64,000 nucleotides of DNA from Acidimicrobiia bacterium (GTDB taxonomy: Bacteria > Actinomycetota > Acidimicrobiia > IMCC26256 > PALSA-555), in contig DASUAO010000054.1 of the NCBI GenBank assembly GCA_035763745.1, positions 5,373 through 69,372 on the forward strand, written 5' to 3'. Numbering within the stretch: position 1 is the first letter of the stretch; each line of letters opens with the position of its first letter. A program made the translations under genes and the position numbers. The notes below the pieces were generated by a model. It saw only the letters and a list, made by a program, of their open reading frames with translations, was not told the DNA's origin and did not search any database. This document shows positions 1 through 64,000 of the stretch, one piece after another.

Positions 1-1
1 T

Positions 2-634
2 GCCCGCCTCGTCGTCGTCGGGGCCGACTTCCACTTCGGCCACCGTCGTCACGGGAACGTCAAGCTCCTCGAGCAGATGGGCGCCGAGCTCGGCTTCGAG
101 GTGCTCGGTCTCGGCCTCGTGCCCATCGAGGGCGATCCGACGGGACTGCCGTACTCCTCCACCCAGATCCGCGACCTGCTCGGGGCGGGCGACGTCGCCA
201 GCGCCGCGGAGCTGCTGGGCAAGCCGCCGCGCCCGTACGAGGTGCGAGGGATCGTGGAGCAGGGAGACAAGCGGGGGCGGGAGCTCGGCTTCCCGACCGC
301 CAACCTCGCCGTGCCGAGCCGGGTGTGCCTGCCGGCCGACGGCATCTACGCCGGGTGGTTCGTCGCCGAGGACGAGGAGATCCGTCCCTGCGCGATCTCG
401 TTGGGGCGTCGCCCGACCTTCTACGAGTCGGCGGAGGCGTCGTTGCTCGAGGCGTTCGTCCTCGGTGACGACGGCGGCGGCTACGACGGCGACCTCTACG
501 GTCAGGCCGTCAAGGTCCGCTTCGTCGAGCGGATCCGTGCCGAGCAGCGCTTCGACTCCGTCGACGCGCTGGTCGCCCAGATGCACCGCGACGTGGAGCA
601 GGCGCGCGCGCTGCTGGCGACGGGCCACTCCTAG
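2..634 (+). CDS. ribF: Bifunctional riboflavin kinase / FMN adenylyltransferase, C-terminal part (5' end lies outside the window)
   Basis: The frame is open from the window edge (ARLVVVGADFHFGHRRHGNVKLL). Riboflavin-kinase motifs GDKRGRELGFPTANL and ISLGRRPTF are present. The gene lies upstream of rpsO-pnp, as in other actinobacteria. Confidence 0.9.
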   Translation, partial: ARLVVVGADFHFGHRRHGNVKLLEQMGAELGFEVLGLGLVPIEGDPTGLPYSSTQIRDLLGAGDVASAAELLGKPPRPYEVRGIVEQGDKRGRELGFPTANLAVPSRVCLPADGIYAGWFVAEDEEIRPCAISLGRRPTFYESAEASLLEAFVLGDDGGGYDGDLYGQAVKVRFVERIRAEQRFDSVDALVAQMHRDVEQARALLATGHS

Positions 635-2086
635 GTGGGGCCGAGGCGGCGGGCGAGGAGTGCGATCGCGTGCGTCGTGCTGCACGCCGTGGTCGTCGGC
701 GGGGTCGGTGTCGCGCCGGCCGGAGCCGAGCGGGCGAGTGCTGTTCCGGCCGCTGCGGAGAACCCGGCGAGGTGGGATCCGAGGGTCCGGGAGCTGGTGC
801 GCTTCGTCGAGCGCGAGCGCAAGCTGTCGTTCGACCATCCGATCGACGTGGAGTTCCTGGACGATCCCGAGTTCGTCGACGCGCTCGCGGTCGAGGAGAC
901 CGCCCAGGACCGGAAGCTGGACCGCCTCTACGCCGGCGATCTCCATGCGCTCGGGCTGGTCGGCCCCGAGTTCGATCTCCGCTCGGCGGTGGACGAGCTC
1001 GATGCGACGGGCGTCTTCGGGTTCTACGACGACGAGCAGGAGTCGATGACGGTACGGGGCCAGGACCTGGACGACGTCGTGGTGCGGGCCACCGTCGTCC
1101 ACGAGCTCACCCACGCGTTGCAGGACCAGACGTTCGACTTCCGTGCGCTCCGTCGGAGCGCGAAGTCGTCAGGAGCCGACTTCGCGCGGACCGCGCTCAT
1201 CGAGGGTGACGCGACCTGGGTGGAGGAGGCCTACGTCGCCACGCTTCCCGTGCGCGAGCAGGACGAGTACGAGGCGTTGTTCGAGCTGACGACCGAACCC
1301 GTCGACGGCTCGGCAGGCGCGACGGCGCCGGCGATCGACCTCCTGCTCGCGACCCCGTACTCGCTCGGATACTCGTTCGTCGCGTACCTCCAGTTCACAG
1401 GGGGGACCCGCGCCGTGAACCACGCGTTCCGGGAGCCGCCGCCGTCCGACGAGCACATCGTCGATCCCGTCTCGTTCCTCGGGGACGAACGCCCCGATCC
1501 GCCGACGAAGCCCACGCTGGCCGCCGGCGAGGTACGACGGGGCGGCGCCGACGAGATCGGTGTCGTGCTCCTCTACTTCGTGCTCGCGACGCGGCTGGAT
1601 CCGCGTGTGGCCCTCGCTGCCTCCACCGGCTGGAAGGGCGACAGGTACGTCGGGTTCACGCGGGACGACGTCCCCTGCATCCGCGCGGTGATCCGGACCG
1701 ACGGCGCCGGCGAGGCCCGGGAGCTCGCGGACGCGCTCGTCGACTGGGCCGGCTCGGATCCCCTCGACGCGGTGTCCGTGGAACGGCGTGGCCCGACCGT
1801 CCGCCTCGACGCGTGCGGCGTGGCCGACGCGGCGCTGCCGACGGAGACGGCGCTGCTCGAGGCCGCGGACGCGCTCTCGACCCGGTTCCTCGTCTACGAG
1901 GGGATCGAGGATGCCAGCGCCACGCTCACCCCGACGGAGGTGCGTTGCGTCACCGACCTCCAGATCACGGACCCCGTGGTCCGGGAGCTGCTGTTCACGC
2001 CCGAGCTCACGCCGCAGGAGCAGCGGCGCCTCGACCGACGCGGGAGCGACCTGGCCGGGCGTTGCGGCCTCGTGGCCGAGGGCTGA
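635..2086 (+). CDS. Putative secreted HExxH metalloprotease-like protein
   Basis: 483-aa ORF with a hydrophobic N-terminus ([22 protein letters not shown]) and the motif [11 protein letters not shown]. High third-position GC. No family could be assigned from memory. Confidence 0.6.
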
Positions 2087-2216
2087 CCGGGGTTCGGTCA
2101 CCGGGAGCGAAGCGGCCGGCGGGACCCGAGGCCGGGCCGATCCCCGACCCCTGATAGCCTGGGCGGGTCCCGGCCGTCCGGTCGGGGCCGTCCCACCTCG
2201 GAGCCAGAGCGAACGC

Positions 2217-2474
2217 ATGCCCGACACCGCTGCCGTCATCGGTGAGCACCGCCGTCACGAGACCGACACCGGTTCGCCGGAGGTCCAGATCGCGTTGCTG
2301 ACCGGGCGGGTCAACCACCTGACCGAGCACCTGAAGGTCCACAAGAAGGACCATCACTCGCGTCGGGGGCTGCTCATGCTCGTCGGCCAGCGGCGACGCC
2401 TGCTCGACTATCTCCGGCGCAACGACGTCGAACGGTACCGAGCACTCATCGCCAAGCTCGGACTCCGCCGGTAG
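2217..2474 (+). CDS. rpsO: 30S ribosomal protein S15
   Basis: The ATG at 2217 lies inside ORF 1788..2474. The sequence [47 protein letters not shown] is typical S15. Confidence 0.95.
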
Positions 2475-2504
2475 GACCCACCAGGGGCCGCGCCAGGGAG
2501 GCGC

Positions 2505-2530
2505 GTGCCCGACGAAGAGCGCTCGGGCAC
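2505..2530 (+). terminator. Hairpin in the rpsO-pnp intergenic region (terminator/attenuator or processing site)
   Basis: GTGCCCGA-N10-TCGGGCAC sits 31 nt after the rpsO stop. No U-tract follows, which is common in high-GC genomes. Confidence 0.4.
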
Positions 2531-2658
2531 GATGCCCGGGCAACGACGAGCGCGTCGGTTGTCAGTCGCCAGCGCCCGGGCCCCGTTGCCGAGCAACAGG
2601 TCCGGACCCTGACCACTGGGAACCGCCGGCTCTCCGATACGAGGAGTACCAAGTTCCC

Positions 2659-5196
2659 ATGTCACCCCAGGCGTCCAACGCCATCCGTGTGTCCGGCCCC
2701 GTCAACGACGCCGGCCTCACCCTGTCCTTCGAGACCGGTCGGCTCGCCAAGCTCGCCGCCGGCGCAGTCCTGGTCCAGATCGGCAGCACGACCCTGCTGT
2801 CGACCGTCGCCACCTCCACGCCGCGTGAGGGGATCGACTTCTTCCCCCTCACCGTCGACGTCGAGGAGCGGATGTACGCGGCCGGGAAGATCCCCGGCTC
2901 GTTCTTCCGTCGTGAGGGCCGTCCCGGCGAGGCCGCGATCCTGACCTGTCGCCTCACCGACCGCCCGTTGCGACCGTCGTTCCCGAGCGACTTCCGCAAC
3001 GAGGTCCAGGTCATCGCCACGATCCTCGGCGCCGACCTCGAGAACCCGCACGACATCGCCTCGATCAACGGCGCGTCCGCCGCCCTGATGGTCTCCGGCA
3101 TCCCGTTCGCCGGTCCGATCGGCGCAGTGCGCATCGCACACGTCGACGGCGCATGGGTCGCGCACCCCACCTACGAGCAGGGCGACGAGTCCACGTTCGA
3201 GATGGTCGTCGCCGGTCGCAAGCTCCACGACGGCGACGTCGCGGTGATGATGGTCGAAGCCGGCGGCACCGAGGGATCGTGGGACCGCTACGAGAGTGGC
3301 GCACCCAAGGTCACCGAGGACACGATCGTCGAGGGCCTCGAGTTCTCGAAGCAGTGGATCGTCGCATCGATCGACCTCCAGCTCGAGCTCGTGAAGAAGG
3401 TCCAGGAGGCGAACGGCCCGATCGAGATGATCGACTACGAGCCGCGCGTCGACTACACGCCCGACGTGTACGACGCCGTCGTCGCCGAAGCGCTCGAGCC
3501 GACCTCCGAGGCGCTCTCCATCGCCGAGAAGAACGCGCGCAACACGCGTCTCGACGAGATCAAGGACGCGACGATCGCGACCCTCGTCGGATCCAGCGAT
3601 GTCCCCGGTCCGCTCGCCGGGCGTGAGCGTGAGATCAAGGCCGCGTACCGTTCGCTCCAGAAGAAGGTCGTGCGCGACCGCATCGTCAAGGACGGTGTCC
3701 GCATCGACGGGCGCGGCACGAGCGACCTCCGGCCGTTGGCGGCCGAGGTCGACCTGCTGCCGACCGCGCACGGCACCGGCCTCTTCGAGCGTGGTGAGAC
3801 GCAGGTCCTGAGCGTCGTCACGCTCGGCATGCCCCGCATGGAGCAGATGGTCGACTCCATCGGGGTCGACGACCGCAAGCGCTACATGCACCACTACAAC
3901 TTCCCGCCCTTCTCCACCGGCGAGACCGGGCGCGTCGGTTCGCCGAAGCGCCGCGAGATCGGCCACGGTGCGCTGGCCGAGCGTGCGCTCACCCCGGTGC
4001 TCCCGAGCGCCGAGGAGTGGCCGTACACGATCCGGGTCGTCTCTGACGTGCTCGCCTCGAACGGCTCGACCTCGATGGCATCGGTCTGCGGATCGTCCCT
4101 CTCGCTGATGGACTCCGGGACGCCGATCAAGGCGCCCGTCGCCGGCATCGCCATGGGTCTCGTGCTCCACGACGGCGAGTACGTCACCCTGACCGACATC
4201 CTCGGCCAGGAAGACGCGTTCGGTGACATGGACTTCAAGGTCGCCGGTACCCGCGATGCGGTGACGGCGCTCCAGCTCGACACCAAGATCGATGGCATCC
4301 CCGCCGACGTGCTCGCCAAGGCGCTGCAGCAGGCGCGCGACGCCCGGCTCCAGATCCTCGACGTGATGCACGAGGCGATCGCAGAGCCGCGCGACGACGT
4401 GCAGGCGAGCGCGCCGAAGATCATCAGCATCCAGATCCCGATCGACAAGATCGGCGAGGTCATCGGCCCGAAGGGCAAGGTGATCAACACGATCACCCAG
4501 GAGACCGGTGCCGACGTGTCGGTGAGCGACGACGGCGTCGTCGGGACGGTGTCGATCGGCTCGAAGGACAACAGTGCGGTGGACGAGGCCCGTCGTCGCA
4601 TCGAGCTGATCCTCGACCCGCCGACCGCCGAGCTCGGCGCGACCTACACCGGCCGGGTCGTGAACATCACGAAGTTCGGTGCGTTCGTCAACGTGCTCCC
4701 CGGCCGTGACGGGCTGCTGCACATCTCGAAGATCGGTGGCGGTAAGCGCATCGACCGGGTCGAGGACGTGCTCAACCTCGGTGACGAGGTGGAAGTGCGC
4801 GTCGACGACATCGACAACTCCGGGAAGCTCTCCCTGAGCCTCGCCAGCTCCGAGCCGCCGGCCGAGGGGTCGTCGGATCGTGGCGGTGACCGTGATCGTG
4901 GAGGTGACCGTGATCGTGGCGGTGACCGTGATCGTGGCGGTGACCGTGGTGGTCGTGGACGCGGTGGCGACCGCGACCGAGGTGGTGACCGTGATCGTGG
5001 TGGCGAGCGCGATCGCGACGGCGATCGAGTCTCGGCGGGGTCCAGCGACGGCGGCGAGACCGTGTCGTTCGAGGAGACGTGGGAAGCCACGGCCCGTGAG
5101 GAGTTCGGCGACCTCGGCCCGGCAGAAGCCCCCCGCAGCGGCGGCGGTGGCGGGCGAGGCGGCCGCGGTGGTGGCGGCGGTCGCCGTCGCCGGTGA
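2659..5196 (+). CDS. pnp: Polynucleotide phosphorylase with a long low-complexity C-terminal tail
   Basis: Two RNase PH domains are followed by a KH domain (IGEVIGPKGKVINTI) and an S1 domain (GRVVNITKFGAFVNVLPG). GAGGAG lies upstream of the ATG. About 115 extra residues follow the S1 domain. Confidence 0.95.
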   Translation: MSPQASNAIRVSGPVNDAGLTLSFETGRLAKLAAGAVLVQIGSTTLLSTVATSTPREGIDFFPLTVDVEERMYAAGKIPGSFFRREGRPGEAAILTCRLTDRPLRPSFPSDFRNEVQVIATILGADLENPHDIASINGASAALMVSGIPFAGPIGAVRIAHVDGAWVAHPTYEQGDESTFEMVVAGRKLHDGDVAVMMVEAGGTEGSWDRYESGAPKVTEDTIVEGLEFSKQWIVASIDLQLELVKKVQEANGPIEMIDYEPRVDYTPDVYDAVVAEALEPTSEALSIAEKNARNTRLDEIKDATIATLVGSSDVPGPLAGREREIKAAYRSLQKKVVRDRIVKDGVRIDGRGTSDLRPLAAEVDLLPTAHGTGLFERGETQVLSVVTLGMPRMEQMVDSIGVDDRKRYMHHYNFPPFSTGETGRVGSPKRREIGHGALAERALTPVLPSAEEWPYTIRVVSDVLASNGSTSMASVCGSSLSLMDSGTPIKAPVAGIAMGLVLHDGEYVTLTDILGQEDAFGDMDFKVAGTRDAVTALQLDTKIDGIPADVLAKALQQARDARLQILDVMHEAIAEPRDDVQASAPKIISIQIPIDKIGEVIGPKGKVINTITQETGADVSVSDDGVVGTVSIGSKDNSAVDEARRRIELILDPPTAELGATYTGRVVNITKFGAFVNVLPGRDGLLHISKIGGGKRIDRVEDVLNLGDEVEVRVDDIDNSGKLSLSLASSEPPAEGSSDRGGDRDRGGDRDRGGDRDRGGDRGGRGRGGDRDRGGDRDRGGERDRDGDRVSAGSSDGGETVSFEETWEATAREEFGDLGPAEAPRSGGGGGRGGRGGGGGRRRR
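4876..5028 (+). repeat. In-frame tandem repeat (about 18-nt units GGTGACCGTGATCGTGGC) encoding (DRGGDR)n
   Basis: Direct reading gives gatcgtggcggtgaccgt repeated at least 4 times nearly perfectly, then degenerate copies. The translation is DRGGDRDRGGDRDRGGDRDRGGDRGGRGRGGDRDRGGDRDRGGERDRDGDR. Confidence 0.9.
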
Positions 5197-5232
5197 CACC
5201 GCTCCTCGCCGCGCAGGTGGTCTGAGCGCTCG

Positions 5233-6504
5233 ATGAGCGCCACCGCGGGCATCCGACGCACACGGCTCGACTCGGGCGTGCGCGTGGTCACGGAGGCGCT
5301 CCCGGCGCTGCGCTCGGTGGCCATCGGCTGCTGGGTCGGCACCGGTGCGCGCGACGAGCCCGACGCGATCGCGGGCGCGAGCCACTTCCTCGAGCACCTG
5401 CTGTTCAAGGGCACCGATCGACGGAGCGCGGCCGAGATCGCGGAGGCCGTCGAGTCGGTCGGCGGCGACATGAACGCGTTCACGGCGCACGAGCTCACGA
5501 CCTACTACGTGCGGGTTCCGCACGACCGTCTCGCGCTCGCGGTCGAGATCCTCTCCGACATCCTGTGGTCGCCGGCCTTTCGCCCGAGCGAGGTCGACTC
5601 CGAGCGACAGGTGATCCTCGAGGAGATCCGGATGCGCGACGACGCGCCGGAGGACCTCGTGCACGACCTGTTCGCGGGAGCGCTGTTCCCGTCCCACCCG
5701 ATCGGTCGGGACGTGATCGGCACGCCGGAGACCATCGAGGCGATGGGACCGGACGAGATCGGCGCCTTCCACGCCGAGCACTACCACCCGAGCAATGTCG
5801 TGGTGGCCGCGGCGGGGAACCTCGACCACGACGCGGTCGTCGCCCTGGTCGAAGCGGGACTGGTGCGCGCGGACGGTGCGCGGCCCGCACGCGACGCCTG
5901 GCCCGGTGAGCCCGGCCCCTCGTCGCTCGCGGTCCTGACGCGCGACACCGAGCAGGCGCACGCGGTCCTCGGCATGCGGGCACTGCGCCGCGACGATCCC
6001 GATCGCTATGCCCTCGGCGTTCTGGCGCAGGCGCTCGGTGGCGGGATGTCCTCGCGCCTCTTCCAGGAGGTGCGCGAGAAGCGCGGGCTCGCGTACTCCG
6101 TCTACGCGTACCGCAGCGCCTACGAGGAGACCGGCACCCTTGCCGTCGCGGCCGGCACAGCGCCGGAGCGCCTCGACGAGCTGCTCGAGGTCGTCGACAC
6201 CGAGCTCGGCCGCATCGTCTCGGAGGGCGGCGTCTCGGAGCGGGAGCTGGTCGCCGCGAAGGGTCATCTCACCGGTTCGCTCGCGCTCTCGCTCGAGAGC
6301 TCGAGCTCACGCATGCACCGGATCGGTCGCAGCGAGCTCACCCTGGGCGAGATCCCGTCGCTCGACGACCTCGTGGCCGAGGTCGAGGCTGTCGGAGCCG
6401 ACGACGTCGCCCGGGTCGTGGAGCGGCTCCTCGCTCCGACCGATCGGACGCTGGCGGTGGTCGGGCCCGTCGACGAGTCACGGCTCTCGGCCCGGATGTC
6501 CTGA
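5233..6504 (+). CDS. pepR: M16 family zinc peptidase (insulinase-like)
   Basis: Carries the inverted zinc motif HFLEHLLFKG. It sits directly after pnp, as in mycobacterial gpsI-pepR. Confidence 0.85.
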   Translation: MSATAGIRRTRLDSGVRVVTEALPALRSVAIGCWVGTGARDEPDAIAGASHFLEHLLFKGTDRRSAAEIAEAVESVGGDMNAFTAHELTTYYVRVPHDRLALAVEILSDILWSPAFRPSEVDSERQVILEEIRMRDDAPEDLVHDLFAGALFPSHPIGRDVIGTPETIEAMGPDEIGAFHAEHYHPSNVVVAAAGNLDHDAVVALVEAGLVRADGARPARDAWPGEPGPSSLAVLTRDTEQAHAVLGMRALRRDDPDRYALGVLAQALGGGMSSRLFQEVREKRGLAYSVYAYRSAYEETGTLAVAAGTAPERLDELLEVVDTELGRIVSEGGVSERELVAAKGHLTGSLALSLESSSSRMHRIGRSELTLGEIPSLDDLVAEVEAVGADDVARVVERLLAPTDRTLAVVGPVDESRLSARMS

Positions 6505-6538
6505 GCGGTCGCGTCGGGACCCCGGTACCCTGCGGCCG

Positions 6539-7342
6539 ATGGGAACGAAGCGGATCAAGGTCGGCGTCTTCGGCGCCGGTGGTCGGATGGGCGCGACCGT
6601 CTGCGCGGCCGTCGCCGCAGCCCCCGACCTCGACCTGGTCGCGGCGGTCGATCCGTACCACGCGGGGATCGACCTCCAGCAGCTCGGTGTTCCCGACACG
6701 GGCCTGCGAGTGGCGCGCAGCGCCGACGAGCTCACCGACGCCGGCGCCGAGGTCGCGGTCGACTTCACCGTGGTCGACGCCGCGCGCGAGAACGTGCGCT
6801 GGTGTGCCGAGCACGGCGTGCACGCGGTCGTCGGGACCACGGGCTTCTCCGACGAGGACATGGACGATCTGCGAACCCGCTTCGAGGCCGCGAGCACCAA
6901 CGTGGTGATCGCCCCGAACTTCGCGATCGGCGCGGTGCTGATGATGCGCTTCGCCGAGATCGCCGCGCCGTACTTCGAGACCGCCGAGGTCATCGAGCTC
7001 CACCACGACGAGAAGATCGACGCCCCCTCGGGCACCGCGATGCTGACCGCCCAGCGGATGGCCGACCGGTCCGACGAGTGGGCACCCGATCCGACCGAGA
7101 AGACCGTCGCCGAAGGCGCACGCGGCGGGTCGGGACCGGGCGGAATCCGGATCCACTCCGTCCGCCTCCGCGGGTTGGTGGCCCACCAAGAGGTCCTGCT
7201 CGGCACGACGGGGCAGTCGCTCTCGATCAGGCACGACTCCTACGACCGGACGTCGTTCATGCCGGGCGTGCTGCTGGCCGTGCGGGCCATCAGCGCGCGG
7301 CCCGGCATCACGATAGGGCTGGACGGCCTGCTCGACGCCTGA
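6539..7342 (+). CDS. dapB: 4-hydroxy-tetrahydrodipicolinate reductase
   Basis: Internal ATG of ORF 6008..7342. Motifs: IKVGVFGAGGRMG Rossmann N-terminus and EVIELHHDEKIDAPSGTA. Confidence 0.9.
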   Translation: MGTKRIKVGVFGAGGRMGATVCAAVAAAPDLDLVAAVDPYHAGIDLQQLGVPDTGLRVARSADELTDAGAEVAVDFTVVDAARENVRWCAEHGVHAVVGTTGFSDEDMDDLRTRFEAASTNVVIAPNFAIGAVLMMRFAEIAAPYFETAEVIELHHDEKIDAPSGTAMLTAQRMADRSDEWAPDPTEKTVAEGARGGSGPGGIRIHSVRLRGLVAHQEVLLGTTGQSLSIRHDSYDRTSFMPGVLLAVRAISARPGITIGLDGLLDA

Positions 7343-7408
7343 TCGGCGCCGCCTCCGAACCGGGTGCGGATCTGCCGCGCGTCATCCAGGGCGGATAGCG
7401 TCCGCCCG

Positions 7409-8209
7409 ATGAGCGCCCAGCCGCTGCTCGCGGTCCAGAGCCTCGAAGTTCGCTACGGCGGCGTGGTGCGGGTGCGAGGTGTCAGCTTCGACGTCGGAGC
7501 CGGCGAGATCGTGGCGCTGCTCGGCGCGAACGGCGCCGGGAAGTCGAGCCTGCTCCGGGCCATCTCGGGCCTGATCCAGGTGTACAACGGCCGCGTCGTC
7601 CGCGGCGACGTGCTCCTCGACGGCACCTCCATCCTCGGCTTGAGTGCGCCGGCGATCGTGCGCCGCGGGCTGGCGCAGGTCATGGAGGGTCGTCGGATCT
7701 TCGCCGAGCTCACGGTCGAGGAGAACCTGCGTTCCGGGGCGTTCACCCGACGCGACCGCTCCGGCGCGCGTGAGACCCAGGACGAGGTCTTCGCGATGTT
7801 CCCCGTGCTGGGCGAGCGGCGTCGATCCGTGGCCGGGTACCTCTCGGGAGGGGAGCAGCAGATGCTCGCCATCGGTCGGGCCCTCATGGCCGGGCCGCGG
7901 CTCCTGCTCCTCGACGAACCGTCGCTGGGACTCGCTCCGCTGATCCAGGAGCAGATCCGCGACACGATCGTGACCATCGCCGAGGGGGGGACGAGCGTGC
8001 TGCTGGTCGAGCAGAACGCCATGATGGCCCTCTCGATCGCGCACCGGGCGGCGGTCCTCGAGGGGGGCTACGTGGTGCGCGAGGGGCTCGGTTCGGAGCT
8101 GCTCGGCGACGACGAGATCCGCGAGGCCTATCTCGGGGCCGGCGATCGCGGGCGACGGTCGTTCAAGGACCTCAAGAGCTACGGCCGCCGCCGTCGGTGG
8201 AGCGCATGA
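7409..8209 (+). CDS. Branched-chain amino acid type ABC transporter, ATP-binding protein (LivF-like)
   Basis: Walker A GANGAGKSS, signature LSGGEQQML, Walker B LLLLDEPS. It ends in an unusual basic tail, RGRRSFKDLKSYGRRRRWSA. Confidence 0.85.
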   Translation: MSAQPLLAVQSLEVRYGGVVRVRGVSFDVGAGEIVALLGANGAGKSSLLRAISGLIQVYNGRVVRGDVLLDGTSILGLSAPAIVRRGLAQVMEGRRIFAELTVEENLRSGAFTRRDRSGARETQDEVFAMFPVLGERRRSVAGYLSGGEQQMLAIGRALMAGPRLLLLDEPSLGLAPLIQEQIRDTIVTIAEGGTSVLLVEQNAMMALSIAHRAAVLEGGYVVREGLGSELLGDDEIREAYLGAGDRGRRSFKDLKSYGRRRRWSA

Positions 8210-8210
8210 C

Positions 8211-9020
8211 GTGACGATGACCGGTTCGCGCCTCGACCGTCGCCGCTACGAGGGATCGTTGCTCGAGGTCAAGGACGTCACGCTCCAGTTCGGGGGCGTG
8301 ACCGCGCTGCGCAACGTGAGCTTCGACGTCGAGGAGAACGAGCTCTTCGCGGTGATCGGCCCGAACGGGGCCGGGAAGACCTCGATATTCAATTGCCTCA
8401 ACGGGGTCTACCGACCCCAGGAGGGCAGCATCCGGTTCCAGGGACTCGAGCTCGTGGGCCGCCGCCCGACGGCGATCGCCCAGCTCGGGATGGCTCGCAC
8501 GTTCCAGAACCTCGGCCTCTTCGTGAACCTGAACGTGATCGACAACCTCATGTTGGGGCGCCACGTGCGCATGCGCTCGGGCCTCCTCAGTGGGATGGCC
8601 TGGATCGGGCGCGCCCGGCGCGAGGAGATCGCCAACCGCCGTCGCGTCGAGGAGATCATGGAGCTCCTCGCCCTGCAACCGTTCCGCTACGAGCCGGTCG
8701 GTTCGCTCCCGTACGGCATCCAGAAGAAGATCGAGCTCGGCCGCGCCCTCGCGATGGACCCGCGGATCCTCCTGCTCGACGAGCCGGTGGCCGGGATGGA
8801 CCTCGGCGAGACCGCGGACATGGCCCGGCTCATCCTCGAGATCCGCCATGAGCTGAACCTCTCGATGGTGCTCGTCGAGCACGATCTGCACATGGTGATG
8901 GAGCTGGCCGATCGGTTGCTCGTGCTGGACTTCGGGGAGCCCATCGCGATCGGCCCCCCGGCCCAGATCCAGGCCGATCCCCGTGTGATCGCGGCGTACC
9001 TCGGGCAGGGCGACCAGTGA
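8211..9020 (+). CDS. Branched-chain amino acid type ABC transporter, ATP-binding protein (LivG-like)
   Basis: Walker A GPNGAGKTS and Walker B ILLLDEPVAGM, with the LivG-type C-terminus DPRVIAAYLG. Confidence 0.85.
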   Translation: MTMTGSRLDRRRYEGSLLEVKDVTLQFGGVTALRNVSFDVEENELFAVIGPNGAGKTSIFNCLNGVYRPQEGSIRFQGLELVGRRPTAIAQLGMARTFQNLGLFVNLNVIDNLMLGRHVRMRSGLLSGMAWIGRARREEIANRRRVEEIMELLALQPFRYEPVGSLPYGIQKKIELGRALAMDPRILLLDEPVAGMDLGETADMARLILEIRHELNLSMVLVEHDLHMVMELADRLLVLDFGEPIAIGPPAQIQADPRVIAAYLGQGDQ

Positions 9021-10810
9021 GCGCCCCCGTCGCCGAGACCCCGGCTCCCGACCTCGTCCCGGGCCCGACGACGCTGCCGGCCTGGTTGCTCCTCCAGGCC
9101 GAGCTGCGCCCGAAGGCGATCGCGATGCGGGTCAAGGAGCTCGGGCGCTGGCGCGAGATCTCGTGGTCGGAGCACGCGAGCCGCGTCGAGTCGGTCGGGC
9201 GGGGTCTGGCCCACGCCGGCGTCGGTCGGGGCGACCGTGTGCTCCTCCTCAGTGAGAACCGGCCGGAGTGGGTCATGACCGACCTCGCGGTGCAGGGCCT
9301 CGGCGCGGTGACCGTCGGCGTGTTCCCCTCCACGCCGGTGGCGGAGGTCGGTCCCCTCCTCGAGCGCAGCCGGGCGCGGATCGCCGTCGTCGAGGACGAA
9401 GAGCAGCTCGACAAGCTGCTCGCCCTGCGTGACGGCACCGCGCTCGAACGGATCGTCGTGATCGACACGCGTGGGATCCGTGTGCTCGAGAATCCGGCGT
9501 CGAGCTTCGAGGCGCTCGAGGCGATCGGCACCGTTGAAGCGGTCGAGCTGCGGTCCGGCCGGCTCGACGAATGGCGGACCGCGGTGGGCTCCCTCGCTAC
9601 CCACGACGTCGCGATGGTCGCGTTCACGCCGGGGACCTCGGGCGACCCGAAAGGGGCGCTGCTGACGCACGGCAACCTCGCGGCCGCCGCCGATGTCGGC
9701 ATCGTCACCTACGACGTGCGTGCCGGTGACCGGATCGTGTCCTGCCTGCCCCTGTGCGAGATCGCGGAACGTGTGCTCGTCGTCGCGCAGGCGACGCGGG
9801 CCGGGTGCACGGTGCACTTCGGGGAAGGAGGGGATGCCCTCGAGAACGACATCCGCGAAGTGCGTCCCACCGTGTTCCTCGGAGCCCCCCGGCTCTGGCA
9901 GCGACTCCAGGCGCGGGTGGAGACCGGGCTGCGCAGTGCCGGACGGCTGAAGCGAGCCGCGTTCCGGTTCGGGGTCGGGAACGGTCCTCGGCTCCTGCGA
10001 AACGCACTCGTGACGGCACCGGTGCGGCGACGGGTCGGTCTCACGGACGTGCGGGTCGCGCTCGGCGGAGGGGCCCCGATGCCGACCGCACTGCTCGAGT
10101 GGTGGTCGAGCCTCGGTGTCGACGTGCACGAGATCTACGGACTCACCGAGACCTGCGGTGTCGCGACGTTCGTCGTCGACGCCACGACCGGCGCGGGAAC
10201 CGTGGGACACCCGGTGCCGGGAACCGAGGTCGAGGTCGCGCCGGACGGCGAGGTGCTCGTCCGCGGCGCGTCGGTGTTCGCGGGTTACCTCGACGACCCC
10301 GATGCGACCGCCGCGGCACTCGGTGCGGACGGGTGGTGCCGCACCGGTGACCTCGGCGTCCTCGGCGACGACGGCGATCTGATGATCGTCGGGCGGCGCA
10401 AGGAGGTGCTCGTCACGTCGGGCGGCCACACCGTGGCACCGGGGCCGATCGAGCGCCGCCTCGCCGCGAGTCCGTTCGTGCGAACGGCGATCGTCGTCGG
10501 GGAGAGCCGTCCACACCTCGGCGCCCTCGTCGCGCTCGATGGCGAGACCGTCGGGGACTGGGCATCGGAGAAGGGCATTCCGTTCACGACCCATTCGGCG
10601 TTGGTCGAGCGGCCCGAGGTGGTGGAGCTGATCGCGGCCTGGATCGACGAGGTCGGCGAGGATCTCGCGTCGGAGGAGCGGGTGCGTTGCTTCGCGCTGC
10701 TCCCGCACGAGCTGACGGAGGACAGCGGCGACCTGACTCCCACACTCGAGGTCCGACGCACCGCGACGCTCGATCGGTTCGCGGATCTCGTGGAATCGAT
10801 GTACTCGTGA
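9017..10810 (+). CDS. AMP-dependent acyl-CoA ligase (long-chain-fatty-acid-CoA ligase-like) embedded in the ABC operon
   Basis: AMP-binding motif FTPGTSGDPKGALLTHGN and TGDLG. It overlaps livG-like by 4 nt and the livH-like start by 4 nt. Confidence 0.85.
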   Translation: MSAPVAETPAPDLVPGPTTLPAWLLLQAELRPKAIAMRVKELGRWREISWSEHASRVESVGRGLAHAGVGRGDRVLLLSENRPEWVMTDLAVQGLGAVTVGVFPSTPVAEVGPLLERSRARIAVVEDEEQLDKLLALRDGTALERIVVIDTRGIRVLENPASSFEALEAIGTVEAVELRSGRLDEWRTAVGSLATHDVAMVAFTPGTSGDPKGALLTHGNLAAAADVGIVTYDVRAGDRIVSCLPLCEIAERVLVVAQATRAGCTVHFGEGGDALENDIREVRPTVFLGAPRLWQRLQARVETGLRSAGRLKRAAFRFGVGNGPRLLRNALVTAPVRRRVGLTDVRVALGGGAPMPTALLEWWSSLGVDVHEIYGLTETCGVATFVVDATTGAGTVGHPVPGTEVEVAPDGEVLVRGASVFAGYLDDPDATAAALGADGWCRTGDLGVLGDDGDLMIVGRRKEVLVTSGGHTVAPGPIERRLAASPFVRTAIVVGESRPHLGALVALDGETVGDWASEKGIPFTTHSALVERPEVVELIAAWIDEVGEDLASEERVRCFALLPHELTEDSGDLTPTLEVRRTATLDRFADLVESMYS

Positions 10811-11709
10811 AGTTCCCGCAGCTCTTCGCCTCGGGCGCGGCGCTCGGCGCCGTGTACGCACTCGTCGGGCTCGGCTTCGTGGTGATCTACCGGGCGACCG
10901 GTGTCATCAACTTCGCCCAGGCCGGCATGGTCGTGTTGGGCGCGTTCCTCGTCTACGGCGCGACGACGACCTTGGACCTGTCCTTCTGGCTCGCGCTGCT
11001 CGTGGCGATGGGCCTGGGTGCGCTCCTCGGAATCGTGCTGGAACGGGTCGTGCTGCGTCGCATGATCGGGCGCCCGGTCTACGCGGTGATCCTGGTGACC
11101 GTCGGGTTGCTCCTCCTCGTGGAACCTGTCGTGACGACGATCTGGGAGAACCCGGCAACCAACATCGAGACCCCATGGGGCCTCGGCAAGGTGACCATCG
11201 GGAGTGTGAACATCCTGCAGGTCGACGTCGCGACGGTCGTGATCGCCGGGACGGTCCTCGGGGCGTTCTTCGCCTTCTTCCGGTACACGAAGTACGGCGT
11301 CGCGATGCGGGCCACGGCGATCGACCAGGAAGCCGCGCTCGCCCAGGGGATCAACGTGCAGCGCATCGTCGCGCTCTCGTGGGCGATCGCCGGCGTGGTC
11401 GCGGTGCTCGCAGGGACGATGCTCGGGTCCGGTGCCGGCCCGGCGACGGGACTCGGCGTCGGGATCGGGATCATCTCCCTGAAGGCGCTCCCTGCGGTGG
11501 TGCTCGGCGGGCTCGACTCGCCGCTCGGCGCGGTCGTCGGGGGACTGCTCATCGGCATCACCGAGGTGCTGATGGCCGGGTACCAGAACGACGTCCTGCC
11601 GTTCCTCCCCGACGGGTTCGCCGCCGTCATGCCGTGGGTCGTGATGCTCATCGTCCTCCTCGTCCGCCCCTACGGGTTGTTCGGCACCCGAGACGTGAGG
11701 CGCATCTGA
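10807..11709 (+). CDS. Branched-chain amino acid type ABC permease (LivH-like)
   Basis: GTG at 10807 overlaps the upstream stop. Multi-TM protein beginning VKFPQLFASGAALGAVYALVGLGFVVIYR. Confidence 0.85.
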   Translation: MKFPQLFASGAALGAVYALVGLGFVVIYRATGVINFAQAGMVVLGAFLVYGATTTLDLSFWLALLVAMGLGALLGIVLERVVLRRMIGRPVYAVILVTVGLLLLVEPVVTTIWENPATNIETPWGLGKVTIGSVNILQVDVATVVIAGTVLGAFFAFFRYTKYGVAMRATAIDQEAALAQGINVQRIVALSWAIAGVVAVLAGTMLGSGAGPATGLGVGIGIISLKALPAVVLGGLDSPLGAVVGGLLIGITEVLMAGYQNDVLPFLPDGFAAVMPWVVMLIVLLVRPYGLFGTRDVRRI

Positions 11710-12821
11710 TGGCCGGCGCGACCCGCGGGATGGTGCGGCGGTACGCGCAGGACCTCCGCATGGTGCCCTCGTGGCGCGCGCGGGGGTTCCTCGTCGCGCT
11801 GTTCGCGCTCTACCTGTGGCTGCCGTTCCAGCTCGACGACTTCTGGGCGAGCGTCTTGACGCTCGCGGGCATCACGGCCATCGGTGCGCTCGGGCTCAAC
11901 ATGCTCACGGGCTACACCGGGCAGCCGTCGCTCGGCACGGCCGCGTTCATCGGCCTCGGTGCGTTCACAGCGAGCTACCTCGGGCGGCCGGAGGACTTCG
12001 GCGGGCTCGAGTGGCCGTTCCTCGCGTACCTCGCGGTCGCGATCGTGCTCGGAGCGGTCGTCGGCTTCGTCGTCGGGGTTCCCGCACTTCGCCTGCGCGG
12101 GAACTACCTCATCATCGCGACGCTCGGACTCGTCTTCGTCGCGCTCTATGTGTTCAAGAGCTGGGAAGAGGTCACCGGGGGGAACTCCGGTGTGCCGATG
12201 CCGCTCGAGGTGAACCTGCTGGGCCTCGACTTCGCGAACCTCGACATCTTCGGGGAGACGCTCGGGCGCAACCAGAGTCTCTTCTTCCTCGTGTGGGCGT
12301 TCGTCGCGCTCACGGCGCTGTTGTGCAAGAACGTGGTGCGCACGCGTGCCGGTCGCGCGCTCCAGGCGGTCCGCGACCGCGACGTCGCCGCCGAGGTCGT
12401 CGGCGTGAGCCTCTTCCGGACGAAGGTCGGCGCCTTCGTGCTGTCGAGCGCGATCGCGAGCGCCGCCGGCGTCTTCTACGGCATCTGGATCCAGTACCTG
12501 GTCCCGGACGACCAGTCGCTGGGACTGAACCTCTCGATCCAGTACCTCGCGATCATCATCGTCGGCGGGATCGGGACCATCTACGGTCCCATCCTGGGTG
12601 CGCTCCTCGTCGGGGCGATGCCGGCGCTCATCGACGAGTTCGCAGGCCAGCTCCCGCTCGTCTCCGAGTCCGCCACGGAGTCGGGCATCTCGAAGCCGGC
12701 GTTGAAGGCGTTGCTGTACGCCGTCCTGATCATCGTGTTCCTCGTCACCGAGCCCAACGGCCTGGGCGGCATCTGGCGGCGGATCCGCGACTACTTCGCC
12801 AGCTGGCCCCTGTCCCGCTGA
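11709..12821 (+). CDS. Branched-chain amino acid type ABC permease (LivM-like)
   Basis: ATG at 11709 overlaps the livH-like stop. Carries the motif LNMLTGYTGQPSLGTAAFIGLGAF. Confidence 0.85.
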   Translation: MAGATRGMVRRYAQDLRMVPSWRARGFLVALFALYLWLPFQLDDFWASVLTLAGITAIGALGLNMLTGYTGQPSLGTAAFIGLGAFTASYLGRPEDFGGLEWPFLAYLAVAIVLGAVVGFVVGVPALRLRGNYLIIATLGLVFVALYVFKSWEEVTGGNSGVPMPLEVNLLGLDFANLDIFGETLGRNQSLFFLVWAFVALTALLCKNVVRTRAGRALQAVRDRDVAAEVVGVSLFRTKVGAFVLSSAIASAAGVFYGIWIQYLVPDDQSLGLNLSIQYLAIIIVGGIGTIYGPILGALLVGAMPALIDEFAGQLPLVSESATESGISKPALKALLYAVLIIVFLVTEPNGLGGIWRRIRDYFASWPLSR

Positions 12822-12896
12822 GCCGAGGCCGGGCGCCCAGGGAGGCGGGTGTGACCAACGGCCCTGGTCGGGCGGGCGGCGTCCGCGACAGGCTTG

Positions 12897-12937
12897 GGCA
12901 TGCCTGCGGGGCAGACGTTGGCATGCCTGCGGGGCAG
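12897..12937 (+). repeat. 18-bp direct repeat GGCATGCCTGCGGGGCAG x2 (period 23) in the leader of the binding-protein gene
   Basis: Read directly at 12897-12914 and 12920-12937; each copy contains the palindrome GGCATGCC. A second direct repeat, GATCCCGAACGA, occurs at 12974-12985 and 12990-13001. Confidence 0.8.
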
Positions 12938-13013
12938 GACGGCGCAACACAGATCGGTCGATCTCGACCCCACGATCCCGAACGAGAGGGATCCCGAACG
13001 AAAGGCTTGTGTC

Positions 13014-14276
13014 ATGGCTCGACGAAGCGTGCGAGGAGCCCTCGTCCTCGCGGTGGTTGCGGCGCTTGCCGTGGTCGGCGTCGTTCCCGCCGGTGCGAGT
13101 GTCGCCGCGAAGACCCCACCGGAGACCGACGGGTTCGACGGCACGACGATCAAGCTCGGTGTCATCACCCCACTCACGGGTACGGTGAGCATCATCGGGA
13201 ACCCGCTCACCGCGGGCAACCAGATGTGGTGGGACTACGTCAACGACGAGTTCGGTGGCGTCGGCGGCAAGTACAAGGTGGAGCTCGTCCAGGAGGACAG
13301 CGCGTACCAGCCCCCGCAGGCGATCCAGGCCTACGACAAGATCAAGGGCGATGTGGTCGCGTTCCAGCAGATCCTCGGGACCCAGGTCACCAAGGCGCTG
13401 CTGCCGAAGATGAAGATCGACCAGGTCGGCGGTGCACCGGCCACGCTCGACGCGACGTGGGTGAAGAACCCCAACCTCTTCCCGATCGCCGCGCCGTACC
13501 AGGTCGAGGCGATCAACTCCCTCGACGTGTACAAGCGGACCGAGGGCAAGGGCAAGAAGGTCTGTGCGCTCGCCCAGGACGACGAGTTCGGTGAGGCGGG
13601 CCTCGACGGGTTCGCTACGGCGAAGAAGGCGCTGAAGCTCAAGACGGGTCCGACGCCGCGGTTCAAGTCGGGCGAGGACCTCACGGCCCAGATCCAAGAG
13701 CTCGCCGACGCCAGCTGCGACGCGGTGCTCGTGGTCGCGACGGCCGTCGACGCCACGGCGATCATGACGAAGTCGGTGTCGCTGAACTTCACGCCGCGAA
13801 TGATCGCACTCGCGCCGTTCTGGCTCCCGGTGTTCGCGGGGAACGCCGCGCTCGGCGACTTCCTGACTCAGAACCTGTGGGTCGCGAACGAGGGCGCCGC
13901 GGCCTGGGGCGATTCCTCCGTCCCAGGCATGGACGAGTTCATCGCCCGCCAGGAGCAGTACGCACCCGACCAGGCGCCGGATCCGTACTTCGTGTTCGGC
14001 TACGGCCAGGGCCAGGCGCTCCACCAGATCCTCGAGAAGGCCGTGAAGAACGGCGACCTCTCCCACGCAGGGATCCTCAAGGCGTCGACCCAGATCGGCA
14101 CGCTGGAGATCACCGGGACCGGTGACTACTTCTACGGCAAGAAGGCCTCCGCTCGGAAGCCACCCCTCAGCACCGCGACCTACCAGGTCGACCCCGCGAC
14201 GCCGATCGGGCTCACGCTCGTCGAGCCGGCCGCGGCGTCGAAGGCCGCGAAGAAGTACAAGATCCCGGCCGGCTGA
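13014..14276 (+). CDS. ABC transporter substrate-binding protein (LivK / type I periplasmic binding fold)
   Basis: ATG at 13014 followed by a signal peptide (RGALVLAVVAALAVVGVVPAGASVAA). It is the last gene of the liv-like cluster. Confidence 0.8.
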   Translation: MARRSVRGALVLAVVAALAVVGVVPAGASVAAKTPPETDGFDGTTIKLGVITPLTGTVSIIGNPLTAGNQMWWDYVNDEFGGVGGKYKVELVQEDSAYQPPQAIQAYDKIKGDVVAFQQILGTQVTKALLPKMKIDQVGGAPATLDATWVKNPNLFPIAAPYQVEAINSLDVYKRTEGKGKKVCALAQDDEFGEAGLDGFATAKKALKLKTGPTPRFKSGEDLTAQIQELADASCDAVLVVATAVDATAIMTKSVSLNFTPRMIALAPFWLPVFAGNAALGDFLTQNLWVANEGAAAWGDSSVPGMDEFIARQEQYAPDQAPDPYFVFGYGQGQALHQILEKAVKNGDLSHAGILKASTQIGTLEITGTGDYFYGKKASARKPPLSTATYQVDPATPIGLTLVEPAAASKAAKKYKIPAG

Positions 14277-14316
14277 GCCGAGACCGCCCGGCGCGTCCGG
14301 GCAAGCACGCACGAAC

Positions 14317-14347
14317 CCGAGGGGGACGGCCATGCCGTCCCCCTCGG
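14317..14347 (+). terminator. GC-rich hairpin after the binding-protein gene
   Basis: CCGAGGGGGACGG-CCAT-GCCGTCCCCCTCGG lies 41 nt after the stop codon. Confidence 0.5.
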
Positions 14348-14392
14348 CGCGTCCGGGCCTCGCGTCCGGACTGGGCGTCCTACCCTGGGCGG

Positions 14393-15025
14393 GTGACGAC
14401 GGAGGCCGCGGAGACCCCGCGCGAGCGGGTGTTCGGGGGCGCGTACGAGTGCGTGGAGCGGTTCGGACTCGGGAAGACCACGATCGAGGACGTCGCGCGC
14501 GCGTCCGGCGTGAGCCGGGCGACGATCTACCGGCTCTTCCCGGGCGGACGCGACCAGCTCCTGCGCGAGACGGTGGGGTGGGAGATGAACCGCTTCTTCG
14601 CCCGGCTCGCCGAGGCGGTCGCCGACCTCCCCGATCTCGCGTCGCGCCTGGAGCTCGCGCTGGTGTTCGCCCGGCAGTCGGTGCTCGACCACGCCGTCCT
14701 CCAGAAGGTGCTGGTCACCGAGCCCGAGGTGCTGCTCCCGTTGATGACGATCGAGCAGCACCGCGTCGTCCGCTACATCACCGCCTATCTCGTCCCGCTC
14801 CTGGGCGCCGAGCGAGCCGTCGGCCGACTCGATCCGGTCGTCGACCTGAACCAGGCCGCCGACCATCTCAGCCGGATGGTGCTGTCCCTCATCTCGAGCC
14901 CGGGTCGCTGGGACCTCTCGGACCCCGACTCGGTCCGCCGGCTGGTGCACCAGGAGCTGCTGGGCGGGCTCCTCGTCGCCTCCGACCGAGCCGTCGCCCG
15001 GCCTCACGGGGAGGGACGGGTGTAA
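14393..15025 (+). CDS. TetR family transcriptional regulator
   Basis: N-terminal HTH: GLGKTTIEDVARASGVSRATIYRLFPGGRDQL. Confidence 0.85.
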   Translation: MTTEAAETPRERVFGGAYECVERFGLGKTTIEDVARASGVSRATIYRLFPGGRDQLLRETVGWEMNRFFARLAEAVADLPDLASRLELALVFARQSVLDHAVLQKVLVTEPEVLLPLMTIEQHRVVRYITAYLVPLLGAERAVGRLDPVVDLNQAADHLSRMVLSLISSPGRWDLSDPDSVRRLVHQELLGGLLVASDRAVARPHGEGRV

Positions 15026-15105
15026 ACCAGGGGGTGGGCAGCGCCGTCCCAACTGCGGCATGATTCACCCCGGGGTCGCGCAGACCGAACGGAAGGAGCC
15101 CTCTC

Positions 15106-15543
15106 ATGGGCATGTTCAAGGACCTCAAGAAGCTCAAGGACCAGAGCAAGGAGATCGGTGAGGCCACCGGTCGTCCCACGACGATGCGCGGGATGATGAA
15201 GAACCTCCCGAACGATCTCCACAACGCGACCGAGATGGTCGACGATGCGATGGCGATGCAGGCCGACATGGCCAAGCAGCAGGCGCTGCTCACCACCGGC
15301 ACCCCGGGGACGGCCACGATCACGGGGCTCACGGACACGGGCACGCTCGTGAACTTCAACCCCCAGGTCGTCATCGACATGGAGATCGCCGTGGAGGGCC
15401 AGGCGGCGTACGCGCACCAGCTCACGACACCGGTGCCCCAGATCCACATCCCGCTCGTCCAGCCGGGCAACACGATCGGCGTTCGGGTCGACCCGGCCGA
15501 TCCGTCCTCGGTCGCCATCGATTGGGCCCGCCCCCAGGGCTGA
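15106..15543 (+). CDS. Hypothetical protein (145 aa)
   Basis: GGAAGGAG lies upstream of the ATG. Lys-rich N-terminus followed by a beta-rich C-terminal half. No family recognised. Confidence 0.6.
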   Translation: MGMFKDLKKLKDQSKEIGEATGRPTTMRGMMKNLPNDLHNATEMVDDAMAMQADMAKQQALLTTGTPGTATITGLTDTGTLVNFNPQVVIDMEIAVEGQAAYAHQLTTPVPQIHIPLVQPGNTIGVRVDPADPSSVAIDWARPQG

Positions 15544-15652
15544 GCTCCGCACGCACGGTCGCCGGGGATGGGGCACGGCCGCCCCCGGTGCCGTCGCGTC
15601 CGGGGACCGGTTCCGGGACCACATCGAGTGTGACCTGCGACACGTTGATGAT

Positions 15653-15677
15653 GAGACGATCAATGTCGTATCGTCTC
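15653..15677. promoter_or_regulatory. Inverted repeat GAGACGAT-N9-ATCGTCTC, candidate TetR operator
   Basis: Perfect 8-bp arms end 6 nt before the start of the second TetR gene, inside a locally AT-richer stretch. Confidence 0.45.
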
Positions 15678-15682
15678 AGGAG

Positions 15683-16336
15683 ATGACTGCCGTCGCGACC
15701 CGTGTCGACGTGATCGCCACGGACGGTGTGCACGCCCGGGCGATCGCCGCGACCCTGGCCTGCGTGGCCCGCCACGGGATCGCCAAGACCACCATCGACG
15801 ACATCGCACGCGAGGCAGGCTGCTCCCGAGCGACGCTCTACCGGTACTTCGAGTCCAAGTCCGACCTGGTCGCGGCCACGATCCGCTCCGAGGCCGAGCG
15901 CATCATCGGGCGCATCGAAGCTGCCGCCGGGGCGTGCGGGTCGCTCGAGGACGCCGTGGTCGCCATCCTCGAATGCGCGGACCACGAGCTCGGTGCCCAC
16001 CCGGCGCTCACGTTCGTCGCCGATTTCGAGGCCGAACGCCTCCTTCCCCACCTCACGTTCGGCGGGGGAGACCACTTCCTGCGGCTGGCGGGCGCAGCGC
16101 TCGCCCCCGCGATCCGGCCCTTCGTCCCCGACGACCCCGAGCGTGCCGGCGAGTGGATCGCCCGTGTCGGGCTCGCGCTCTGGATGTCGCCCGCGTCCCG
16201 GGCATCGCTCGGCTCCCGGGCGGCGTTGCGCGCCTACGTGCACGACTTCATCGTGCCCGGACTCCTGCCGGAGCACTCAGACCTCGCTCTCTCGTCCTCA
16301 TCCGCTCGGTCCTCATCCGGCCCGTCCAGGGGGTAA
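15683..16336 (+). CDS. TetR family transcriptional regulator
   Basis: HTH: GIAKTTIDDIAREAGCSRATLYRYFESKSDL. Confidence 0.85.
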   Translation: MTAVATRVDVIATDGVHARAIAATLACVARHGIAKTTIDDIAREAGCSRATLYRYFESKSDLVAATIRSEAERIIGRIEAAAGACGSLEDAVVAILECADHELGAHPALTFVADFEAERLLPHLTFGGGDHFLRLAGAALAPAIRPFVPDDPERAGEWIARVGLALWMSPASRASLGSRAALRAYVHDFIVPGLLPEHSDLALSSSSARSSSGPSRG

Positions 16337-16342
16337 CCCGTC

Positions 16343-17464
16343 ATGGCCATCTCCAACGAAGAGCTCCTCGGTCGCGCCGACGTCGACGACGTCGAATCGA
16401 TCCTGGCGATCTCGAACTCGGACATCGACGCGGTCATGCACGCGGTGCCGTCGAGCGGCGACGCCGTCTTCACGTGGGACTACGAGCGGACGCGCGCGTC
16501 GCTGGAGAAGCTGTACGAGAAGGCCAAGAGCTCGCAGTGGAACGCGAACGACCTCCCCTGGGACACCGATGTCGACCAGGAGAAGGTCGTCATGGAGAAC
16601 CAGGCCGCGAACTCCTACCTCTACGACAACGCCGACATGACCGACACACCGTTCGCCAACTGGGGCGAGAAGGAGTGGCTCGAGTTCGGAGTCGAGTCGC
16701 AGAACTGGACCTTGTCGCAGTTCATGCACGGCGAGCAGGGCGCGCTCATCTGCACCGCGCAGATCGTCGAGACCGTCCCGTGGATCGACGCCAAGTACTA
16801 CGCCTCCACCCAGGTGATGGACGAGGCCCGCCACGTCGAGGTGTTCGCGAAGTACCTCGACACGAAGCTCTCCGGTCACTACCCGATCAACGCCCACCTG
16901 CGGATGCTGCTCGACGACATCATCGGCGACACCCGCTGGGACATGACCTACCTCGGGATGCAGATCATGGTCGAGGGCCTCGCGCTCGCGTCCTTCGGGT
17001 TCATGCACCAGATGACGACCGAACCCCTCCTCAAGCAGATGCTCCGCTACGTGATGAGCGACGAGGCCCGCCACGTCGCGTTCGGCGTGCTGTCATTGCA
17101 GGAGTACTACGAGCAGCTGTCGGCGTCGGAGATCCGGGAGCGCCAGGAGTTCGCGTACGAAGCCGCCGTGCGCATGCGCGACCGGTTCCTCCAGCAGGAG
17201 GTCTGGGAGCGGATGGGCGTCGATGTGAAGTCGGCTGTGAAGGGCGTGCTGGCCGCGCCGGATCGCCCCATCTTCCAGGCGATGCTGTTCTCGAAGATCG
17301 TCCCCAACTGCCGCAAGCTCGGTCTGCTCGACGCCGCTGACGGATGGCTGCGCGAGAAGTTCACCGATCTCGGTGTCATCCAGTTCGAGCACATGACCGA
17401 CACCGGCGAGGAGTACGGCGAGCTCGACGAGGTCGCAAAGGACCGCGCCGTCGCCAACGCCTGA
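16343..17464 (+). CDS. Ferritin-like diiron oxygenase (AurF / acyl-ACP-desaturase-like fold)
   Basis: Two E..EXXH-type motifs (QVMDEARHVEVF and VMSDEARHVAFG) about 90 residues apart. Starts 7 nt after the TetR gene. Confidence 0.7.
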   Translation: MAISNEELLGRADVDDVESILAISNSDIDAVMHAVPSSGDAVFTWDYERTRASLEKLYEKAKSSQWNANDLPWDTDVDQEKVVMENQAANSYLYDNADMTDTPFANWGEKEWLEFGVESQNWTLSQFMHGEQGALICTAQIVETVPWIDAKYYASTQVMDEARHVEVFAKYLDTKLSGHYPINAHLRMLLDDIIGDTRWDMTYLGMQIMVEGLALASFGFMHQMTTEPLLKQMLRYVMSDEARHVAFGVLSLQEYYEQLSASEIRERQEFAYEAAVRMRDRFLQQEVWERMGVDVKSAVKGVLAAPDRPIFQAMLFSKIVPNCRKLGLLDAADGWLREKFTDLGVIQFEHMTDTGEEYGELDEVAKDRAVANA

Positions 17465-17473
17465 CCGCCCGGG

Positions 17474-18577
17474 TCAGGCGTTCTGGAGCCGGCGGGCGCG
17501 CTTGTCGGCGTACATCGCGGCGTCGGCCGTCGCGATCAGCTCTTCGAGGGTGACGGGGTGCGCGGGGTCGAAGAGCGCCGCGCCCATGCTCACCTCGATG
17601 GGCGGGTCCTCGCGGTCTCGGCCCTCCCAGTTGAAGGCGAACCGCAGGCGGTCGAGGAGCTCAGGGACCGAGGGGTGCGGCGTGTCGCTCGCGAGCACGC
17701 AGAACTCGTCGCCGCCGACGCGCGCGATGACGTCCGTGGTGCGCAACGTGTGGGTGAGCGTCCGTGCAAGCCGCTTGAGGAGCTCGTCTCCCGCGGCGTG
17801 ACCGAGACGGTCGTTCACCACCTTCAGGTTGTCGAGGTCGAGGTACACGAGCGCAGTCGGGCGGTCGAAGCGCACCGCGGAGGCGAGGACGTGGGTACCC
17901 ACGGCGAACAGCCCGTTGCGGTTTGCGAGGCCGGTGAGCTCGTCGAGGCCAGCGCGCTGTCGGCCCTCGAGCTCCTCTTCCGCGGTCGCGGCCAGGTCGC
18001 GGAGGAGTCGTTCGTCCTCGGCGCCCAGGTAGCGGGGGTGGTGGTCGACGAGGCAGAGCGTGCCGACCCGACGACCGTTCCCGACGAACAGCGGACACGC
18101 GGCGAAGAACCGGAACTTCGGGTGCGCGCTCACGAGCGGATCGTCGGCGTACCGGGGGTCCGACGACAGGTCGTGGACGACGAACAGGTCGCCGTCGGAG
18201 AACGTCTTCTCGCAGAACGAGAGCGCGCGTGGGGCCTGCGTCAGGTCGAGCCCGTGGCGCGACGCGAACCAGGAGCGGTCGCCGTCGAGGAGGGTGACCA
18301 CGGCGATGTCGGTCGCGAACAGCCGCTGGGCGATGCGGGCGATGCGCTCGAATCGCTCGGCGTCGCTCGCGTCCAACGCGGCGACCGGTGCGCCGACCGG
18401 TGCGCCGACCTGGTCGCCAGCCGGGTCGCCGACCGGCGGTGCGGACCCCGGGGAGGGCGCCCCGACGGCGGGAACCGGTTCGGGCGCGCCCGAGCCCGCG
18501 ACGTTCTCCGGGCTCTCGGAGCCCTCGGCCACCCACTCCACACCTGCGAAGGTAGCCCCACTGGCCAATCCAGGCAC
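17474..18577 (-). CDS. GAF-GGDEF diguanylate cyclase
   Basis: C-terminal motifs RVGGDEFCVL and DLDNLKVVNDRLGHAAGD. The preceding region is GAF-like. Pro/Gly/Ala-rich N-terminus. Confidence 0.85.
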   Translation of the reverse strand: MPGLASGATFAGVEWVAEGSESPENVAGSGAPEPVPAVGAPSPGSAPPVGDPAGDQVGAPVGAPVAALDASDAERFERIARIAQRLFATDIAVVTLLDGDRSWFASRHGLDLTQAPRALSFCEKTFSDGDLFVVHDLSSDPRYADDPLVSAHPKFRFFAACPLFVGNGRRVGTLCLVDHHPRYLGAEDERLLRDLAATAEEELEGRQRAGLDELTGLANRNGLFAVGTHVLASAVRFDRPTALVYLDLDNLKVVNDRLGHAAGDELLKRLARTLTHTLRTTDVIARVGGDEFCVLASDTPHPSVPELLDRLRFAFNWEGRDREDPPIEVSMGAALFDPAHPVTLEELIATADAAMYADKRARRLQNA

Positions 18578-18606
18578 AATGTCCCGGGCAGTAGCCTCAG
18601 AGCCTG

Positions 18607-20268
18607 ATGGCTTCCCCGGTGCGGATCGTGTTCCTCGGGGGTCTGGGCGAGATCGGGCGGAACTGCTTCTGCCTCGAGGTCGACGGCCGGATCGTGGTCG
18701 TCGACTGCGGGCTGATGTTCCCCGACGCCGACATGCCCGGGGTGGACCTCGTCCTGCCCGACTTCACCTACCTCCGGGACCATGCCGACCAGGTCGACGG
18801 GATCGTGCTCACGCACGGCCACGAGGACCACGTGGGAGGCCTCGCCTACCTCCTCCGGGACGTCCCGGCGCCGATCTACGGCTCGTCGCTGTCGCTCGGG
18901 TTCGCCCGGAAGCGCCTCGACGAGGCCCGGCTCATGGGTTCGACAGAGCTCATCCCGGTCGAGGGCGGCGAGACCCGCCGCATCGGACGGATCGACGCCG
19001 AGTTCATCCCGGTCACCCACTCCGTGCCGCACGCGTTCGCGGTCGCGTACTCGACGCCGGTGGGCACGATCCTGCACACCGGCGACTTCAAGATCGACCT
19101 CACGCCGGTCGACGGACGCCGCACCGACCTGGCCCGCCTCGGCGAGCTGGGGCGGGCCGGGGTCAGGCTGCTGCTCTCGGACTCCACCAACGCCGAGCGG
19201 CCCGGCCACACGGAGTCGGAGTCGCTCGTAGGACCCTCGATCCGCGGGATCCTGCGTGACCATCCCGACCGCCGCTTCGTCGTGGCGTCGTTCGCGTCGC
19301 ACCTCCATCGCGTGCAGCAGGTAGCCGAGGAGGCGGTCGCCGCCGGCCGTCGCGTCGCGTTCCTGGGGCGATCCATGGTCCACAACACGGCGCTCGCTCG
19401 AGAGATGGGGCTGCTGGACCTCCCTGTCGACCGCGTGATCGACATCGAGGACGCGGCGCGCTACGAGCCCGGCGAGGTGTGCGTCATCTGCACCGGCTCG
19501 CAGGGCGAGCCGATGAGTGCGCTGTCACTCATGGCCGCGCGCGAGCACAAGCACGTGAAGATCAGCGCCGACGACGTCGTCGTGATCTCCGCGCACGCGA
19601 TCCCCGGCAACGAGTCGAGCGTGGGGCGCGTCATCGACTCGCTGCACCGCGCGGGCGCGGAGGTGCTCCACGGTGGGGATGCCTCGGTGCACGTGTCGGG
19701 CCACGCATCGCAGGAAGAGCTGAAGTACATGCTCGACATCGTGCAGCCCGAGTGGTTCGTCCCGGTGCACGGCGAGTACCGGCACATGGTCCACCACATG
19801 CGGCTCGCGCTCCAGATGGGCGTGCCCGACGACCGGATCTTCGTCTGTGAGGACGGCGACGCCGTGACGCTCGACGAGAACGGGGCCGATGTCGAACGCC
19901 GGGCGGTGCCCGCCGGATACCAGTACGTCGACGGCAACAGCAGCGACGTGGGCCACGAGGTCCTGCGCGACCGACGGACGCTGGCCGAGGAGGGCTTCGT
20001 CGTCGTGATCGTGACCGTCGATGCCACCACCGGTGAGGTGGTCACGGGACCCGAGATCGTCACCCGCGGCTGGATCCACGCCGACGAGGCCGAGGGGCTG
20101 CTCGACGACGCGCGCGCCGCGGTCACGGCGTCGCTGGCCGAGGCGGCCGCCGAGGGGGCGACCGACTTCGAGACGCTGCGCCGACATACCCGGCGCGCGG
20201 TGGGGCGACTGATCAACCAGCGCACGCGGAGGCGACCGGCGATCATCCCGGTCGTGATGGAAGTCTGA
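18607..20268 (+). CDS. rnj: Ribonuclease J
   Basis: Metallo-beta-lactamase motif LTHGHEDHVGG, beta-CASP region, and SGHASQEEL. Confidence 0.9.
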   Translation: MASPVRIVFLGGLGEIGRNCFCLEVDGRIVVVDCGLMFPDADMPGVDLVLPDFTYLRDHADQVDGIVLTHGHEDHVGGLAYLLRDVPAPIYGSSLSLGFARKRLDEARLMGSTELIPVEGGETRRIGRIDAEFIPVTHSVPHAFAVAYSTPVGTILHTGDFKIDLTPVDGRRTDLARLGELGRAGVRLLLSDSTNAERPGHTESESLVGPSIRGILRDHPDRRFVVASFASHLHRVQQVAEEAVAAGRRVAFLGRSMVHNTALAREMGLLDLPVDRVIDIEDAARYEPGEVCVICTGSQGEPMSALSLMAAREHKHVKISADDVVVISAHAIPGNESSVGRVIDSLHRAGAEVLHGGDASVHVSGHASQEELKYMLDIVQPEWFVPVHGEYRHMVHHMRLALQMGVPDDRIFVCEDGDAVTLDENGADVERRAVPAGYQYVDGNSSDVGHEVLRDRRTLAEEGFVVVIVTVDATTGEVVTGPEIVTRGWIHADEAEGLLDDARAAVTASLAEAAAEGATDFETLRRHTRRAVGRLINQRTRRRPAIIPVVMEV

Positions 20269-20278
20269 GGAGCGGGCG

Positions 20279-21067
20279 GTGATACGCGACTGGTCGAACT
20301 TCATCGGAGGCCGAACCGCAGTGGTGACGGGCTCGGGTGCGGGGGTCGGCCGAGCGATCGCCATGCACATGGCGCGCGCCGGCGCCGAGGTCTGGATCAA
20401 CGACCTCGACCTCGGGCGGGCCGAGTCCGTCTGCGGGGAGATCGCCGAGGAGGGCGGGACCGCGCGGCCGGTCGTGGCGGATGTCTGCGACCCCTTGTCG
20501 GTGCAGGACCTGGTGAAGACGACGGGACCGGTCGACATCCTCGTGAACAACGCCGGGAGCGGCGTCAGGGCGTTCAGCGAGGGCCGCGCCCGGCTCGCGA
20601 CGTTCGCCGAGGCATCGCCCACCGAGTGGGAGTCGGTGATGCGCGTCAACCTCACCGGCGTGCTGCACGTGACGCACTCCTACTTGCCGGCGATGATCGA
20701 GCGGAAGTGGGGGCGCATCCTCACGATCGTCTCCGACGCCGGCCGCAAGGGTGAGCGACTCCAGGTCGTCTACGGCGCCGCGAAGGCGGCGGCCATGGGC
20801 TTCGCCCGTGGGCTCGCGGCCGAGGTGGGGCGCGACGGCGTCACGGTGAACTGCATCTCGCTCGGCTCGATGATGCACGGCGCGATGGCCGATGCCGCCG
20901 AAGCCGACCCGGGGTTCGAGCCGAGGATGTCCCGGCCGTACCCGGTCGGGCGCCTCGGCCGGGTCGACGATCCCGCACCGCTCGCCGTCCTGCTGTGCAG
21001 CGACGCCGCGGAGTGGATCACCGGCCAGGTGTATCCCGTCGACGGGGGATACGTCCCCGCGCTCTGA
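20279..21067 (+). CDS. SDR family oxidoreductase
   Basis: VVTGSGAGVGRAIA cofactor motif and YGAAKAA catalytic motif. Confidence 0.8.
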   Translation: MIRDWSNFIGGRTAVVTGSGAGVGRAIAMHMARAGAEVWINDLDLGRAESVCGEIAEEGGTARPVVADVCDPLSVQDLVKTTGPVDILVNNAGSGVRAFSEGRARLATFAEASPTEWESVMRVNLTGVLHVTHSYLPAMIERKWGRILTIVSDAGRKGERLQVVYGAAKAAAMGFARGLAAEVGRDGVTVNCISLGSMMHGAMADAAEADPGFEPRMSRPYPVGRLGRVDDPAPLAVLLCSDAAEWITGQVYPVDGGYVPAL

Positions 21068-21113
21068 GCGGGTATGCGGCTGTGGCGGGTGTGGCCAGTG
21101 TTACCGTTGCCCG

Positions 21114-23621
21114 ATGGCCACTCGCACGTCGGCGCGCCGCGCTCCCGCCCGCTCCAAGGGCTCCACGTCCGGTCGCGCCGGCACGCGCAAGGCCTCGGGG
21201 TCCCGGCGGCCGGCGAAGAAGGGCGGTCGCGCCGCCCCCGCACCCACCCGGACCGAGCGAGCCCGCGCCGCGGCCCGGCGGGAGCTCGCGGGGCACACCG
21301 CCGACGCCACCGCCGTCGGCCTGATCGTTCTCGGAGCCCTCACGACGCTCGGCCTGGTCTCCGACCTCGCCGGACCGGTCGGCTCCGGGCTCGCCGACGG
21401 CTTCGGTGCCATGATCGGGCGGGCGCGGTTCACCGTCCCGCTCGTCTGCCTCTTCTTCGCGATCCTCCTCTTCCGTCAGCGACCCGCGGCGCGCCGGGCT
21501 CTCGAGGCCGAGGAGGCCGGCGAGGACAGCCCACCCGAGCCCGCGCCGCTCCGGGTCGCGATCGGTGTCGGGCTGATCGGGCTCGCAGCCGTCGGCGCCC
21601 TGCACCTCGTCTTCGATCGCCCGGCGGTCGACGGGTCGCTCGACCGCCTCCGCGACGCGGGCGGGGTGATCGGCGCCGCGATCGGTGGACCGCTCGCCGC
21701 TGCTGCCGGCACCGTCGGCGCCGGGATCGTGCTCGGGGGCCTGTTCGTGCTCGGTGCGCTGCTCGCGCCCGGCGTCCCGATGCGCGACGTCGTCGGCATG
21801 TTCGGCCGCGGGGCGCGCTCGGCCGGGGGTCGCCTCGGTGCGCGCGCCCGCCGGTTCGGCGACCTCAGCGACGGCGCACCCCGGCCGAGGCCCGACGACG
21901 AGATCGACCTCACCGCGCCGATCCCACCGGTCTACGACGAGTCGTTGCCCCCTGAGGAGCCGGTCGTCGCCGACGGCGCCTTCACCGCCGACGAGCCCGA
22001 CCTGCCCCACGTGACGCTCTACGACGTCGAGGCGGATGCCGCGCCCGACCCGGACGTCGCCATGCACGCCCCGACGCCGGTCCCCACCGTGGTCGAGGAC
22101 GACGGGCAGGTCGCACTCGACCTCGGGGCCCGATCGGGTCGCCGCGGCGGGTGGAAGCTCCCGCCGAAGAACCTCCTCAAGAAGGGCGACGCCAAGCCCA
22201 CCGACCGCCGCCTCGTCGAAGAGGGCGGCAAGGTGCTGGCCGAGGCGCTCCGCGAACACGGCGTCGACGCCAAGCTCATCGGCATGACGGTGGGCCCGAC
22301 CGTCACCCGCTACGAGCTGGAGCTCGCACCGGGCGTGAAGGTGAACCGCGTGACCGGGCTGAGCCACGACATCGCGTACGCGATGGCGTCGGCCGACGTG
22401 CGCATCCTCGCCCCGATCCCCGGTCGCTCCGCGATCGGCGTCGAGGTGCCGAACAAGACCCGACAGCTCGTGACCCTCGGCGACATCCTCACCTCGCCCG
22501 AGGCCAAGGCCGCCACCCAGCCGCTCGAGGTGGGGCTCGGCCGCGACATCGCCGGGCGCGCCGTGATGCTCGACCTGGCCACGCTGCCGCACGTGCTGAT
22601 CGCCGGCGCCACCGGCGCCGGCAAGTCGAGCTGCATCAACTCGCTCGTGACGTCGTTGCTCATGCGCAACACGCCCGACCAGGTGCGCCTCATCCTCGTC
22701 GACCCCAAGCGGGTCGAGCTCGGCGCGTACAACGACCTGCCGCACCTGTTGACGCCGGTCGTCACCAATCCGAAGAAGGCCGCGAACGCGCTCGACTGGG
22801 CCGTGCGCGAGATGGACATGCGCTACGAGGCGCTCGCCGAGGTCGGCGTGCGCGACATCACCGGCTACAACGCCGCGTACGACCGCGGCGAGCTGCCGTC
22901 GCCCGAGGAGCCGGATCCGCTCACGGGCAAGGGCTACGAGCGGCTGCCCCACATCGTCATCGTCGTCGACGAGCTCAACGACCTGATGATGGTCGCCGCG
23001 CGCGATGTCGAGGCGAGCGTGTGTCGAATCGCGCAGATGGCCCGCGCGGTCGGCATCCACCTCGTGATCGCGACGCAGCGGCCGTCGGTCGACGTCATCA
23101 CCGGCGTCATCAAGGCCAACGTGCCGAGCCGGCTCGCGTTCAGCGTGTCGAGCCTGGCCGACTCGCGCGTGATCCTCGACCAGGCGGGCGCCGAGAAGCT
23201 CATCGGCCAGGGCGACCTGCTCGCACTCACCGCCAGCTCGAGCCGGGCCCAGCGGATCCAGGGCGCGTGGGTCGACGAAGCGTGCGTGCGCAAGGTCGCG
23301 GCGCACTGGAAGCGCCAGGCGGGCGAGGTCACCTACGTCGAGGGGATCGCGGAGGAGACCCCGCAGTCCGGGGGGCGCGGCTCCGACGACACCGACGACG
23401 ATCCGCTCCTCGTCGAGGCAATGGAGCTGGTCGTGCGGGGCGGCCTCGGCTCCACGTCGATGCTCCAGCGCAAGCTGCGGGTCGGCTTCTCGCGCGCCGG
23501 GCGGCTCATGGACCTGCTCGAGCGCAAGGGTGTCGTCGGTCCCTCCACCGGCTCCAAGGCCCGCGACGTGCTGATGACCGTCGAGGAGTTCGAGGGCATG
23601 GAGGCCCGCGGCGCCGACTGA
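21114..23621 (+). CDS. ftsK: DNA translocase FtsK
   Basis: ATG at 21114. Arg-rich N-terminus, TM segments, Walker A IAGATGAGKSSCINSL, and the gamma winged helix STSMLQRKLRVGFSRAGRLMDLLE. Confidence 0.9.
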   Translation: MATRTSARRAPARSKGSTSGRAGTRKASGSRRPAKKGGRAAPAPTRTERARAAARRELAGHTADATAVGLIVLGALTTLGLVSDLAGPVGSGLADGFGAMIGRARFTVPLVCLFFAILLFRQRPAARRALEAEEAGEDSPPEPAPLRVAIGVGLIGLAAVGALHLVFDRPAVDGSLDRLRDAGGVIGAAIGGPLAAAAGTVGAGIVLGGLFVLGALLAPGVPMRDVVGMFGRGARSAGGRLGARARRFGDLSDGAPRPRPDDEIDLTAPIPPVYDESLPPEEPVVADGAFTADEPDLPHVTLYDVEADAAPDPDVAMHAPTPVPTVVEDDGQVALDLGARSGRRGGWKLPPKNLLKKGDAKPTDRRLVEEGGKVLAEALREHGVDAKLIGMTVGPTVTRYELELAPGVKVNRVTGLSHDIAYAMASADVRILAPIPGRSAIGVEVPNKTRQLVTLGDILTSPEAKAATQPLEVGLGRDIAGRAVMLDLATLPHVLIAGATGAGKSSCINSLVTSLLMRNTPDQVRLILVDPKRVELGAYNDLPHLLTPVVTNPKKAANALDWAVREMDMRYEALAEVGVRDITGYNAAYDRGELPSPEEPDPLTGKGYERLPHIVIVVDELNDLMMVAARDVEASVCRIAQMARAVGIHLVIATQRPSVDVITGVIKANVPSRLAFSVSSLADSRVILDQAGAEKLIGQGDLLALTASSSRAQRIQGAWVDEACVRKVAAHWKRQAGEVTYVEGIAEETPQSGGRGSDDTDDDPLLVEAMELVVRGGLGSTSMLQRKLRVGFSRAGRLMDLLERKGVVGPSTGSKARDVLMTVEEFEGMEARGAD

Positions 23622-23711
23622 CCGGGCGTGTGCTCCGCATGTCCGAGTTCGTGGGCCGGTGCCGGGCGGCGCTCGGCGTCCGGAGAGCGAAGGCGCCAGT
23701 AGCATCGACGG

Positions 23712-25085
23712 ATGCCCGCGGTCGATCGGCCCACTCGCGCCGCCCCCGATCGCGCCGCGACGGGCACCTTCTGGGTCGAGACGCTGGGCTGTCCGAAGAA
23801 CGAGGTCGACTCCGACAAGATCGTCGCGTCCCTGCTCGGCGACGGGCTGGTCCCGGCATCCTCCAGCGAGGACGCCGATCTCGTCGTGGTGAACACGTGC
23901 GCGTTCGTCGAGGCCGCCCGTCAGGAGTCGGTGGAGACCGTGCTCGACCTGTCGGGGCGCCGCCGGGCCGACGCACGGGTCGTCGTCACCGGCTGCATGG
24001 CCGAGCGCTACGGGGCCGAGCTGGCCGAGGCGCTGCCCGAGGTCGACGCCGTCGTCGGGTTCGCGGGTGAGGGCGCGCTCTCGCAGTACGCACCGGTCGA
24101 GATGTTGGCCGGCCGCAAGCCGGTCGGCGTCCGCGACCTGCTCGAGATCGAGCGGAGCGTGCGGAGTGCCCCCTGGGCGTACCTCAAGGTCGCAGAGGGC
24201 TGCGACCGGGCGTGCGCGTTCTGTGCGATCCCGTCGTTCCGGGGCGCCCAACGCTCGCGCAGCGACGACGCCATCGTGGCCGAGGCCCGCGCGCTGGTGC
24301 ACGGCGGTGCCGCCGAGCTCGTGCTCGTCGCCCAGGACATCGCCTGGTACGGACGCGACATCGGGACGCCGGGCGGGCTGGCCTCGCTGCTGCGCCGCCT
24401 CGACCGTGAGCTCGCACGCGAGGGCCTCGCGCGCATCCGGCTGCTCTACCTCTACCCGAGCGAGGTGAAGGGCACGCTCCTCGACGCGATCCTCGAGGTG
24501 CCGAGTGTCGTCCCGTACTTCGACCTGTCGTTGCAGCACGCCGACCGCGCGCTCCTCGCGCGCATGAAGCGCTGGGGAAGTGGTGACCGGTTCCGGTCGA
24601 TCATCTCCGACATCCGCGAGCGTGCACCGGAGGCCACGTTCCGGTCCTCGTTCATCGTCGGCTTCCCCGGTGAGACGGAGGCCGCGCACGACACCCTCCT
24701 CGAGTTCCTCGCCGACGCCGCACTCGACTGGGCCGGCTTCTTCCCGTTCTCGCCCGAGCAAGGCACACCCGCCTCCGACCTCGACGGCGGCGTCCCCGGC
24801 CACGTCATGGGCGAGTGGATCCGCGAGTGCGACGAGCTCCAGTCACGGATCACCGCGGCCGCACGCGACGCGCTCGTCGCGGCCGGCACCGAGGTCGAGG
24901 TGCTCGTCGACGGGGTGGGGGAGCACGGCGACGCTCACGGGCGGACGCACCGCGAGGCCCCCGAGATCGACGGTGTCGTCCACCTCGAGGGCGCCCAGGC
25001 CCGCCCCGGCTCGATCGTGCGCGCGAAGGTCGTCGGTGCCACGGGGACGGACCTCACCGCCACCCCGATCGAGGTGCTGCGATGA
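23712..25085 (+). CDS. rimO: Ribosomal protein S12 methylthiotransferase
   Basis: FWVETLGCPKNEVDSD, the radical SAM motif CDRACAFCAIP, and a C-terminal TRAM domain. Confidence 0.85.
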   Translation: MPAVDRPTRAAPDRAATGTFWVETLGCPKNEVDSDKIVASLLGDGLVPASSSEDADLVVVNTCAFVEAARQESVETVLDLSGRRRADARVVVTGCMAERYGAELAEALPEVDAVVGFAGEGALSQYAPVEMLAGRKPVGVRDLLEIERSVRSAPWAYLKVAEGCDRACAFCAIPSFRGAQRSRSDDAIVAEARALVHGGAAELVLVAQDIAWYGRDIGTPGGLASLLRRLDRELAREGLARIRLLYLYPSEVKGTLLDAILEVPSVVPYFDLSLQHADRALLARMKRWGSGDRFRSIISDIRERAPEATFRSSFIVGFPGETEAAHDTLLEFLADAALDWAGFFPFSPEQGTPASDLDGGVPGHVMGEWIRECDELQSRITAAARDALVAAGTEVEVLVDGVGEHGDAHGRTHREAPEIDGVVHLEGAQARPGSIVRAKVVGATGTDLTATPIEVLR

Positions 25086-25666
25086 CCTCGCCGACCCGGA
25101 TCCCGGCGGCCGAGCGGATCAAGCGCTACACCGAGTCGGCGATCGTCACCCGGGCCAACGTCGTGACCATCGCCCGCCTGGTGCTGACGCTGCCGGTGCT
25201 CGTCCTCATGCTCGAGGACGGGTCGACCTGGTTCACCTGGGGTGGTTGGTTCTTCCTGTCGGTCACCGACGGGCTCGACGGGTGGATCGCCCGCCGCGAC
25301 GGCACGACCCGCTCCGGCGCGTTCCTCGACCCGATCGCCGACAAGTTCCTCGTGCTCGGCGGGTTCGTGGTGCTCGCCATCAACGACGACTTCTCCTGGG
25401 TGCCGGTGATCCTCGTGATCGCGCGGGAGGTCGGGATCTCCGTGTACCGGTCGTTCGCCGGTCGCCGTGGCATCTCGCTCCCGGCCCGCCAGCTGGGGAA
25501 GTGGAAGGCCGTCGTCCAGTTCTTCGCCGTCGGCTTCGTGCTCTTCCCGCCGACGGCCGACGCGATGACGTTCCACCTCGTCATGGTGTGGTCGGCGGTC
25601 GCGATCTCGCTCGTGTCGGCACTCGACATCGTGCGTCGCGGCTGGGTCGAGACCCGGGTCGCGTGA
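25082..25666 (+). CDS. pgsA: CDP-diacylglycerol-glycerol-3-phosphate 3-phosphatidyltransferase
   Basis: The ATG overlaps the rimO stop (ATGA). CDP-alcohol phosphatidyltransferase motif DGLDGWIARR...GAFLDPIADK. Confidence 0.85.
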   Translation: MTSPTRIPAAERIKRYTESAIVTRANVVTIARLVLTLPVLVLMLEDGSTWFTWGGWFFLSVTDGLDGWIARRDGTTRSGAFLDPIADKFLVLGGFVVLAINDDFSWVPVILVIAREVGISVYRSFAGRRGISLPARQLGKWKAVVQFFAVGFVLFPPTADAMTFHLVMVWSAVAISLVSALDIVRRGWVETRVA

Positions 25667-25707
25667 TGAGGTCGGTCGCGTGATACGGATCGTCTGATGG
25701 GAGTGCG

Positions 25708-26952
25708 ATGAGAGCAGACGTCCTCGCGATCGGGACCGAGCTGCTGCTCGGGCAGATCGTCGACAGCAACAGCGCGTGGATCGGCGAGCAGCTGGCGTCC
25801 GCGGGGATCGACACCTACGACCACCGCAAGGTCGGTGACAACCAGGACCGGATGGTCGCCGCGATGCGCGACCTCCTGCGCGAGGCCGACGCGCTGGTCG
25901 TCTGTGGCGGGCTCGGTCCGACCCAGGACGACGTCACCCGCGACGCGATCGCCGAGCTCATGGGCGTCGAGCTCGAGCGCCGCGAGGACCTCGTCGAGCA
26001 GATCGCCGCGATGTTCGGCGTGCGCGGCCGCGACATGCCGGCGAACAACCTCCGCCAGGCCGATGTCCCCGTCGGCGGTGACGCGATCCCGAACCCGATC
26101 GGCACCGCACCGGGCCTGCGGTGCGAGGTCACCGTGGACGGCCACCAGCGCGTCGTGTACGCGGTGCCGGGCGTCCCGTACGAGATGCAGCAGATGGTGC
26201 GTGACCACGTGCTCCCCGGCCTCCTCGAGCAGTCGGGGGAGCGAGCGGTGATCGTGAGCCGGTCGCTGAAGACATGGGGCACGTCGGAGTCCGGCCTCGC
26301 CGAGATGATCGCCCATCGGGTCGACGGCCAGTCCAACCCCACGATCGCGTTCCTGGCGCGGGGGATCGAGGGTCTGTACGTGCGCCTCACCGCGAAGGGC
26401 GCCGACGAGGCCGCGGCCCGGGCGCTGATCCAGGCCGAAGAGGCCGAGCTGCGCTCGATCCTCGGCGACCTCGTGTTCGCGGTCGACGACGAGACGATGG
26501 AGTCGAACGTCCTCGCCGCGTGCGAGGCGCGGGGCTGGACGCTGGGTGTGGCGGAGTCGCTCACCGGGGGCCTCGTCGGTGCCCGGCTCGCCAACGTCCC
26601 GGGCGCGAGTCGCACGTTCCGGGGCTCGATCGCGTCCTACGCGACCGAGGTGAAGCGCGACGTGCTCGGGGTCGACGCCGAGCACGTCGTCTCCGAGGAG
26701 TGTGCGATCCAGATGGCCGAAGGTGCCCAGCAGGTGCTCGGCGCGGACGTCGGGATCTCGTGCACCGGCGTGGCCGGTCCCGACGAGCAGGACGGTCAGC
26801 CGGTCGGCACGGTCTGGTTCGGGATCGCAGTGCCGGGGCATCCCACGCACGCCATGTCGACCCGCCTGCCCGGTGACCGGGAGCGCATCCGCCAGTTCTC
26901 GACGATCTCGCTCGTCAACCTGCTTCGTCTGCGCCTCGACTCCCTGGCGTGA
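25708..26952 (+). CDS. cinA: CinA family protein (competence/damage-inducible, nicotinamide-nucleotide amidohydrolase domain)
   Basis: MoCF-like N-terminus (VLAIGTELLLGQIVDSNSAWI) and a C-terminal PncC-like domain (ESLTGGLVGARL). Confidence 0.85.
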   Translation: MRADVLAIGTELLLGQIVDSNSAWIGEQLASAGIDTYDHRKVGDNQDRMVAAMRDLLREADALVVCGGLGPTQDDVTRDAIAELMGVELERREDLVEQIAAMFGVRGRDMPANNLRQADVPVGGDAIPNPIGTAPGLRCEVTVDGHQRVVYAVPGVPYEMQQMVRDHVLPGLLEQSGERAVIVSRSLKTWGTSESGLAEMIAHRVDGQSNPTIAFLARGIEGLYVRLTAKGADEAAARALIQAEEAELRSILGDLVFAVDDETMESNVLAACEARGWTLGVAESLTGGLVGARLANVPGASRTFRGSIASYATEVKRDVLGVDAEHVVSEECAIQMAEGAQQVLGADVGISCTGVAGPDEQDGQPVGTVWFGIAVPGHPTHAMSTRLPGDRERIRQFSTISLVNLLRLRLDSLA

Positions 26953-27515
26953 GCCCGAAAGGTCGCGCGTTCGTCGCGGTCGTGCCACCCGCGGCGGTGC
27001 TCGACGGCATCGAGGAGGCCCTCGCGCCCGTCGAGCACCTCGTGCCGGCTGCACGCTGGACCACGCGCGCGCAGCGGCACGTCACCCTGCGATACCTCGG
27101 GACACGCGTCGACCTCGAGGCGGTCGCCGGTGCGCTCGGAGGGCTCGCAGTGGCGGGCGGGGACGTCCGCCTCCGCGGCGGTGGCGGGTTCCCCGACGAG
27201 CGGCGGGGGAGCGTCCTGTGGGCCGGGGTCCCGGAAGGCGCGGGATTGCTCGGGCGTCTCGCCGGGGCCGTGGGCGAGCTCCTCACGCCGCTCGGCCACG
27301 AGCCCGACGGGCGCGGGTTCCACCCGCACCTCACGCTGGCCCGGCTCCGAACCCCCGGCGACCTGCGTGCCGCGATCGCCGCGCTCGGCCAGCGCGAGCT
27401 CGGCCCGGCGTGGCACGTCGAGGAGGTGGTCCTGTTCCGGAGCGAGACCCGTCCGGAGGGCGCCCGCTACGAGGCGGTCGCCCGGATCCCGACCCCGCCC
27501 CCGGCCGGCTCCTGA
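26949..27515 (+). CDS. thpR: RNA 2',3'-cyclic phosphodiesterase (2H / LigT family)
   Basis: Two HxTx motifs: HVTLRYLG and HPHLTLAR. Overlaps cinA by 4 nt. Confidence 0.8.
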   Translation: MSPKGRAFVAVVPPAAVLDGIEEALAPVEHLVPAARWTTRAQRHVTLRYLGTRVDLEAVAGALGGLAVAGGDVRLRGGGGFPDERRGSVLWAGVPEGAGLLGRLAGAVGELLTPLGHEPDGRGFHPHLTLARLRTPGDLRAAIAALGQRELGPAWHVEEVVLFRSETRPEGARYEAVARIPTPPPAGS

Positions 27516-27560
27516 GGGCGGGTGCCGCGCCGAGGTCCGGTGGGCCCGGTCCGGGTGCGG

Positions 27561-27773
27561 CTACTGGAACGGGCGGCTGCCGAGCTTGCGGCCCGGGGCC
27601 CACCGGCTCGGCTTCTTCGGGGCCTTGGGCTCCTTGAAGCGGGGCGTGACCTCGTCCTTGCTGCGGGCCAGCGCCTCCTCTGACCGGACGTTCGGCGACC
27701 GGACGTTCGGCGACCGGACGTTCGGCGTGCTCGGGGCGTCGGGGGTCGGTTCCACTGGTTCCTCATCGGCCAT
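27561..27773 (-). CDS. Small hypothetical protein (70 aa) with PNVRS x3 repeat and basic C-terminus
   Basis: The ATG ORF has about 93% G/C at codon position 3 by direct count. It is divergent from recA, with the recA LexA box 35 nt upstream of its ATG. No family recognised. Confidence 0.5.
   Translation of the reverse strand: MADEEPVEPTPDAPSTPNVRSPNVRSPNVRSEEALARSKDEVTPRFKEPKAPKKPSRWAPGRKLGSRPFQ
27682..27726. repeat. Perfect 15-bp tandem repeat GACCGGACGTTCGGC x3
   Basis: Read directly at 27682-96, 27697-711 and 27712-26. It lies inside the small minus-strand ORF and encodes PNVRS x3. Confidence 0.95.
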
Positions 27774-27800
27774 CCCCGAGAGCCTAGTGGCCTGTGGTGC

Positions 27801-27829
27801 TTGACCCCGAACGGGTGTTCGTCTAGCGT
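27801..27829 (+). promoter_or_regulatory. Candidate recA promoter TTGACC-N17-TAGCGT with the LexA box in the spacer
   Basis: -35 at 27801-06 and -10 (TANNNT type) at 27824-29. The SOS box at 27808-21 lies between them. Confidence 0.5.
27808..27821. promoter_or_regulatory. LexA (SOS) box CGAACgggtGTTCG
   Basis: Perfect match to the actinobacterial/Gram-positive core GAAC-N4-GTTC, 160 nt upstream of the recA start. Confidence 0.8.
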
Positions 27830-27982
27830 CTCACAGACGTGGAGTTCCACGTGTGTGATCCACCGCTCCGGACCCCCGCGCAGGAAGGCCCGGCGTGACT
27901 GTCACACCCCCGCCGTAGGTTGCCGGTCAGCACCAGCGAGCAACTTCCCCCAACCGAGAACGAAGCCCTCAGGAGGGTCCCC

Positions 27983-29140
27983 GTGGAGCGTGAACAGGCA
28001 CTCGAGATGGCACTGGGTCAGATCGAGAAGAACTACGGCAAGGGCGCGATCATGCGCCTCGGCGAGCGAGGCCACGTCGGGATCTCGGCGATCCCCACCG
28101 GGGCGCTCGCCCTCGACATCGCCCTCGGCATCGGGGGCCTACCCCGCGGCCGCGTCGTCGAGATCTTCGGTCCCGAGTCGTCGGGGAAGTCCACGCTCGC
28201 GATGCACGTGGTCGCCGAGGCCCAGCGCAACGGCGGCACCTGCGCCTACATCGACGCCGAGCACGCCATGGACCCGGTGTACGCCGCGGCCATCGGCGTC
28301 AACGTCGACGACCTCTACATCTCCCAGCCCGACACGGGGGAGCAGGCGCTCGAGATCGCCGACCTGTTGATCCGCTCGGGCGCGCTCGACGTCGTCGTCA
28401 TCGACTCCGTGGCCGCGCTCGTGCCCCGGGCCGAGATCGAGGGCGAGATGGGCGACACCCACGTGGGGCTGCAGGCCCGGCTCATGAGCCAGGCGCTGCG
28501 CAAGCTCACCGCGAACCTCAACCGGTCCCGCACGGTGTGCGTCTTCATCAACCAGCTGCGCGAGAAGATCGGCGTCATGTTCGGTTCACCGGAGACGACG
28601 CCGGGCGGCCGGGCGCTGAAGTTCTACTCGTCGGTCCGCCTCGACATCCGTCGGGTGGAGACGATCAAGGACGGCGCCGAGATGATCGGCAACCGGACCC
28701 GGGTCAAGGTGGTGAAGAACAAGGTCTCACCGCCGTTCAAGATGGCCGAGTTCGACATCATGTACGGCAAGGGCATCAGCCGGGAGGGCTCGATGCTCGA
28801 CGTCGGTGTGGAGCTCGACATCATCAAGAAGTCGGGAGCCTGGTTCACCTACGAGGGCGAGCAGCTCGGCCAGGGTCGGGAGAACGCCAAGGGGTTCCTC
28901 AAGGACAACCTCGACATGATGCTCGAGATCATGGAGAAGATCCGGGTGAAGGCCGGGATCGGGGAGTCCGCCGACGTTCCGCCGCCCGACGGTGAGATCG
29001 ACCTCACCGAGGCGGCAGCCGACGCCATCGCCGAAGCCGCGGAGGTCGCGGCGAAGTCGGCGAAGGAGACCAAGGACGCTCCGGCCGAGTCGCCGGCCCC
29101 CGCGGCGAAGAACGGCACGAAGGCCTCCTCCAAGTCCTAG
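27983..29140 (+). CDS. recA: Recombinase RecA
   Basis: The GTG at 27983 is preceded by AGGAGGG; the TTG at 27920 is an alternative start. Motifs: [19 protein letters not shown] and Walker [10 protein letters not shown]. About 55-aa non-canonical C-terminal tail. Confidence 0.95.
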
Positions 29141-29161
29141 GACACGCAACCCTGACCGACC

Positions 29162-29202
29162 AAGTGACGCTCCGGGGCCACATCGGACCCGGAGCGTCAC
29201 TT
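29162..29202. terminator. Bidirectional hairpin between convergent recA and the tauE-like gene
   Basis: AAGTGACGCTCCGGG-N11-CCCGGAGCGTCACTT, with 15-bp perfect arms. Confidence 0.6.
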
Positions 29203-29247
29203 GTTCACGGACGAGGTGAGGAGCCGCGACGAGCGCGCGAACGGATG

Positions 29248-29970
29248 TCAGAGCAAGCCGCGCGCGATCGCGACGCAGCCCGCGATCCCCGAGACGATCA
29301 GCACCATCGGTCGGAGCCAGCCGCCGTCCACGAACACGTGGAGGTGCTTGCTCGCCCAGAAGCCGGCGGCCATCGCCGGGAGCAGTGCCAGCGCGAACAG
29401 CGCCTGGTCTCCATGGATCGTTCCGGCGATCGTGTAGCCGATGAGCGACATGCTCGCGCTCACCGCGAAGAACGATCCGAGCGTGGAGCGAGCCGACGGG
29501 CCGTCGCGGTGCTGGAAGAGGAGTGCGACGGGCGGCCCCCCCACTGCGGCCGCGGTCCCGAAGATGTTGGACGCGAAGCCGGCCAACGCGCCCGTCACCG
29601 CGGTCACCGGGACCGGCGGCGAGACGACGCTGAGCAGCACCCCCAGCAGGACCACGAAGCCGACGAGGGTGGCCAGCGCGCTCGTGCTCACTCGCGTGAC
29701 GATGAAGAGCCCCACGATGGTGCCCGGCACCGCACCCACGAGCATCTGGCCCACGGCCGTCCGGTCGATCGCGTGGTGCTCGCGGGCGACGGTCGTGATG
29801 GTGAGCGGGAAGGCCACGAGCACGAGCGTCGTCGGCAGGGCCTCGGGGACGACGATCGCCACGAGGGGTGCCGCGAGCAGGTTGAGCCCGAAGCCGATGG
29901 AGCCCTGTACGACCGAGCCCATGAGCACGGCCCCGAGGGCCACCACCAGCTCGAGGGCTCCGACGTGCAC
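29248..29970 (-). CDS. TauE/SafE family sulfite/anion exporter-like membrane protein
   Basis: Multi-TM protein with GSIGFGLNLLAAPL. The start is placed at the internal GTG (29970) because the longer ORF would overlap the miaB start. Confidence 0.7.
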   Translation of the reverse strand: MHVGALELVVALGAVLMGSVVQGSIGFGLNLLAAPLVAIVVPEALPTTLVLVAFPLTITTVAREHHAIDRTAVGQMLVGAVPGTIVGLFIVTRVSTSALATLVGFVVLLGVLLSVVSPPVPVTAVTGALAGFASNIFGTAAAVGGPPVALLFQHRDGPSARSTLGSFFAVSASMSLIGYTIAGTIHGDQALFALALLPAMAAGFWASKHLHVFVDGGWLRPMVLIVSGIAGCVAIARGLL

Positions 29971-30028
29971 GACGGCTGATCCTGCCAGGTCGGCCGCACG
30001 AGGGACGACCGGGGCCCCCGTACACTCG

Positions 30029-31432
30029 GTGGTCGTGACCCGCCGGTTCCACGTCCGCACCTACGGGTGCCAGATGAACGAGCACGACTCCGAGCACCTG
30101 GCGGGGATGATGAGCGCCGCCGGGCTCGAACCCACCGACGACGCCGAGGATGCCGACGTCATCCTCCTGAACACCTGCTGCATCCGGGAGAACGCCGACA
30201 ACCGGTTCTACGGGCACCTGGGCAACCTCAAGGCGCTCAAGGAGGCCCGTCCGGGCCTCCAGATCGCCGTGGCGGGCTGCCTCGCCCAGAAGGACCGGGA
30301 ACGGATCGTGCAGCGAGCCGGGCACGTCGACGTCGTCTTCGGGACCCACAACCTCCACCGGGCGGTCGATCTCCTCGACCAGCAGCGGGTCACGGGCGGG
30401 ACGATCGTCGAGATCGCCGAGGAGCACGGCCCCGACGCCGCCGCCATCGCCGGCGCCCTCCCGGCTCGGCGCGACCTCGACCACTCGGCCTGGGTCACGA
30501 TCCAGATCGGGTGCGACAACTCGTGCACCTTCTGCATCGTCCCGCTCGTGCGCGGCGGCGAGGTCAGCCGTCGGATGGGCGACGTCGTCCGTGAGGTCGA
30601 GGACCTCGCAGCCGACGGCGTGAGCGAGGTCACGCTCCTCGGGCAGAACGTGAACTCCTACGGCCGCGACCTGGGCGCCGGCCAGTACCGACCCCGCTTC
30701 GCCGACCTGCTCCGGGCCATCGACGAGGTCGACGGGATCCAGCGCATCCGGTTCACGTCGCCGCACCCCAAGGACCTGCGCCCGGAGACGATCGCCGCCA
30801 TGGCCGAGTGCGACGCGGTCTGCGAGCACCTCCATCTGCCGCTCCAGTCGGGGAGCGACCGGACGCTGGCTCGGATGCACCGCGGCTACACCGCCGAGCG
30901 CTACCTCCAACGGCTCGACGCCGCGCGCGCGGGGATCCCCGACCTCGCGGTCACGACCGACCTCATCGTCGGGTTCCCGGGCGAGACCGACGACGACTTC
31001 GAGCGGACGCTCGAGGTGGTCGACACCGCCGGCTACGACGCGGCCTACACGTTCGTGTTCTCACCCCGACCGGGGACACCGGCCGCGGACATGACCGACG
31101 TCGTGGTGCCCGCCGAGGTCGTGCGGGAACGCATGGGGCGTCTCACCGAGGTCGTCGAGGGCCACGCCCTCCGTCGCCACGAAGCCCGTGTCGGCAAGGT
31201 CGAGACCGCGCTCGTGGACGGGCCGTCGAAGACCGATCCGTCGCGGACCTCGGCCCGCACGGGGCAGGGCAAGCTGGTGCACTTCGACGCCGGCACCGCG
31301 ACGATCCCGCCCGGGTCGTATGTCCGGCTGGAAGTGACGCGCGCGGCACCGCACTGGCTCGAAGGCACGTTGCGCGGCGTCGAGTCCACGCCGAAGCCGC
31401 GACCGGTGCGCATCCCGGTCGCGTCGGTGTGA
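30029..31432 (+). CDS. miaB: tRNA-2-methylthio-N6-dimethylallyladenosine synthase
   Basis: RTYGCQMNEHDSE, the radical SAM motif GCDNSCTFCIVP, and a TRAM C-terminus. GTG start at 30029 or 30035. Confidence 0.9.
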   Translation: MVVTRRFHVRTYGCQMNEHDSEHLAGMMSAAGLEPTDDAEDADVILLNTCCIRENADNRFYGHLGNLKALKEARPGLQIAVAGCLAQKDRERIVQRAGHVDVVFGTHNLHRAVDLLDQQRVTGGTIVEIAEEHGPDAAAIAGALPARRDLDHSAWVTIQIGCDNSCTFCIVPLVRGGEVSRRMGDVVREVEDLAADGVSEVTLLGQNVNSYGRDLGAGQYRPRFADLLRAIDEVDGIQRIRFTSPHPKDLRPETIAAMAECDAVCEHLHLPLQSGSDRTLARMHRGYTAERYLQRLDAARAGIPDLAVTTDLIVGFPGETDDDFERTLEVVDTAGYDAAYTFVFSPRPGTPAADMTDVVVPAEVVRERMGRLTEVVEGHALRRHEARVGKVETALVDGPSKTDPSRTSARTGQGKLVHFDAGTATIPPGSYVRLEVTRAAPHWLEGTLRGVESTPKPRPVRIPVASV

Positions 31433-32376
31433 CCACGACCCACCTCGCCCTCGTCGGGCCCACCGCATCCGGGAAGTCCGCGGTCGCGCTCGCCGTCGCG
31501 CGGGAGCTGGGCGACGTCGAGATCGTCTCGGTCGACTCGATGCAGGGCTATCGCGGCATGGACATCGGCACCGCCAAGCCGTCGGCCGGGGATCGGGCGA
31601 GCGTGCCCCACCACCTGCTCGACATCGCGGATCCCGCTGAGGACCTCAACGTGGCCCGGTACCAGGAGCTCGCCCGGACCGCCGTCGCCGACATCGCCGG
31701 ACGGGGCAAGCGTGCGCTCCTCGTCGGCGGGACCGGCCTCTACTTCCAGGCGGTGGTCGACGACCTGCACTTCCCGGGTGAGGACCTGGAGCTCCGAGCC
31801 GCGCTGGAGCGACGCACCGCCGGGCCGGGCGGTGTCGCCGACGCGTACACCGACCTGGAACGGCTCGATCCGCTCGCGGCATCGCGCATCGACCCTCACA
31901 ACGTGAGACGCATCGTCCGGGCCCTCGAGGTGATCGAGCTCACCGGCGAGCCGTTCTCGTCGTTCGGTCCCGGGGTGCAGACCTTCGGGCCGACGGCGTT
32001 CCCGGTGCACACGGTCGGGCTCTGGCTGCCCCGGGAGCTGCTGGCGACCCGCATCGCCGAGCGGGTCGCGGTCATGCGCGAGCGTGGCCTCTGGGCCGAG
32101 GTCGAGCGCCTGCGCCGTCTGCCCGCGTGGTCCCGCACCGCCCGCCAGGCCATCGGGTACAAGGAGATCCTCGACGTTCTCGATCGTGGCAACGGTGACG
32201 CCGCCCCCGACGCGACCGCGGTCGACGAGGCGTTCGAGACGATCTCCCGACGCACCCGGTCCTTCGCCCGGCGTCAGCGGATGTGGTTCCGGCGAGACCC
32301 GCGCATCACCTGGGTCGGGACGGCGGGGAATCCCTGCAGCCGTGTGGGCGCCGTGCTGGCATTGTGGAGGCGATGA
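31429..32376 (+). CDS. miaA: tRNA dimethylallyltransferase
   Basis: The GTG overlaps the miaB stop (GTGA). P-loop GPTASGKS and DSMQGYRGMDIGTAKP. Confidence 0.9.
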   Translation: MTTTHLALVGPTASGKSAVALAVARELGDVEIVSVDSMQGYRGMDIGTAKPSAGDRASVPHHLLDIADPAEDLNVARYQELARTAVADIAGRGKRALLVGGTGLYFQAVVDDLHFPGEDLELRAALERRTAGPGGVADAYTDLERLDPLAASRIDPHNVRRIVRALEVIELTGEPFSSFGPGVQTFGPTAFPVHTVGLWLPRELLATRIAERVAVMRERGLWAEVERLRRLPAWSRTARQAIGYKEILDVLDRGNGDAAPDATAVDEAFETISRRTRSFARRQRMWFRRDPRITWVGTAGNPCSRVGAVLALWRR

Positions 32377-33212
32377 CCTTGCGCGTGAGCAAGCTGCACG
32401 GGACCGGGAACGACTTCCTGGTCGCCGTCGTGGCCGACGGCCCCACCGTGGCCGCCGATCACGCCCGCGCGCTCTGCGACCGCCATCGAGGGATCGGGGC
32501 CGACGGGATCATCTCCCTCGGCACCGGATCCGACGGCGCCGACTGCACCATGGAGCTGCGCAACGCCGACGGCGGGATCGCAGAGATGAGCGGCAACGGG
32601 ATCCGGTGCCTCGCGTGGGTCGCCGTGCGCGAGGGTCTGGCCCGCGACGGGCGACTCGTCGTCGACACCGGGGGCGGCCGCAGGTTCGTCGACCTCGACC
32701 TCGGCCCCGACGGGCTGCTGCGGGCCGCCACCGTCGACATGGGGCCCGTCACGTTCGAGCCGGCCGAGATCCCGCTCGACGCCCCGTCCGCGCTCGGCCT
32801 CACGGCCACCTTCCACGGCGTCGAGTACTCCGGGGACGCGGTGGGGATCACCAACCCGCACCTCGTGCTCCTGGTCGACGACGTCGACGTGGCCCGGGTC
32901 ACCCAGCACGGCCCCCGGCTCGAGCGCGACGACCGGTTCCCGAACGGCACCAACGTCGAGTTCGTGGAGGCCGTGGGCCCGGACCGGATCCGCATGCGCG
33001 TCTGGGAGCGGGGTGTCGGCGAGACGCTCTCGTGCGGCACGGGTGCATGTGCCGCCGCCGCCGTGGCCCATCGCCGGGGCTTCGTCGGCGAGCGCGTGGT
33101 CGTCGCCGTCCCCGGCGGCGAGCTCGTGGTCGAGCTCGGCGACACAGTGACGCTCGGCGGCCCCGTCGTCCACGTGTTCGACGTCGACGCCTCGATCGAG
33201 ATCACCGCGTGA
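32373..33212 (+). CDS. dapF: Diaminopimelate epimerase
   Basis: ATGA overlap with miaA. Motifs: KLHGTGNDFLV, SGNGIRC and SCGTGACA. Confidence 0.9.
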   Translation: MTLRVSKLHGTGNDFLVAVVADGPTVAADHARALCDRHRGIGADGIISLGTGSDGADCTMELRNADGGIAEMSGNGIRCLAWVAVREGLARDGRLVVDTGGGRRFVDLDLGPDGLLRAATVDMGPVTFEPAEIPLDAPSALGLTATFHGVEYSGDAVGITNPHLVLLVDDVDVARVTQHGPRLERDDRFPNGTNVEFVEAVGPDRIRMRVWERGVGETLSCGTGACAAAAVAHRRGFVGERVVVAVPGGELVVELGDTVTLGGPVVHVFDVDASIEITA

Positions 33213-34528
33213 GCCGGTCTGCGGCGCGGGGCCGGCGTCGGCTCACCGCGACCGAGGTCGACCTCGCGGTCGTCCGCCAACGAGCCCTCCTCGTCGGGAC
33301 CGGCTTCGGCACGAAGACGGTCGAGGAGGCGACGGCTTCCCTCGACGAGCTGGTGCTGCTGGTCGACACCGCCGGTGCCGACGCGGTCGACGTCGTCCTC
33401 CAGCGACGCGACCGCCCTGACCCGGCCACGTACGTCGGCCGAGGGAAGGTCGAGGAGCTCCAGGCGACCGCCGAGGCGCTCGACGTCGACGTCGTCGTCT
33501 TCGACGACGAGCTCACGCCGGCGCAGCAACGGAACCTCGAGGCGAGGTTCTCCTGCGATGTCGTCGACCGCGTCGCGCTGATCCTCGACATCTTCGCCCA
33601 GCACGCCTCGAGCCAAGAGGGCATGGTGCAGGTCGAGCTCGCGCAGCTGCGATACCGCATGCCGCGCCTGCGCGGTCGCGGCCTCCAGCTCAGCCAGCAG
33701 GGTGGCGGCATCGGGACGCGGGGCCCCGGCGAGACGCAGCTCGAGGTGGACCGGCGACGGATCCAGCGCCGGATCACGACGCTCGAAGGGGAGCTCGAGC
33801 GCCTGGCCCGCAACCGCGCGACCCAGCGCAAGGCGCGCCGACGCCGCAGCCTGCCGACGCTCGCGCTGGTCGGCTACACGAACGCGGGGAAGTCCACCTT
33901 GCTCAACCGGATCACCCAGGCCGACGTCCTCGTGGAGGACCGCCTGTTCTCGACGCTCGACCCCACGACGCGACGGCTGCGGCTCCCCGGTGGGGAGACC
34001 GTCCTGTGCTCCGACACGGTCGGCTTCGTGCGTCGGCTCCCACATCAGCTGGTCGAGGCCTTCCGCTCGACGCTGGAAGAGGTCGCCGAGGCCGAGCTGC
34101 TCGTGCACGTCGTCGACGCGACGGCTCCCGACGCGGAGGCACAGATCGACGCCGTCCGGTCGGTGCTCGGCGAGATCGGTGCCGGGGACCTCCCCGAGCT
34201 GATGGTCCTCAACAAGATCGACGTCGCCGACGTCGAGCGCCGCCACGAGCTCGTGCGCCGCGCCGGGGGCGACGCCGTGGAGGTGTCGGCGCGCACCGGG
34301 GCGGGGGTCGACGAGCTGATCGCCGCGATCTCCTCCCGGCTCCGAGCCATGGGCGCCGTGGTCGAGCTGGTCGTCCCCTACGAGCGGGGCGACGTGCTCG
34401 CGGCGCTCCACCGCGACGGCGAGGTGATCGTCGAGGTGCACGACGACGACGGCACGCGCGTCCGGGCGCGGCTCGGCTCGGCCGACGTCGAGCGGTTCCG
34501 GGAGTACGCGGTCGAGGGCACCGCGTGA
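33209..34528 (+). CDS. hflX: GTPase HflX
   Basis: GTGA overlap with dapF. Motifs: G1 GYTNAGKSTLLN, DTVGF and NKID. Confidence 0.9.
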   Translation: MSRSAARGRRRLTATEVDLAVVRQRALLVGTGFGTKTVEEATASLDELVLLVDTAGADAVDVVLQRRDRPDPATYVGRGKVEELQATAEALDVDVVVFDDELTPAQQRNLEARFSCDVVDRVALILDIFAQHASSQEGMVQVELAQLRYRMPRLRGRGLQLSQQGGGIGTRGPGETQLEVDRRRIQRRITTLEGELERLARNRATQRKARRRRSLPTLALVGYTNAGKSTLLNRITQADVLVEDRLFSTLDPTTRRLRLPGGETVLCSDTVGFVRRLPHQLVEAFRSTLEEVAEAELLVHVVDATAPDAEAQIDAVRSVLGEIGAGDLPELMVLNKIDVADVERRHELVRRAGGDAVEVSARTGAGVDELIAAISSRLRAMGAVVELVVPYERGDVLAALHRDGEVIVEVHDDDGTRVRARLGSADVERFREYAVEGTA

Positions 34529-35703
34529 GCCCGCCGTCGGGTGAGGTGCCTCGGACGGGGGGAGGGTTCGTCCCGCCCCCGTATCCGCAGGCTCGGTTGG
34601 GCGAGCTCCACCACGTGGCCGAGACGGTGCCCGGAGGCGCCATCGACACGTCGGTCGGCACGCCGGTCGATCCGATGCCGGAGGTCGTGGTGCGGGCGCT
34701 CGTCGACACGGCCGCTCTCGCGACCGGGTACCCGCAGTCGATCGGGTCACCCCACTTCCGGGAAGCGGCCGCGGCGTGGATCCACCGGCGGTTCGCGGTC
34801 GAGGTGGATCCCGCCGCGGTGCTCGCATGCGTCGGGACCAAGGAGGTGGTTGCCGGGCTCCCGCGGCTCCTGTCGCTGCGGACGCCCGATCGCGACACGG
34901 TCCTGTACCCGGCGGTGTCGTATCCCACCTACGCGATGGGCGCGACGCTCGCCGGGCTCCGCGCGGTCCCGATCCCGGTCGACGCCGACTGGCACCTCGA
35001 TCTCGATGCCGTCGACGCGGCCGACGCCGATCGCGCGCTGATCGTGTGGCTGAACGACCCCGCGAACCCGACGGGCGCGGCGGCGTCGTCGGAGCGGATG
35101 GCGCGGACCGTCGAGTGGGCACGCGGCCGCGGCGCGATCGTCGCGAGCGACGAGTGCTACGCGGAGTTCACCTACGACGCCGGTGGGGCCCCGGCTCCGC
35201 CGGTCACCGCGCTCGGGCACGGCGACGACGGCATCCTCGCCGTGCACTCGCTGTCGAAGCGCTCGAACATGGCCGGGTTGCGCGCCGGGTTCCTCGCCGG
35301 CGACCCCGACCTCATCGGCTACCTCGGTGAGGTCCGCCGCCACGCCGGGATGATGGTCCCCGCTCCGGTCCAGGCCGCGGCGGCCGCAGCCCTCGGCGAC
35401 GACGCCCACGTCGACCTCCAGCGGGCCCGCTACGCCGACCGGCGAGCGCGGCTCGTCCCGGCGCTCGAGGCCCTGGGCCTGCACCACGACGGCGGCCCCT
35501 CCGCGTTCTACCTGTGGCTCCGGGACCACGGCGACGACACGAACGACGGCTGGGGCGTCGCGGCGTTGCTCGCCCGGCGGGGCATCGTCGTGGCACCCGG
35601 CGACCTCTACGGGGCACCCGGTGTCCGCCACGCCCGGCTGGCCCTGTGCATCCCCGACGCCCGGCTCGGGTTGGCCCTCGAACGCCTCGACGCGCCACGC
35701 TGA
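34525..35703 (+). CDS. dapC: PLP-dependent aminotransferase, probable N-succinyldiaminopimelate aminotransferase
   Basis: GTGA overlap with hflX. Class I aminotransferase with LSKRSNMAGLRAGF (the Lys-containing motif). The call leans partly on its position next to dapD and dapF. Confidence 0.65.
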   Translation: MSPPSGEVPRTGGGFVPPPYPQARLGELHHVAETVPGGAIDTSVGTPVDPMPEVVVRALVDTAALATGYPQSIGSPHFREAAAAWIHRRFAVEVDPAAVLACVGTKEVVAGLPRLLSLRTPDRDTVLYPAVSYPTYAMGATLAGLRAVPIPVDADWHLDLDAVDAADADRALIVWLNDPANPTGAAASSERMARTVEWARGRGAIVASDECYAEFTYDAGGAPAPPVTALGHGDDGILAVHSLSKRSNMAGLRAGFLAGDPDLIGYLGEVRRHAGMMVPAPVQAAAAAALGDDAHVDLQRARYADRRARLVPALEALGLHHDGGPSAFYLWLRDHGDDTNDGWGVAALLARRGIVVAPGDLYGAPGVRHARLALCIPDARLGLALERLDAPR

Positions 35704-35751
35704 GGCCCCCTGGCCGCCCCGTCATCGCCGCACCGCACCAGAGGAGCCCCC

Positions 35752-36591
<840 letters not shown>

Positions 36592-36614
36592 GCCCGGTTC
36601 CGGGCCCGACGGTC

Positions 36615-37148
36615 GTGCCGCCGCATCGCGACGGGGGCCAGGCCCAGCACGTGGGGATGCCGGTCGAGGAGACGTCGGGGCCGGACCCGCTGCGGGCGAC
36701 CCTCGACCGGACGCTCGACCGCCTCGACGAGCCGCTCACCGTGGAGATGCTCGCGGCCCGGGCCCACATGAGCCCCCGGACGTGCGCGCGGCGGTTCCGC
36801 GCGACGACCGGGGTCACCCCCCACCAGTGGCTGCTGCACGCCCAGCGGCTGCTCGAGACGACGGACCAGGCCGTGGAGCGGGTCGCGCATGCCTCGGGGT
36901 TCGGTTCTGCCGGCGCGATGCGACTGCACTTCCAGCGGACGCTCGGGACGTCGCCCCGGGCCTACCGGCGGACGTTCCGGGTGACGAACGGCTGGCACGA
37001 ACGGCCGGGACGAGCGGGGTGGGGTCAGAGGCGGCGCAGCAGCGTGACGACCTTGCCGAAGATCGCCACGTCGGCAGGGTCGAGCACCATCTCCTCGAGG
37101 GCAGGGTTCTCGGGCCGCAGCACGACCTTGCCCCGGCGGCGGAGGTAG
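36615..37148 (+). pseudogene. AraC/GlxA-type HTH domain only (N-terminal sensor domain missing); possible gene remnant
   Basis: LTVEMLAARAHMSPRTCARRFRATTGVTPHQWLLHAQRLLETTDQAVERVAHASGFGSAGAMRLHFQRTLGTSPRAYRRTF is a complete AraC-type double HTH. No room exists upstream for a DJ-1/PfpI or other ligand domain, because dapD ends at 36591. The ORF tail runs 124 nt into the lexA 3' end. Confidence 0.45.
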
Positions 37149-37654
37149 GTCTTCACGGTCCCCTCGTTGCCGTGGATCCCGGCGACGACCGTGTCGCCCG
37201 GCTCGGCCGTGGTCTGGTGGCGCACGACCACGTAGTCGCCGTCGAGGATGCCCGCGTCGATCATCGAGTCGCCCTTGACCTTGACCATGTACAGCTCGCC
37301 GGCGCCGGTGAAGTCCTCCGGCATCGGTACGCTCTCGTCGATCTCCTGTTCGGCGATCACACCGGCGTCGCCGGCCGCGATCTGGCCCACGAGCGGGACG
37401 TGGCGGACCGGTCGCCGCTCGACGGCCGAGCCCGACGCGGAGTCGTAGACGAGCTCCATGGCGCGGGGCTTCGTGGGGTCCCGCTTCAGGAAGCCCTTGT
37501 CCTGGAGGGCCGCGAGGTGGGCGTGGACCGTGGAGCTCGACGAGAGCCCGACGGCCTCGCCGATCTCCCGCACGCTCGGGGGATAGCCGCGGTCGCGGAC
37601 CTCGGCGTCGATGAACTCGAGGACCTGGCGTTGACGTTCCGTGAGATCGGTCAT
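37025..37654 (-). CDS. lexA: LexA repressor
   Basis: Start taken at MTDLTERQRQVLEFI (ATG 37654). Motifs: wHTH SVREIGEAVGLSS, the cleavage-site region, and the Ser/Lys dyad in KVKGDSMIDAGI ... FGKV. Confidence 0.95.
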   Translation of the reverse strand: MTDLTERQRQVLEFIDAEVRDRGYPPSVREIGEAVGLSSSSTVHAHLAALQDKGFLKRDPTKPRAMELVYDSASGSAVERRPVRHVPLVGQIAAGDAGVIAEQEIDESVPMPEDFTGAGELYMVKVKGDSMIDAGILDGDYVVVRHQTTAEPGDTVVAGIHGNEGTVKTYLRRRGKVVLRPENPALEEMVLDPADVAIFGKVVTLLRRL

Positions 37655-37661
37655 GCCGGTG

Positions 37662-37690
37662 ACGGTAGCACGAATACGTGTTCGGGGCAA
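37662..37690 (-). promoter_or_regulatory. Candidate lexA promoter TTGCCC-N17-TACCGT with a LexA box in the spacer; would give a leaderless or near-leaderless mRNA
   Basis: Reading the minus strand, the -35 is at 37690-85 and the -10 at 37667-62. The -10 ends 7 nt before the ATG. Confidence 0.4.
37671..37684. promoter_or_regulatory. LexA box CGAATacgtGTTCG (one mismatch)
   Basis: 17 nt upstream of the lexA ATG, consistent with autoregulation. Confidence 0.7.
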
Positions 37691-37701
37691 ACACCTGTTC
37701 G
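37688..37701. promoter_or_regulatory. Second, weaker LexA-like box CAAACacctGTTCG
   Basis: Adjacent to the first lexA box. Core is AAAC-N4-GTTC (one mismatch). Confidence 0.5.
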
Positions 37702-37721
37702 ACCCCACGGGGATGCGCGGG

Positions 37722-37991
37722 CTACGTGGCGTCCCTGATCTCCCGGAGGAAGTCCTCCAGGGGGAGCGCGCCCTCGAAGCGCTTCCGGTTCCGCCCGACG
37801 CCCCGGGCGGGACCGTCGGGGGCCGGGAGCGCCGGCGCCTCGGCCCGCTCCACGGCCTCCGGCGCTTCGCCGAGCATGCGGGCCGGCTCGGTCTCCGACG
37901 GTCGGGGGCGTGGGTCCATGGCGGGCCTCTCGAGGTCGGGGTTCGGCGTCCCTGGGACGTCGTGGGCGGGCTGGGGTGTCGGCGTCCTCAT
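37722..37991 (-). CDS. Unannotated small ORF (89 aa from ATG 37991) between the LexA-box array and lexA
   Basis: About 93% G/C at codon position 3 by direct count, against about 67% for the overlapping plus-strand frame. Pro/Glu/Ala-rich N-terminus and a C-terminus of GRNRKRFEGALPLEDFLREIRDAT. The ATG lies 37 nt downstream of a perfect LexA box. No family recognised. Confidence 0.5.
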   Translation of the reverse strand: MRTPTPQPAHDVPGTPNPDLERPAMDPRPRPSETEPARMLGEAPEAVERAEAPALPAPDGPARGVGRNRKRFEGALPLEDFLREIRDAT

Positions 37992-38027
37992 CGGCACCCG
38001 TCCGGGAATTCCTGAGCTTCCTGCGCC

Positions 38028-38041
38028 TCGAACATCTGTTC
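38028..38041. promoter_or_regulatory. LexA box TCGAACatctGTTC
   Basis: Perfect GAAC-N4-GTTC core at 38030-41. Confidence 0.75.
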
Positions 38042-38048
38042 TTGACGC

Positions 38049-38062
38049 CGAACAGATGTTCT
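38049..38062. promoter_or_regulatory. LexA box CGAACagatGTTCT
   Basis: Perfect core at 38050-61, the exact reverse complement of the core at 38030-41. TTGACG immediately precedes it at 38042-47. Confidence 0.75.
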
Positions 38063-38071
38063 GCTTGGATG

Positions 38072-38085
38072 GGAACACGCGTTCG
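38072..38085. promoter_or_regulatory. LexA box GGAACacgcGTTCG
   Basis: Perfect core at 38073-84. Confidence 0.7.
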
Positions 38086-38097
38086 GGACCTCCCCCT

Positions 38098-38142
38098 CCA
38101 GCAAGGCCCGCACCCAGCAAGGCCCGCACCCAGCAAGGCCGG
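38098..38142. repeat. 15-bp tandem repeat CCAGCAAGGCCCGCA x2 plus one degenerate copy
   Basis: Read directly at 38098-112, 38113-127 and 38128-142 (the last copy ends GGAC). Confidence 0.9.
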
Positions 38143-38287
38143 ACCGACCCGACGCCGTTGTCATCGCTCGACTGTCACACCCGGGTGGTCCCATCTCCGG
38201 GTGGACGCACGACGCCAGATCCCACCAGTCCCAGACCGCCCTGCTCGGGTCCCGGCGACCCGAGCCCAGACCCAGGAATCGCACCAG

Positions 38288-38731
38288 ATGGCTGCCGTCA
38301 CGACCGTCCCCGGCTTCGGAGTGGCAACGGGTCCCGCAACCCGTCGCTGCACGCCGCGCGCTGCCACGCGCGGTCGCCGGTGTTCGCCCACCACGTACCG
38401 GCGCCGCCGCATGGCGGCGCTGCTCGTGTCGGTGGGCCTCGTGGTCGTGGCCGCACAGGCGGGTGCTGCGCTCGGGGGCTCCTCCCTCGCTGCTTCCGAG
38501 CGCCGCCCGACCTCGCAGCCCGGCACCGCGCCGGGCGCCCCGGAGGCCGACACGGCCGGCCTCCGGGAGGTCCCCGGCCGGGAGGTCGTCGTCCGTCCCG
38601 GCGACACGCTGTGGGCCATCGCGGTCCGCCTGGCGCCCGACGAGGACCCGCGTCCACTCGTCGACGAGCTCATGGCGGCCCGCGACGGTGCACCGCTCGA
38701 GCCCGGCGAGGTCATCGTCGTCCCGGCCTGA
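38288..38731 (+). CDS. LysM-domain membrane protein, ChiZ/DivS-like (SOS-linked cell-wall/division factor candidate)
   Basis: Arg-rich N-terminus, one TM segment (MAALLVSVGLVVVAAQAGAAL), and a C-terminal LysM domain (VVVRPGDTLWAIAVRLAP...LEPGEVIVVP). Its position between lexA and nrdR matches Rv2719c in M. tuberculosis. An alternative start exists at 38411. Confidence 0.7.
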   Translation: MAAVTTVPGFGVATGPATRRCTPRAATRGRRCSPTTYRRRRMAALLVSVGLVVVAAQAGAALGGSSLAASERRPTSQPGTAPGAPEADTAGLREVPGREVVVRPGDTLWAIAVRLAPDEDPRPLVDELMAARDGAPLEPGEVIVVPA

Positions 38732-38814
38732 GCCGTGCCCCGTGCGGATCGCCGGCCGGACCGCAGCGATGCGGTGTCACGGTCGTCCGCCCGACGGAGG
38801 GCTACCGTCGCGCG

Positions 38815-39297
38815 ATGCGCTGCCCGTACTGCGAAGCCGACGACGACAAGGTCGTGGACTCGCGCCCGGTCGACGGGGGCGGGTCGGTGCGACGGCGACG
38901 GGAGTGCCTCGGGTGCGGGCGCCGGTACACGACCCACGAACGACCCGTCGAGCTGCCGCTGATGGTGGTGAAGCGCTCGGGCCTCAAGGAGCCGTTCGAC
39001 CGGGCGAAGCTCATCGGCGGGATCGCCAAGGCCCTCGCCGACGGGGCCGCGTCGGCCGAGGCGCTCGACGTGATCGCCGCGGAGATCGAGGAGGATGCCC
39101 GCGCCGCGGGGCCCGAGGTCGCGACCGAGACCCTGGGCATGGCGGTGCTGGAACGGCTGCGGGTGCTCGACCCGATCTCGTACCTGCGCTTCGCGTCCGT
39201 CTACAAGGGCTTCGACGCGGTGGCGGACTTCGAGCGCGAGGTCGTCGCGCTCCGCAAGACCACGGCGCCGAAGCGGCGGCGGGGCCGCCCCGGATGA
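38815..39297 (+). CDS. nrdR: Transcriptional repressor NrdR
   Basis: Zinc ribbon MRCPYCEADDDKVVDSR...CLGCGRRYTTHE followed by an ATP-cone. Confidence 0.95.
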   Translation: MRCPYCEADDDKVVDSRPVDGGGSVRRRRECLGCGRRYTTHERPVELPLMVVKRSGLKEPFDRAKLIGGIAKALADGAASAEALDVIAAEIEEDARAAGPEVATETLGMAVLERLRVLDPISYLRFASVYKGFDAVADFEREVVALRKTTAPKRRRGRPG

Positions 39298-39367
39298 GCC
39301 GGATCGGCCGTCCGGAGCCGTTTCCCCCGGCTCCCCAGGATTTCTTCGCCTGTGGCCAAAGTGACCA

Positions 39368-39397
39368 TTGACACAGGTGGAATTTCAGTGGTGTAAT
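39368..39397 (+). promoter_or_regulatory. Near-consensus promoter TTGACA-N18-TGTAAT upstream of nrdJ
   Basis: -35 at 39368-73 and -10 at 39392-97, in a locally AT-rich patch. The spacer holds the imperfect palindrome ACAC-N16-GTGT (39371-94). Confidence 0.5.
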
Positions 39398-39427
39398 TCA
39401 CCCCGCATCTCGTAGGCAGGAGAGTAC

Positions 39428-39449
39428 GGACCACCAGATCTGGTGGTCC
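39428..39449. promoter_or_regulatory. Perfect 22-bp palindrome GGACCACCAGATCTGGTGGTCC, candidate NrdR operator
   Basis: The central CACCAGATCTGGTG fits the NrdR-box pattern caCwAnATnTwGtg. An extra half-site GGTGGTCC lies at 39458-65. The palindrome sits between the candidate promoter and nrdJ. Confidence 0.5.
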
Positions 39450-39592
39450 ATAGAGTTGGTGGTCCGCACTTCTCGGTCGTCGGGACGACAACATCCAGAC
39501 CAGGCCCAGCACCACCGCAGCACCCGCACCACGAAGCACCTGACCGCAGACGAGGCCGGCCCCGCGCCGACCGCAGGAGAGAGGAACCACGC

Positions 39593-42500
39593 ATGGCGAT
39601 TGCGCCGGAGCAGATCGGCATCGGGATCCGCCGATACTTCACCCAGCCCGGAGTGCACCCCTACGACACCGTCGAGTGGGAGCAGCGCGACGCCAGGATC
39701 CAGAACTTCAAGGACGGCACCGACGCCTTCCTCCAGACCGAGGTCGAGTTCCCCGTCGCCTGGTCGCAGAACGCGACGAACATCGTCGCCCAGAAGTACT
39801 TCCGCGGGACGCTCGGCACCGACGAGCGCGAGTCGTCACTCAAGCAGGTGATCGACCGCGTCACCGACACGATCACCAGGTGGGGCGTGCGCGACGGCTA
39901 CTTCGTCGACGAGCAGGAGGGCGCCGCCTTCCGCAACGAGCTCAAGTACGTCCTGTTGCACCAGCGCGCCGCGTTCAACTCGCCGGTGTGGTTCAACATC
40001 GGCGTGAAGGGGGTTCCGAAGCAGGCATCGGCGTGCTTCATCCTCGCGGTCGAGGACACGATGGACGGCATCCTCAACTGGTACCGGGAGGAGGGGACGA
40101 TCTTCAAGGGCGGTTCGGGCTCGGGGATCAACCTCTCCAACATCCGCTCGTCGCGCGAGCACCTCGCGGGCGGCGGCACCGCGAGCGGACCGGTGAGCTT
40201 CATGCGCGGCGCCGACGCGTCGGCCGGAACGATCAAGAGCGGGGGCAAGACCCGCCGCGCGGCGAAGATGGTCATCCTCAACGTCGACCACCCCGACGTC
40301 GAGGAGTTCATCTGGTGCAAGGCCCGTGAGGAGCGCAAGGCCCGTGTCCTCAAGGAGGCCGGCTTCGACATGGACCTCGACGGGATCGACTCGCACTCCA
40401 TCCAGTACCAGAACGCGAACAACTCGGTGCGCGTCACCGACGAGTTCATGAACGCCGTCGTCGAGGACACCGACTGGGACCTCACGGCGGTGAAGAGCGA
40501 CGAGTCACTCAAGACCGTGCGCGCGCGCGACATCATGCGCGCGATCGCCGAGGCCGCCTGGGAGTGCGCTGACCCCGGGATGCAGTACGACACCACGATC
40601 AACGCGTGGCACACCGCACCCAACACCGGCCGCATCAACGCGTCCAACCCGTGCTCGGAGTACATGCACCTCGACAACTCCGCGTGCAACCTGTCGAGCA
40701 TCAACCTGCTCGAGTACCTCAACAACGACGGCTCGTTCGACATCGAGGGCTTCGAGCACACGGTCGAGGTGATGTTCACGGCGCAGGAGATCCTCGTGGG
40801 CAACGCCGACTACCCGACCGAGGCGATCGGCGACAACAGCCGCAAGTTCCGCCAGCTCGGCCTCGGCTACGCGAACCTCGGCGCGCTCCTCATGGCCCAG
40901 GGCCTCGCGTACGACTCCGACGAGGGCCGCGCCTGGGCGGGCGCCATCACCGCGCTCCTGACCGGGCACGCCTACGCCACGAGCGCGCGCACCGCGGGCA
41001 GGATGGGCCCGTTCGCCGGCTTCGCCGAGAACTCCGAGCCGATGCTCGAGGTGCTGCGCAAGCATCGCCGGGAGACCGCGAGCATCGACGAGGACCTCGT
41101 CCCGGTCGAGCTGCTCAGCGCCGCGCAGCGCTCCTGGGACGAGGCCGTCGAGGTCGGCGAGATCCACGGCGTGCGCAACTCCCAGGCGTCCGTGCTGGCA
41201 CCGACGGGCACGATCGGCCTGATGATGGACTGCGACACCACCGGCATCGAGCCCGACCTCGCGCTCACCAAGTCGAAGAAGCTGGTGGGTGGGGGGACGA
41301 TGCTGATCGTCAACCAGACGATCCCGCGGGCGCTCCGCAAGCTCGGGTACTCGGGCGAGCAGGCCGATGCGATCGTCGCGCACATCAACGAGCACAAGTC
41401 CATCCTCGGTGCGCCGCACTTCAAGGAAGAGCACCTGCCGGTGTTCGCGTGCTCCATGGGCGACAACACGATCCACTACACGGGCCACGTGAAGATGATG
41501 GCGGCGGTCCAGCCGTTCATCTCGGGAGCGATCTCGAAGTGCGTCACCGGCGACACGCTGGTGACCACCTCCGACGGGCTCGTGCGGATCGGGTCGCTCC
41601 ATCGCGGTGAGTCGGCCGACAGCTTCCGCAACGAGATCCTCGAGGTCGCGTCGCTCGACGGCACGCAGAAGACCGACGCCTTCTACTACGGCGGGCACCG
41701 CCAGGTGCGCGAGGTCACGCTGCGGTCGGGCCACCGCGTGCAGGCGACCCCCAACCATCGGCTCCTCGTCGCTCGCGACGGTGGGCTCGACTGGGTGGCC
41801 ACCGAGGACCTCGAGCTCGGGGAGTGGGTTGCCGTCCAGTACGGCGACGACCTCTGGTCGACGCTTCCCGCGCGCTTCGACGACTTCACCCCGTACGCCG
41901 CGTACGGCAACCAGAAGTCGGTGCGGATCCCGACGGAGATGAGCGAGGAGCTCGCGTTCCTGCTCGGCGCGTACATCTCGGAGGGCCACACCACGCGCTC
42001 GAACTGGACGGTCACGATCACCAACTCGGTTCCGTCGGTCCTCGACCGCGTCGCGGCCGCGTGGCGCGACGAGTTCGGTGTGGAGGCAAGGCTCGAGGTC
42101 CGCGACAACCGCTGCGCCCAGGTGCATGCCTCGTCGAAGACGATCGTCGAGCTCCTCGAGCACCTCGGGTGTGGCGAACGGGCGTCGGAGAAGCGGATCC
42201 CCGACGTCGTCCTGCGCTCGCCGAAGGAGATGGTGCTCGCGTTCCTCCAGGGGCTCGCGCTCGACGCGTACGTGACGACCTCGACGGCACCCAAGTGGGC
42301 GATCTGCATGGACTCTCCAGGGCTGCTCGACGACCTCCAAGCGATCCTCACGAACCTGGGGATCGTCCACGGACGCGTCTCGAAGGCGAATCCGCAGTAC
42401 GCCAAGTCCTACGACGAGGTGTACGTGACCGGCGAGGATGCCCAGCAGCTCGTCGGGCTCGTCCCGTTCCTCGAGCCCGAGAAGGCCGAGCGGGCCGAGC

Positions 42501-43798
42501 GCCTGCTCGACCTGGCGATCCATCGCGCGCACGACACCGCCGACGTCGTCCCGGGCATCACACCTCGCGAGCTCTACGACCTCCTGCCGAAGGGTCGGCC
42601 GGGTCGGAGCGGGCGGGGCACCGGGGTCTCGCAGGAGTTCGCGTTCCTCTGCGACCCGCGCACCACGCATGTCACCCGGCGCACCGTCGAGCGGGTCGCC
42701 CGGGTCGGGGGAGTGCACCTCCCGACCTGGCTCCAGACGGTGCTCGTCGACAACCTGCACTTCAGCCCGGTCCAGGCGGTTCGAGACGGTGACGTCGTCG
42801 ACGTGTTCGACCTCTCGGTGCCGGCGACGCACGCCTTCGTCGGCAACGGCATCGTGAACCACAACACGGTCAACATGCCGGAGGAGGCGACGGTCGAGGA
42901 CGTCGAGGAGCTGTACCTCGAGGGATGGCGCCTCGGCCTGAAGGCCGTCGCCATCTACCGCGACAACTGCAAGGTCGGCCAGCCCCTCTCCACCCAGAAG
43001 AAGGCGAGCGCGGCCGCCGACCCGGGTGCCGCCACACCGACCGACACGGCGACGGCGGTCGTCGATGCGCTCACCCAGCAGGTCGAGCGCATCGTCGAGA
43101 CCGTGATCGTCCAGCAGCCGGTCCGCCAGAAGCTCGGGCGGGTCCGGAGCTCGAAGACGTTCTCGTTCCGGGTGGCCGACTGCCACGGGTACGCGACGGT
43201 CGGGGAGTTCGAGGACGGGCGTCCCGGCGAGGTGTTCCTGAAGGTCGCCAAGCAGGGCTCGACGCTCGCCGGGATCATGGACGCGTTCGCGATCTCGGTG
43301 AGCATGGGACTCCAGTACGGAGTGCCGCTGCGGGCGTTCGTCGAGAAGTTCACGAACATGCGCTTCGAGCCGGCCGGCATGACCGACGACCCGGACCTGC
43401 GGTTCGCGACGAGCCTCGTCGACTACATCTTCCGGCGCCTGGCGGTCGAGTACATGGACCCGCAGGAGCGGGCCGACCTCGGCGTGCTCACGGTGCACGA
43501 GCGGCTCGAGCCGACGTTGCCCGGCGTGGAGGAGGCGGCGACGCCCACCTCGAAGGGCCAGGACCTGCTCCCGCCCGAGGACCGTGCGCCGTCGGACTCG
43601 CTGTTCGACGCCCCGCCCGAGGTGTCCGAGCCGGTGGCCGAGGCGCCGGTCGCCGACGCGCCGGCACCGCCCGAGGCACCGCCGGCGCGCGCGATGGAGG
43701 CCGAGGTGGTGCTCTGCTACGTCTGCGGCGACATCATGCAGCGGGCGGGCTCGTGCCACGCCTGCCCGTCGTGCGGCGCCACGAGCGGCTGCTCGTAG
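39593..43798 (+). CDS. nrdJ: Class II (adenosylcobalamin-dependent) ribonucleotide reductase, interrupted by an intein
   Basis: Motifs: YDTVEWEQRDARI, NATNIVAQKYFRG, ACFIL, NPCSEYMHLDNSACNLSSINL and a C-terminal Cys-rich zinc ribbon (CYVCGDIMQRAGSCHACPSCG). 1401 aa in total, about 959 aa without the intein. Confidence 0.9.
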   Translation: MAIAPEQIGIGIRRYFTQPGVHPYDTVEWEQRDARIQNFKDGTDAFLQTEVEFPVAWSQNATNIVAQKYFRGTLGTDERESSLKQVIDRVTDTITRWGVRDGYFVDEQEGAAFRNELKYVLLHQRAAFNSPVWFNIGVKGVPKQASACFILAVEDTMDGILNWYREEGTIFKGGSGSGINLSNIRSSREHLAGGGTASGPVSFMRGADASAGTIKSGGKTRRAAKMVILNVDHPDVEEFIWCKAREERKARVLKEAGFDMDLDGIDSHSIQYQNANNSVRVTDEFMNAVVEDTDWDLTAVKSDESLKTVRARDIMRAIAEAAWECADPGMQYDTTINAWHTAPNTGRINASNPCSEYMHLDNSACNLSSINLLEYLNNDGSFDIEGFEHTVEVMFTAQEILVGNADYPTEAIGDNSRKFRQLGLGYANLGALLMAQGLAYDSDEGRAWAGAITALLTGHAYATSARTAGRMGPFAGFAENSEPMLEVLRKHRRETASIDEDLVPVELLSAAQRSWDEAVEVGEIHGVRNSQASVLAPTGTIGLMMDCDTTGIEPDLALTKSKKLVGGGTMLIVNQTIPRALRKLGYSGEQADAIVAHINEHKSILGAPHFKEEHLPVFACSMGDNTIHYTGHVKMMAAVQPFISGAISKCVTGDTLVTTSDGLVRIGSLHRGESADSFRNEILEVASLDGTQKTDAFYYGGHRQVREVTLRSGHRVQATPNHRLLVARDGGLDWVATEDLELGEWVAVQYGDDLWSTLPARFDDFTPYAAYGNQKSVRIPTEMSEELAFLLGAYISEGHTTRSNWTVTITNSVPSVLDRVAAAWRDEFGVEARLEVRDNRCAQVHASSKTIVELLEHLGCGERASEKRIPDVVLRSPKEMVLAFLQGLALDAYVTTSTAPKWAICMDSPGLLDDLQAILTNLGIVHGRVSKANPQYAKSYDEVYVTGEDAQQLVGLVPFLEPEKAERAERLLDLAIHRAHDTADVVPGITPRELYDLLPKGRPGRSGRGTGVSQEFAFLCDPRTTHVTRRTVERVARVGGVHLPTWLQTVLVDNLHFSPVQAVRDGDVVDVFDLSVPATHAFVGNGIVNHNTVNMPEEATVEDVEELYLEGWRLGLKAVAIYRDNCKVGQPLSTQKKASAAADPGAATPTDTATAVVDALTQQVERIVETVIVQQPVRQKLGRVRSSKTFSFRVADCHGYATVGEFEDGRPGEVFLKVAKQGSTLAGIMDAFAISVSMGLQYGVPLRAFVEKFTNMRFEPAGMTDDPDLRFATSLVDYIFRRLAVEYMDPQERADLGVLTVHERLEPTLPGVEEAATPTSKGQDLLPPEDRAPSDSLFDAPPEVSEPVAEAPVADAPAPPEAPPARAMEAEVVLCYVCGDIMQRAGSCHACPSCGATSGCS
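41540..42865 (+). mobile_element. Intein (442 aa) with LAGLIDADG homing endonuclease domain
   Basis: Inserted in GAISK|TVNMP. Starts CVTGDTLVTTSDGLVRIG, with block B TPNHRLL. LAGLIDADG-like motifs are LAFLLGAYISEGHT and VLAFLQGLALDAYV. It ends VGNGIVNHN, followed by Thr at +1. Confidence 0.9.
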
Positions 43799-43809
43799 CG
43801 GCTCTCGGC

Positions 43810-43839
43810 ACCGGTCTCCGTCAGGCGACGGGGACCGGT
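43810..43839 (+). terminator. Hairpin after nrdJ
   Basis: ACCGGTCTCCGTC-AGGC-GACGGGGACCGGT (one mismatch), starting 12 nt after the stop. Confidence 0.45.
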
Positions 43840-43883
43840 CCGAGGCCCAGGCGGGCCCGAACCTCGGGGCGGCGCAGTGGTGG

Positions 43884-44273
43884 CTACGCCGAGCGCGACC
43901 AGGGGGTCTCGGGGCGCTCCTGGGCCTCACCGTCGATCGAGACGTCGACCCGCTCGTCGTAGAAGCAGATCAGGTCCCGGATCCGGTCGGCGCTCTCGAT
44001 CGGCCGTTCGTAGCTCCAGGCCAGGTCCCGGTGCTCGGTGTCGCCGATCCGGAGGGTCCAGTACGACGCCTGCCCCTTGAACGGGCAGACGGTCTCGGTG
44101 GTCGTGGCGTCGAGCAGGTCCATCCGCACGTCGGCGCGTGGGAAGTAGTGACGGACCGGGAGCCCGGTCTCGAGCATCCCGACCGTGGCCGACGAGTCGG
44201 CGATCGCGACACCGTCGAGACTGACGACGATCCGGCGGCTGTCCTCGTCGAACCCGAGTGCGTGTCCTTCCAT
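43884..44273 (-). CDS. DUF427 domain protein
   Basis: 129 aa containing VRHYFPRADV...CPFKGQASYW...AWSYERP, characteristic of DUF427. Confidence 0.75.
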   Translation of the reverse strand: MEGHALGFDEDSRRIVVSLDGVAIADSSATVGMLETGLPVRHYFPRADVRMDLLDATTTETVCPFKGQASYWTLRIGDTEHRDLAWSYERPIESADRIRDLICFYDERVDVSIDGEAQERPETPWSRSA

Positions 44274-44317
44274 GCGAGCCAGTGTACGTGCGGCGCATCG
44301 CGCGCCACGATGGGCCG

Positions 44318-44427
44318 GTGCAACGCGTCGCGCTGGTCGGCAACTCGGGATCCGGGAAGACGACGCTCGCGTCCACCCTTGCCCGGCCCCTCGGTGTACC
44401 GCGCATCTCGACTTCGTCCGGCTCGGG
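44318..44427 (+). pseudogene. Possible remnant of a P-loop kinase / AAA ATPase gene
   Basis: VQRVALVGNSGSGKTTLASTLARPLGVP is a Walker A N-terminus. Similarity stops after about 35 residues, and the frame then runs antisense into the antiporter gene. Confidence 0.3.
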
Positions 44428-45660
44428 TCACCTCGGGCTGGCCTGCGCTTCCTCCGCTCCGTCGGCTGATCCCGCAGGTCGAGGTGCGGGCGCGCGACGC
44501 AGACGGTTCGTGATGGGGTCGGCGAACCGGGTGAGGACCGGACCGGCGATCGCGAGGATCAGCACGTAGGCGGCCGACAGCGGCACGAGGTCGGGCTCCA
44601 CTGACGCGCCGATCGCCAAACCCGCGATCACGATCGAGAACTCGCCGCGGGCGATGAGGATGCTCCCGGCGCGGACGCGACCTCGGGCCTGGATGCCCGC
44701 CCGGGCGGCCGCCCACCATCCGGTCCCGAACTTCGTGACTGCCGTGACGACCGCGAGCGCCGCCGCGGCGATCAACACCGGAGGAAGTGTCGCCGGGTCG
44801 ATGCGGAGGCTGAAGAGCACGAAGAAGATCGCCGCGAACAGGTCACGTAGCGGACCGATGAGGTTCGAGACGCGCTCCTGCACCGGCCCGGAGACCGCGA
44901 TCCCGACGAGGAACGCTCCCACCGCGGCGCTCACCTCCAGCGCCTGCGCGGCGCCGGCGACGAGCAGGGTCAGACCGAGCACTCCGAGGAGCAGCGCTTC
45001 GTCGGTCCGGGCGGCCACCGCTCGCGACACGTGCGAGCCGAACCGCAGGGCGATGACCAGGACGACGGCCGCCGTCGAGAGCGCCAGCACCACGGCCACC
45101 ACGGCTCGATCGAACGGCTCCGCCGCGAGCATCACGCCCACCACCGGGAGATAGGCCGCCATCACGAGATCCTCGATCACGAGGATCGTCAGGACGGTGG
45201 GTGTCTCACGGTTGCCGAGACGGCCGAGGTCGGTGAGCACCTTCGAGACCACGCCCGACGACGAGATGTAGGTGACGCCTGCGAGCAGGACCGCGGCGGT
45301 CGTGTCCCACCCGAGGAGCATCCCGGCAGCGAAGCCGGGAGAGGCGTTCGCGACCAGGTCCACGAGCCCGGCACGCCAGCCCGCGCGAAGGCTGTGCTCG
45401 AGCTCGGCCGGCGAGTACTCGAGTCCGAGGGTGAACAGCAAGAGGACGACGCCCAGCTCGGCGGCCACCTCCAGGAAGTCGCTCGAGAACGCGGGTGCGA
45501 CGATCCCGCCCTGCCCGAAGAGGAGCCCGGCGCCGACGTAGGCGGGGATGGGGCTCACGCCGAGGCGGTCGGACAGGCGCGCGAGCGCCGCGAGTCCCAG
45601 CGCGATGGCGCCCAGCTCGATGAGCGCGAGCCCGAGATCGCCGGAGGCGGCAGCGAGCAT
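44428..45660 (-). CDS. Cation:proton antiporter (CPA2 / Kef-type membrane subunit)
   Basis: 410-aa protein with about 12 TM segments and a Na+/H+ exchanger-family appearance (GAGLLFGQGG, LLLFTLGLEYS). Confidence 0.8.
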   Translation of the reverse strand: MLAAASGDLGLALIELGAIALGLAALARLSDRLGVSPIPAYVGAGLLFGQGGIVAPAFSSDFLEVAAELGVVLLLFTLGLEYSPAELEHSLRAGWRAGLVDLVANASPGFAAGMLLGWDTTAAVLLAGVTYISSSGVVSKVLTDLGRLGNRETPTVLTILVIEDLVMAAYLPVVGVMLAAEPFDRAVVAVVLALSTAAVVLVIALRFGSHVSRAVAARTDEALLLGVLGLTLLVAGAAQALEVSAAVGAFLVGIAVSGPVQERVSNLIGPLRDLFAAIFFVLFSLRIDPATLPPVLIAAAALAVVTAVTKFGTGWWAAARAGIQARGRVRAGSILIARGEFSIVIAGLAIGASVEPDLVPLSAAYVLILAIAGPVLTRFADPITNRLRRAPAPRPAGSADGAEEAQASPR

Positions 45661-46154
45661 CAGGCGCTACGCCGTTGCCCCAGGTGCTCGGCGAGCAGCG
45701 TGAGCCCCTCCGGTCGACCGACGGCGACGCACACGTCGCCGACCTGCATCACCGCGCCGGGGCCCGGTGCCGGGACAGCCGCGCCGTCCCTGATGATCGC
45801 GACGATCGAGACGCCCGTCTTCGTGTGGACGCCGGCATCGGCGAGCGACCGGCCCGCCCAGTCCGAGCCCGACTCCACGTCGACCCAGTCGATGCCGAGG
45901 CCGGCGACGTCCTGCTGGAGGGCGACGAGCTGCGCGGTCACGCGGGAGGCGCCGAGGAGCTCGGCCAGGGTGCGGGCGTCCTGGGTGTCGAGCCGGAGCG
46001 TCGAGATGCACGCGTCCGGATCGTCCTGGGAGTACACGAACAGTTCCCGGCGCCCCGTCCGGTGGACGAGGACACCGACCGGGTCTCCGGCGGCCGTCAT
46101 GAAGTCGTACCGCACGCCGGCGCCCGGCAGCTCGGTCTCGCGGATCTCGTCCAT
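45660..46154 (-). CDS. Antiporter regulatory subunit with TrkA-C domain (KhtT-like)
   Basis: ATG at 46154. MDEIRETELPGAGVRYDF and a C-terminal TrkA-C-like region (SIVAIIRDGAAVPAPGPGAVMQVGDVCVAVG). Its stop overlaps the antiporter start by 1 nt. Confidence 0.75.
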   Translation of the reverse strand: MDEIRETELPGAGVRYDFMTAAGDPVGVLVHRTGRRELFVYSQDDPDACISTLRLDTQDARTLAELLGASRVTAQLVALQQDVAGLGIDWVDVESGSDWAGRSLADAGVHTKTGVSIVAIIRDGAAVPAPGPGAVMQVGDVCVAVGRPEGLTLLAEHLGQRRSA

Positions 46155-46283
46155 CTCCGTGCTCCTTCGTCGGGCCTCGACCTGGTGCCCTAGCGTGCCA
46201 CGGCGGGCCGGGCTGGACCGAAGGCCCGAGAGGGCCCTAGCAATGGATGGACCGACGTCCGCCTCTGAACGCAGGAGCACCTG

Positions 46284-47408
46284 ATGAACATCGTCGAACG
46301 GCTCGGGATCGAGTTCCCGATCTTCGCCTTCTCCCACTGCCGCGACGTCGTCGCGGCGGTGAGCCGAGCCGGTGGCTACGGCGTGCTCGGCGCGCTCGCC
46401 TTCAGTCCGGACCAGCTCGAGATCGAGCTCACGTGGATCGACGAGCACGTCGACGGCAAGCCGTACGGGGTCGACATCGTCATGCCCGCGAAGTACGTGG
46501 GAAAGGGTGGAGGTGCCGAGGCGAGCCTCGCCAACCTCGAGTCGATGATCCCGGCGGAGCACCATCAGTTCGTCGACGAGCTGCTCGAGCAGCACGGGGT
46601 GCCACCGCTGCCGGCCGATCTCGACGCGCCGGTGAAGGCCGCCGGTCTGGGCGTCGACGAGGAGGGACCGGGTCAGGTCGAGGTCTCGCTCGCCCACGGC
46701 GCCAGCATGCTCGTCAACGCGCTCGGTCCGCCCCCGCCCGAGGTGATCGCCCAGGCCCACGAGCACGGCGTGCTCGTGGGCGCGCTCGCCGGCGCGCGGG
46801 TGCACGCCGAGCGTCAGGTCGCGATGGGTGTCGACGTGATCGTCGCGCAGGGCACCGAGGCCGGCGGCCACTGTGGCGACGTGTCCACGATGGTGCTGGT
46901 CCCCGAGATCGTCGACGCGGTCGGACCCGACGTACCGGTGCTCGCGGCGGGTGGCATCGGTACGGGGCGCCAGATGGCCGCTGCGCTCGCACTCGGTGCC
47001 CAGGGTGTGTGGACGGGATCGATCTGGCTCACCGTCGCCGAGGCCGACACGTCACCGGTCGTGGTGGAGAACCTGCTCGCGGCGGGCTCGCGTGACACGG
47101 TTCGCTCGCGGGCGATGACGGGCAAGCCGGCGCGCCAGCTCCGGACCGGGTGGACCGAGGCCTGGGAGCGGGAGGACACCCCCGACCCGCTGCCGATGCC
47201 GCTCCAGGGGATCCTCTACAGCGAGGCCGGGCGCCGGGTCACGCGCGCGAACAACAAGGACCTCGCCGGGTTCCCCGTGGGTCAGATCGTCGGTCGGATG
47301 AACGCCGTGCGCCCGACCCGCGACGTCATCTTCGACATGGTGCAGGAGTGGATCGAGACGACCGAGCGCCTCGGCTCGATGATCGCCGAAGGTCCGGCGG
47401 CCCGATGA
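46284..47408 (+). CDS. Nitronate monooxygenase family FMN oxidoreductase
   Basis: IEFPIFAFSH and GGIGTGRQMAAALALGAQGVWTGS. AGGAG lies upstream. Confidence 0.8.
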   Translation: MNIVERLGIEFPIFAFSHCRDVVAAVSRAGGYGVLGALAFSPDQLEIELTWIDEHVDGKPYGVDIVMPAKYVGKGGGAEASLANLESMIPAEHHQFVDELLEQHGVPPLPADLDAPVKAAGLGVDEEGPGQVEVSLAHGASMLVNALGPPPPEVIAQAHEHGVLVGALAGARVHAERQVAMGVDVIVAQGTEAGGHCGDVSTMVLVPEIVDAVGPDVPVLAAGGIGTGRQMAAALALGAQGVWTGSIWLTVAEADTSPVVVENLLAAGSRDTVRSRAMTGKPARQLRTGWTEAWEREDTPDPLPMPLQGILYSEAGRRVTRANNKDLAGFPVGQIVGRMNAVRPTRDVIFDMVQEWIETTERLGSMIAEGPAAR

Positions 47409-49021
47409 GCCGTCCCGTCCCGCGCCACTTCTCCCTCGGCGACCTCTTCGAGCTCGTCGCCGACACCGTGCCCGAACGCCTTGCGCTCGTCGCAGGGGAC
47501 GACCGGCGTACGTACGCCGAGCTCGACGATCGGTCGACCCGGCTCGCCAACCATCTCATGGCGAACGGCGTCGAGACGGGCGACAAGGTGGCGGTGTACT
47601 CGTGGAACCGCGCCGAGTGGATCGAATCGATGTTCGGGGCGTGGAAGGCACGCGCGGTCCCGATCAACGTGAACTACCGGTACGTGGCCGAGGAGCTGCG
47701 GTACCTGTTCGAGAACGCCGACGTGAAGGCGGTGATCTTCGAGCGGTCGTTCGCCCCGCTCGTCGCGGAGGTGGCACCCGACCTTCCCCTCCTCGAGCAC
47801 CGAATCGTCCTCGAGGACGGCTCACGTCCCGATGCGGCCGATGCCGACGCGACGGCTGCCATCGCCTACGAGGACGCGCTGGCGGCCGCGTCGCCGGAGC
47901 GGGCGGGGATCGAACGCTCCGCCGACGACCTCTACATGCTCTACACCGGCGGGACCACCGGGATGCCCAAGGGAGTGATGTGGCGGCAGGCGGACATCTT
48001 CTTCGCCGCCATGGGGGGCGGCGGCTTCGGCGAGCCGCCGATCCAGACGCCCGAGGAGATCGTCGAGCGGGTGAAGCCCGAGGACCAGCGCATGATCTCG
48101 ATGGCGCTCGCTCCCGTGATGCACGGCGCCGCGCAGTGGGGGTTGTGCATCACGCTCTTCGGCGGTGGCACGACGGTCCTGTACACCGGCCACCACTTCG
48201 ACCCGCACGAGGTGTGGAGGATCGTCGAAGCCGAGCGGGCGAACTCGGTCATGGTCGTCGGCGACGCGATGGCGCGCCCGCTCGCGGAGGCCCTCGCCGA
48301 GCCGGGCGCGGACTACGACACGTCGTCGGTGTTCACGGTCGGCTCGGGTGGCGCCGTCTTCTCGAAGGTGGTGCAGGACCAGCTGCGGGCCCAGCTCGGC
48401 GACGTGCTCATCATCGACACCTTCGGGGCTTCGGAGCTGGGTGCCGGCGGCAGCTCGCTCGGCGCCGACGAGGGCATGCGCTTCGCGGCCAACCCCTCGA
48501 TGACGGTGCTCGGCGAGGACCTGCGGCCGGTGGCCGCCGGTTCGGGCGAGCGGGGGCTGCTCGCTCGCCGCGGGCACATCCCCCTCGGCTACTACAAGGA
48601 CGAGGCCAAGACGGCCGCCACCTACGTCACCGATCCCGACGGGGTTCGCTGGGCGCTTCCCGGCGACTTCGCACTCCTGGAGGAGGACGGGAGCATCACG
48701 CTGCTGGGGCGGGGATCGGGGTGCATCAACACCGGCGGCGAGAAGGTGTACCCGGAGGAGGTCGAGGCCGCGCTCAAGAGCCACCCCGACGTGTTCGACG
48801 CGCTGGTGGTCGGCCTGCCCGATGACCGCTTCGGCGAGCGCGTGGCCGCGGTGGTCGCGACCCGGGAGGGGACGACGCCGTCGCCCGACGACATCGCGGC
48901 GCACTGCCGCACGAAGGTCGCGGGCTACAAGGTGCCCCGCGACGTCCGCTTCGCGGAGCAGATCGGGCGCACGCCCGCCGGGAAGCCCGACTACGGGTGG
49001 GCCAAGACCCTGTTCGCCTGA
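47405..49021 (+). CDS. Acyl-CoA synthetase (AMP-forming)
   Basis: The ATG overlaps the upstream stop. Motifs: YTGGTTGMPKGVMW and C-terminal GKPDY. Confidence 0.85.
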   Translation: MSRPVPRHFSLGDLFELVADTVPERLALVAGDDRRTYAELDDRSTRLANHLMANGVETGDKVAVYSWNRAEWIESMFGAWKARAVPINVNYRYVAEELRYLFENADVKAVIFERSFAPLVAEVAPDLPLLEHRIVLEDGSRPDAADADATAAIAYEDALAAASPERAGIERSADDLYMLYTGGTTGMPKGVMWRQADIFFAAMGGGGFGEPPIQTPEEIVERVKPEDQRMISMALAPVMHGAAQWGLCITLFGGGTTVLYTGHHFDPHEVWRIVEAERANSVMVVGDAMARPLAEALAEPGADYDTSSVFTVGSGGAVFSKVVQDQLRAQLGDVLIIDTFGASELGAGGSSLGADEGMRFAANPSMTVLGEDLRPVAAGSGERGLLARRGHIPLGYYKDEAKTAATYVTDPDGVRWALPGDFALLEEDGSITLLGRGSGCINTGGEKVYPEEVEAALKSHPDVFDALVVGLPDDRFGERVAAVVATREGTTPSPDDIAAHCRTKVAGYKVPRDVRFAEQIGRTPAGKPDYGWAKTLFA

Positions 49022-49025
49022 CGAC

Positions 49026-49856
49026 TCAACCCGGTGGGGTGGCGGGTCCCGATCCGTCGAGCGTCCTCACCGTGAGCCCGAGCTCGTCGATCAGGTCGAG
49101 GCTCACCGTCACCCGTCCCGTGAGGTCCGGCGGGCAGTCGCACAGCGCAATCGTCGCTTCGACCATCTCCTCCATCGACTCGGTGAGCTCGGGGGTGATC
49201 ACGTCACTCGCCACCGCGGCCGCGCCTTCGCTCATCACGGCCGCGCGCGGCTCCACTGTGTTGACGCGCACGCCCGATCCGGTCAGCTCGATCGCGAAGC
49301 CGTTGGTCAGCCGGTTCAGCGCCGCCTTCGACGAGCCATAGACCGCCATCGTGGCGATCCGCGCGGGGGTCGCGGCGGGATCGGCTGCGGGCCGCGCCGT
49401 CGCGCTCGACAGGTTCACGATCCATCCCTCGCCCCGGGCGAGCATCGGGGGCAGCACCTGCTGCATGAGATCGATCGGGGCGTGCACGTTGATCGAGTAG
49501 GTGAGGAGCCGCCGCTTCAGCGGGTAGTCCACGAGCGGCATGTACATCGCGGCCGCCGCGTTGTTCACCAGCACCTCGACGGGTCCGCCCAGACCGGCTT
49601 CGGCTTCGGGAACGATACGTGCCCGGTCGTCGGGATCCGAGAGGTCGGCCACGATCAACGTCGGGGCCGTCCCGACTGCATCGATGCGCTCGGCGACCTC
49701 GCGAAGGCTTCCCGGGAGCGTCGGGTGCCGGTCGAGCGTACGTGCGGTGATCGCGACGGATGCACCTTCTGCGGCGAGCCGGAGCGCGACCGCGGCGCCG
49801 ATGCCCCGGCTCGAGCCGGTCACGAGCGCGCGGCGGCCCGAGAAGCGACCAGTCAC
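49026..49856 (-). CDS. SDR family oxidoreductase
   Basis: LVTGSSRGIGAAVA and YGSSKAAL. Confidence 0.8.
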   Translation of the reverse strand: MTGRFSGRRALVTGSSRGIGAAVALRLAAEGASVAITARTLDRHPTLPGSLREVAERIDAVGTAPTLIVADLSDPDDRARIVPEAEAGLGGPVEVLVNNAAAAMYMPLVDYPLKRRLLTYSINVHAPIDLMQQVLPPMLARGEGWIVNLSSATARPAADPAATPARIATMAVYGSSKAALNRLTNGFAIELTGSGVRVNTVEPRAAVMSEGAAAVASDVITPELTESMEEMVEATIALCDCPPDLTGRVTVSLDLIDELGLTVRTLDGSGPATPPG

Positions 49857-49872
49857 GGCGTCGCCACCGCGC

Positions 49873-51105
49873 TCATCGGGCCGCCAGGAACGCGTCGGCG
49901 GTCGCGCAGACGTAGTCGACGTCGTCGTCGTCCATCGCGTGGTTCGACGGGAGCACGAGTCCCTGTTCCATCACCCGGTCGGCGTTGGGGAGCCCCTCGC
50001 CGGCCACCCGGTGGGTGATGTCCTTGAACCCCGGTTGGCGGAGGGCGTTGCCGGTCCACACCATCCGGGTGTCGACACCGTTGCGCTCCATGTGTTGCTG
50101 GAAGTCAGCCCGCCGCACGCCGCTCTCGGGCCGGACGAGCACGGGGAAGAGGTGCCACGCGGTGTCGAGGCCCGCGAGGGTGCGGGGGAGTGTGAACACG
50201 TCGGGGTGGGTCGCGAAGTGGGCTCGGAGGCGGTCGTGGTTGTGCTGGCGCCGGGCCAGGTTGTCGGGAAGCTTCCGCAGCTGCACGAGCCCGAACGCCG
50301 CGCTCACCTCGGAAGGCTCGAAGTTCCAGCCGACCTCGTCGAAGATGAAGAGGTTGTCGTACTCGAGGCCGTCGACGTCGGAGAAGAAGCGGGTGTCGAC
50401 ACCGCGCCGGGAACCGAACAGCTGGGGCTCTGACCGACGGCCCCAGCGGCGGAGCAGGAGGCAGCGATCGAGGAGGTCGTCGTCGTCGAGCAGGACCATG
50501 CCGCCGGTGCCCATCGCCGTGATGATGTGCGACAGCGCGAAGCTGGTGACGCTGATGTCGGAGCGGGTTCCGGTCGGCGTGCCGTGGAGGGTCGAGCCGA
50601 GGGCATCGCACGAGTCCTCCACGACGGCGAGGCCGTGCGCATCGGCGATCCCACGGATGACGTCCCAGTCGGGCGCGTTGCCGATCAGGTTGGGTGCGAG
50701 GATCGCCTTGGTCCGCGGTCCGATGGCGGACTCGATCTGGTCCACGTCGAGGTTGAACGTGTCGGGCTCGACGTCCACGAACACCGGCACGAGGCCGGCG
50801 CGGACCATCGGCGCCAGGTCGGTCGAGAAGGTCACCGGCGAGGTGATGATCTCGTCGCCCGGCTCGAGCGCGAGGAGCTCCACCGCGAGGTAGAGGGCGG
50901 ACGAGCCGGAGTTGCACATCACGCCCCGCCGCTTGCCGAAGAGCTCGGCAACCTGGGACTCGAACGCGCGCACGTTGCGCCCGATCCGCAGGGCGGTTGC
51001 GCCACCACGCAACACCTCGACGACGGCGTCGATCTCCTCCTCGTCGTGGACGCTGCCGGCGTACTCGATGCGCCGGGCGGGAACGGTGGGGGTCGGGTCG
51101 GTCAC
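49873..51105 (-). CDS. DegT/DnrJ/EryC1/StrS family PLP enzyme (RfbH-like sugar aminotransferase/dehydrase)
   Basis: GTG at 51105. RIEYAGSVHDEEEIDAVVEVL and NSGSSALYLA, with the fold-type I sugar aminotransferase pattern. Confidence 0.7.
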   Translation of the reverse strand: MTDPTPTVPARRIEYAGSVHDEEEIDAVVEVLRGGATALRIGRNVRAFESQVAELFGKRRGVMCNSGSSALYLAVELLALEPGDEIITSPVTFSTDLAPMVRAGLVPVFVDVEPDTFNLDVDQIESAIGPRTKAILAPNLIGNAPDWDVIRGIADAHGLAVVEDSCDALGSTLHGTPTGTRSDISVTSFALSHIITAMGTGGMVLLDDDDLLDRCLLLRRWGRRSEPQLFGSRRGVDTRFFSDVDGLEYDNLFIFDEVGWNFEPSEVSAAFGLVQLRKLPDNLARRQHNHDRLRAHFATHPDVFTLPRTLAGLDTAWHLFPVLVRPESGVRRADFQQHMERNGVDTRMVWTGNALRQPGFKDITHRVAGEGLPNADRVMEQGLVLPSNHAMDDDDVDYVCATADAFLAAR

Positions 51106-51293
51106 GCCGGACACCGTAGGTCGGCCAGACTGGGCCCGTGGAGGAGACCGCCGCCGACTTGCTCGAGCTCCAGACCCTGGTCGACGAGAGCCACGCGAGG
51201 GCCGGAGCGCACCTGCGGAGCGCTCGCGGACGGTCCGCCCGCCCGGGATCCGTACGCACCGACCGCGCCAGGACGCGAGGAAGGGGAGCACGA

Positions 51294-51806
51294 ATGAGCC
51301 CAATGACGCCCGACGCGAACGAGCTCGCCGAGCTCGAGGCCCGCCGCGCGGAGCTGCGCGCCCGGCATCTCCTCCCGCGCGACGAGCGGGCCGAGAGCGC
51401 CGCCAGGGGCGTGCACCACGTGGCGCTACTGTGCGCCGACGTCGAGCGGACCATCGACTTCTACCAGGGCCTGCTCGAGTTCCCGCTCACGGACCTCTTC
51501 GAGAACCGTGACTACCCGGGTTCGACGCACTTCTTCTTCGACATCGGCAACGGGAACGGGCTGGCGTTCTTCGACTTCCCGGGGCTCGACCTCGGTCCCT
51601 ACGCCGAGGTGCTGGGCGGTCTGCATCATCTGGCCCTCTCGGTCCCGCCCCATCGATGGGCGCAACTGCGGGCCAAGCTCGACGCTGCCGGTGTCCCCGT
51701 GCAGAGCATCAGCGGGTCGTCGCTGTACTTCTCCGACCCGGACGGCGTGCGGCTCGAGCTCATCAGCGATCCGCTCGGCGAGATGTACGGATCGCCGGTT
51801 CTGTGA
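51294..51806 (+). CDS. VOC (glyoxalase/bleomycin resistance/dioxygenase) family protein
   Basis: HHVALLCADVERTIDFYQGLLEF and LHHLALSV. AAGGGGAG lies upstream. Confidence 0.75.
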   Translation: MSPMTPDANELAELEARRAELRARHLLPRDERAESAARGVHHVALLCADVERTIDFYQGLLEFPLTDLFENRDYPGSTHFFFDIGNGNGLAFFDFPGLDLGPYAEVLGGLHHLALSVPPHRWAQLRAKLDAAGVPVQSISGSSLYFSDPDGVRLELISDPLGEMYGSPVL

Positions 51807-51862
51807 GTGCCGGTCCTGTGAGCCGCCCCCAGGATGAGGAGGCCCTGGCTGAGAGCCGGATC

Positions 51863-52765
51863 ATGCGCCTGGTCGTGCTTGCCTTCGTATGCCTCGCGCT
51901 CGTGGCGGTGTTGTACGTCATCGCCGTCCACACGTCGCAGGGGCAGAGGATCGACGACGCTGCGGTCGACGGCCGCACGCTTCGCCCGTCCGTGCTGCAG
52001 GCGACGGACCGGGTGCTCAACACGATCAGCGTCGCGTCGCTCGCGCTCGGCGGGTTGGCGGTGATGCTCGTCGCCCTGGTGCGGGAGCGTCTGCACCTCG
52101 CGCTCGCGGCGGGGGTCGTGATCGTGGGAGCGAACGTCACCACGCAGATCCTCAAGACAGGGATCCTGGACCGGCCGGACCTCGTCGGTCCGACGGATCC
52201 GATCGGCGTCATGAACAGCTTCCCCAGCGGGCACTCGACGGTGGCGATGTCGCTCGCAGTCGCCTTGGTGCTCGTCGTCCCGACGGCTGCGCGAGTGCTC
52301 GCCGCCGGCTGGGGCATCGTCTACGCAACGCTCGTGGGCGCGGGCACCGTCACGGCGGGATGGCACCGGCCGAGCGATGTGGTGGCTGCGTACCTGATCG
52401 TCATGGCCTGGGCCGGGATCTCGGTCGCAGTGTTGATCAGTCGGGAGGGCGCGGTGCCGGATCCGGGCTCCCGGTCCCGGTTCGCGGCGCGTGCCCCGTC
52501 GGCGTCGCCGTTCCTCGTCGGAACGGGCGTCGGTGCGCTCGTGGGCGCGCTCGCCGGGGTCGCGGTGACGCTCGTCGCGACCCGCCAGAGCGATCTGGAT
52601 GCGGTGCGTCTGAGCGCGGCGTACGCGGCGTCGATCGTGACGATCGCAGCCTGCGCGCTCGTGCTGATGGTCGTCCTGATGTGGATCCTGCGGGGCGTGG
52701 CACTGGATCAGCCCACCCACGTCAGCCGAGCAGCACCCCGAGGAACAGCGCAGCCAGCGCGCTGA
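51863..52765 (+). CDS. PAP2 superfamily phosphatase, membrane protein
   Basis: SFPSGHSTVAMS and GWHRPSDVV motifs, with multiple TM segments. Confidence 0.75.
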   Translation: MRLVVLAFVCLALVAVLYVIAVHTSQGQRIDDAAVDGRTLRPSVLQATDRVLNTISVASLALGGLAVMLVALVRERLHLALAAGVVIVGANVTTQILKTGILDRPDLVGPTDPIGVMNSFPSGHSTVAMSLAVALVLVVPTAARVLAAGWGIVYATLVGAGTVTAGWHRPSDVVAAYLIVMAWAGISVAVLISREGAVPDPGSRSRFAARAPSASPFLVGTGVGALVGALAGVAVTLVATRQSDLDAVRLSAAYAASIVTIAACALVLMVVLMWILRGVALDQPTHVSRAAPRGTAQPAR

Positions 52766-53120
52766 TCCCGCTCAGCGCCCCGAAGACCGCGAGCCACGTC
52801 TTGGTTCGCGCGATCGAGTGGAGGAACGCGGTGACTCCGGAGATCGCGACGACGGTGATCTTGATCATCACGGTCCGGCCGTAGCTGCTCGAGAAGTCGG
52901 GGTCGACGGCGAGGATGTTCCAGATCCCGGTGATCACCAGCACGCCGTAGGCGGGCCACGCGATGCGGTTGAAGCGTCGGGCCACGGTACGTGGGGCGTC
53001 GGGGCCGAGCGCGCGCAGCCCCGGGACGAGACCGGCCAGGGTCAGCTGGCCCCCGACCCAGACCGTGGCGGCCACGACGTGGAGGAAGACTCGAACGGTC
53101 GCCCAGGTGGTCGGGAGCAC
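52722..53120 (-). CDS. Integral membrane protein, function unknown (4 TM)
   Basis: 132-aa hydrophobic ORF with high third-position GC. Its convergent overlap with the PAP2 gene 3' end is 44 nt. Confidence 0.6.
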   Translation of the reverse strand: MLPTTWATVRVFLHVVAATVWVGGQLTLAGLVPGLRALGPDAPRTVARRFNRIAWPAYGVLVITGIWNILAVDPDFSSSYGRTVMIKITVVAISGVTAFLHSIARTKTWLAVFGALSGISALAALFLGVLLG

Positions 53121-53158
53121 GGGCAGACACGGTAGATGGGTCCGGTAGGGTCGGACGA

Positions 53159-53878
53159 ATGGACGGTGAGGCGACCCCTGAGCGTGTGCTCATCATCACT
53201 GCGCACCCCGACGACGTCGACTTCGGCGCCGCCGGGAGTGTCGCCACGTGGACCGACGCCGGGATCGACGTCACCTACTGCATCGTCACCGACGGCGACG
53301 CGGGCGGCTTCGACCGCGCCGTCGCCCGCCACGTGATGGCCGAGACCCGCCGCGCCGAGCAGACGGCCGCGGCGAAGACGGTCGGCGTGACCGACCTGGT
53401 GTTCCTCGGCTACCCCGACGGCCGCCTCGAGGCCACCCTCGACCTACGACGCGACATCTCGCGCGTCATCCGCCAGGTGCGCCCCGACCGGGTGGTGACC
53501 CAGTCGCCCCAGCGCAACTTCCAGCGCATCTACGCGAGCCACCCCGACCACCTGGCGGCCGGGGAAGCGGCGTTGTGCGCCGTGTACCCGGACGCTCGCA
53601 ACCCGTTCGCCCACGTCGAGCTGCTGGAGGACGAGGGGCTCGAGCCGTGGTCGGCTCCCGAGGTGTGGCTGATGGCCGATCCCAACCCCGACCGGTTCGT
53701 CGACATCACCGACGTCGTGGATCGCAAGCTCGACGCGCTGCGCTGCCACGTGAGCCAGCACCCCGATCCCGACGCCCTCGACGGCATGATCCGCGGGTGG
53801 AGCACGATGGTCGGCGAGCTCGCCGGCTTCCCGGAGGGACACCTCGCCGAGGGCTACCTCTGCGTCCACACCGCCTGA
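53159..53878 (+). CDS. PIG-L / LmbE family deacetylase
   Basis: VLIITAHPDDVDFGAAG and HPDH motifs. Confidence 0.8.
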   Translation: MDGEATPERVLIITAHPDDVDFGAAGSVATWTDAGIDVTYCIVTDGDAGGFDRAVARHVMAETRRAEQTAAAKTVGVTDLVFLGYPDGRLEATLDLRRDISRVIRQVRPDRVVTQSPQRNFQRIYASHPDHLAAGEAALCAVYPDARNPFAHVELLEDEGLEPWSAPEVWLMADPNPDRFVDITDVVDRKLDALRCHVSQHPDPDALDGMIRGWSTMVGELAGFPEGHLAEGYLCVHTA

Positions 53879-53919
53879 CGCCGCGGCGCGATGGTCGAGA
53901 ACCCGAGCAACCACGGTCC

Positions 53920-53962
53920 TGCGTCTCTCACCCCGCCATAGGCGGGTGAGAGACGCATCAAG
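53920..53962. repeat. Hairpin repeat element, copy A
   Basis: TGCGTCTCTCACCCCGCC-ATA-GGCGGGTGAGAGACGCATCAAG, a 16-bp stem with one bulged C. It lies between the convergent PIG-L and ADH genes. Confidence 0.9.
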
Positions 53963-53972
53963 AGCTGCGGGG

Positions 53973-55049
53973 TCAGGCGATGACGCTGCGGATGACCTCG
54001 CCGGCCTCCATGGCGCGGAAGCCCTCGTTGATCTCGTCCAGCGTGATCGTGCGGCTCACCATGTCGCCGACGTCGAGGCGGCCCGTCTCGATGAGCCCGA
54101 TGAGCCGGGGGAAGTCCCGGCGCACCTGGGCCGAGCCGTACACGCACCCGAGCAGGCGCTTCTCCTGGAGGACGAGCGGGAACGTCGGGATCGACACGGA
54201 CTGGTCGGAGCGGGGGACACCCACGGCGATCGTCGTGCCGCCGGCGCGGGTCGCCAGGAACGCCTGCGTGATGAGGTCGGTGTTCCCGATCACCTCGAAC
54301 ACGTAGTCGGCGCCTCGTCCGCCGGTGAGCCCCATCACCTGACCGGCGAGGTCGCCGTCGGCCGGGTCGATCACGTCTGTCGCCCCGAGCTTGAGTGCCG
54401 TGTCTCGCTTGAGCGCCACCGTGTCGACGGCCACGATCCGGGCGGCACCCGCGATGCGGGCACCCTGGATCACGGCCTGGCCGACGCCGCCGCAGCCGAT
54501 CACGACCACGAACGAGCCCGGCTTCACCTCCGCGGTGTTGAGCGCGGCGCCCACGCCGGTCGTCACGCCGCAGCCGATCAGCGCGAGCTGGTCGTCGGGG
54601 AGGTCGGTCTCGACCTTCACCACCGACATCTCGTCGACGATCATCTGCTCGGCGAAGGTGCCGAGCCCCGTCATCGCGGGGAGCATCGTGCCGTCGCCAC
54701 GGGTCGCCCGCGGGTTCATCATCACCGTGTAGGTGTTCTCGCAGAGGTTCGACTGGTCGTTGAGACAGAACCAGCAGATCCCGCAGGCCGGGATGAACGA
54801 GCCGATGACCCGGTCGCCGACCTGCACCCGGGAGACCTCGGGGCCGACGTGCTCGACGATGCCTGCGCCCTCGTGGCCGAGGATGGCGGGAGGCGGCATG
54901 GGCAGCGAGCCGTCCATCACCGAGAGGTCGGAGTGGCACAGGCCGCTCGCAGTCACCCGCACGACCACGTCACGGGGGCCGGGGTCGGTGGGCGTGACGT
55001 CCTCGATGGAGAGGGGGCCGTTCAGCTCGGTGAAGACGGCGGCGCGCAT
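53973..55049 (-). CDS. Zinc-dependent alcohol dehydrogenase family protein
   Basis: GLCHSDLSV, GHEGAGIVEHVG and GCGGVGQAV. Confidence 0.85.
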   Translation of the reverse strand: MRAAVFTELNGPLSIEDVTPTDPGPRDVVVRVTASGLCHSDLSVMDGSLPMPPPAILGHEGAGIVEHVGPEVSRVQVGDRVIGSFIPACGICWFCLNDQSNLCENTYTVMMNPRATRGDGTMLPAMTGLGTFAEQMIVDEMSVVKVETDLPDDQLALIGCGVTTGVGAALNTAEVKPGSFVVVIGCGGVGQAVIQGARIAGAARIVAVDTVALKRDTALKLGATDVIDPADGDLAGQVMGLTGGRGADYVFEVIGNTDLITQAFLATRAGGTTIAVGVPRSDQSVSIPTFPLVLQEKRLLGCVYGSAQVRRDFPRLIGLIETGRLDVGDMVSRTITLDEINEGFRAMEAGEVIRSVIA

Positions 55050-55122
55050 GCTGAGTCCTTTGCGGGAGACGGTGGGAGCGGACGTTCAGGAGTCCGGGGA
55101 GGACGCTACCGCGAGCGCGGCC

Positions 55123-56022
55123 TCAGTGACGAGGGCGCCAGGGGTGCACGGCGAGGCCCGGCGTGGGCATGCCCTCCCAGGCGACGAGCGTCCCCGGGAC
55201 GCCGTCGGTGGCGAAGAGGGTGCGCCCGTCGAGGCCGCCGAAGCAGCAGTTCGTCGTGACGCCGGTGCCCGGCAGGGCGAGGAACTCCACCTCGGTGCCG
55301 TCGGGGTCGAGGACCCGGACGCCGTGGTCGGCCGTGTTCGCCGCGTAGATCCGGCCGTCGGCATCGAGGCAGATCCCGTCGCCCGACGAGGCCCCGAGCC
55401 GTTTGGTGACCCACTCGCGCCCTCCGCTCCCGTCGGCTGCCATCCGCACGAGCCCCTGGGCCTCGACCACGACGAGCGTGCCGCCCGGCTCCAGGGCGAT
55501 CCCGTTGCAGTAGTGGAACCCGTCGGCGACCACCGACGTCGTGCCGTCGGGGTCCATGCGATGCACGGTCCCCACCGGGTCGGCCGGGGGCGGGAAGTGC
55601 GGCGGGTCGGTGAACCACATGACCCCGTCGTCACGCACCACCAGGTCGTTCGGGGCGAGGAAGCCGTCGTCGGCGAGGTACTCGGCCGAGCCGTCCGGGT
55701 ACACGCGCTGGATGCCCGGGGTGACGGGACGGTAGGGCGGTGGCGGGTCGAACATCCCGGGCGCCCGGGCGGCGAAGTCGATCCCGCCGTTCTGGGTGAC
55801 GAGGAACCCCCCGTCGGTCACCGGCCACGCGGCGTTCGCCCCGCCGCCGACATCGGCCACCCGTGTGACGGTCCCCGTCGCGAGGTCGATCCGTTCGAGC
55901 GCACCGTCGGCGACCGACGTGCAGACGATCGATCCCGCCTCGACCGTCCCGTGCGCGGGAGGACACCACACCGGGCCCTCCGGGAAGTGGATCCCGGTCG
56001 CGACGACTTCGGCGTCAGGCAC
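55123..56022 (-). CDS. SMP-30/gluconolactonase/LRE family protein
   Basis: 299-aa beta-propeller-like sequence with FPEGPVW and repeated PNDLVV / GDGICLD patterns. Confidence 0.7.
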   Translation of the reverse strand: MPDAEVVATGIHFPEGPVWCPPAHGTVEAGSIVCTSVADGALERIDLATGTVTRVADVGGGANAAWPVTDGGFLVTQNGGIDFAARAPGMFDPPPPYRPVTPGIQRVYPDGSAEYLADDGFLAPNDLVVRDDGVMWFTDPPHFPPPADPVGTVHRMDPDGTTSVVADGFHYCNGIALEPGGTLVVVEAQGLVRMAADGSGGREWVTKRLGASSGDGICLDADGRIYAANTADHGVRVLDPDGTEVEFLALPGTGVTTNCCFGGLDGRTLFATDGVPGTLVAWEGMPTPGLAVHPWRPRH

Positions 56023-56043
56023 GGTGCACGCGGTCGACGCGGT

Positions 56044-57093
56044 TCACGCGTCGTAGCCGGGCCGGCCAGCGGCTTCCCACTGCTGATAGAAGTCGAAGAA
56101 GGCCTGGCCGAACGGGTCCTCGCCACGCACCGGCATCGAGCCGCGGTGGATGGTCCAGTCCTCCGGAGCGAGCGCCATCGCGCGTCCGAGCGCCTGCTCG
56201 GCGGCATCTGGGGCGTCGGCGCGCAGCAGGTGCATCGCGAGCCGCCGTTCCGCGCGCGCGGCCTGGAGGTCGGCGCTCGGCGGCGCGAGCCGGGCGCGCA
56301 GCTCGTCCTTGCTCATCGGTGCGACCCCGTCGTGCACCCAGGCCCGCAGCGCATCGTGGTGCACGGAGGAGTCGAGCTGGGTGAAGTCCTTGAATCGGTC
56401 GTCGGCGGGGGCGATCGACGGAGGGCGCACGACCACGCCGTCCTCGTCGATCCAGACCGTGGTGGGGACGTTGACGATGCCGTAGCGCTCGGCGACGACG
56501 TGGTCGCGGTCCACGAGCACCGGATACGTCAGGGGGCTCGTGGGCTCGTCGACCGCCCACTGGCGGATCGCGTCGACGTCCTCGTCGAGGGCGACCGCGA
56601 GGATGACGAGCCCCTCACCGAGCTCGGTGGCCAGCTCCTGCCAGACCGGCAGGTCCCATCGGCAACCTCACCACGAGGACCAGGCGAGCAGCATCCGCTT
56701 GCGCCCCGCGTAGTCGTCGAGTGAGATCTCGTGGCCGTCGAGGTCGGGCAGCGTGAACGCCGGTGCCCGGTGGTCGACGAGGGCAGGGTCGAGCGCCTCG
56801 GTGGACTCGCCGAGCACCGCGACCGCAGGGTCGTTCGACATCGCGAACGGTCGCCGCAGTGCTTCGGCGACGCCCCGCAACGAGACGGCTCCGTCGACGT
56901 GGAGCTCGTCAGGGTGGCGGATCTGGACGCAGACGTTGCCCCGGCACAGACCTTCGGGGCGCAGCGTCCAGCCGATGGCGGGCTCGAGCATCGCGGGATC
57001 GAGGAGGACCGTGTCGGTCTCGACGTCGCCGAGGACGTCGACGACGCGGTCGCCGTCGACGACGGTCACGGTCCCGGGAGCCACGAGCCGCAC
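56044..57093 (-). CDS. Thioredoxin-fold (TlpA/ResA/redoxin-like) protein with in-frame TGA at the CxxC position: candidate selenoprotein (W-U-G-C)
   Basis: ORFs 56044..56520 and 56668..57774 share one frame, and the whole stretch between them is open. The only interruption is the TGA at 56670-56668, in the context LLAWSSW-TGA-GCRWDLPVW. High-GC3 coding continues on both sides. The GTG start at 57093 is tentative. Confidence 0.6.
56626..56667 (-). other. Candidate bacterial SECIS hairpin
   Basis: The mRNA reads UGA GGUUGCCGAUGGGA CCUGCC GGUCU GGCAGG AGCUGGCCACC. The 6-bp upper stem closes a GGUCU loop at +24..+28 from the U of UGA. A lower stem, GGU..GCCG pairing with UGGC..ACC, is possible. 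Confidence 0.5.
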
Positions 57094-57108
57094 GCTACTC
57101 CGCCACCC

Positions 57109-57151
57109 CTTGATGCGCCTCTCACCCGCCCTTGGCGGGGTGGGAGACGCA
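57109..57151. repeat. Hairpin repeat element, copy B (inverted orientation)
   Basis: CTTGATGCGCCTCTCACCCGCC-CTT-GGCGGGGTGGGAGACGCA. Its reverse complement aligns with copy A along the full length. Confidence 0.9.
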
Positions 57152-57282
57152 GGGCCATGGGTGCAGGGGGGACGAGGGTCCAGAGGGCGGACCGCGCGTG
57201 ACGACGCACTAGGTTCGCCGCCGATGCAGGCCGGGCGTGTCCACGAGCTCTCGCCGACCGACGACGGGTCCGAGGTCTGACC

Positions 57283-57915
57283 GTGTCCCACAGCCCTCCC
57301 GGTCCCCCGCTCGTCGAGATGCGGGTCCTGTTGGTCCGCCACGGGCAGTCGACGTGGAACGCGGAGGGCCGGTGGCAGGGGTCGGCCGACCCGCCGCTCT
57401 CGGTGCTGGGGGAGCACCAGGCCCGGGCCGCCGGCGCGGCCGTGGAGCACCTCGGCGTGCAGCGTGTCGTCACGTCGGACCTGGAGCGCGCCCGACGCAC
57501 CGGTGAGCTCCTCGGCCCGGACGGGATCCTGATCCAGGTCGACGCGGCGCTCCGTGAGCGCCACGCTGGGGAGTGGGAGGGCCTGACCCGGGCGGAGATC
57601 GAGGCGGGCTACCCCGGCTTCCTCGCCGAGCACCGGAGCCCGCCCGGCTTCGAGGACGACGAGTCGCTGCTCGCGCGGGTGCTCCCCGCGTTGGATGCCC
57701 TGCTCGCCCACCCGGCCGCCGGCGCCACCCTCGTCGTCACCCATGGCGGCGTCATCCGCACGCTCGAGCGACATCTCGGTGCACCGGAGGCCCCCGTCCC
57801 CAACCTGGGGGGTCGGTGGCTGCGGCGCACCGCGAACGCACCGCTCGTCCTCGGGGAGCGCGAGGTGCTCATCGATCCCGACGTCGTCGCGCTCACCGTC
57901 CCCGACCAGCTGTAG
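57283..57915 (+). CDS. Histidine phosphatase family protein
   Basis: VLLVRHGQSTWNAEGRWQG (RHG motif) and VVTHGGVIR. An alternative ATG start lies at 57319. Confidence 0.8.
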   Translation: MSHSPPGPPLVEMRVLLVRHGQSTWNAEGRWQGSADPPLSVLGEHQARAAGAAVEHLGVQRVVTSDLERARRTGELLGPDGILIQVDAALRERHAGEWEGLTRAEIEAGYPGFLAEHRSPPGFEDDESLLARVLPALDALLAHPAAGATLVVTHGGVIRTLERHLGAPEAPVPNLGGRWLRRTANAPLVLGEREVLIDPDVVALTVPDQL

Positions 57916-57934
57916 ACGCCCGAGATCTCGGACG

Positions 57935-57977
57935 TGCGTTGCTCACCCCGCCATGGGCAGGTGAGCAACGCATCATC
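57935..57977. repeat. Hairpin repeat element, copy C
   Basis: TGCGTTGCTCACCCCGCC-ATG-GGCAGGTGAGCAACGCATCATC. Paired substitutions relative to copy A keep the stem intact. Confidence 0.9.
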
Positions 57978-58006
57978 GGGCCCCGGGCGGTGCGGCGACG
58001 CGCGTC

Positions 58007-60295
58007 TTGTACGATGGTCGGTCCCCCACGCAGCATCGGAGCCGCGCGTTGTCCGTCCGGGATCCCGAGATCGTCGCCGAACAGGCCTACGTCGACGCGG
58101 CCTACGAGCAGCTCGACGTCATGCGCACCGCCGCCCGGCGGATCGCCGCCGGGTACTCCGAGGTCGGTCGCGGCGGCACCCACCAGGCCCGGCTCGAGCG
58201 CGACGTCGCCGAGGACGCCACCCGCCGCCGGCTCGCCGCCCTCGACGTGGGGGACCTCCCGCTCTGCTTCGGCCGCCTCGACCGCACCGACGACGCCACC
58301 CACTACGTCGGGCGGATCTCGGTCACCGGCCCTGAGGCGACGCCCCTCGTCGTCGACTGGCGAGCTCCCGTCGCCGAGCCGTTCTACCGGGCGACGGCGG
58401 TCGAGCCCATGGGCGTGGTGCGCCGCCGCCACTTCCTGACCCGCCCGAACGAGGGCCGCACCATCGTCGGACTCGACGACGAGGTCTTCGACGCCGATCG
58501 CGCAGACGCCGCCGGGCTCTCGGTGATGGGCGAGGGCGCGCTCCTGTCGGCGCTGGAGCGGGCCCGCACCGGACGCATGGGCGACATCGTCGCGACGATC
58601 CAGGCGGAGCAGGACGAAGCCATCCGGGCCCCGTTGCCCGGGGTCCTGATCGTGACGGGGGGCGCCGGCACCGGGAAGACCGCCGTCGCGCTGCACCGGG
58701 CCGCGTACCTCCTCTACACCCACCGGAGCCGCCTCGGGTCCCAGGGCGTGCTCCTCATCGGCCCGAACTCGATCTTCCTGCGCTACATCGACCAGGTGCT
58801 CCCGTCGCTCGGGGAGAACGAGGTCCGCCTCGCGACCCCCGCCAGCCTGAAGCCCCGGTACCGCGTGGGTGCGACCGACACGCCCGACGCGGCCCGCGTG
58901 AAGGGCGACCTACGGATGGTCGACGTCATCGCCGGGGCGCTGCGCGACCGGGAGCACCCGCTCCCACGCGACGCGGTGATGGTCCTCGACGACACCGTGC
59001 TCCGGCTCAGTCGCGGCGCCACGGCCCGGATCATCGACCGCGTGCGTGCGCAGCGTGGACTGCACAACGAGAAGCGTCCGAGGGTGGTCCGCGCGGTCGT
59101 CGAGCACCTCCGCTTCCAGTACCGCACCGCGCTGGGCGCAACCGCGCCCGACGACCGCGACTGGGAGCGCGAGCTGGACTCCCGCATCCGGCGCCTCCCC
59201 GAGGTCCGGGCCGCGCTCGAGCGGATGTGGCCGGTGCTGACGGGTGCCGACCTCGTCCACGACCTGTTCTCGTTCCGGGGGTTGGTGCGTTCGGCGTCCC
59301 GTGACCTCCTCGCCGACGACGAGCAGGAGCAGCTGGTGCGACCTCGGTCGCCGAGCCTCCGCGAGGTCGCGTGGACCGAGGCCGACCTCGCGCTCGTCGA
59401 CGAAGCCGACACCCTCGTCGGCCCACCCGAGTCGGCGAAGCCCCGTCGGTCGCGTGCGCGCCGGTCGTCGTCCGACGAGACCGCTGATCGCGTCGTCGCC
59501 AACCTCGGCGTGGGCGGGTTCATGACCGCGGGCGAGGTCGCACGCCGCTACGCCGCGGCCCCGTCGAGCAACGGAGGTGGCGACGAGCCCGGCACGTACG
59601 GTCACGTCCTGGTCGACGAGGCCCAGGACCTCTCACCGATGCAGTGGCGCATGCTCTCGCGCCGGTGCCCGTCGGGGTCGATGACGGTCGTCGGCGATTT
59701 CGGCCAGGCGAGCAAGGCCGGCTCCGCGCGCGGCTGGGACGACGTCGCGAGCATCATCGACGCGCCCCAGGCGCCCCGGATGGTCAACCTCAGCGTCAAC
59801 TACCGCACGCCGGCGGAGATCATGGACGTCGCCCATCGCGTGCTCGCGGCTGCCGCTCCCGGGATCGAGCCGACACGGGCGGTGCGCCACACCGGAGTGC
59901 ACCCGCGGTTCGAGTCGGTTCCGGCCGACCTCCTCGTCGACCGGGTGGCCGACGCAGCCCGGGATGCGGCTGCGGCCGAAGGGACGAGCGCCGTGGTCGC
60001 CCCTGCGGGTCTCCACGAGGCGATCGTCGATGCGCTCGCCGACATCGGCGCGGTCGCGGGTTCAGCCGACGCACTCGACGCGCCGGTCGCCGTGCTGGGT
60101 GCTTCGGAGGCCAAGGGCCTGGAGTTCGACACTGTCGTCGTGGTCGAACCTGCGGACCTCGTGCCCGCCGACGTGAACGGTCTGCGGTTGCTCTATGTCG
60201 TGTTGACCCGGGCGACGAAGTCGCTGGTGGTCGTGCACTCGGAGCCGCTCCCCGAGTCGTTGGCGATCTCGAGCGTCGTAGGCTCGCCGTCATGA
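58007..60295 (+). CDS. helD: HelD-type (helicase IV-like) UvrD-family ATPase, RNA polymerase-associated
   Basis: N-terminal coiled region (EQAYVDAAYEQLDVMR), Walker A GGAGTGKTAVAL, VLVDEAQDLSPMQW, and C-terminal KGLEFDTVVVVEP and LYVVLTRATKSLVV. The start (TTG 58007 or 58049) is uncertain. Confidence 0.75.
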   Translation: MYDGRSPTQHRSRALSVRDPEIVAEQAYVDAAYEQLDVMRTAARRIAAGYSEVGRGGTHQARLERDVAEDATRRRLAALDVGDLPLCFGRLDRTDDATHYVGRISVTGPEATPLVVDWRAPVAEPFYRATAVEPMGVVRRRHFLTRPNEGRTIVGLDDEVFDADRADAAGLSVMGEGALLSALERARTGRMGDIVATIQAEQDEAIRAPLPGVLIVTGGAGTGKTAVALHRAAYLLYTHRSRLGSQGVLLIGPNSIFLRYIDQVLPSLGENEVRLATPASLKPRYRVGATDTPDAARVKGDLRMVDVIAGALRDREHPLPRDAVMVLDDTVLRLSRGATARIIDRVRAQRGLHNEKRPRVVRAVVEHLRFQYRTALGATAPDDRDWERELDSRIRRLPEVRAALERMWPVLTGADLVHDLFSFRGLVRSASRDLLADDEQEQLVRPRSPSLREVAWTEADLALVDEADTLVGPPESAKPRRSRARRSSSDETADRVVANLGVGGFMTAGEVARRYAAAPSSNGGGDEPGTYGHVLVDEAQDLSPMQWRMLSRRCPSGSMTVVGDFGQASKAGSARGWDDVASIIDAPQAPRMVNLSVNYRTPAEIMDVAHRVLAAAAPGIEPTRAVRHTGVHPRFESVPADLLVDRVADAARDAAAAEGTSAVVAPAGLHEAIVDALADIGAVAGSADALDAPVAVLGASEAKGLEFDTVVVVEPADLVPADVNGLRLLYVVLTRATKSLVVVHSEPLPESLAISSVVGSPS

Positions 60296-62121
60296 CGACC
60301 TCCGCCACGTCGACTTCCCCTGCTCCCTCCGATCCCGACCTCACGGCGGCCGACGTCGCGTGGGACATCGAGCCGCTCGTCGACGGGAAGGGCGCCGACG
60401 GGGTGGATGCGTTGCTCGACGAGGCCGCGAGGCGTGTGGAAGCGGTGGCGGACTCCGCGCGCGGTCGGATCGCCGACCTCGACGCCGAAGCACTCGCGCA
60501 GCTCATGCGCGAGGTCGGTCACATCAGCGAGCTCATCGGCCGGGCCGGCTCGTACGCCGGCCTCTGGTTCTCCACCGACACGACCGACGCGCAGCGGGGG
60601 GCGCTGCTCGCCCGGACCGAGGAGCGGGCGACGGCGATCTCCAACGAGCTCCTGTTCGTCGAGCTCGAGTGGGCCGCGCTCGACGACGACCATGTCGCCA
60701 CCGTCCTCGCCGACGAGCAGCTCGAGTTCTGCCGGCACCACCTGGCGTCGGCCCGTCGGTACCGGTCGCACCTGCTCTCCGAGCCGGAGGAGCGGATCCT
60801 CGCGGAGAAGGCCGTCACCGGCAGCAGCGCCTGGGCCCGCCTCTTCAGCGAGCTCACGTCCGCGATCGACGTCGCCGTCGGTGGGGAGACGGTGAGCCTG
60901 GAGGAGGGGCTGTCGCGGCTCCAGTCACCCGACCGCGATCTCCGCCGCGATGCGGCCGAGGCGGTCACCGACGCACTCGAACCCGGGCTGCGGACGCGTG
61001 CCTACGTCTTCAACACCTTGCTCGCCGACAAGTCCAGCGACGACCGGCTCCGGGAGTACGACGGATGGCTCGCCAGCCGCAACCTCGACAACGAGGCGAG
61101 CGACGAGTCGGTGCAGGCGCTCGTCGACGCCGTGGTCGCCCGCTACGACATCCCGCAGCGGTGGTACCGGCTCAAGGCCGCGCTCCTCGGGGTCGAGCAG
61201 ATCGCCGACTACGACCGCATGGCGTCGGTCGCCGACGTCGAGGAGACGTTCGCCTGGTCCGACGCCAGCGCCCTCGTGCTCGACGCGTACGGCTCGTTCT
61301 CACCGGAGCTCGCCGACATCGCCCGCCGGTTCATCGACGAGGGGTGGATCGACGCGCCGATGCGTCCCGGGAAGCGCCCCGGTGCGTTCTGCGCGTACAC
61401 GGTGCCGTCGCTGCACCCCTACGTCCTGTTGAACTGGACGGCCCGCCGCCGCGACGTGCTCACGCTCGCCCACGAGCTCGGCCACGGCATGCACGCGTAC
61501 CTGGCCCGCGACCAAGGGGTCTTCCACCAGTCGACACCGCTCACCCTGGCGGAGACCGCGTCGGTGTTCGGCGAGACGGTCACGTTCGGGCGTCTCCTGG
61601 AGGCCACCACCGACCCCGCTGCCCGGCTCGCGCTCCTGGCCGAGAGCCTGGAGGGCCAGATCGCCACGGTGTTCCGGCAGATCGCGATGAACCGCTTCGA
61701 GGACGCGGTGCACACCGACCGCCGTGAGCAGGGTGAGCTGTCCGTCGACCGGTTCGCCGAGCTCTGGATCGAGTCGCAGAACGCCATGCTCGGCGACGCC
61801 GTCCACCTCACCGAGGGCTACCGCACGTGGTGGTCCTACATCCCGCACTTCATCGCGACACCCGGGTACGTCTACGCGTACGCCTACGGGCAGCTGCTCG
61901 CGCTCTCGGTGTACCGCCGGTACGAGGAGCAGGGGGCCGACTTCGTCCCCTCCTACCTCGAGCTGCTGGCTCGTGGGGGTTCGGCGTCGCCCGAGGAGCT
62001 CGGCGCCGTCGTCGGCGTCGACCTCGGGGATCCCGGGTTCTGGACTGGCGGGCTCACCATCGTCGACGAGCAGCTCGCTGCTGCCGAGCAGGCCGCGCGC
62101 GACGCCGGCCGCCTCACCTGA
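60292..62121 (+). CDS. pepF: M3 family oligoendopeptidase (PepF-like)
   Basis: The ATG overlaps the helD stop (ATGA). Zinc motif HELGHGMH. Confidence 0.85.
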   Translation: MTTSATSTSPAPSDPDLTAADVAWDIEPLVDGKGADGVDALLDEAARRVEAVADSARGRIADLDAEALAQLMREVGHISELIGRAGSYAGLWFSTDTTDAQRGALLARTEERATAISNELLFVELEWAALDDDHVATVLADEQLEFCRHHLASARRYRSHLLSEPEERILAEKAVTGSSAWARLFSELTSAIDVAVGGETVSLEEGLSRLQSPDRDLRRDAAEAVTDALEPGLRTRAYVFNTLLADKSSDDRLREYDGWLASRNLDNEASDESVQALVDAVVARYDIPQRWYRLKAALLGVEQIADYDRMASVADVEETFAWSDASALVLDAYGSFSPELADIARRFIDEGWIDAPMRPGKRPGAFCAYTVPSLHPYVLLNWTARRRDVLTLAHELGHGMHAYLARDQGVFHQSTPLTLAETASVFGETVTFGRLLEATTDPAARLALLAESLEGQIATVFRQIAMNRFEDAVHTDRREQGELSVDRFAELWIESQNAMLGDAVHLTEGYRTWWSYIPHFIATPGYVYAYAYGQLLALSVYRRYEEQGADFVPSYLELLARGGSASPEELGAVVGVDLGDPGFWTGGLTIVDEQLAAAEQAARDAGRLT

Positions 62122-62134
62122 GCGACCAAGTCGA

Positions 62135-63823
62135 TCAGATCCGTGCCAGCTCGTCCTCGAGCTGGTCGAGGCCCATCGACCCGAGCTCGAGCGCGCGACG
62201 GTGGAACGACTTGAGGTCGAAGGAGTCGCCGACGCGGGCCCGAGCGGCGTCCCGCGCGCGGAGCCACACCCGCTCACCGACCTTGTAGCTGATGGCCTGT
62301 CCGGGGAGCCCGAGGTAGCGGTCGACCTCGCTCGCCATGAAGTCCTCGGGGAAGTGGCTGCGACCGATCACGAACGGCAGCGCGAGCTCGGGGGTCCAGG
62401 TCTCGCCGCCGTGCTCGGGCTCCGAGTGCGGGATCGGGAGCGAGAGGTGCAACCCGATGTCGACGACGACGCGCACGGCTCGCATCGCCTGGGCCCGGAG
62501 CATCCCGAGCTCGTACGCCGGGTCCTCGAGGAAGCCGAGCTCGCCCATGAGCCGCTCGGCGTAGAGCGCCCACCCTTCGCCGTGGCCCGAGTTCCAGCCG
62601 ATCGTCCGTTGGAAGCGGTTGAGGCGGTCGCGCTGCGTGCGCACGGTCGCGACCTGGAGGTGATGTCCCGGGACGGCCTCGTGGTAGCAGATCGAGACCT
62701 CGCCCCAGAGCGGGAACGTCGTCCGGCCGAGCGTCGGGTACCACGTGCGACCCGGGCGGCTCAGGTCCTCCGACGGGCCGGTGTAGTACATCGCGGCGGC
62801 ACCGCCCGGCGGTGCGATCATGGCCTCGCAGCGGCGGATCTCGGGGGGGATGTCGAAGTGCACGCCGTCGAGCGCGTCGGTCGTGCGGTCGATCAGGTCC
62901 TGGAGCCAGCCGAGGAGCGCGTCCTCTCCCTCGACGGTCCGGGACGAGTCGAGCTCGAGGTGCTCGATGACCGCGCCCACCGGCTCGCCGGGCACGATCC
63001 GTTCGCCCACCGCGGCCATCGCCGCCTCGATCCGGTACAGCTCCTCCCACCCCCACTCGTACGTCTCCTCGAGGTCGAGCACCGTCCCCGTGAACGCGCG
63101 GGCCCACCGCCGGTACCGCTCGGGGCCGACGCCATCGGGCGCGTCGGTACCGGGGAGGTACTCGTCGACGAGGAACCGCCCGAGGGCCACGTAGGCGTCG
63201 GTCGCGCGTGCGGCCGCCTGCTCGAGGTCCGACCGGAGGGCCGGTTCATCGACGCCGGCCCCGGCCATCTCCTCGACGAGCCCCGCGAAGTACGGGATGG
63301 TCCCCGGTGTCGATCCGGCAAACGTTTCCGCCTGGCGGGCACACGCGAAGGCCTGGCGACCGGCGGCGGTGACCCCCCGTCGCATCCCCTCGCGCAAGGA
63401 GGCGACGAGCCCGTCGAGGGCCGCGGGGACGGCGCCCACCCGGGCGGCGATCTGCGCCCAGTCCGCCGCGGTGGCGCGCTCCATGAGGTCGAAGCACATG
63501 ACGATGCTCGTGACCGGGCTGGCGATGACCCGAAGGGGTCGGAGGTCCTCGTCGGCGTCGGCGAGATCGAGCGCGGTGTCGAGGTGGCGCTCGAGCGCGA
63601 CGGCGCCGATCCGCTCGGCGTCGGTCTGTGGGTGCGCGGTCGCCAGCTCGGCACGGGTCGCGCGGTCGTGCGTGATCCGCGCCGCGATCCCGTCCGGTGA
63701 GTAGTCGGTGAGCTCGGTCTCGTGGCCCGGTACCCCTTCGAACGTTGCGGCCACGGGATCGAGCGCGGCGACGGTGTCGACGTAGCGGTCAGCGAGGCCG
63801 GCGACGGTCATGGGAGTCGACAT
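62135..63823 (-). CDS. DUF885 family protein
   Basis: Contains HEAVPGHHLQ and GEGWALYAE, characteristic of DUF885. The ATG at 63823 was chosen as the start. Confidence 0.75.
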   Translation of the reverse strand: MSTPMTVAGLADRYVDTVAALDPVAATFEGVPGHETELTDYSPDGIAARITHDRATRAELATAHPQTDAERIGAVALERHLDTALDLADADEDLRPLRVIASPVTSIVMCFDLMERATAADWAQIAARVGAVPAALDGLVASLREGMRRGVTAAGRQAFACARQAETFAGSTPGTIPYFAGLVEEMAGAGVDEPALRSDLEQAAARATDAYVALGRFLVDEYLPGTDAPDGVGPERYRRWARAFTGTVLDLEETYEWGWEELYRIEAAMAAVGERIVPGEPVGAVIEHLELDSSRTVEGEDALLGWLQDLIDRTTDALDGVHFDIPPEIRRCEAMIAPPGGAAAMYYTGPSEDLSRPGRTWYPTLGRTTFPLWGEVSICYHEAVPGHHLQVATVRTQRDRLNRFQRTIGWNSGHGEGWALYAERLMGELGFLEDPAYELGMLRAQAMRAVRVVVDIGLHLSLPIPHSEPEHGGETWTPELALPFVIGRSHFPEDFMASEVDRYLGLPGQAISYKVGERVWLRARDAARARVGDSFDLKSFHRRALELGSMGLDQLEDELARI

Positions 63824-63905
63824 GGCGACGCAACGTAGCCGCATCCGACGCGAGACGGGCCAGCCCGGATGGGCGCCGCCAACGGCGGCGTGCCACGATC
63901 GCGAC

Positions 63906-64000
63906 ATGACCGAGCTCGCGGACGCCCATGTGCTCGTCACGGGCGGGTCGGCCGGGATCGGCCTGGCGACGGCGCGTCTCGCGCTCGATCGCGGTGCTCG
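63906..64000 (+). CDS. SDR family oxidoreductase, N-terminal fragment (continues beyond the window)
   Basis: MTELADAHVLVTGGSAGIGLATARLALDRGA. Confidence 0.6.
   Translation, partial: MTELADAHVLVTGGSAGIGLATARLALDRGA

Follow-up and report, generated by a model that had tools for sequence, protein, structure and literature searches.

In Gram-positive bacteria, lexA generally lies divergent from the gene of an SOS division inhibitor (YneA, ChiZ, DivS or SosA), and these inhibitors share little sequence (PMC6851548). The Gram-positive and actinobacterial SOS box is CGAAC-N4-GTTCG (PMC9578287, Table 1 of that paper). In M. tuberculosis, lexA (Rv2720) is divergent from the LysM membrane protein gene chiZ (Rv2719c), and Rv2719c-nrdR-Rv2717c constitutes one operon, which is part of the LexA regulon as well as of the RecA-independent one (PMC4181829). 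One study, citing Dullaghan (2002) and Brooks (2006), counts four SOS boxes in the lexA/Rv2719c region, one for lexA and three for Rv2719c, and ascribes the induction of Rv2719c mostly to RecA_NDp; LexA ChIP-seq in the same study resolved two separate peaks over the region (PMC3381160). Transcript traces confirmed that it is the rv2719c operon, not lexA, that responds to the three boxes and a PafBC motif (PMC8151990). The RecA-NDp/PafBC motif, tTGTCRgtg-8nt-TannnT (PMC5656591), was first recognised as the P1 promoter of recA (PMC5656591, PMC8223512), and mycobacterial recA combines a distal LexA-controlled promoter (P2) with a proximal TGTC...-N8-hexamer promoter (P1).

Comparable elements are described outside the mycobacteria. 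The lexA/yneA-yneB-ynzC locus of B. subtilis encodes a LexA-repressed LysM membrane division blocker (PMC5445613; PMC6851548), divergent from lexA (PMC6851548), with a Cheo-box operator of the CGAAC-N4-GTTCG type (PMC9578287). At the E. coli recN promoter, three LexA operators on one promoter confine expression to damaged cells (PMC10714372).

Here, we analysed the corresponding region in a 64,000-nt stretch of DNA (the window hereafter) from an uncultured member of the Acidimicrobiia. As in M. tuberculosis, lexA is divergent from the gene of a LysM membrane protein, which is followed by nrdR; three SOS boxes belong, by position only, to the LysM operon and lexA has separate ones; and a promoter-like block that resembles the RecA-NDp/PafBC promoter faces the LysM operon. 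The window differs in that its three box cores are perfect, whereas those of M. tuberculosis are degenerate with 2, 2 and 3 mismatches (PMC3381160), and in that its boxes are visibly interleaved with the predicted −35, spacer, −10 and start. It also carries two lexA boxes versus one in M. tuberculosis, and an extra 65-aa gene is located between the array and lexA.

Genes and sites of the locus

The features of the region are collected in Table 1. A reading made from the sequence only, which preceded this work, had placed lexA on the minus strand and a ChiZ-like LysM gene followed by nrdR on the plus strand, and the Pfam domains of all three products confirmed both assignments. The lexA product also matched LexA chain 3k2z over its full length (8e-34) and contains the winged-helix domain (PF01726), the S24 domain (PF00717) and an AAG|D cleavage-site motif. 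The LysM protein scored 22.1 bits against Pfam LysM (cut-off 20.9), its residues 100–146 aligned to a complete LysM domain (chain 5k2l), and its hydrophobic stretch, as read from the sequence, spans residues 42–62. Its best NCBIfam match was YneA (NF010723) with 16.2 bits, under the cut-off of 60, which makes its similarity to YneA of B. subtilis marginal. The architecture is YneA/ChiZ-like and, taken with the synteny, is suggestive of a role in division. Orthologues of the LysM gene adjoin nrdR in all related loci, with the LysM-nrdR synteny retained in relatives, and the next gene after nrdR in the window encodes an intein-containing class II ribonucleotide reductase.

Table 1 Coordinates of genes, LexA boxes and predicted promoter elements in the window.
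Feature	Position	Strand	Sequence	Description
lexA	37025–37654	−		209 aa; Pfam LexA_DNA_bind 5e-28, Peptidase_S24 3e-28
lexA −10	37662–37667	−	TACCGT	Predicted; 7 nt before ATG
lexA proximal box	37672–37683		GAATACGTGTTC (on +)	Inside lexA promoter spacer; 1 core mismatch
lexA −35	37690–37685	−	TTGCCC	
lexA distal box	37689–37700		AAACACCTGTTC (on +)	Overlaps lexA −35; 1 core mismatch
65-aa gene	37722–37919	−	MDPRPRPSETE...RKRFEGALPLEDFLREIRDAT (protein)	Between array and lexA; lineage-restricted
LexA box 1	38030–38041		GAACATCTGTTC	Abuts upstream edge of −35 hexamer; ~−47 to −36 from predicted start
P1 −35 hexamer	38042–38047	+	TTGACG	Directly 3′ of box 1; LysM-nrdR operon
LexA box 2	38050–38061		GAACAGATGTTC	Within 17-nt spacer of P1; core operator
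P1 extended −10	38062–38070	+	TGc + TTGGAT	−10 predicted from conservation
LexA box 3	38073–38084		GAACACGCGTTC	Across predicted start (~38077), roughly −4 to +8
16-bp tandem repeat	38098–38145	+	CCAGCAAGGCCCGCAC x 2.7–3	P1 leader; variable spacer
P2 promoter-like block	38173–38194	+	TGTCACAC-N8-TCCCAT	~100 nt downstream of box 3
LysM protein gene	38288–38731	+	MAALLVSVGLVVVAAQAGAAL (hydrophobic segment)	147 aa; Arg-rich N-terminus, one hydrophobic segment, Pro/Ala-rich linker, C-terminal LysM
nrdR	38815–39297	+		Pfam Zn_ribbon_NrdR 5e-20, ATP-cone 3e-12; 83 nt after LysM gene
recA dual promoter (comparator)	27801–27921	+		LexA promoter 27801–29; P2-type block 27900–21

Three perfect LexA boxes are interleaved with a predicted promoter

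The array consists of three perfect GAAC-N4-GTTC cores, all inside 55 bp, with centre-to-centre distances of 20 bp between boxes 1 and 2 and 23 bp between boxes 2 and 3; the coordinates, sequences and spacing given for these 12-mers in the earlier reading were verified. Five perfect GAAC-N4-GTTC sites were found in the window versus 0.59 expected, and 0 of 100 shuffles reached five. The two perfect sites outside the array are located in the recA promoter (27809–20) and in a coding region (7723). As candidate LexA sites, the window near-matches at 7723 and 47623, both within coding regions, were dismissed as chance. Each array box matches 13 of the 14 positions of the CGAAC-N4-GTTCG 14-mer, with a perfect core 12-mer, and the mismatched flank is occupied by the −35, the TG or the −10 side. 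The observation that two boxes are exact reverse complements is true of box 1 versus box 2. Among 17 distinct arrays, this identity occurs only in the window and in its closest relative (L010); because it is limited to two of the 17 it was given no weight, and it is without evident meaning.

Along the plus strand, the elements follow each other in the order box 1, TTGACG, cc, box 2, TGc, TTGGAT, gg, box 3. A simple promoter and terminator scan of positions 37600–38400 found nothing, and the promoters were subsequently assigned from conservation, which revealed TTGACN (−35) and TGnTTnGAT elements interleaved with the boxes. The proposed −10 of this promoter (P1), TTGGAT, is a weak match to TAnnnT.

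The recA gene of the window provided a comparator. Its box is a perfect 14-mer (CGAACGGGTGTTCG, 27808–21) located inside the spacer of TTGACC-17-TAGCGT, and the LexA promoter as a whole, TTGACC-cc-GAACGGGTGTTC-gtc-TAGCGT, has the same layout as P1. Judged by position, box 2 is the equivalent of this single recA box and of the proximal lexA box, with boxes 1 and 3 as putative flanking additions. The assignment of the boxes to LexA (Cheo-type) in the sequence-only reading is upheld by the presence of the same motif in the recA and lexA promoters of a genome that encodes LexA. Its proposal of tight repression of the plus-strand operon is likewise well supported by the way in which the boxes interleave with the −35, the spacer, the −10 and the predicted start. 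Interpretation of the array as a LexA operator is thus strongly supported by the sequence evidence, and we consider it likely that it serves one predicted plus-strand promoter of the σA type, P1, which would drive the LysM gene and nrdR.

Conservation of the array in Acidimicrobiia

Seven loci were collected via proteins (the window, L001, L002, L003 and L010 via LexA; L024 and L025 via the small protein) and 11 further loci via a DNA pattern, and the two sets together comprised 17 distinct arrays. Constraints in the DNA pattern were confined to the 3′ half of box 1 and the −35, to box 2, and to a part of the −10. All three boxes were present in 17 of 17 arrays, with every GAAC/GTTC column invariant and the central four bases variable. 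The DNA pattern did not cover box 3 or the 5′ half of box 1, yet these were perfect and invariant, respectively, in all 17. Invariant half-sites with free centres are the signature of a protein-binding palindrome. The promoter elements were retained as well: TG(C/G)TT(G/T/A)GAT was found in 17 of 17 arrays and TTGAC in every related locus read, the distant L004–L006 included, with the reservation that in L028–L038 the −35 was fixed and the −10 partly fixed by the search pattern.

The distance between boxes 1 and 2 was always 20 bp in the 17 arrays, because the −35 sits between them. The distance between boxes 2 and 3 took values of 23, 24, 26 or 27 bp, a variation at odds with the strict phasing that had been ascribed to the triple operator; box 3 therefore appears to track the start site, and not a fixed helical face. 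More distant relatives carry fewer boxes, with one in L005, two in L006 and two perfect ones in L004, and in all three loci TTGAC is followed by a box in the spacer. Box 2 is the sole box kept in every relative read, including the single-box L005. Because distant relatives carry fewer boxes and always keep the spacer box, the triple array seems to have been elaborated from a promoter with a single box. The distant LexA loci L007–L023 were uninformative on the architecture of the array. Relatives identified through LexA assign the window to the class Acidimicrobiia; the close ones are all metagenome-assembled, and the window sequence itself occurred exclusively in metagenomes from soil, sediment and freshwater.

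A second promoter-like block between the array and the LysM gene

The tandem repeat in the P1 leader is not conserved, since relatives carry other repeats or none, and the length of the leader varies. A search for a structured RNA in this leader returned no Rfam match at E ≤ 1, and its fold energy was ordinary (z = −0.35).

The P2 block further downstream was present in all 22 related loci read, in the form TGTC(A/T)CAC-CCnnnnGG-TTnnnT and at variable distance from the array. In the window, the motif was found twice versus 0.16 expected, and its other copy, TGTCACAC-N8-TAGGTT (27900–21), lies between the LexA-controlled promoter and recA, at ~60 nt from the start of the gene. A pair of elements resembling the two promoters of mycobacterial recA is seen at both recA (27801–27921) and the LysM operon, with TGTCACAC as a variant of the motif. 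Compared with the RecA-NDp motif, P2 has the same geometry and its TGTCA matches; it then continues with CAC, not gtg (TGTCACAC in the window versus TGTCRgtg in mycobacteria), and its hexamer is TCCCAT in the window and TTnnnT in the relatives, not TAnnnT. The −10 of P2 in the window is also more degenerate than the TTCGAT or TTCGCT of the relatives. On the grounds of this resemblance, P2 is probably a LexA-independent, activator-dependent damage promoter of the RecA-NDp/PafBC-like kind.

A lineage-restricted gene between the array and lexA

The small minus-strand ORF that the earlier reading described as leading into lexA turned out to be a real gene, of 65 aa and restricted to one sub-lineage. 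The 65-aa protein has nine homologues of 60–85 aa, whose genes share the strand of lexA and always occupy the interval that separates it from the LysM gene. The family shares an N-terminal MDPxPRPSxxEL and an invariant RKRFEGALPLEDFLREI near the C-terminus, which is predicted to end in a helix, and the middle part varies by in-frame indels. Between the window and L024, substitutions fell 9/14/26 at codon positions 1/2/3, with 18 synonymous codon changes, and comparison of the sequences by eye showed only synonymous changes in the invariant C-terminal block. A GAGAGG Shine-Dalgarno sequence is conserved at the gene. Readings of 135 and 89 aa for the same ORF were rejected, as the homologues start at the ATG at 37919 and L025 has the upstream ATG in another frame. 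Most relatives lack the gene, among them L034 and L037, which are close to the window in other respects. The protein had no Pfam or NCBIfam match, its family formed three representative clusters only in 1.8 billion proteins, and its AlphaFold model was mostly disordered (mean pLDDT 63.7) with a C-terminal helix.

The location of this gene raises the possibility that the array is a bidirectional operator, which would also repress a minus-strand promoter of the 65-aa gene reading into lexA and thereby feed lexA autoregulation. The gene points away from the array and starts ~110 nt from box 1, no terminator-like site was found between it and lexA, and no independent TAnnnT-type promoter was found in its leader, where four loci have the blocks GCTCAGGAAT and TGCCGATGRGGAC in common. 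In addition, one metatranscriptome contig (37781–38050) extends through box 1 as far as the first base of box 2, and a second one (37459–37788) runs from the 3′ end of the 65-aa gene into lexA. Against this, both contigs are unstranded, at a depth of 2–3, and possibly stem from DNA carry-over; the eight RNA runs as a whole yielded scattered unstranded contigs at a depth of 2–4, on which starts and induction were not mappable. A minus-strand −35/−10 could not be convincingly placed on the boxes: both σA-like and ECF-like placements were tried by eye on the leader alignment, and none was convincing. Furthermore, the 65-aa gene is missing in most relatives that keep the full array, and the array therefore did not evolve for this gene. 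In L001, a cytochrome-P450-like gene in the same slot has its own promoter outside the boxes, and the three boxes of M. tuberculosis are without effect on lexA transcript levels (PMC8151990). We regard bidirectional control as possible but unlikely. More improbable still is the specific proposal that the 65-aa protein is a new SOS-induced modulator, transcribed from a LexA-controlled promoter of the array and co-transcribed with lexA. If it were true, the protein may be an adaptor whose C-terminal helix contacts LexA, RecA or the division machinery, and the array would truly operate in both directions.

Two boxes and a predicted promoter in front of lexA

Two further LexA boxes had been reported in front of lexA at 37671–37701. 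Both exist, although each has one core mismatch, and together with the three boxes of the array they make up the five LexA boxes across ~415 bp that were counted before. They coincide with a predicted lexA promoter, TTGCCC-c-GAACACGTATTC-gtgc-TACCGT. In relatives, the lexA boxes are located at −29 (proximal) and −46 (distal) from the ATG, always 17 bp apart, and a TAnnnT lies 6–7 nt ahead of the lexA ATG. The 7-nt distance of the −10 from the ATG in the window implies that the lexA mRNA is probably leaderless.

The distance from the distal lexA box to box 1 was 24–30 bp in eleven arrays (24–26 bp in 10 of 17), and 46–47 bp in two; four arrays had 339–401 bp and a single one 1317 bp. The 1317-bp gap, in L001, contains the cytochrome-P450-like gene with its TTGCCG-17-TACGTT promoter, identified by eye. 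In contrast to this variable distance, the place of the array before the LysM gene is roughly constant, with 46–124 bp between box 3 and TGTCACAC. The notion that the array acts as the upstream region of lexA is therefore not borne out, because lexA has its own promoter with two boxes and the array lies anywhere from 24 to 1317 bp away in relatives. Across the related genomes compared, the triple array was kept in all 17 arrays and a fixed distance to lexA was not. Since the array is fixed on the LysM promoter and its distance to lexA is variable, we prefer a reading with two modules that can be separated, one of them a two-box operator of lexA and the other a putative three-box operator of LysM-nrdR, for which cooperative phasing would not be required.

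An alternative would be one cooperative five-site LexA complex, formed by phased dimer contacts or looping, that couples lexA autoregulation to the checkpoint operon. Compact relatives hold all five boxes within ~115 bp, in 10 of the 17 arrays the distal lexA box and box 1 are 24–26 bp apart, and the spacings of 17, 20 and 23 bp are near two helical turns. These regularities are offset by lexA-array distances of 30, 46, 47, 339–401 and 1317 bp, and by the 23–27-bp range between boxes 2 and 3, which corresponds to ~135 degrees of rotation, so that the helix face is not conserved. The constant 20 bp between boxes 1 and 2 is explained by the −35 between them alone, and in M. tuberculosis the evidence is for two modules that act independently (PMC3381160, PMC8151990). 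Phased cooperativity, raised as a possibility for the array in the sequence-only reading, is unsupported, and we judge a five-site complex to be highly unlikely. Finally, that the palindromes are sites of another regulator or a chance or repeat-derived cluster is hardly credible: the same motif sits in the recA and lexA promoters, its enrichment and clustering are far past chance, its half-sites are invariant with free centres in 17 arrays, and it equals the Gram-positive and actinobacterial SOS box CGAAC-N4-GTTCG (PMC9578287).

Discussion

Our analysis favours a model in which the array is the LexA operator of P1 and lexA is controlled separately, through the two boxes of a promoter that is its own and whose transcript is probably leaderless. 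Three LexA dimers bound to the array would cover the region from ~−49 to +10 and exclude RNA polymerase from P1. Upon DNA damage, RecA-stimulated self-cleavage of LexA would free P1, which would then transcribe nrdR and the gene of the YneA/ChiZ-type LysM membrane protein, a candidate inhibitor of cell division after DNA damage. The three sites, if all are of high affinity, would be expected to give very low basal expression and delayed induction, a behaviour that would suit a product that stops division. P2 probably adds activator-dependent damage induction, as at recA.

A triple operator had been taken as unusual for SOS genes, a view that the described systems do not share, since the orthologous region of M. 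tuberculosis (PMC3381160; PMC8151990) and the recN promoter of E. coli (PMC10714372) have three as well. The recN case differs from the window in its SOS-box motif and in the unrelated gene that it controls. The B. subtilis locus differs in that it is without nrdR downstream and without a second promoter of the RecA-NDp type. Its lexA/yneA intergenic region reportedly contains three LexA sites too (work of Kawai 2003, Au 2005 and Groban 2005).

Taken together, the layout of the array has already been documented by experiment at the corresponding M. tuberculosis locus, and the window represents a clean Acidimicrobiia version of the lexA/chiZ-nrdR control region that does not reveal a new mechanism. 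The sole element without precedent is the lineage-restricted 65-aa gene beside lexA. The locus extends the architecture defined in M. tuberculosis, with three boxes and a RecA-independent promoter on the chiZ-like/nrdR operon and lexA separate, to the deep-branching, largely uncultured Acidimicrobiia, and this layout may therefore be old within Actinomycetota. With perfect boxes that alternate cleanly with the predicted promoter elements, the locus would also be a natural template, clearer than the degenerate sites of mycobacteria, for relating the number and placement of LexA sites to the threshold and timing of a division checkpoint.

The recA and lexA promoter regions

Two tandem promoter-like elements precede recA. 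The distal element, TTGACC-17-TAGCGT, carries a perfect LexA box within its spacer, and the proximal element, TGTCACAC-N8-TAGGTT, resembles RecA-NDp, the LexA-independent, PafBC-dependent damage promoter type of mycobacteria. This distal/proximal pair mirrors P2/P1 of M. tuberculosis recA. Each of the tandem copies of the 15-bp unit GACCGGACGTTCGGC just upstream contains a site that matches the 14-mer LexA consensus with one mismatch; these repeats may fall within the 3′-terminal part of an ORF on the minus strand.

At lexA, the −10 hexamer TACCGT ends 7 nt upstream of the ATG (37654-37667, minus strand) and no Shine-Dalgarno sequence fits between the two, making the lexA mRNA probably leaderless. 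The spacing from the −10 to the lexA ATG is kept at 6-7 nt in the relatives. At the other end of the gene, the lexA frame and that of the AraC-family gene seem to share a few 3′-terminal bases (37025-37027).

Features of the recA, lexA and LysM-nrdR regions and of related Acidimicrobiia loci (L001, L002, L010)
Feature	Position	Strand	Context
Two tandem recA promoter-like elements	27801-27921	+	upstream of recA
15-bp unit GACCGGACGTTCGGC, three tandem copies	27676-27725		just 5′ of recA promoter
AraC-family regulator gene	36615-37030	+	convergent with lexA
65-aa protein gene	37722-37919	-	between LexA array and lexA
16-bp unit, three copies	38098-38145		leader between LexA-controlled promoter and TGTCACAC block
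Class II (B12-dependent) ribonucleotide reductase gene	39593-43798	+	next gene 3′ of nrdR
Cytochrome-P450-like gene, 1.3 kb	L001 about 2650-3950		slot between array and lexA's boxes
Extra one-mismatch box GAACACGTGATC (as read in the direction of lexA)	L002 about 3940-3951		between the triple array and the two boxes of lexA
18-bp unit, three copies	L010 about 3430-3490		replaces the 16-bp repeat of the window

Surroundings of the LexA array

The leader of the LysM gene-nrdR operon, from its LexA-controlled promoter to the TGTCACAC block, is a hotspot of short tandem repeats: the 18-bp repeat of L010 presents the TGTCACACCC motif itself in triplicate, and the leader of a further related locus, L025, holds yet another repeat, unlike either of these. 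Downstream, the ribonucleotide reductase gene is split by an intein that carries a LAGLIDADG endonuclease domain (Pfam matches Intein_splicing and LAGLIDADG_3), and the AT-richer stretch ahead of it (ttgacacaggtggaatttcagtggtgtaattca, 39340-39400) may contain candidate NrdR boxes.

The 65-aa protein, which had no family match in Pfam or NCBIfam, is predicted to be disordered over most of its length and carries an invariant C-terminal motif, RKRFEGALPLEDFLREI, with a predicted helix at its end. Its family comprises only three 50%-identity clusters among 1.8 billion proteins and is confined to one Acidimicrobiia sub-lineage; two conserved blocks, GCTCAGGAAT and TGCCGATGRGGAC, mark the 5′ leader of the gene. 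The cytochrome-P450-like gene of L001 encodes an FGFGAHFCLG heme motif, read from its sequence, and has a putative promoter of its own, TTGCCG-17-TACGTT. With the additional box, LexA-type sites in L002 total six in about 120 bp. The array/lexA junction has accepted differing insertions in differing lineages.

Follow-up and report, generated by a model that had tools for sequence, protein, structure and literature searches.

Bacterial SECIS elements have been captured in a general bSECIS model by Zhang & Gladyshev, which, as summarised in PMC13188914, comprises a loop of 3-9 nt on a stem of 4-16 bp, G in one of the first two loop positions with G or U usually next to it, a distance of 16-37 nt from the UGA to the loop, and a minimum free energy (MFE) of -7.5 or lower. 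The SECIS of E. coli fdhF has been experimentally defined as a minimal element of 17 nt, and a bulged U17 on the 5' side of its upper stem is required for SelB binding in E. coli (PMC8659212). The SECIS of Moorella thermoacetica fdhA is the one used in SelB-RNA crystal structures (PDB 1WSU), as cited in PMC4605307. Among selenoproteins, a 'Prx-like (UGC-containing)' family has been described (Zhang & Gladyshev 2008, PMC2398784). Our analysis of a 64-kb stretch of Acidimicrobiia DNA (the window) identified a hairpin that is very probably a bacterial SECIS element, located within the coding sequence of a thioredoxin-fold oxidoreductase. The element is real, the selenoprotein family to which it belongs has been described before, and the known working of bacterial SECIS elements is unchanged by the finding. 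The gene and the parts of the hairpin, numbered with the U of the UGA as +1, are as follows.

56044..57093, minus strand: predicted selenoprotein gene of about 349 codons, with the predicted Sec at codon 142
56670-56668, minus strand: in-frame UGA, the proposed selenocysteine codon, TGC or TGT in Cys homologues
56654..56667, minus strand: spacer from the UGA to the base of the upper stem, +4..+17, 14 nt, GGUUGCCGAUGGGA, encoding G-C-R-W-D
56648..56653, minus strand: 5' arm of the upper stem, CCUGCC, +18..+23
56643..56647, minus strand: apical loop, GGUCU, +24..+28
56637..56642, minus strand: 3' arm of the upper stem, GGCAGG, +29..+34
56626..56636, minus strand: 3' side of the lower stem proposed in a first-pass annotation of this DNA, AGCUGGCCACC, outside the conserved element
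56046-56044, minus strand: stop codon TGA of the gene

When the TGA is read through, translation of the minus strand gives a single uninterrupted frame (...AWSSW-UGA-GCRWDLPVWQELAT...), which aligns over 99-100% of its length with Cys-containing homologues of 345-355 aa at 55-66% identity. The gene probably starts at the GTG at 57093, judging from the Shine-Dalgarno-like sequence GGCGGAG 6 nt upstream; the GTG at 57084 is a second possible start. The protein carries its active site, W-S-S-W-U-G-C (W-A-S-W-U-G-C in roughly half of the Sec homologues), in a redoxin/AhpC-TSA domain (Pfam AhpC-TSA, PF00578, E = 2.5e-19), which is preceded by an N-terminal domain and followed by a helical C-terminal one. 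In an alignment with 2yp6, a solved thioredoxin-family protein, the UGA codon falls on the N-terminal Cys of the CGPC site, relative to which the proline is deleted in the window protein and CxxC becomes UxC. UGA is an ordinary stop codon in the window, since its high-GC3 ORFs mostly end in TGA. A scan of the window and genome loci L001-L080 for other genes with an in-frame TGA and coding signal on both sides returned this family only, the remaining in-frame-TGA cases being neighbouring genes that share a frame by chance, such as the PNPase/M16 peptidase pair at 5194-5196. In public records the closest relative, P0023, is a truncated fragment of 202 aa named 'TlpA disulfide reductase family protein', and gene callers list relatives of the window protein as fragments of about 200 aa, which begin at codons within the hairpin region, as in P0023 ('MPVWQ...').

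The UGA, the CCUGCC/GGCAGG stem and the GGUCU loop exist on the minus strand as the first-pass annotation had claimed (UGA 56670-56668, hairpin 56653-56637). The whole upper stem-loop is 17 nt (+18..+34, window 56653-56637), forms a perfect 6-bp helix with a 5-nt loop, and codes for D-L-P-V-W-Q. The loop G and U lie at +25 and +26 from the U of the UGA, as had been stated, and the distance from UGA to loop is 20 nt, within the general rule of 16-37 nt that the annotation had invoked. G25 and U26 are presumed to be the SelB contact, while a closing pair probably links G24 to C27, which would leave U28 unpaired. The expectation that the structure would be more stable than shuffled controls failed over its full length: RNAfold folded the exact 42 nt at -19.6 kcal/mol (GGU/ACC, GCC/GGC with GG/CU, an internal loop, the 6-bp upper stem and the 5-nt loop), but 27 of 200 shuffles folded equally well (z = -1.14), and longer segments fared similarly (45 nt, z = -1.57; 56 nt, z = -1.38). 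The 17-nt core was the sole segment to stand out, at -10.0 kcal/mol and z = -3.27, with 1 of 200 shuffles as good. As a single sequence, the hairpin over the full 42 nt is thus not beyond chance, and the shuffle-folding test is itself weak in DNA with a GC content of 71%. The surrounding 300 nt hold 14 inverted repeats of at least 6 nt, and a single copy of the motif CTGCCNGKNTGGCAG is found in the 64 kb, where 0 are expected. Bacterial SECIS elements are poorly covered by Rfam, as is also stated in a preprint, and a scan of positions 50000-64000 at E up to 10 returned no SECIS family and chance miRNA and sRNA matches alone. We accept the upper stem-loop as a SECIS element because of the comparison with its relatives, and not because of single-sequence folding.

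Two samples of relatives were compared: a genome sample of 45 TGA-bearing homologues (window included) and 36 homologues with TGC or TGT from species-representative genomes, and an unbiased metagenome sample of 115 TGA-bearing members, retrieved with a search pattern that ended before the stem. The annotation had held that the stem should be conserved in TGA-bearing homologues and not equally present in Cys-bearing ones, and this is what we observed. The full signature combines a loop N-G-[U/G]-N-U, pairing of loop position 1 and a stem of 5 bp or more; 45/45 TGA forms carry it, against 0/36 Cys forms (Fisher p = 8e-24, with phylogeny not corrected for), and the upper stem-loop was kept in 109 of the 115 metagenomic members. 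A stem of at least 5 bp alone was found in 45/45 TGA forms versus 7/36 Cys forms, the other 29 having fewer than 5 bp, and the MFE of the core 27 nt was -11.7 kcal/mol in TGA forms versus -6.4 kcal/mol in Cys forms (Mann-Whitney p = 2e-13). The stem was weakened in the remaining six metagenomic members, through replacement of Leu by Val, Gln or Arg (L103, L163, L164, L098, L138) or an apparent 1-nt deletion (L086). Sec and Cys forms were interspersed on a protein tree computed after masking of the site, with at least 10 Sec/Cys switches by Fitch parsimony. The stem-loop core persists while C-terminal protein identity to the window drops to 27% (median 49%), the spacer length is invariant (0 indels in 142 aligned TGA-bearing sequences), and 160 TGA-bearing sequences conserve both gene halves in frame with an indel-free junction. 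The L-P-x-W-Q peptide encoded by the hairpin is common in Cys forms too. Judged by these sequence comparisons, the upper stem-loop lies far above chance. The family provides a natural experiment, in which the RNA signal stays with UGA and decays with Cys over at least ten switches.

The stem is also kept against codon constraints, as had been suggested from the window alone. Leu +6 is encoded by CUG and Gln +10 by CAG in 45/45 Sec forms, while other Leu codons of the same genes and nearby Leu, Gly, Cys and Arg codons vary; in Cys forms the Leu +6 position is CUG in 14, CUC in 13, AUC in 6, CUU in 2 and UUG in 1. Synonymous positions of the spacer vary freely (GGN with all four bases, TGC/TGT, CGC/CGT/CGA). 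In the genome sample CUGCC on the 5' arm is invariant in 45/45 Sec forms, as is GGCAG on the 3' arm, a near-invariance of the five core pairs that is partly owed to the conserved L-P-x-W-Q peptide. The covariation proposed as a check on the stem was found in the metagenome set, where GGCAA occurs with UUGCC and GGAAG with CUUCC. Across 140 distinct TGA sequences the pair +18:+34 was CG in 83, GC in 18, UA in 10, UG in 2 and unpaired in 27; +19:+33 was CG in 132, UA in 5 and UG in 1; +21:+31 was GC in 139 and UA in 1; and +22:+30 was CG in 135 and UG in 5. Overall 96% of cells were paired and 0 of 500 shuffles matched the covariation score, whereas registers slid by 1 to 3 nt gave 25-63% pairing and far lower scores. 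The loop takes several forms among TGA sequences (GGUCU, CGUGU, CGGGU, AGUUU, AGUCU, AGGUU and others), but all 140 have G at position 2, followed by U or G at position 3. The combination at loop positions 1 and 4 was GC in 64, CG in 56, AU in 11, UA in 1 and other combinations in 8, that is 94% paired with 0 of 500 shuffles equal, and their state changed at least 17 times on the tree. Pairing of positions 1 and 5, as in the published consensus, reached 60%, against 94% for 1:4. The loop G-[U/G] even fixes residue +8 as Val or Gly (codons GUN/GGN). The RNA requirement thus visibly sets both codon choice and one amino acid.

A conserved hairpin could in principle act without SelB, by slowing the ribosome, by favouring near-cognate read-through of the UGA (as Trp or Cys), or by modulating translation or mRNA stability. 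Downstream structures are known stimulators of stop-codon read-through, which lends this reading some weight, as does a search for Sec machinery that came up empty: tblastn with the SelA, SelB and SelD proteins of E. coli gave no selA, selB or selD in the 64 kb or in the flanks of 80 genome loci, and a tRNA search gave no tRNA-Sec in the window or these loci. The invariant loop G2, the U or G at loop position 3 and the fixed 14-nt spacing are, in contrast, predicted by a sequence-specific protein contact, and a roadblock would not need them; moreover the UGA falls exactly on the catalytic Cys of a catalogued selenoprotein family, and selB and a UGA-containing selD are present on contigs of relatives. 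These genes adjoin TGA-bearing family members, one as a SelB-wing_3 fragment (E = 1.8e-16) on contig L150, whose redoxin is 69% identical to that of the window over the C-terminal 207 aa, and the other as a selD on contig L167 whose motif SHGAG-U-ACK contains an in-frame TGA. We consider a role without SelB very improbable. The fdhF-like neighbours in L030, L074, L068, L079, L057, L051 and L084 proved on tblastn with FdhF to be molybdopterin oxidoreductases of the ordinary kind, in which the Sec position is not a UGA.

The lower stem of the first-pass annotation stood only in part. RNAfold of the window's 42 nt reproduces its overall shape, but across 43 distinct TGA-bearing sequences 42% of cells of the lower helix are paired, and RNAalifold retains a 5-bp core alone; the lower stem is confined to the window and its closest relatives and lies outside the conserved element. 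A 5' hairpin over the UGA itself, drawn by RNAalifold, was without covariation support. It is also conceivable that the functional structure is another, overlapping fold, either GACC/GGUC with a UGCC tetraloop and a GCUA/UGGC extension, or an 8-bp CGUGUGGC-AGGA-GCUG(C/U)ACG hairpin. Many individual sequences have one of these as their minimum-free-energy fold, RNAfold preferring the GACC/GGUC fold in many of them, and the AGGA-loop hairpin also satisfies the generic bSECIS rules; yet GACC/GGUC pairing is impossible with CGUGU, CGGGU or AGUUU loops, the AGGA hairpin is limited to one clade, and CUGCC/GGCAG is the sole register with covariation support, so that we regard either alternative as extremely unlikely. 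That the hairpin is a by-product of GC-rich coding for DLPVWQ, and the TGA a genuine stop codon within a split gene or pseudogene, is barely credible, even with a full 42-nt fold no better than shuffles (z = -1.14), many similar inverted repeats nearby, L-P-x-W-Q common in Cys forms and relatives annotated as fragments of about 200 aa, because the full stem-loop signature tracks the UGA and is absent with Cys, Cys forms encode an identical or almost identical peptide with different codons that break the stem, compensatory third-position synonymous covariation cannot stem from protein selection, both halves are in frame in 160 TGA-bearing sequences with no junction indel, and the annotated fragments start inside the hairpin region (P0023).

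The reading of the hairpin as a SECIS element, which the first-pass annotation had proposed, is therefore supported by comparison with UGA- and Cys-bearing relatives. On this reading SelB would bind the hairpin, selenocysteine would actually be inserted, and the source genome would carry selA, selB, selC and selD. With the UGA (codon 142) in the ribosomal A site, the hairpin 14 nt downstream would stand at the mRNA entrance, and SelB-GTP-Sec-tRNA(Sec) would be brought to the UGA, such that selenocysteine is inserted in place of termination and a U-G-C redox centre results; the ribosome would then melt the hairpin and read D-L-P-V-W-Q. The locus would accordingly be annotated as one selenoprotein of 349 codons, and not as a 141-aa stub followed by a fragment of about 200 aa. 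Sec use in Acidimicrobiia-type lineages is probably under-reported, because relatives are listed as fragments and the NCBIfam model misses this clade.

The window protein shares with the Prx-like (UGC-containing) family the AhpC-TSA/redoxin fold of PF00578, the UGC motif, the W-[AS]-x-W preceding U-G-C and the three-part architecture. Its best NCBIfam match is NF041054, 'ResA-like WAxxUGC motif-containing protein' (E = 4e-63, 213.8 bits, profile positions 8-316 of 354), the motif of which is present as W-S-S-W-U-G-C with Ser for Ala; a literature search for 'WAxxUGC' gave no match among the papers covered. The curated cut-off of NF041054 is 300 bits, and other clades score 218-301, including 300.8 for metagenomic L118. 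Since the 213.8 bits of the window protein fall below that cut-off, its gene belongs to a divergent Acidimicrobiia-type clade of the known family that the model would leave unnamed. The hairpin agrees with the bSECIS model in its 5-nt loop, 6-bp stem, GG, 20 nt between UGA and loop (+4..+23) and -10.0 kcal/mol, in its place within coding sequence directly 3' of a UGA aligned with Cys, and in its base-pair covariation among UGA-bearing orthologues and its loss in Cys-bearing ones. The published pattern N1 G [G|U] N N2 pairs N1 one base further 3' than the 1:4 pairing found here, and the apex of the window type, with G-[U/G] unpaired and an unpaired U on the 3' side, is unlike that pattern. We tentatively propose, as a suggestion on which we are close to evenly divided, that the apex is a closed 'N-GU-N' turn, with a Watson-Crick pair between loop positions 1 and 4, and that this turn is the actual recognition module for SelB. 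If so, G22-G23-U24-C25 of E. coli fdhF would be an instance of this same module, the published consensus would be refined, and bacterial selenoprotein gene finding would gain a much more specific signature. There would also be a direct explanation for residue +8, which is held to Val or Gly in Sec forms and goes back to Ala or Ser once Cys replaces Sec. A literature search did not return the sequence of the M. thermoacetica SECIS RNA. We take the apex of the crystallised fdhA RNA to be ...UUGCC-GGUCU-GGCAA..., nearly identical to the window element, and in the SelB-RNA crystal structure from M. thermoacetica the G and U reportedly swing out of the loop onto SelB's winged-helix domain. The likeness to fdhF noted in the first-pass annotation extends to the GGUC apex and to an approximate distance from the UGA, but not to the bulged U17 or the 11-nt spacer. 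E. coli fdhF (NC_000913.3) reads UUGCA-GGUC-UGCAC and the window CUGCC-GGUC(U)-GGCAG, the apex being closed by a GC-rich stem in both; the spacer is 14 nt here versus 11 nt in fdhF, the essential G and U lie at +25/+26 versus +23/+24, and in place of the 5' bulged U the window hairpin has the unpaired U28 3' of the apex. Both elements are 17 nt long, in both the lower stem is dispensable or not conserved, and the GGUC apex is common to the two.

Reading through the in-frame UGA yields a protein of ~349 residues that stops at 56046-56044 and probably starts at the GTG at 57093, which is preceded by a Shine-Dalgarno-like GGCGGAG. This protein contains an AhpC-TSA/redoxin domain and aligns end to end with Cys-containing proteins of 345-355 amino acids at 55-66% identity. 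In alignments with solved thioredoxin-family proteins, the UGA falls on the nucleophilic, N-terminal Cys of CGPC, with one residue deleted such that CxxC becomes U-G-C. UGA is otherwise the normal stop codon in the window, as most ORFs with coding-type GC3 terminate in TGA. [quoted passage not shown] NF041054 was the top NCBIfam match of the window protein (E = 4e-63), its 213.8 bits falling short of the curated 300-bit cut-off; scores in the window's clade are 214-224 bits, and a metagenomic member from another clade, L118, scores 300.8 bits, exactly at the cut-off. Judging by its sequence, the window gene is a divergent family member missed by current annotation rules. Public protein sets contain closer relatives (70-90% identity) only as ~200-amino-acid fragments starting inside or just past the hairpin that follows the UGA, the product expected when a gene caller takes the UGA for a stop; the closest, P0023 ('MPVWQELATEF...', publicly named 'TlpA disulfide reductase family protein'), begins inside the SECIS. 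Public annotation systematically mis-calls the selenoprotein in the window's clade. In the N-terminal domain of ~100 amino acids (56800-57093, minus strand) the two-Cys motif G-W-x-L-x-P-E-G-L-C-x-G-x-V-C is conserved, and the C-terminal domain has an invariant R-G-x-D-P-F-G motif; neither domain matched a Pfam family, and a partner redox site is one possible role for these motifs.

On the minus strand, the frame reads 5' to 3' ...RKRMLLAWSSW-UGA-GCRWDLPVWQELATE..., with the UGA at 56670-56668. Numbering from the U of UGA as +1, the hairpin is made up as follows.

Elements of the hairpin 3' of the UGA
56653-56648, minus strand (+18..+23): 5' arm CCUGCC, pairing with GGCAGG
56647-56643, minus strand (+24..+28): apical loop GGUCU, enclosed by the two arms
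56642-56637, minus strand (+29..+34): 3' arm GGCAGG, pairing with CCUGCC

The first-pass annotation had drawn a SECIS-like hairpin here from the sequence alone, and RNAfold on the exact 42 nt reproduced the overall drawing (-19.6 kcal/mol), so that the observation is correct; the loop G and U indeed lie at +25/+26. Its suggested comparison of folding energy with shuffles came out against the full 42 nt, 27 of 200 dinucleotide shuffles being as stable (z = -1.14), and longer spans gave z = -1.57 (45 nt) and z = -1.38 (56 nt); only the 17-nt core was unusual (-10.0 kcal/mol, z = -3.27). The window has a G+C content of 71%, and 14 inverted repeats of at least 6 nt lie within 300 nt of the hairpin. 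The motif CTGCCNGKNTGGCAG occurs once in the 64 kb against 0 expected, and an Rfam scan of 50000-64000 gave no credible family match, SECIS or otherwise. Taken singly, the hairpin is hardly beyond chance, and by thermodynamics alone the question stays undecided.

Scanning one genome per species gave 80 loci of the redoxin family, nearly all labelled Acidimicrobiia or uncultured Actinomycetota, with TGA at the homologous codon in 44 and TGC/TGT in 36; the window brings the TGA forms to 45. The record titles of five GC-rich contigs that cluster with Acidimicrobiia (L014, L023, L043, L050, L057) give 'Bifidobacteriaceae bacterium' or 'Bifidobacterium breve' as the source of the MAG, labels that are probably wrong.

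Hairpin features in TGA forms (45) and Cys forms (36)
Core CUGCC-NGNNU-GGCAG: TGA forms, all 45; Cys forms, not kept
Loop types: TGA forms, GGUCU 31, CGUGU 10, CGGGU 4; Cys forms, varied
Stem of at least 5 bp: TGA forms, 45/45; Cys forms, 7/36
MFE of the core 27 nt: TGA forms, -11.7 kcal/mol; Cys forms, -6.4 kcal/mol (p = 2e-13)

In line with the first-pass reading, the stem-loop is kept with UGA and lost with Cys: the full signature of stem, N-G-[U/G]-N-U loop and paired loop position 1 was found in 45/45 TGA forms and 0/36 Cys forms (Fisher p = 8e-24, not corrected for the tree). As Sec and Cys forms are intermixed on the protein tree (UGA/Cys site masked), and parsimony on a second tree gives at least 10 Sec/Cys changes, this association is not a single-clade effect. 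In all 45 Sec forms the Leu codon at +6 (codons counted after the UGA) is CUG and the Gln codon at +10 is CAG. Other Leu codons of the same genes are mixed (at +12, for example, CUG 23, CUC 18, CUU 2, UUG 1), and every synonym is used for the Gly, Cys and Arg codons between UGA and stem. Codon +6 of the Cys forms is likewise mixed (CUG 14, CUC 13, AUC 6, CUU 2, UUG 1). Residue +8 (56644-56646; same column in L001-L080) is always Val (GUC/GUG) or Gly (GGG) in Sec forms, whereas in Cys forms it is mostly Ala or Ser, which suggests that the loop G-[U/G] dictates this amino acid and that the constraint relaxes after Sec-to-Cys replacement.

Metagenome contigs were scanned with the pattern W-x-x-W-UGA-G-C-R-[YW]-[DE], which stops before the stem and so cannot select for the hairpin. 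It recovered 115 family members, with C-terminal halves 27-90% identical to the window protein (median 49%), and in 109 of them a stem of at least 5 bp and the loop signature are kept. This sample contains compensatory changes absent from the invariant genome set: UUGCC/GGCAA in five sequences (Leu UUG with Gln CAA) and CUUCC/GGAAG in one, alongside Gln-to-Lys; CUGUC/GGCAG, with Pro-to-Ser, retains a U-G wobble in six.

Pair states in the alignment of 140 distinct TGA-bearing sequences
+18:+34: CG 83, GC 18, UA 10, UG 2, unpaired 27
+19:+33: CG 132, UA 5, UG 1, other 2
+20:+32: UA 138, other 2
+21:+31: GC 139, UA 1
+22:+30: CG 135, UG 5
+23:+29: CG 140

Overall, 96% of stem cells are paired, with a covariation score reached by 0 of 500 shuffles, and the 14-nt spacer between UGA and stem has 0 indels in 142 sequences. 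Every register slid by 1 to 3 nt lowers pairing to 25-63%. The lower stem of the original drawing (GGU/ACC plus GCCG/UGGC) did not hold up, with only 42% of its cells paired and RNAalifold retaining the core alone. Loop positions 1 and 4 fall on synonymous sites, namely the third base of the Pro codon and that of the Val/Gly codon, and are paired in 94% of the 140 sequences (GC 64, CG 56, AU 11, UA 1, other 8), with at least 17 changes of state on the tree; in Cys forms they are paired just half the time. Since the 1:5 pairing suggested by the published consensus reaches only 60%, the conserved apex would best be written N-G-[U/G]-N', with a predicted N:N' closing pair that may form in free RNA or only on SelB, and with the U that begins the Trp codon left unpaired after it. 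Among the metagenomic TGA-bearing sequences, a few (L098, L138, L103, L163, L164, L086, L093, L195) depart from the pattern through stems weakened by a change of Leu to Gln, Arg or Val, through apparent deletions of 1 nt or through a loop Trp-to-Gly change, which could reflect sequencing error, gene decay or tolerated variation. The CGUGU-loop clade (L006, L008, L009, L012, L020, L022) can also form a clade-specific alternative 8-bp hairpin, CGUGUGGC-AGGA-GCUG(C/U)ACG at +24..+43, which overlaps the conserved stem and satisfies generic bacterial SECIS rules.

The hairpin exists, is conserved specifically with UGA, covaries, keeps a fixed spacing and fits the bacterial consensus, and from these comparisons it is very probably a real SECIS, belonging to an unannotated, divergent gene in a known selenoprotein family. 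SelB-independent read-through of the UGA is unlikely given the sequence-specific loop, and a mere by-product of coding sequence is argued against by covariation at synonymous sites; an alternative fold as the functional structure is unlikely, as other registers lack family-wide support. The standard bacterial mechanism most likely applies to this SECIS. With UGA in the A site, the hairpin would be positioned at the mRNA entrance, where SelB-GTP-Sec-tRNA(Sec) would be tethered to the extruded G25-U26 through the SelB winged-helix domain; Sec would be inserted at the window UGA to form the U-G-C redox centre, and the hairpin would afterwards be unwound and translated by the ribosome. Neither the window nor the flanks of the 80 genome loci contained selA, selB, selD or tRNA-Sec. 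Parts of the machinery are present on two of the metagenome contigs that bear TGA forms of the family. L150, with a redoxin that shares 69% identity with the window's across 207 amino acids (C-terminal half), terminates ~7 kb from that gene in a SelB C-terminal winged-helix fragment (7414-7770, minus strand; PF09107 SelB-wing_3, E = 1.8e-16). L167 carries selD (selenophosphate synthetase; 11432-12454, plus strand) ~8.5 kb from its redoxin gene, with an in-frame TGA (11480-11482) at the catalytic Cys position, SHGAG-U-ACKLSP; the long hairpin after this TGA is no more stable than shuffles (z = 0.03). A 2026 preprint describes another Acidimicrobiia order with complete Sec machinery.

The neighbours of the selenoprotein gene (52991-56022) are an SMP-30/gluconolactonase-like gene, on the same strand and beginning 24 nt past its stop, a zinc alcohol dehydrogenase and a PIG-L family deacetylase, none of them selenium-related. 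Elsewhere in the window, a polynucleotide phosphorylase gene (2659-5196, plus strand) ends in a long low-complexity GGDRDR/RGG-repeat tail, and an M16 peptidase gene follows its TGA in the same frame; read-through there was rejected, these being two ordinary genes, the second of which has an ATG of its own (5233). A tRNA-Cys (GCA) gene is found near the redoxin gene in one section of the family tree, mostly at 1-3 kb and up to ~8.5 kb, beside Cys and Sec forms alike (L027, L029, L036, L037, L039, L040, L045, L046, L049, L051, L058, L061, L065). A distant relative of FdhF, a molybdopterin oxidoreductase, adjoins the redoxin gene in L068, L079, L057, L051 and L084 (upstream, opposite strand) and in L030 and L074; where the locus is of the Sec form, this oxidoreductase shows neither UGA nor a Cys-for-Sec signature at the position of FdhF Sec140.

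The published bacterial SECIS model specifies a loop of 3-9 nt with G within its first two positions and G or U next, an upper stem of 4-16 bp, 16-37 nt from UGA to loop and an MFE of -7.5 kcal/mol or lower (PMC13188914). The window element fits throughout, with a 5-nt loop, GG then U, a 6-bp stem, 20 nt and -10.0 kcal/mol. The minimal functional unit of the E. coli fdhF element is likewise 17 nt, its lower stem being dispensable (PMC8659212). The likeness to fdhF (UGACACGGCCCAUCGGUUGCAGGUCUGCACC, from NC_000913.3) proposed in the first-pass annotation is partial: the GGUC apex is shared and the G/U position is approximately so (+23/+24 in fdhF), but in fdhF U17 bulges out 5' of the apex and the spacer measures 11 nt, in contrast to the perfect 6-bp stem, 14-nt spacer and unpaired U 3' of the apex in the window element. 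The RNA of M. thermoacetica fdhA that was co-crystallised with SelB reportedly has an apex almost identical to that of the window element.
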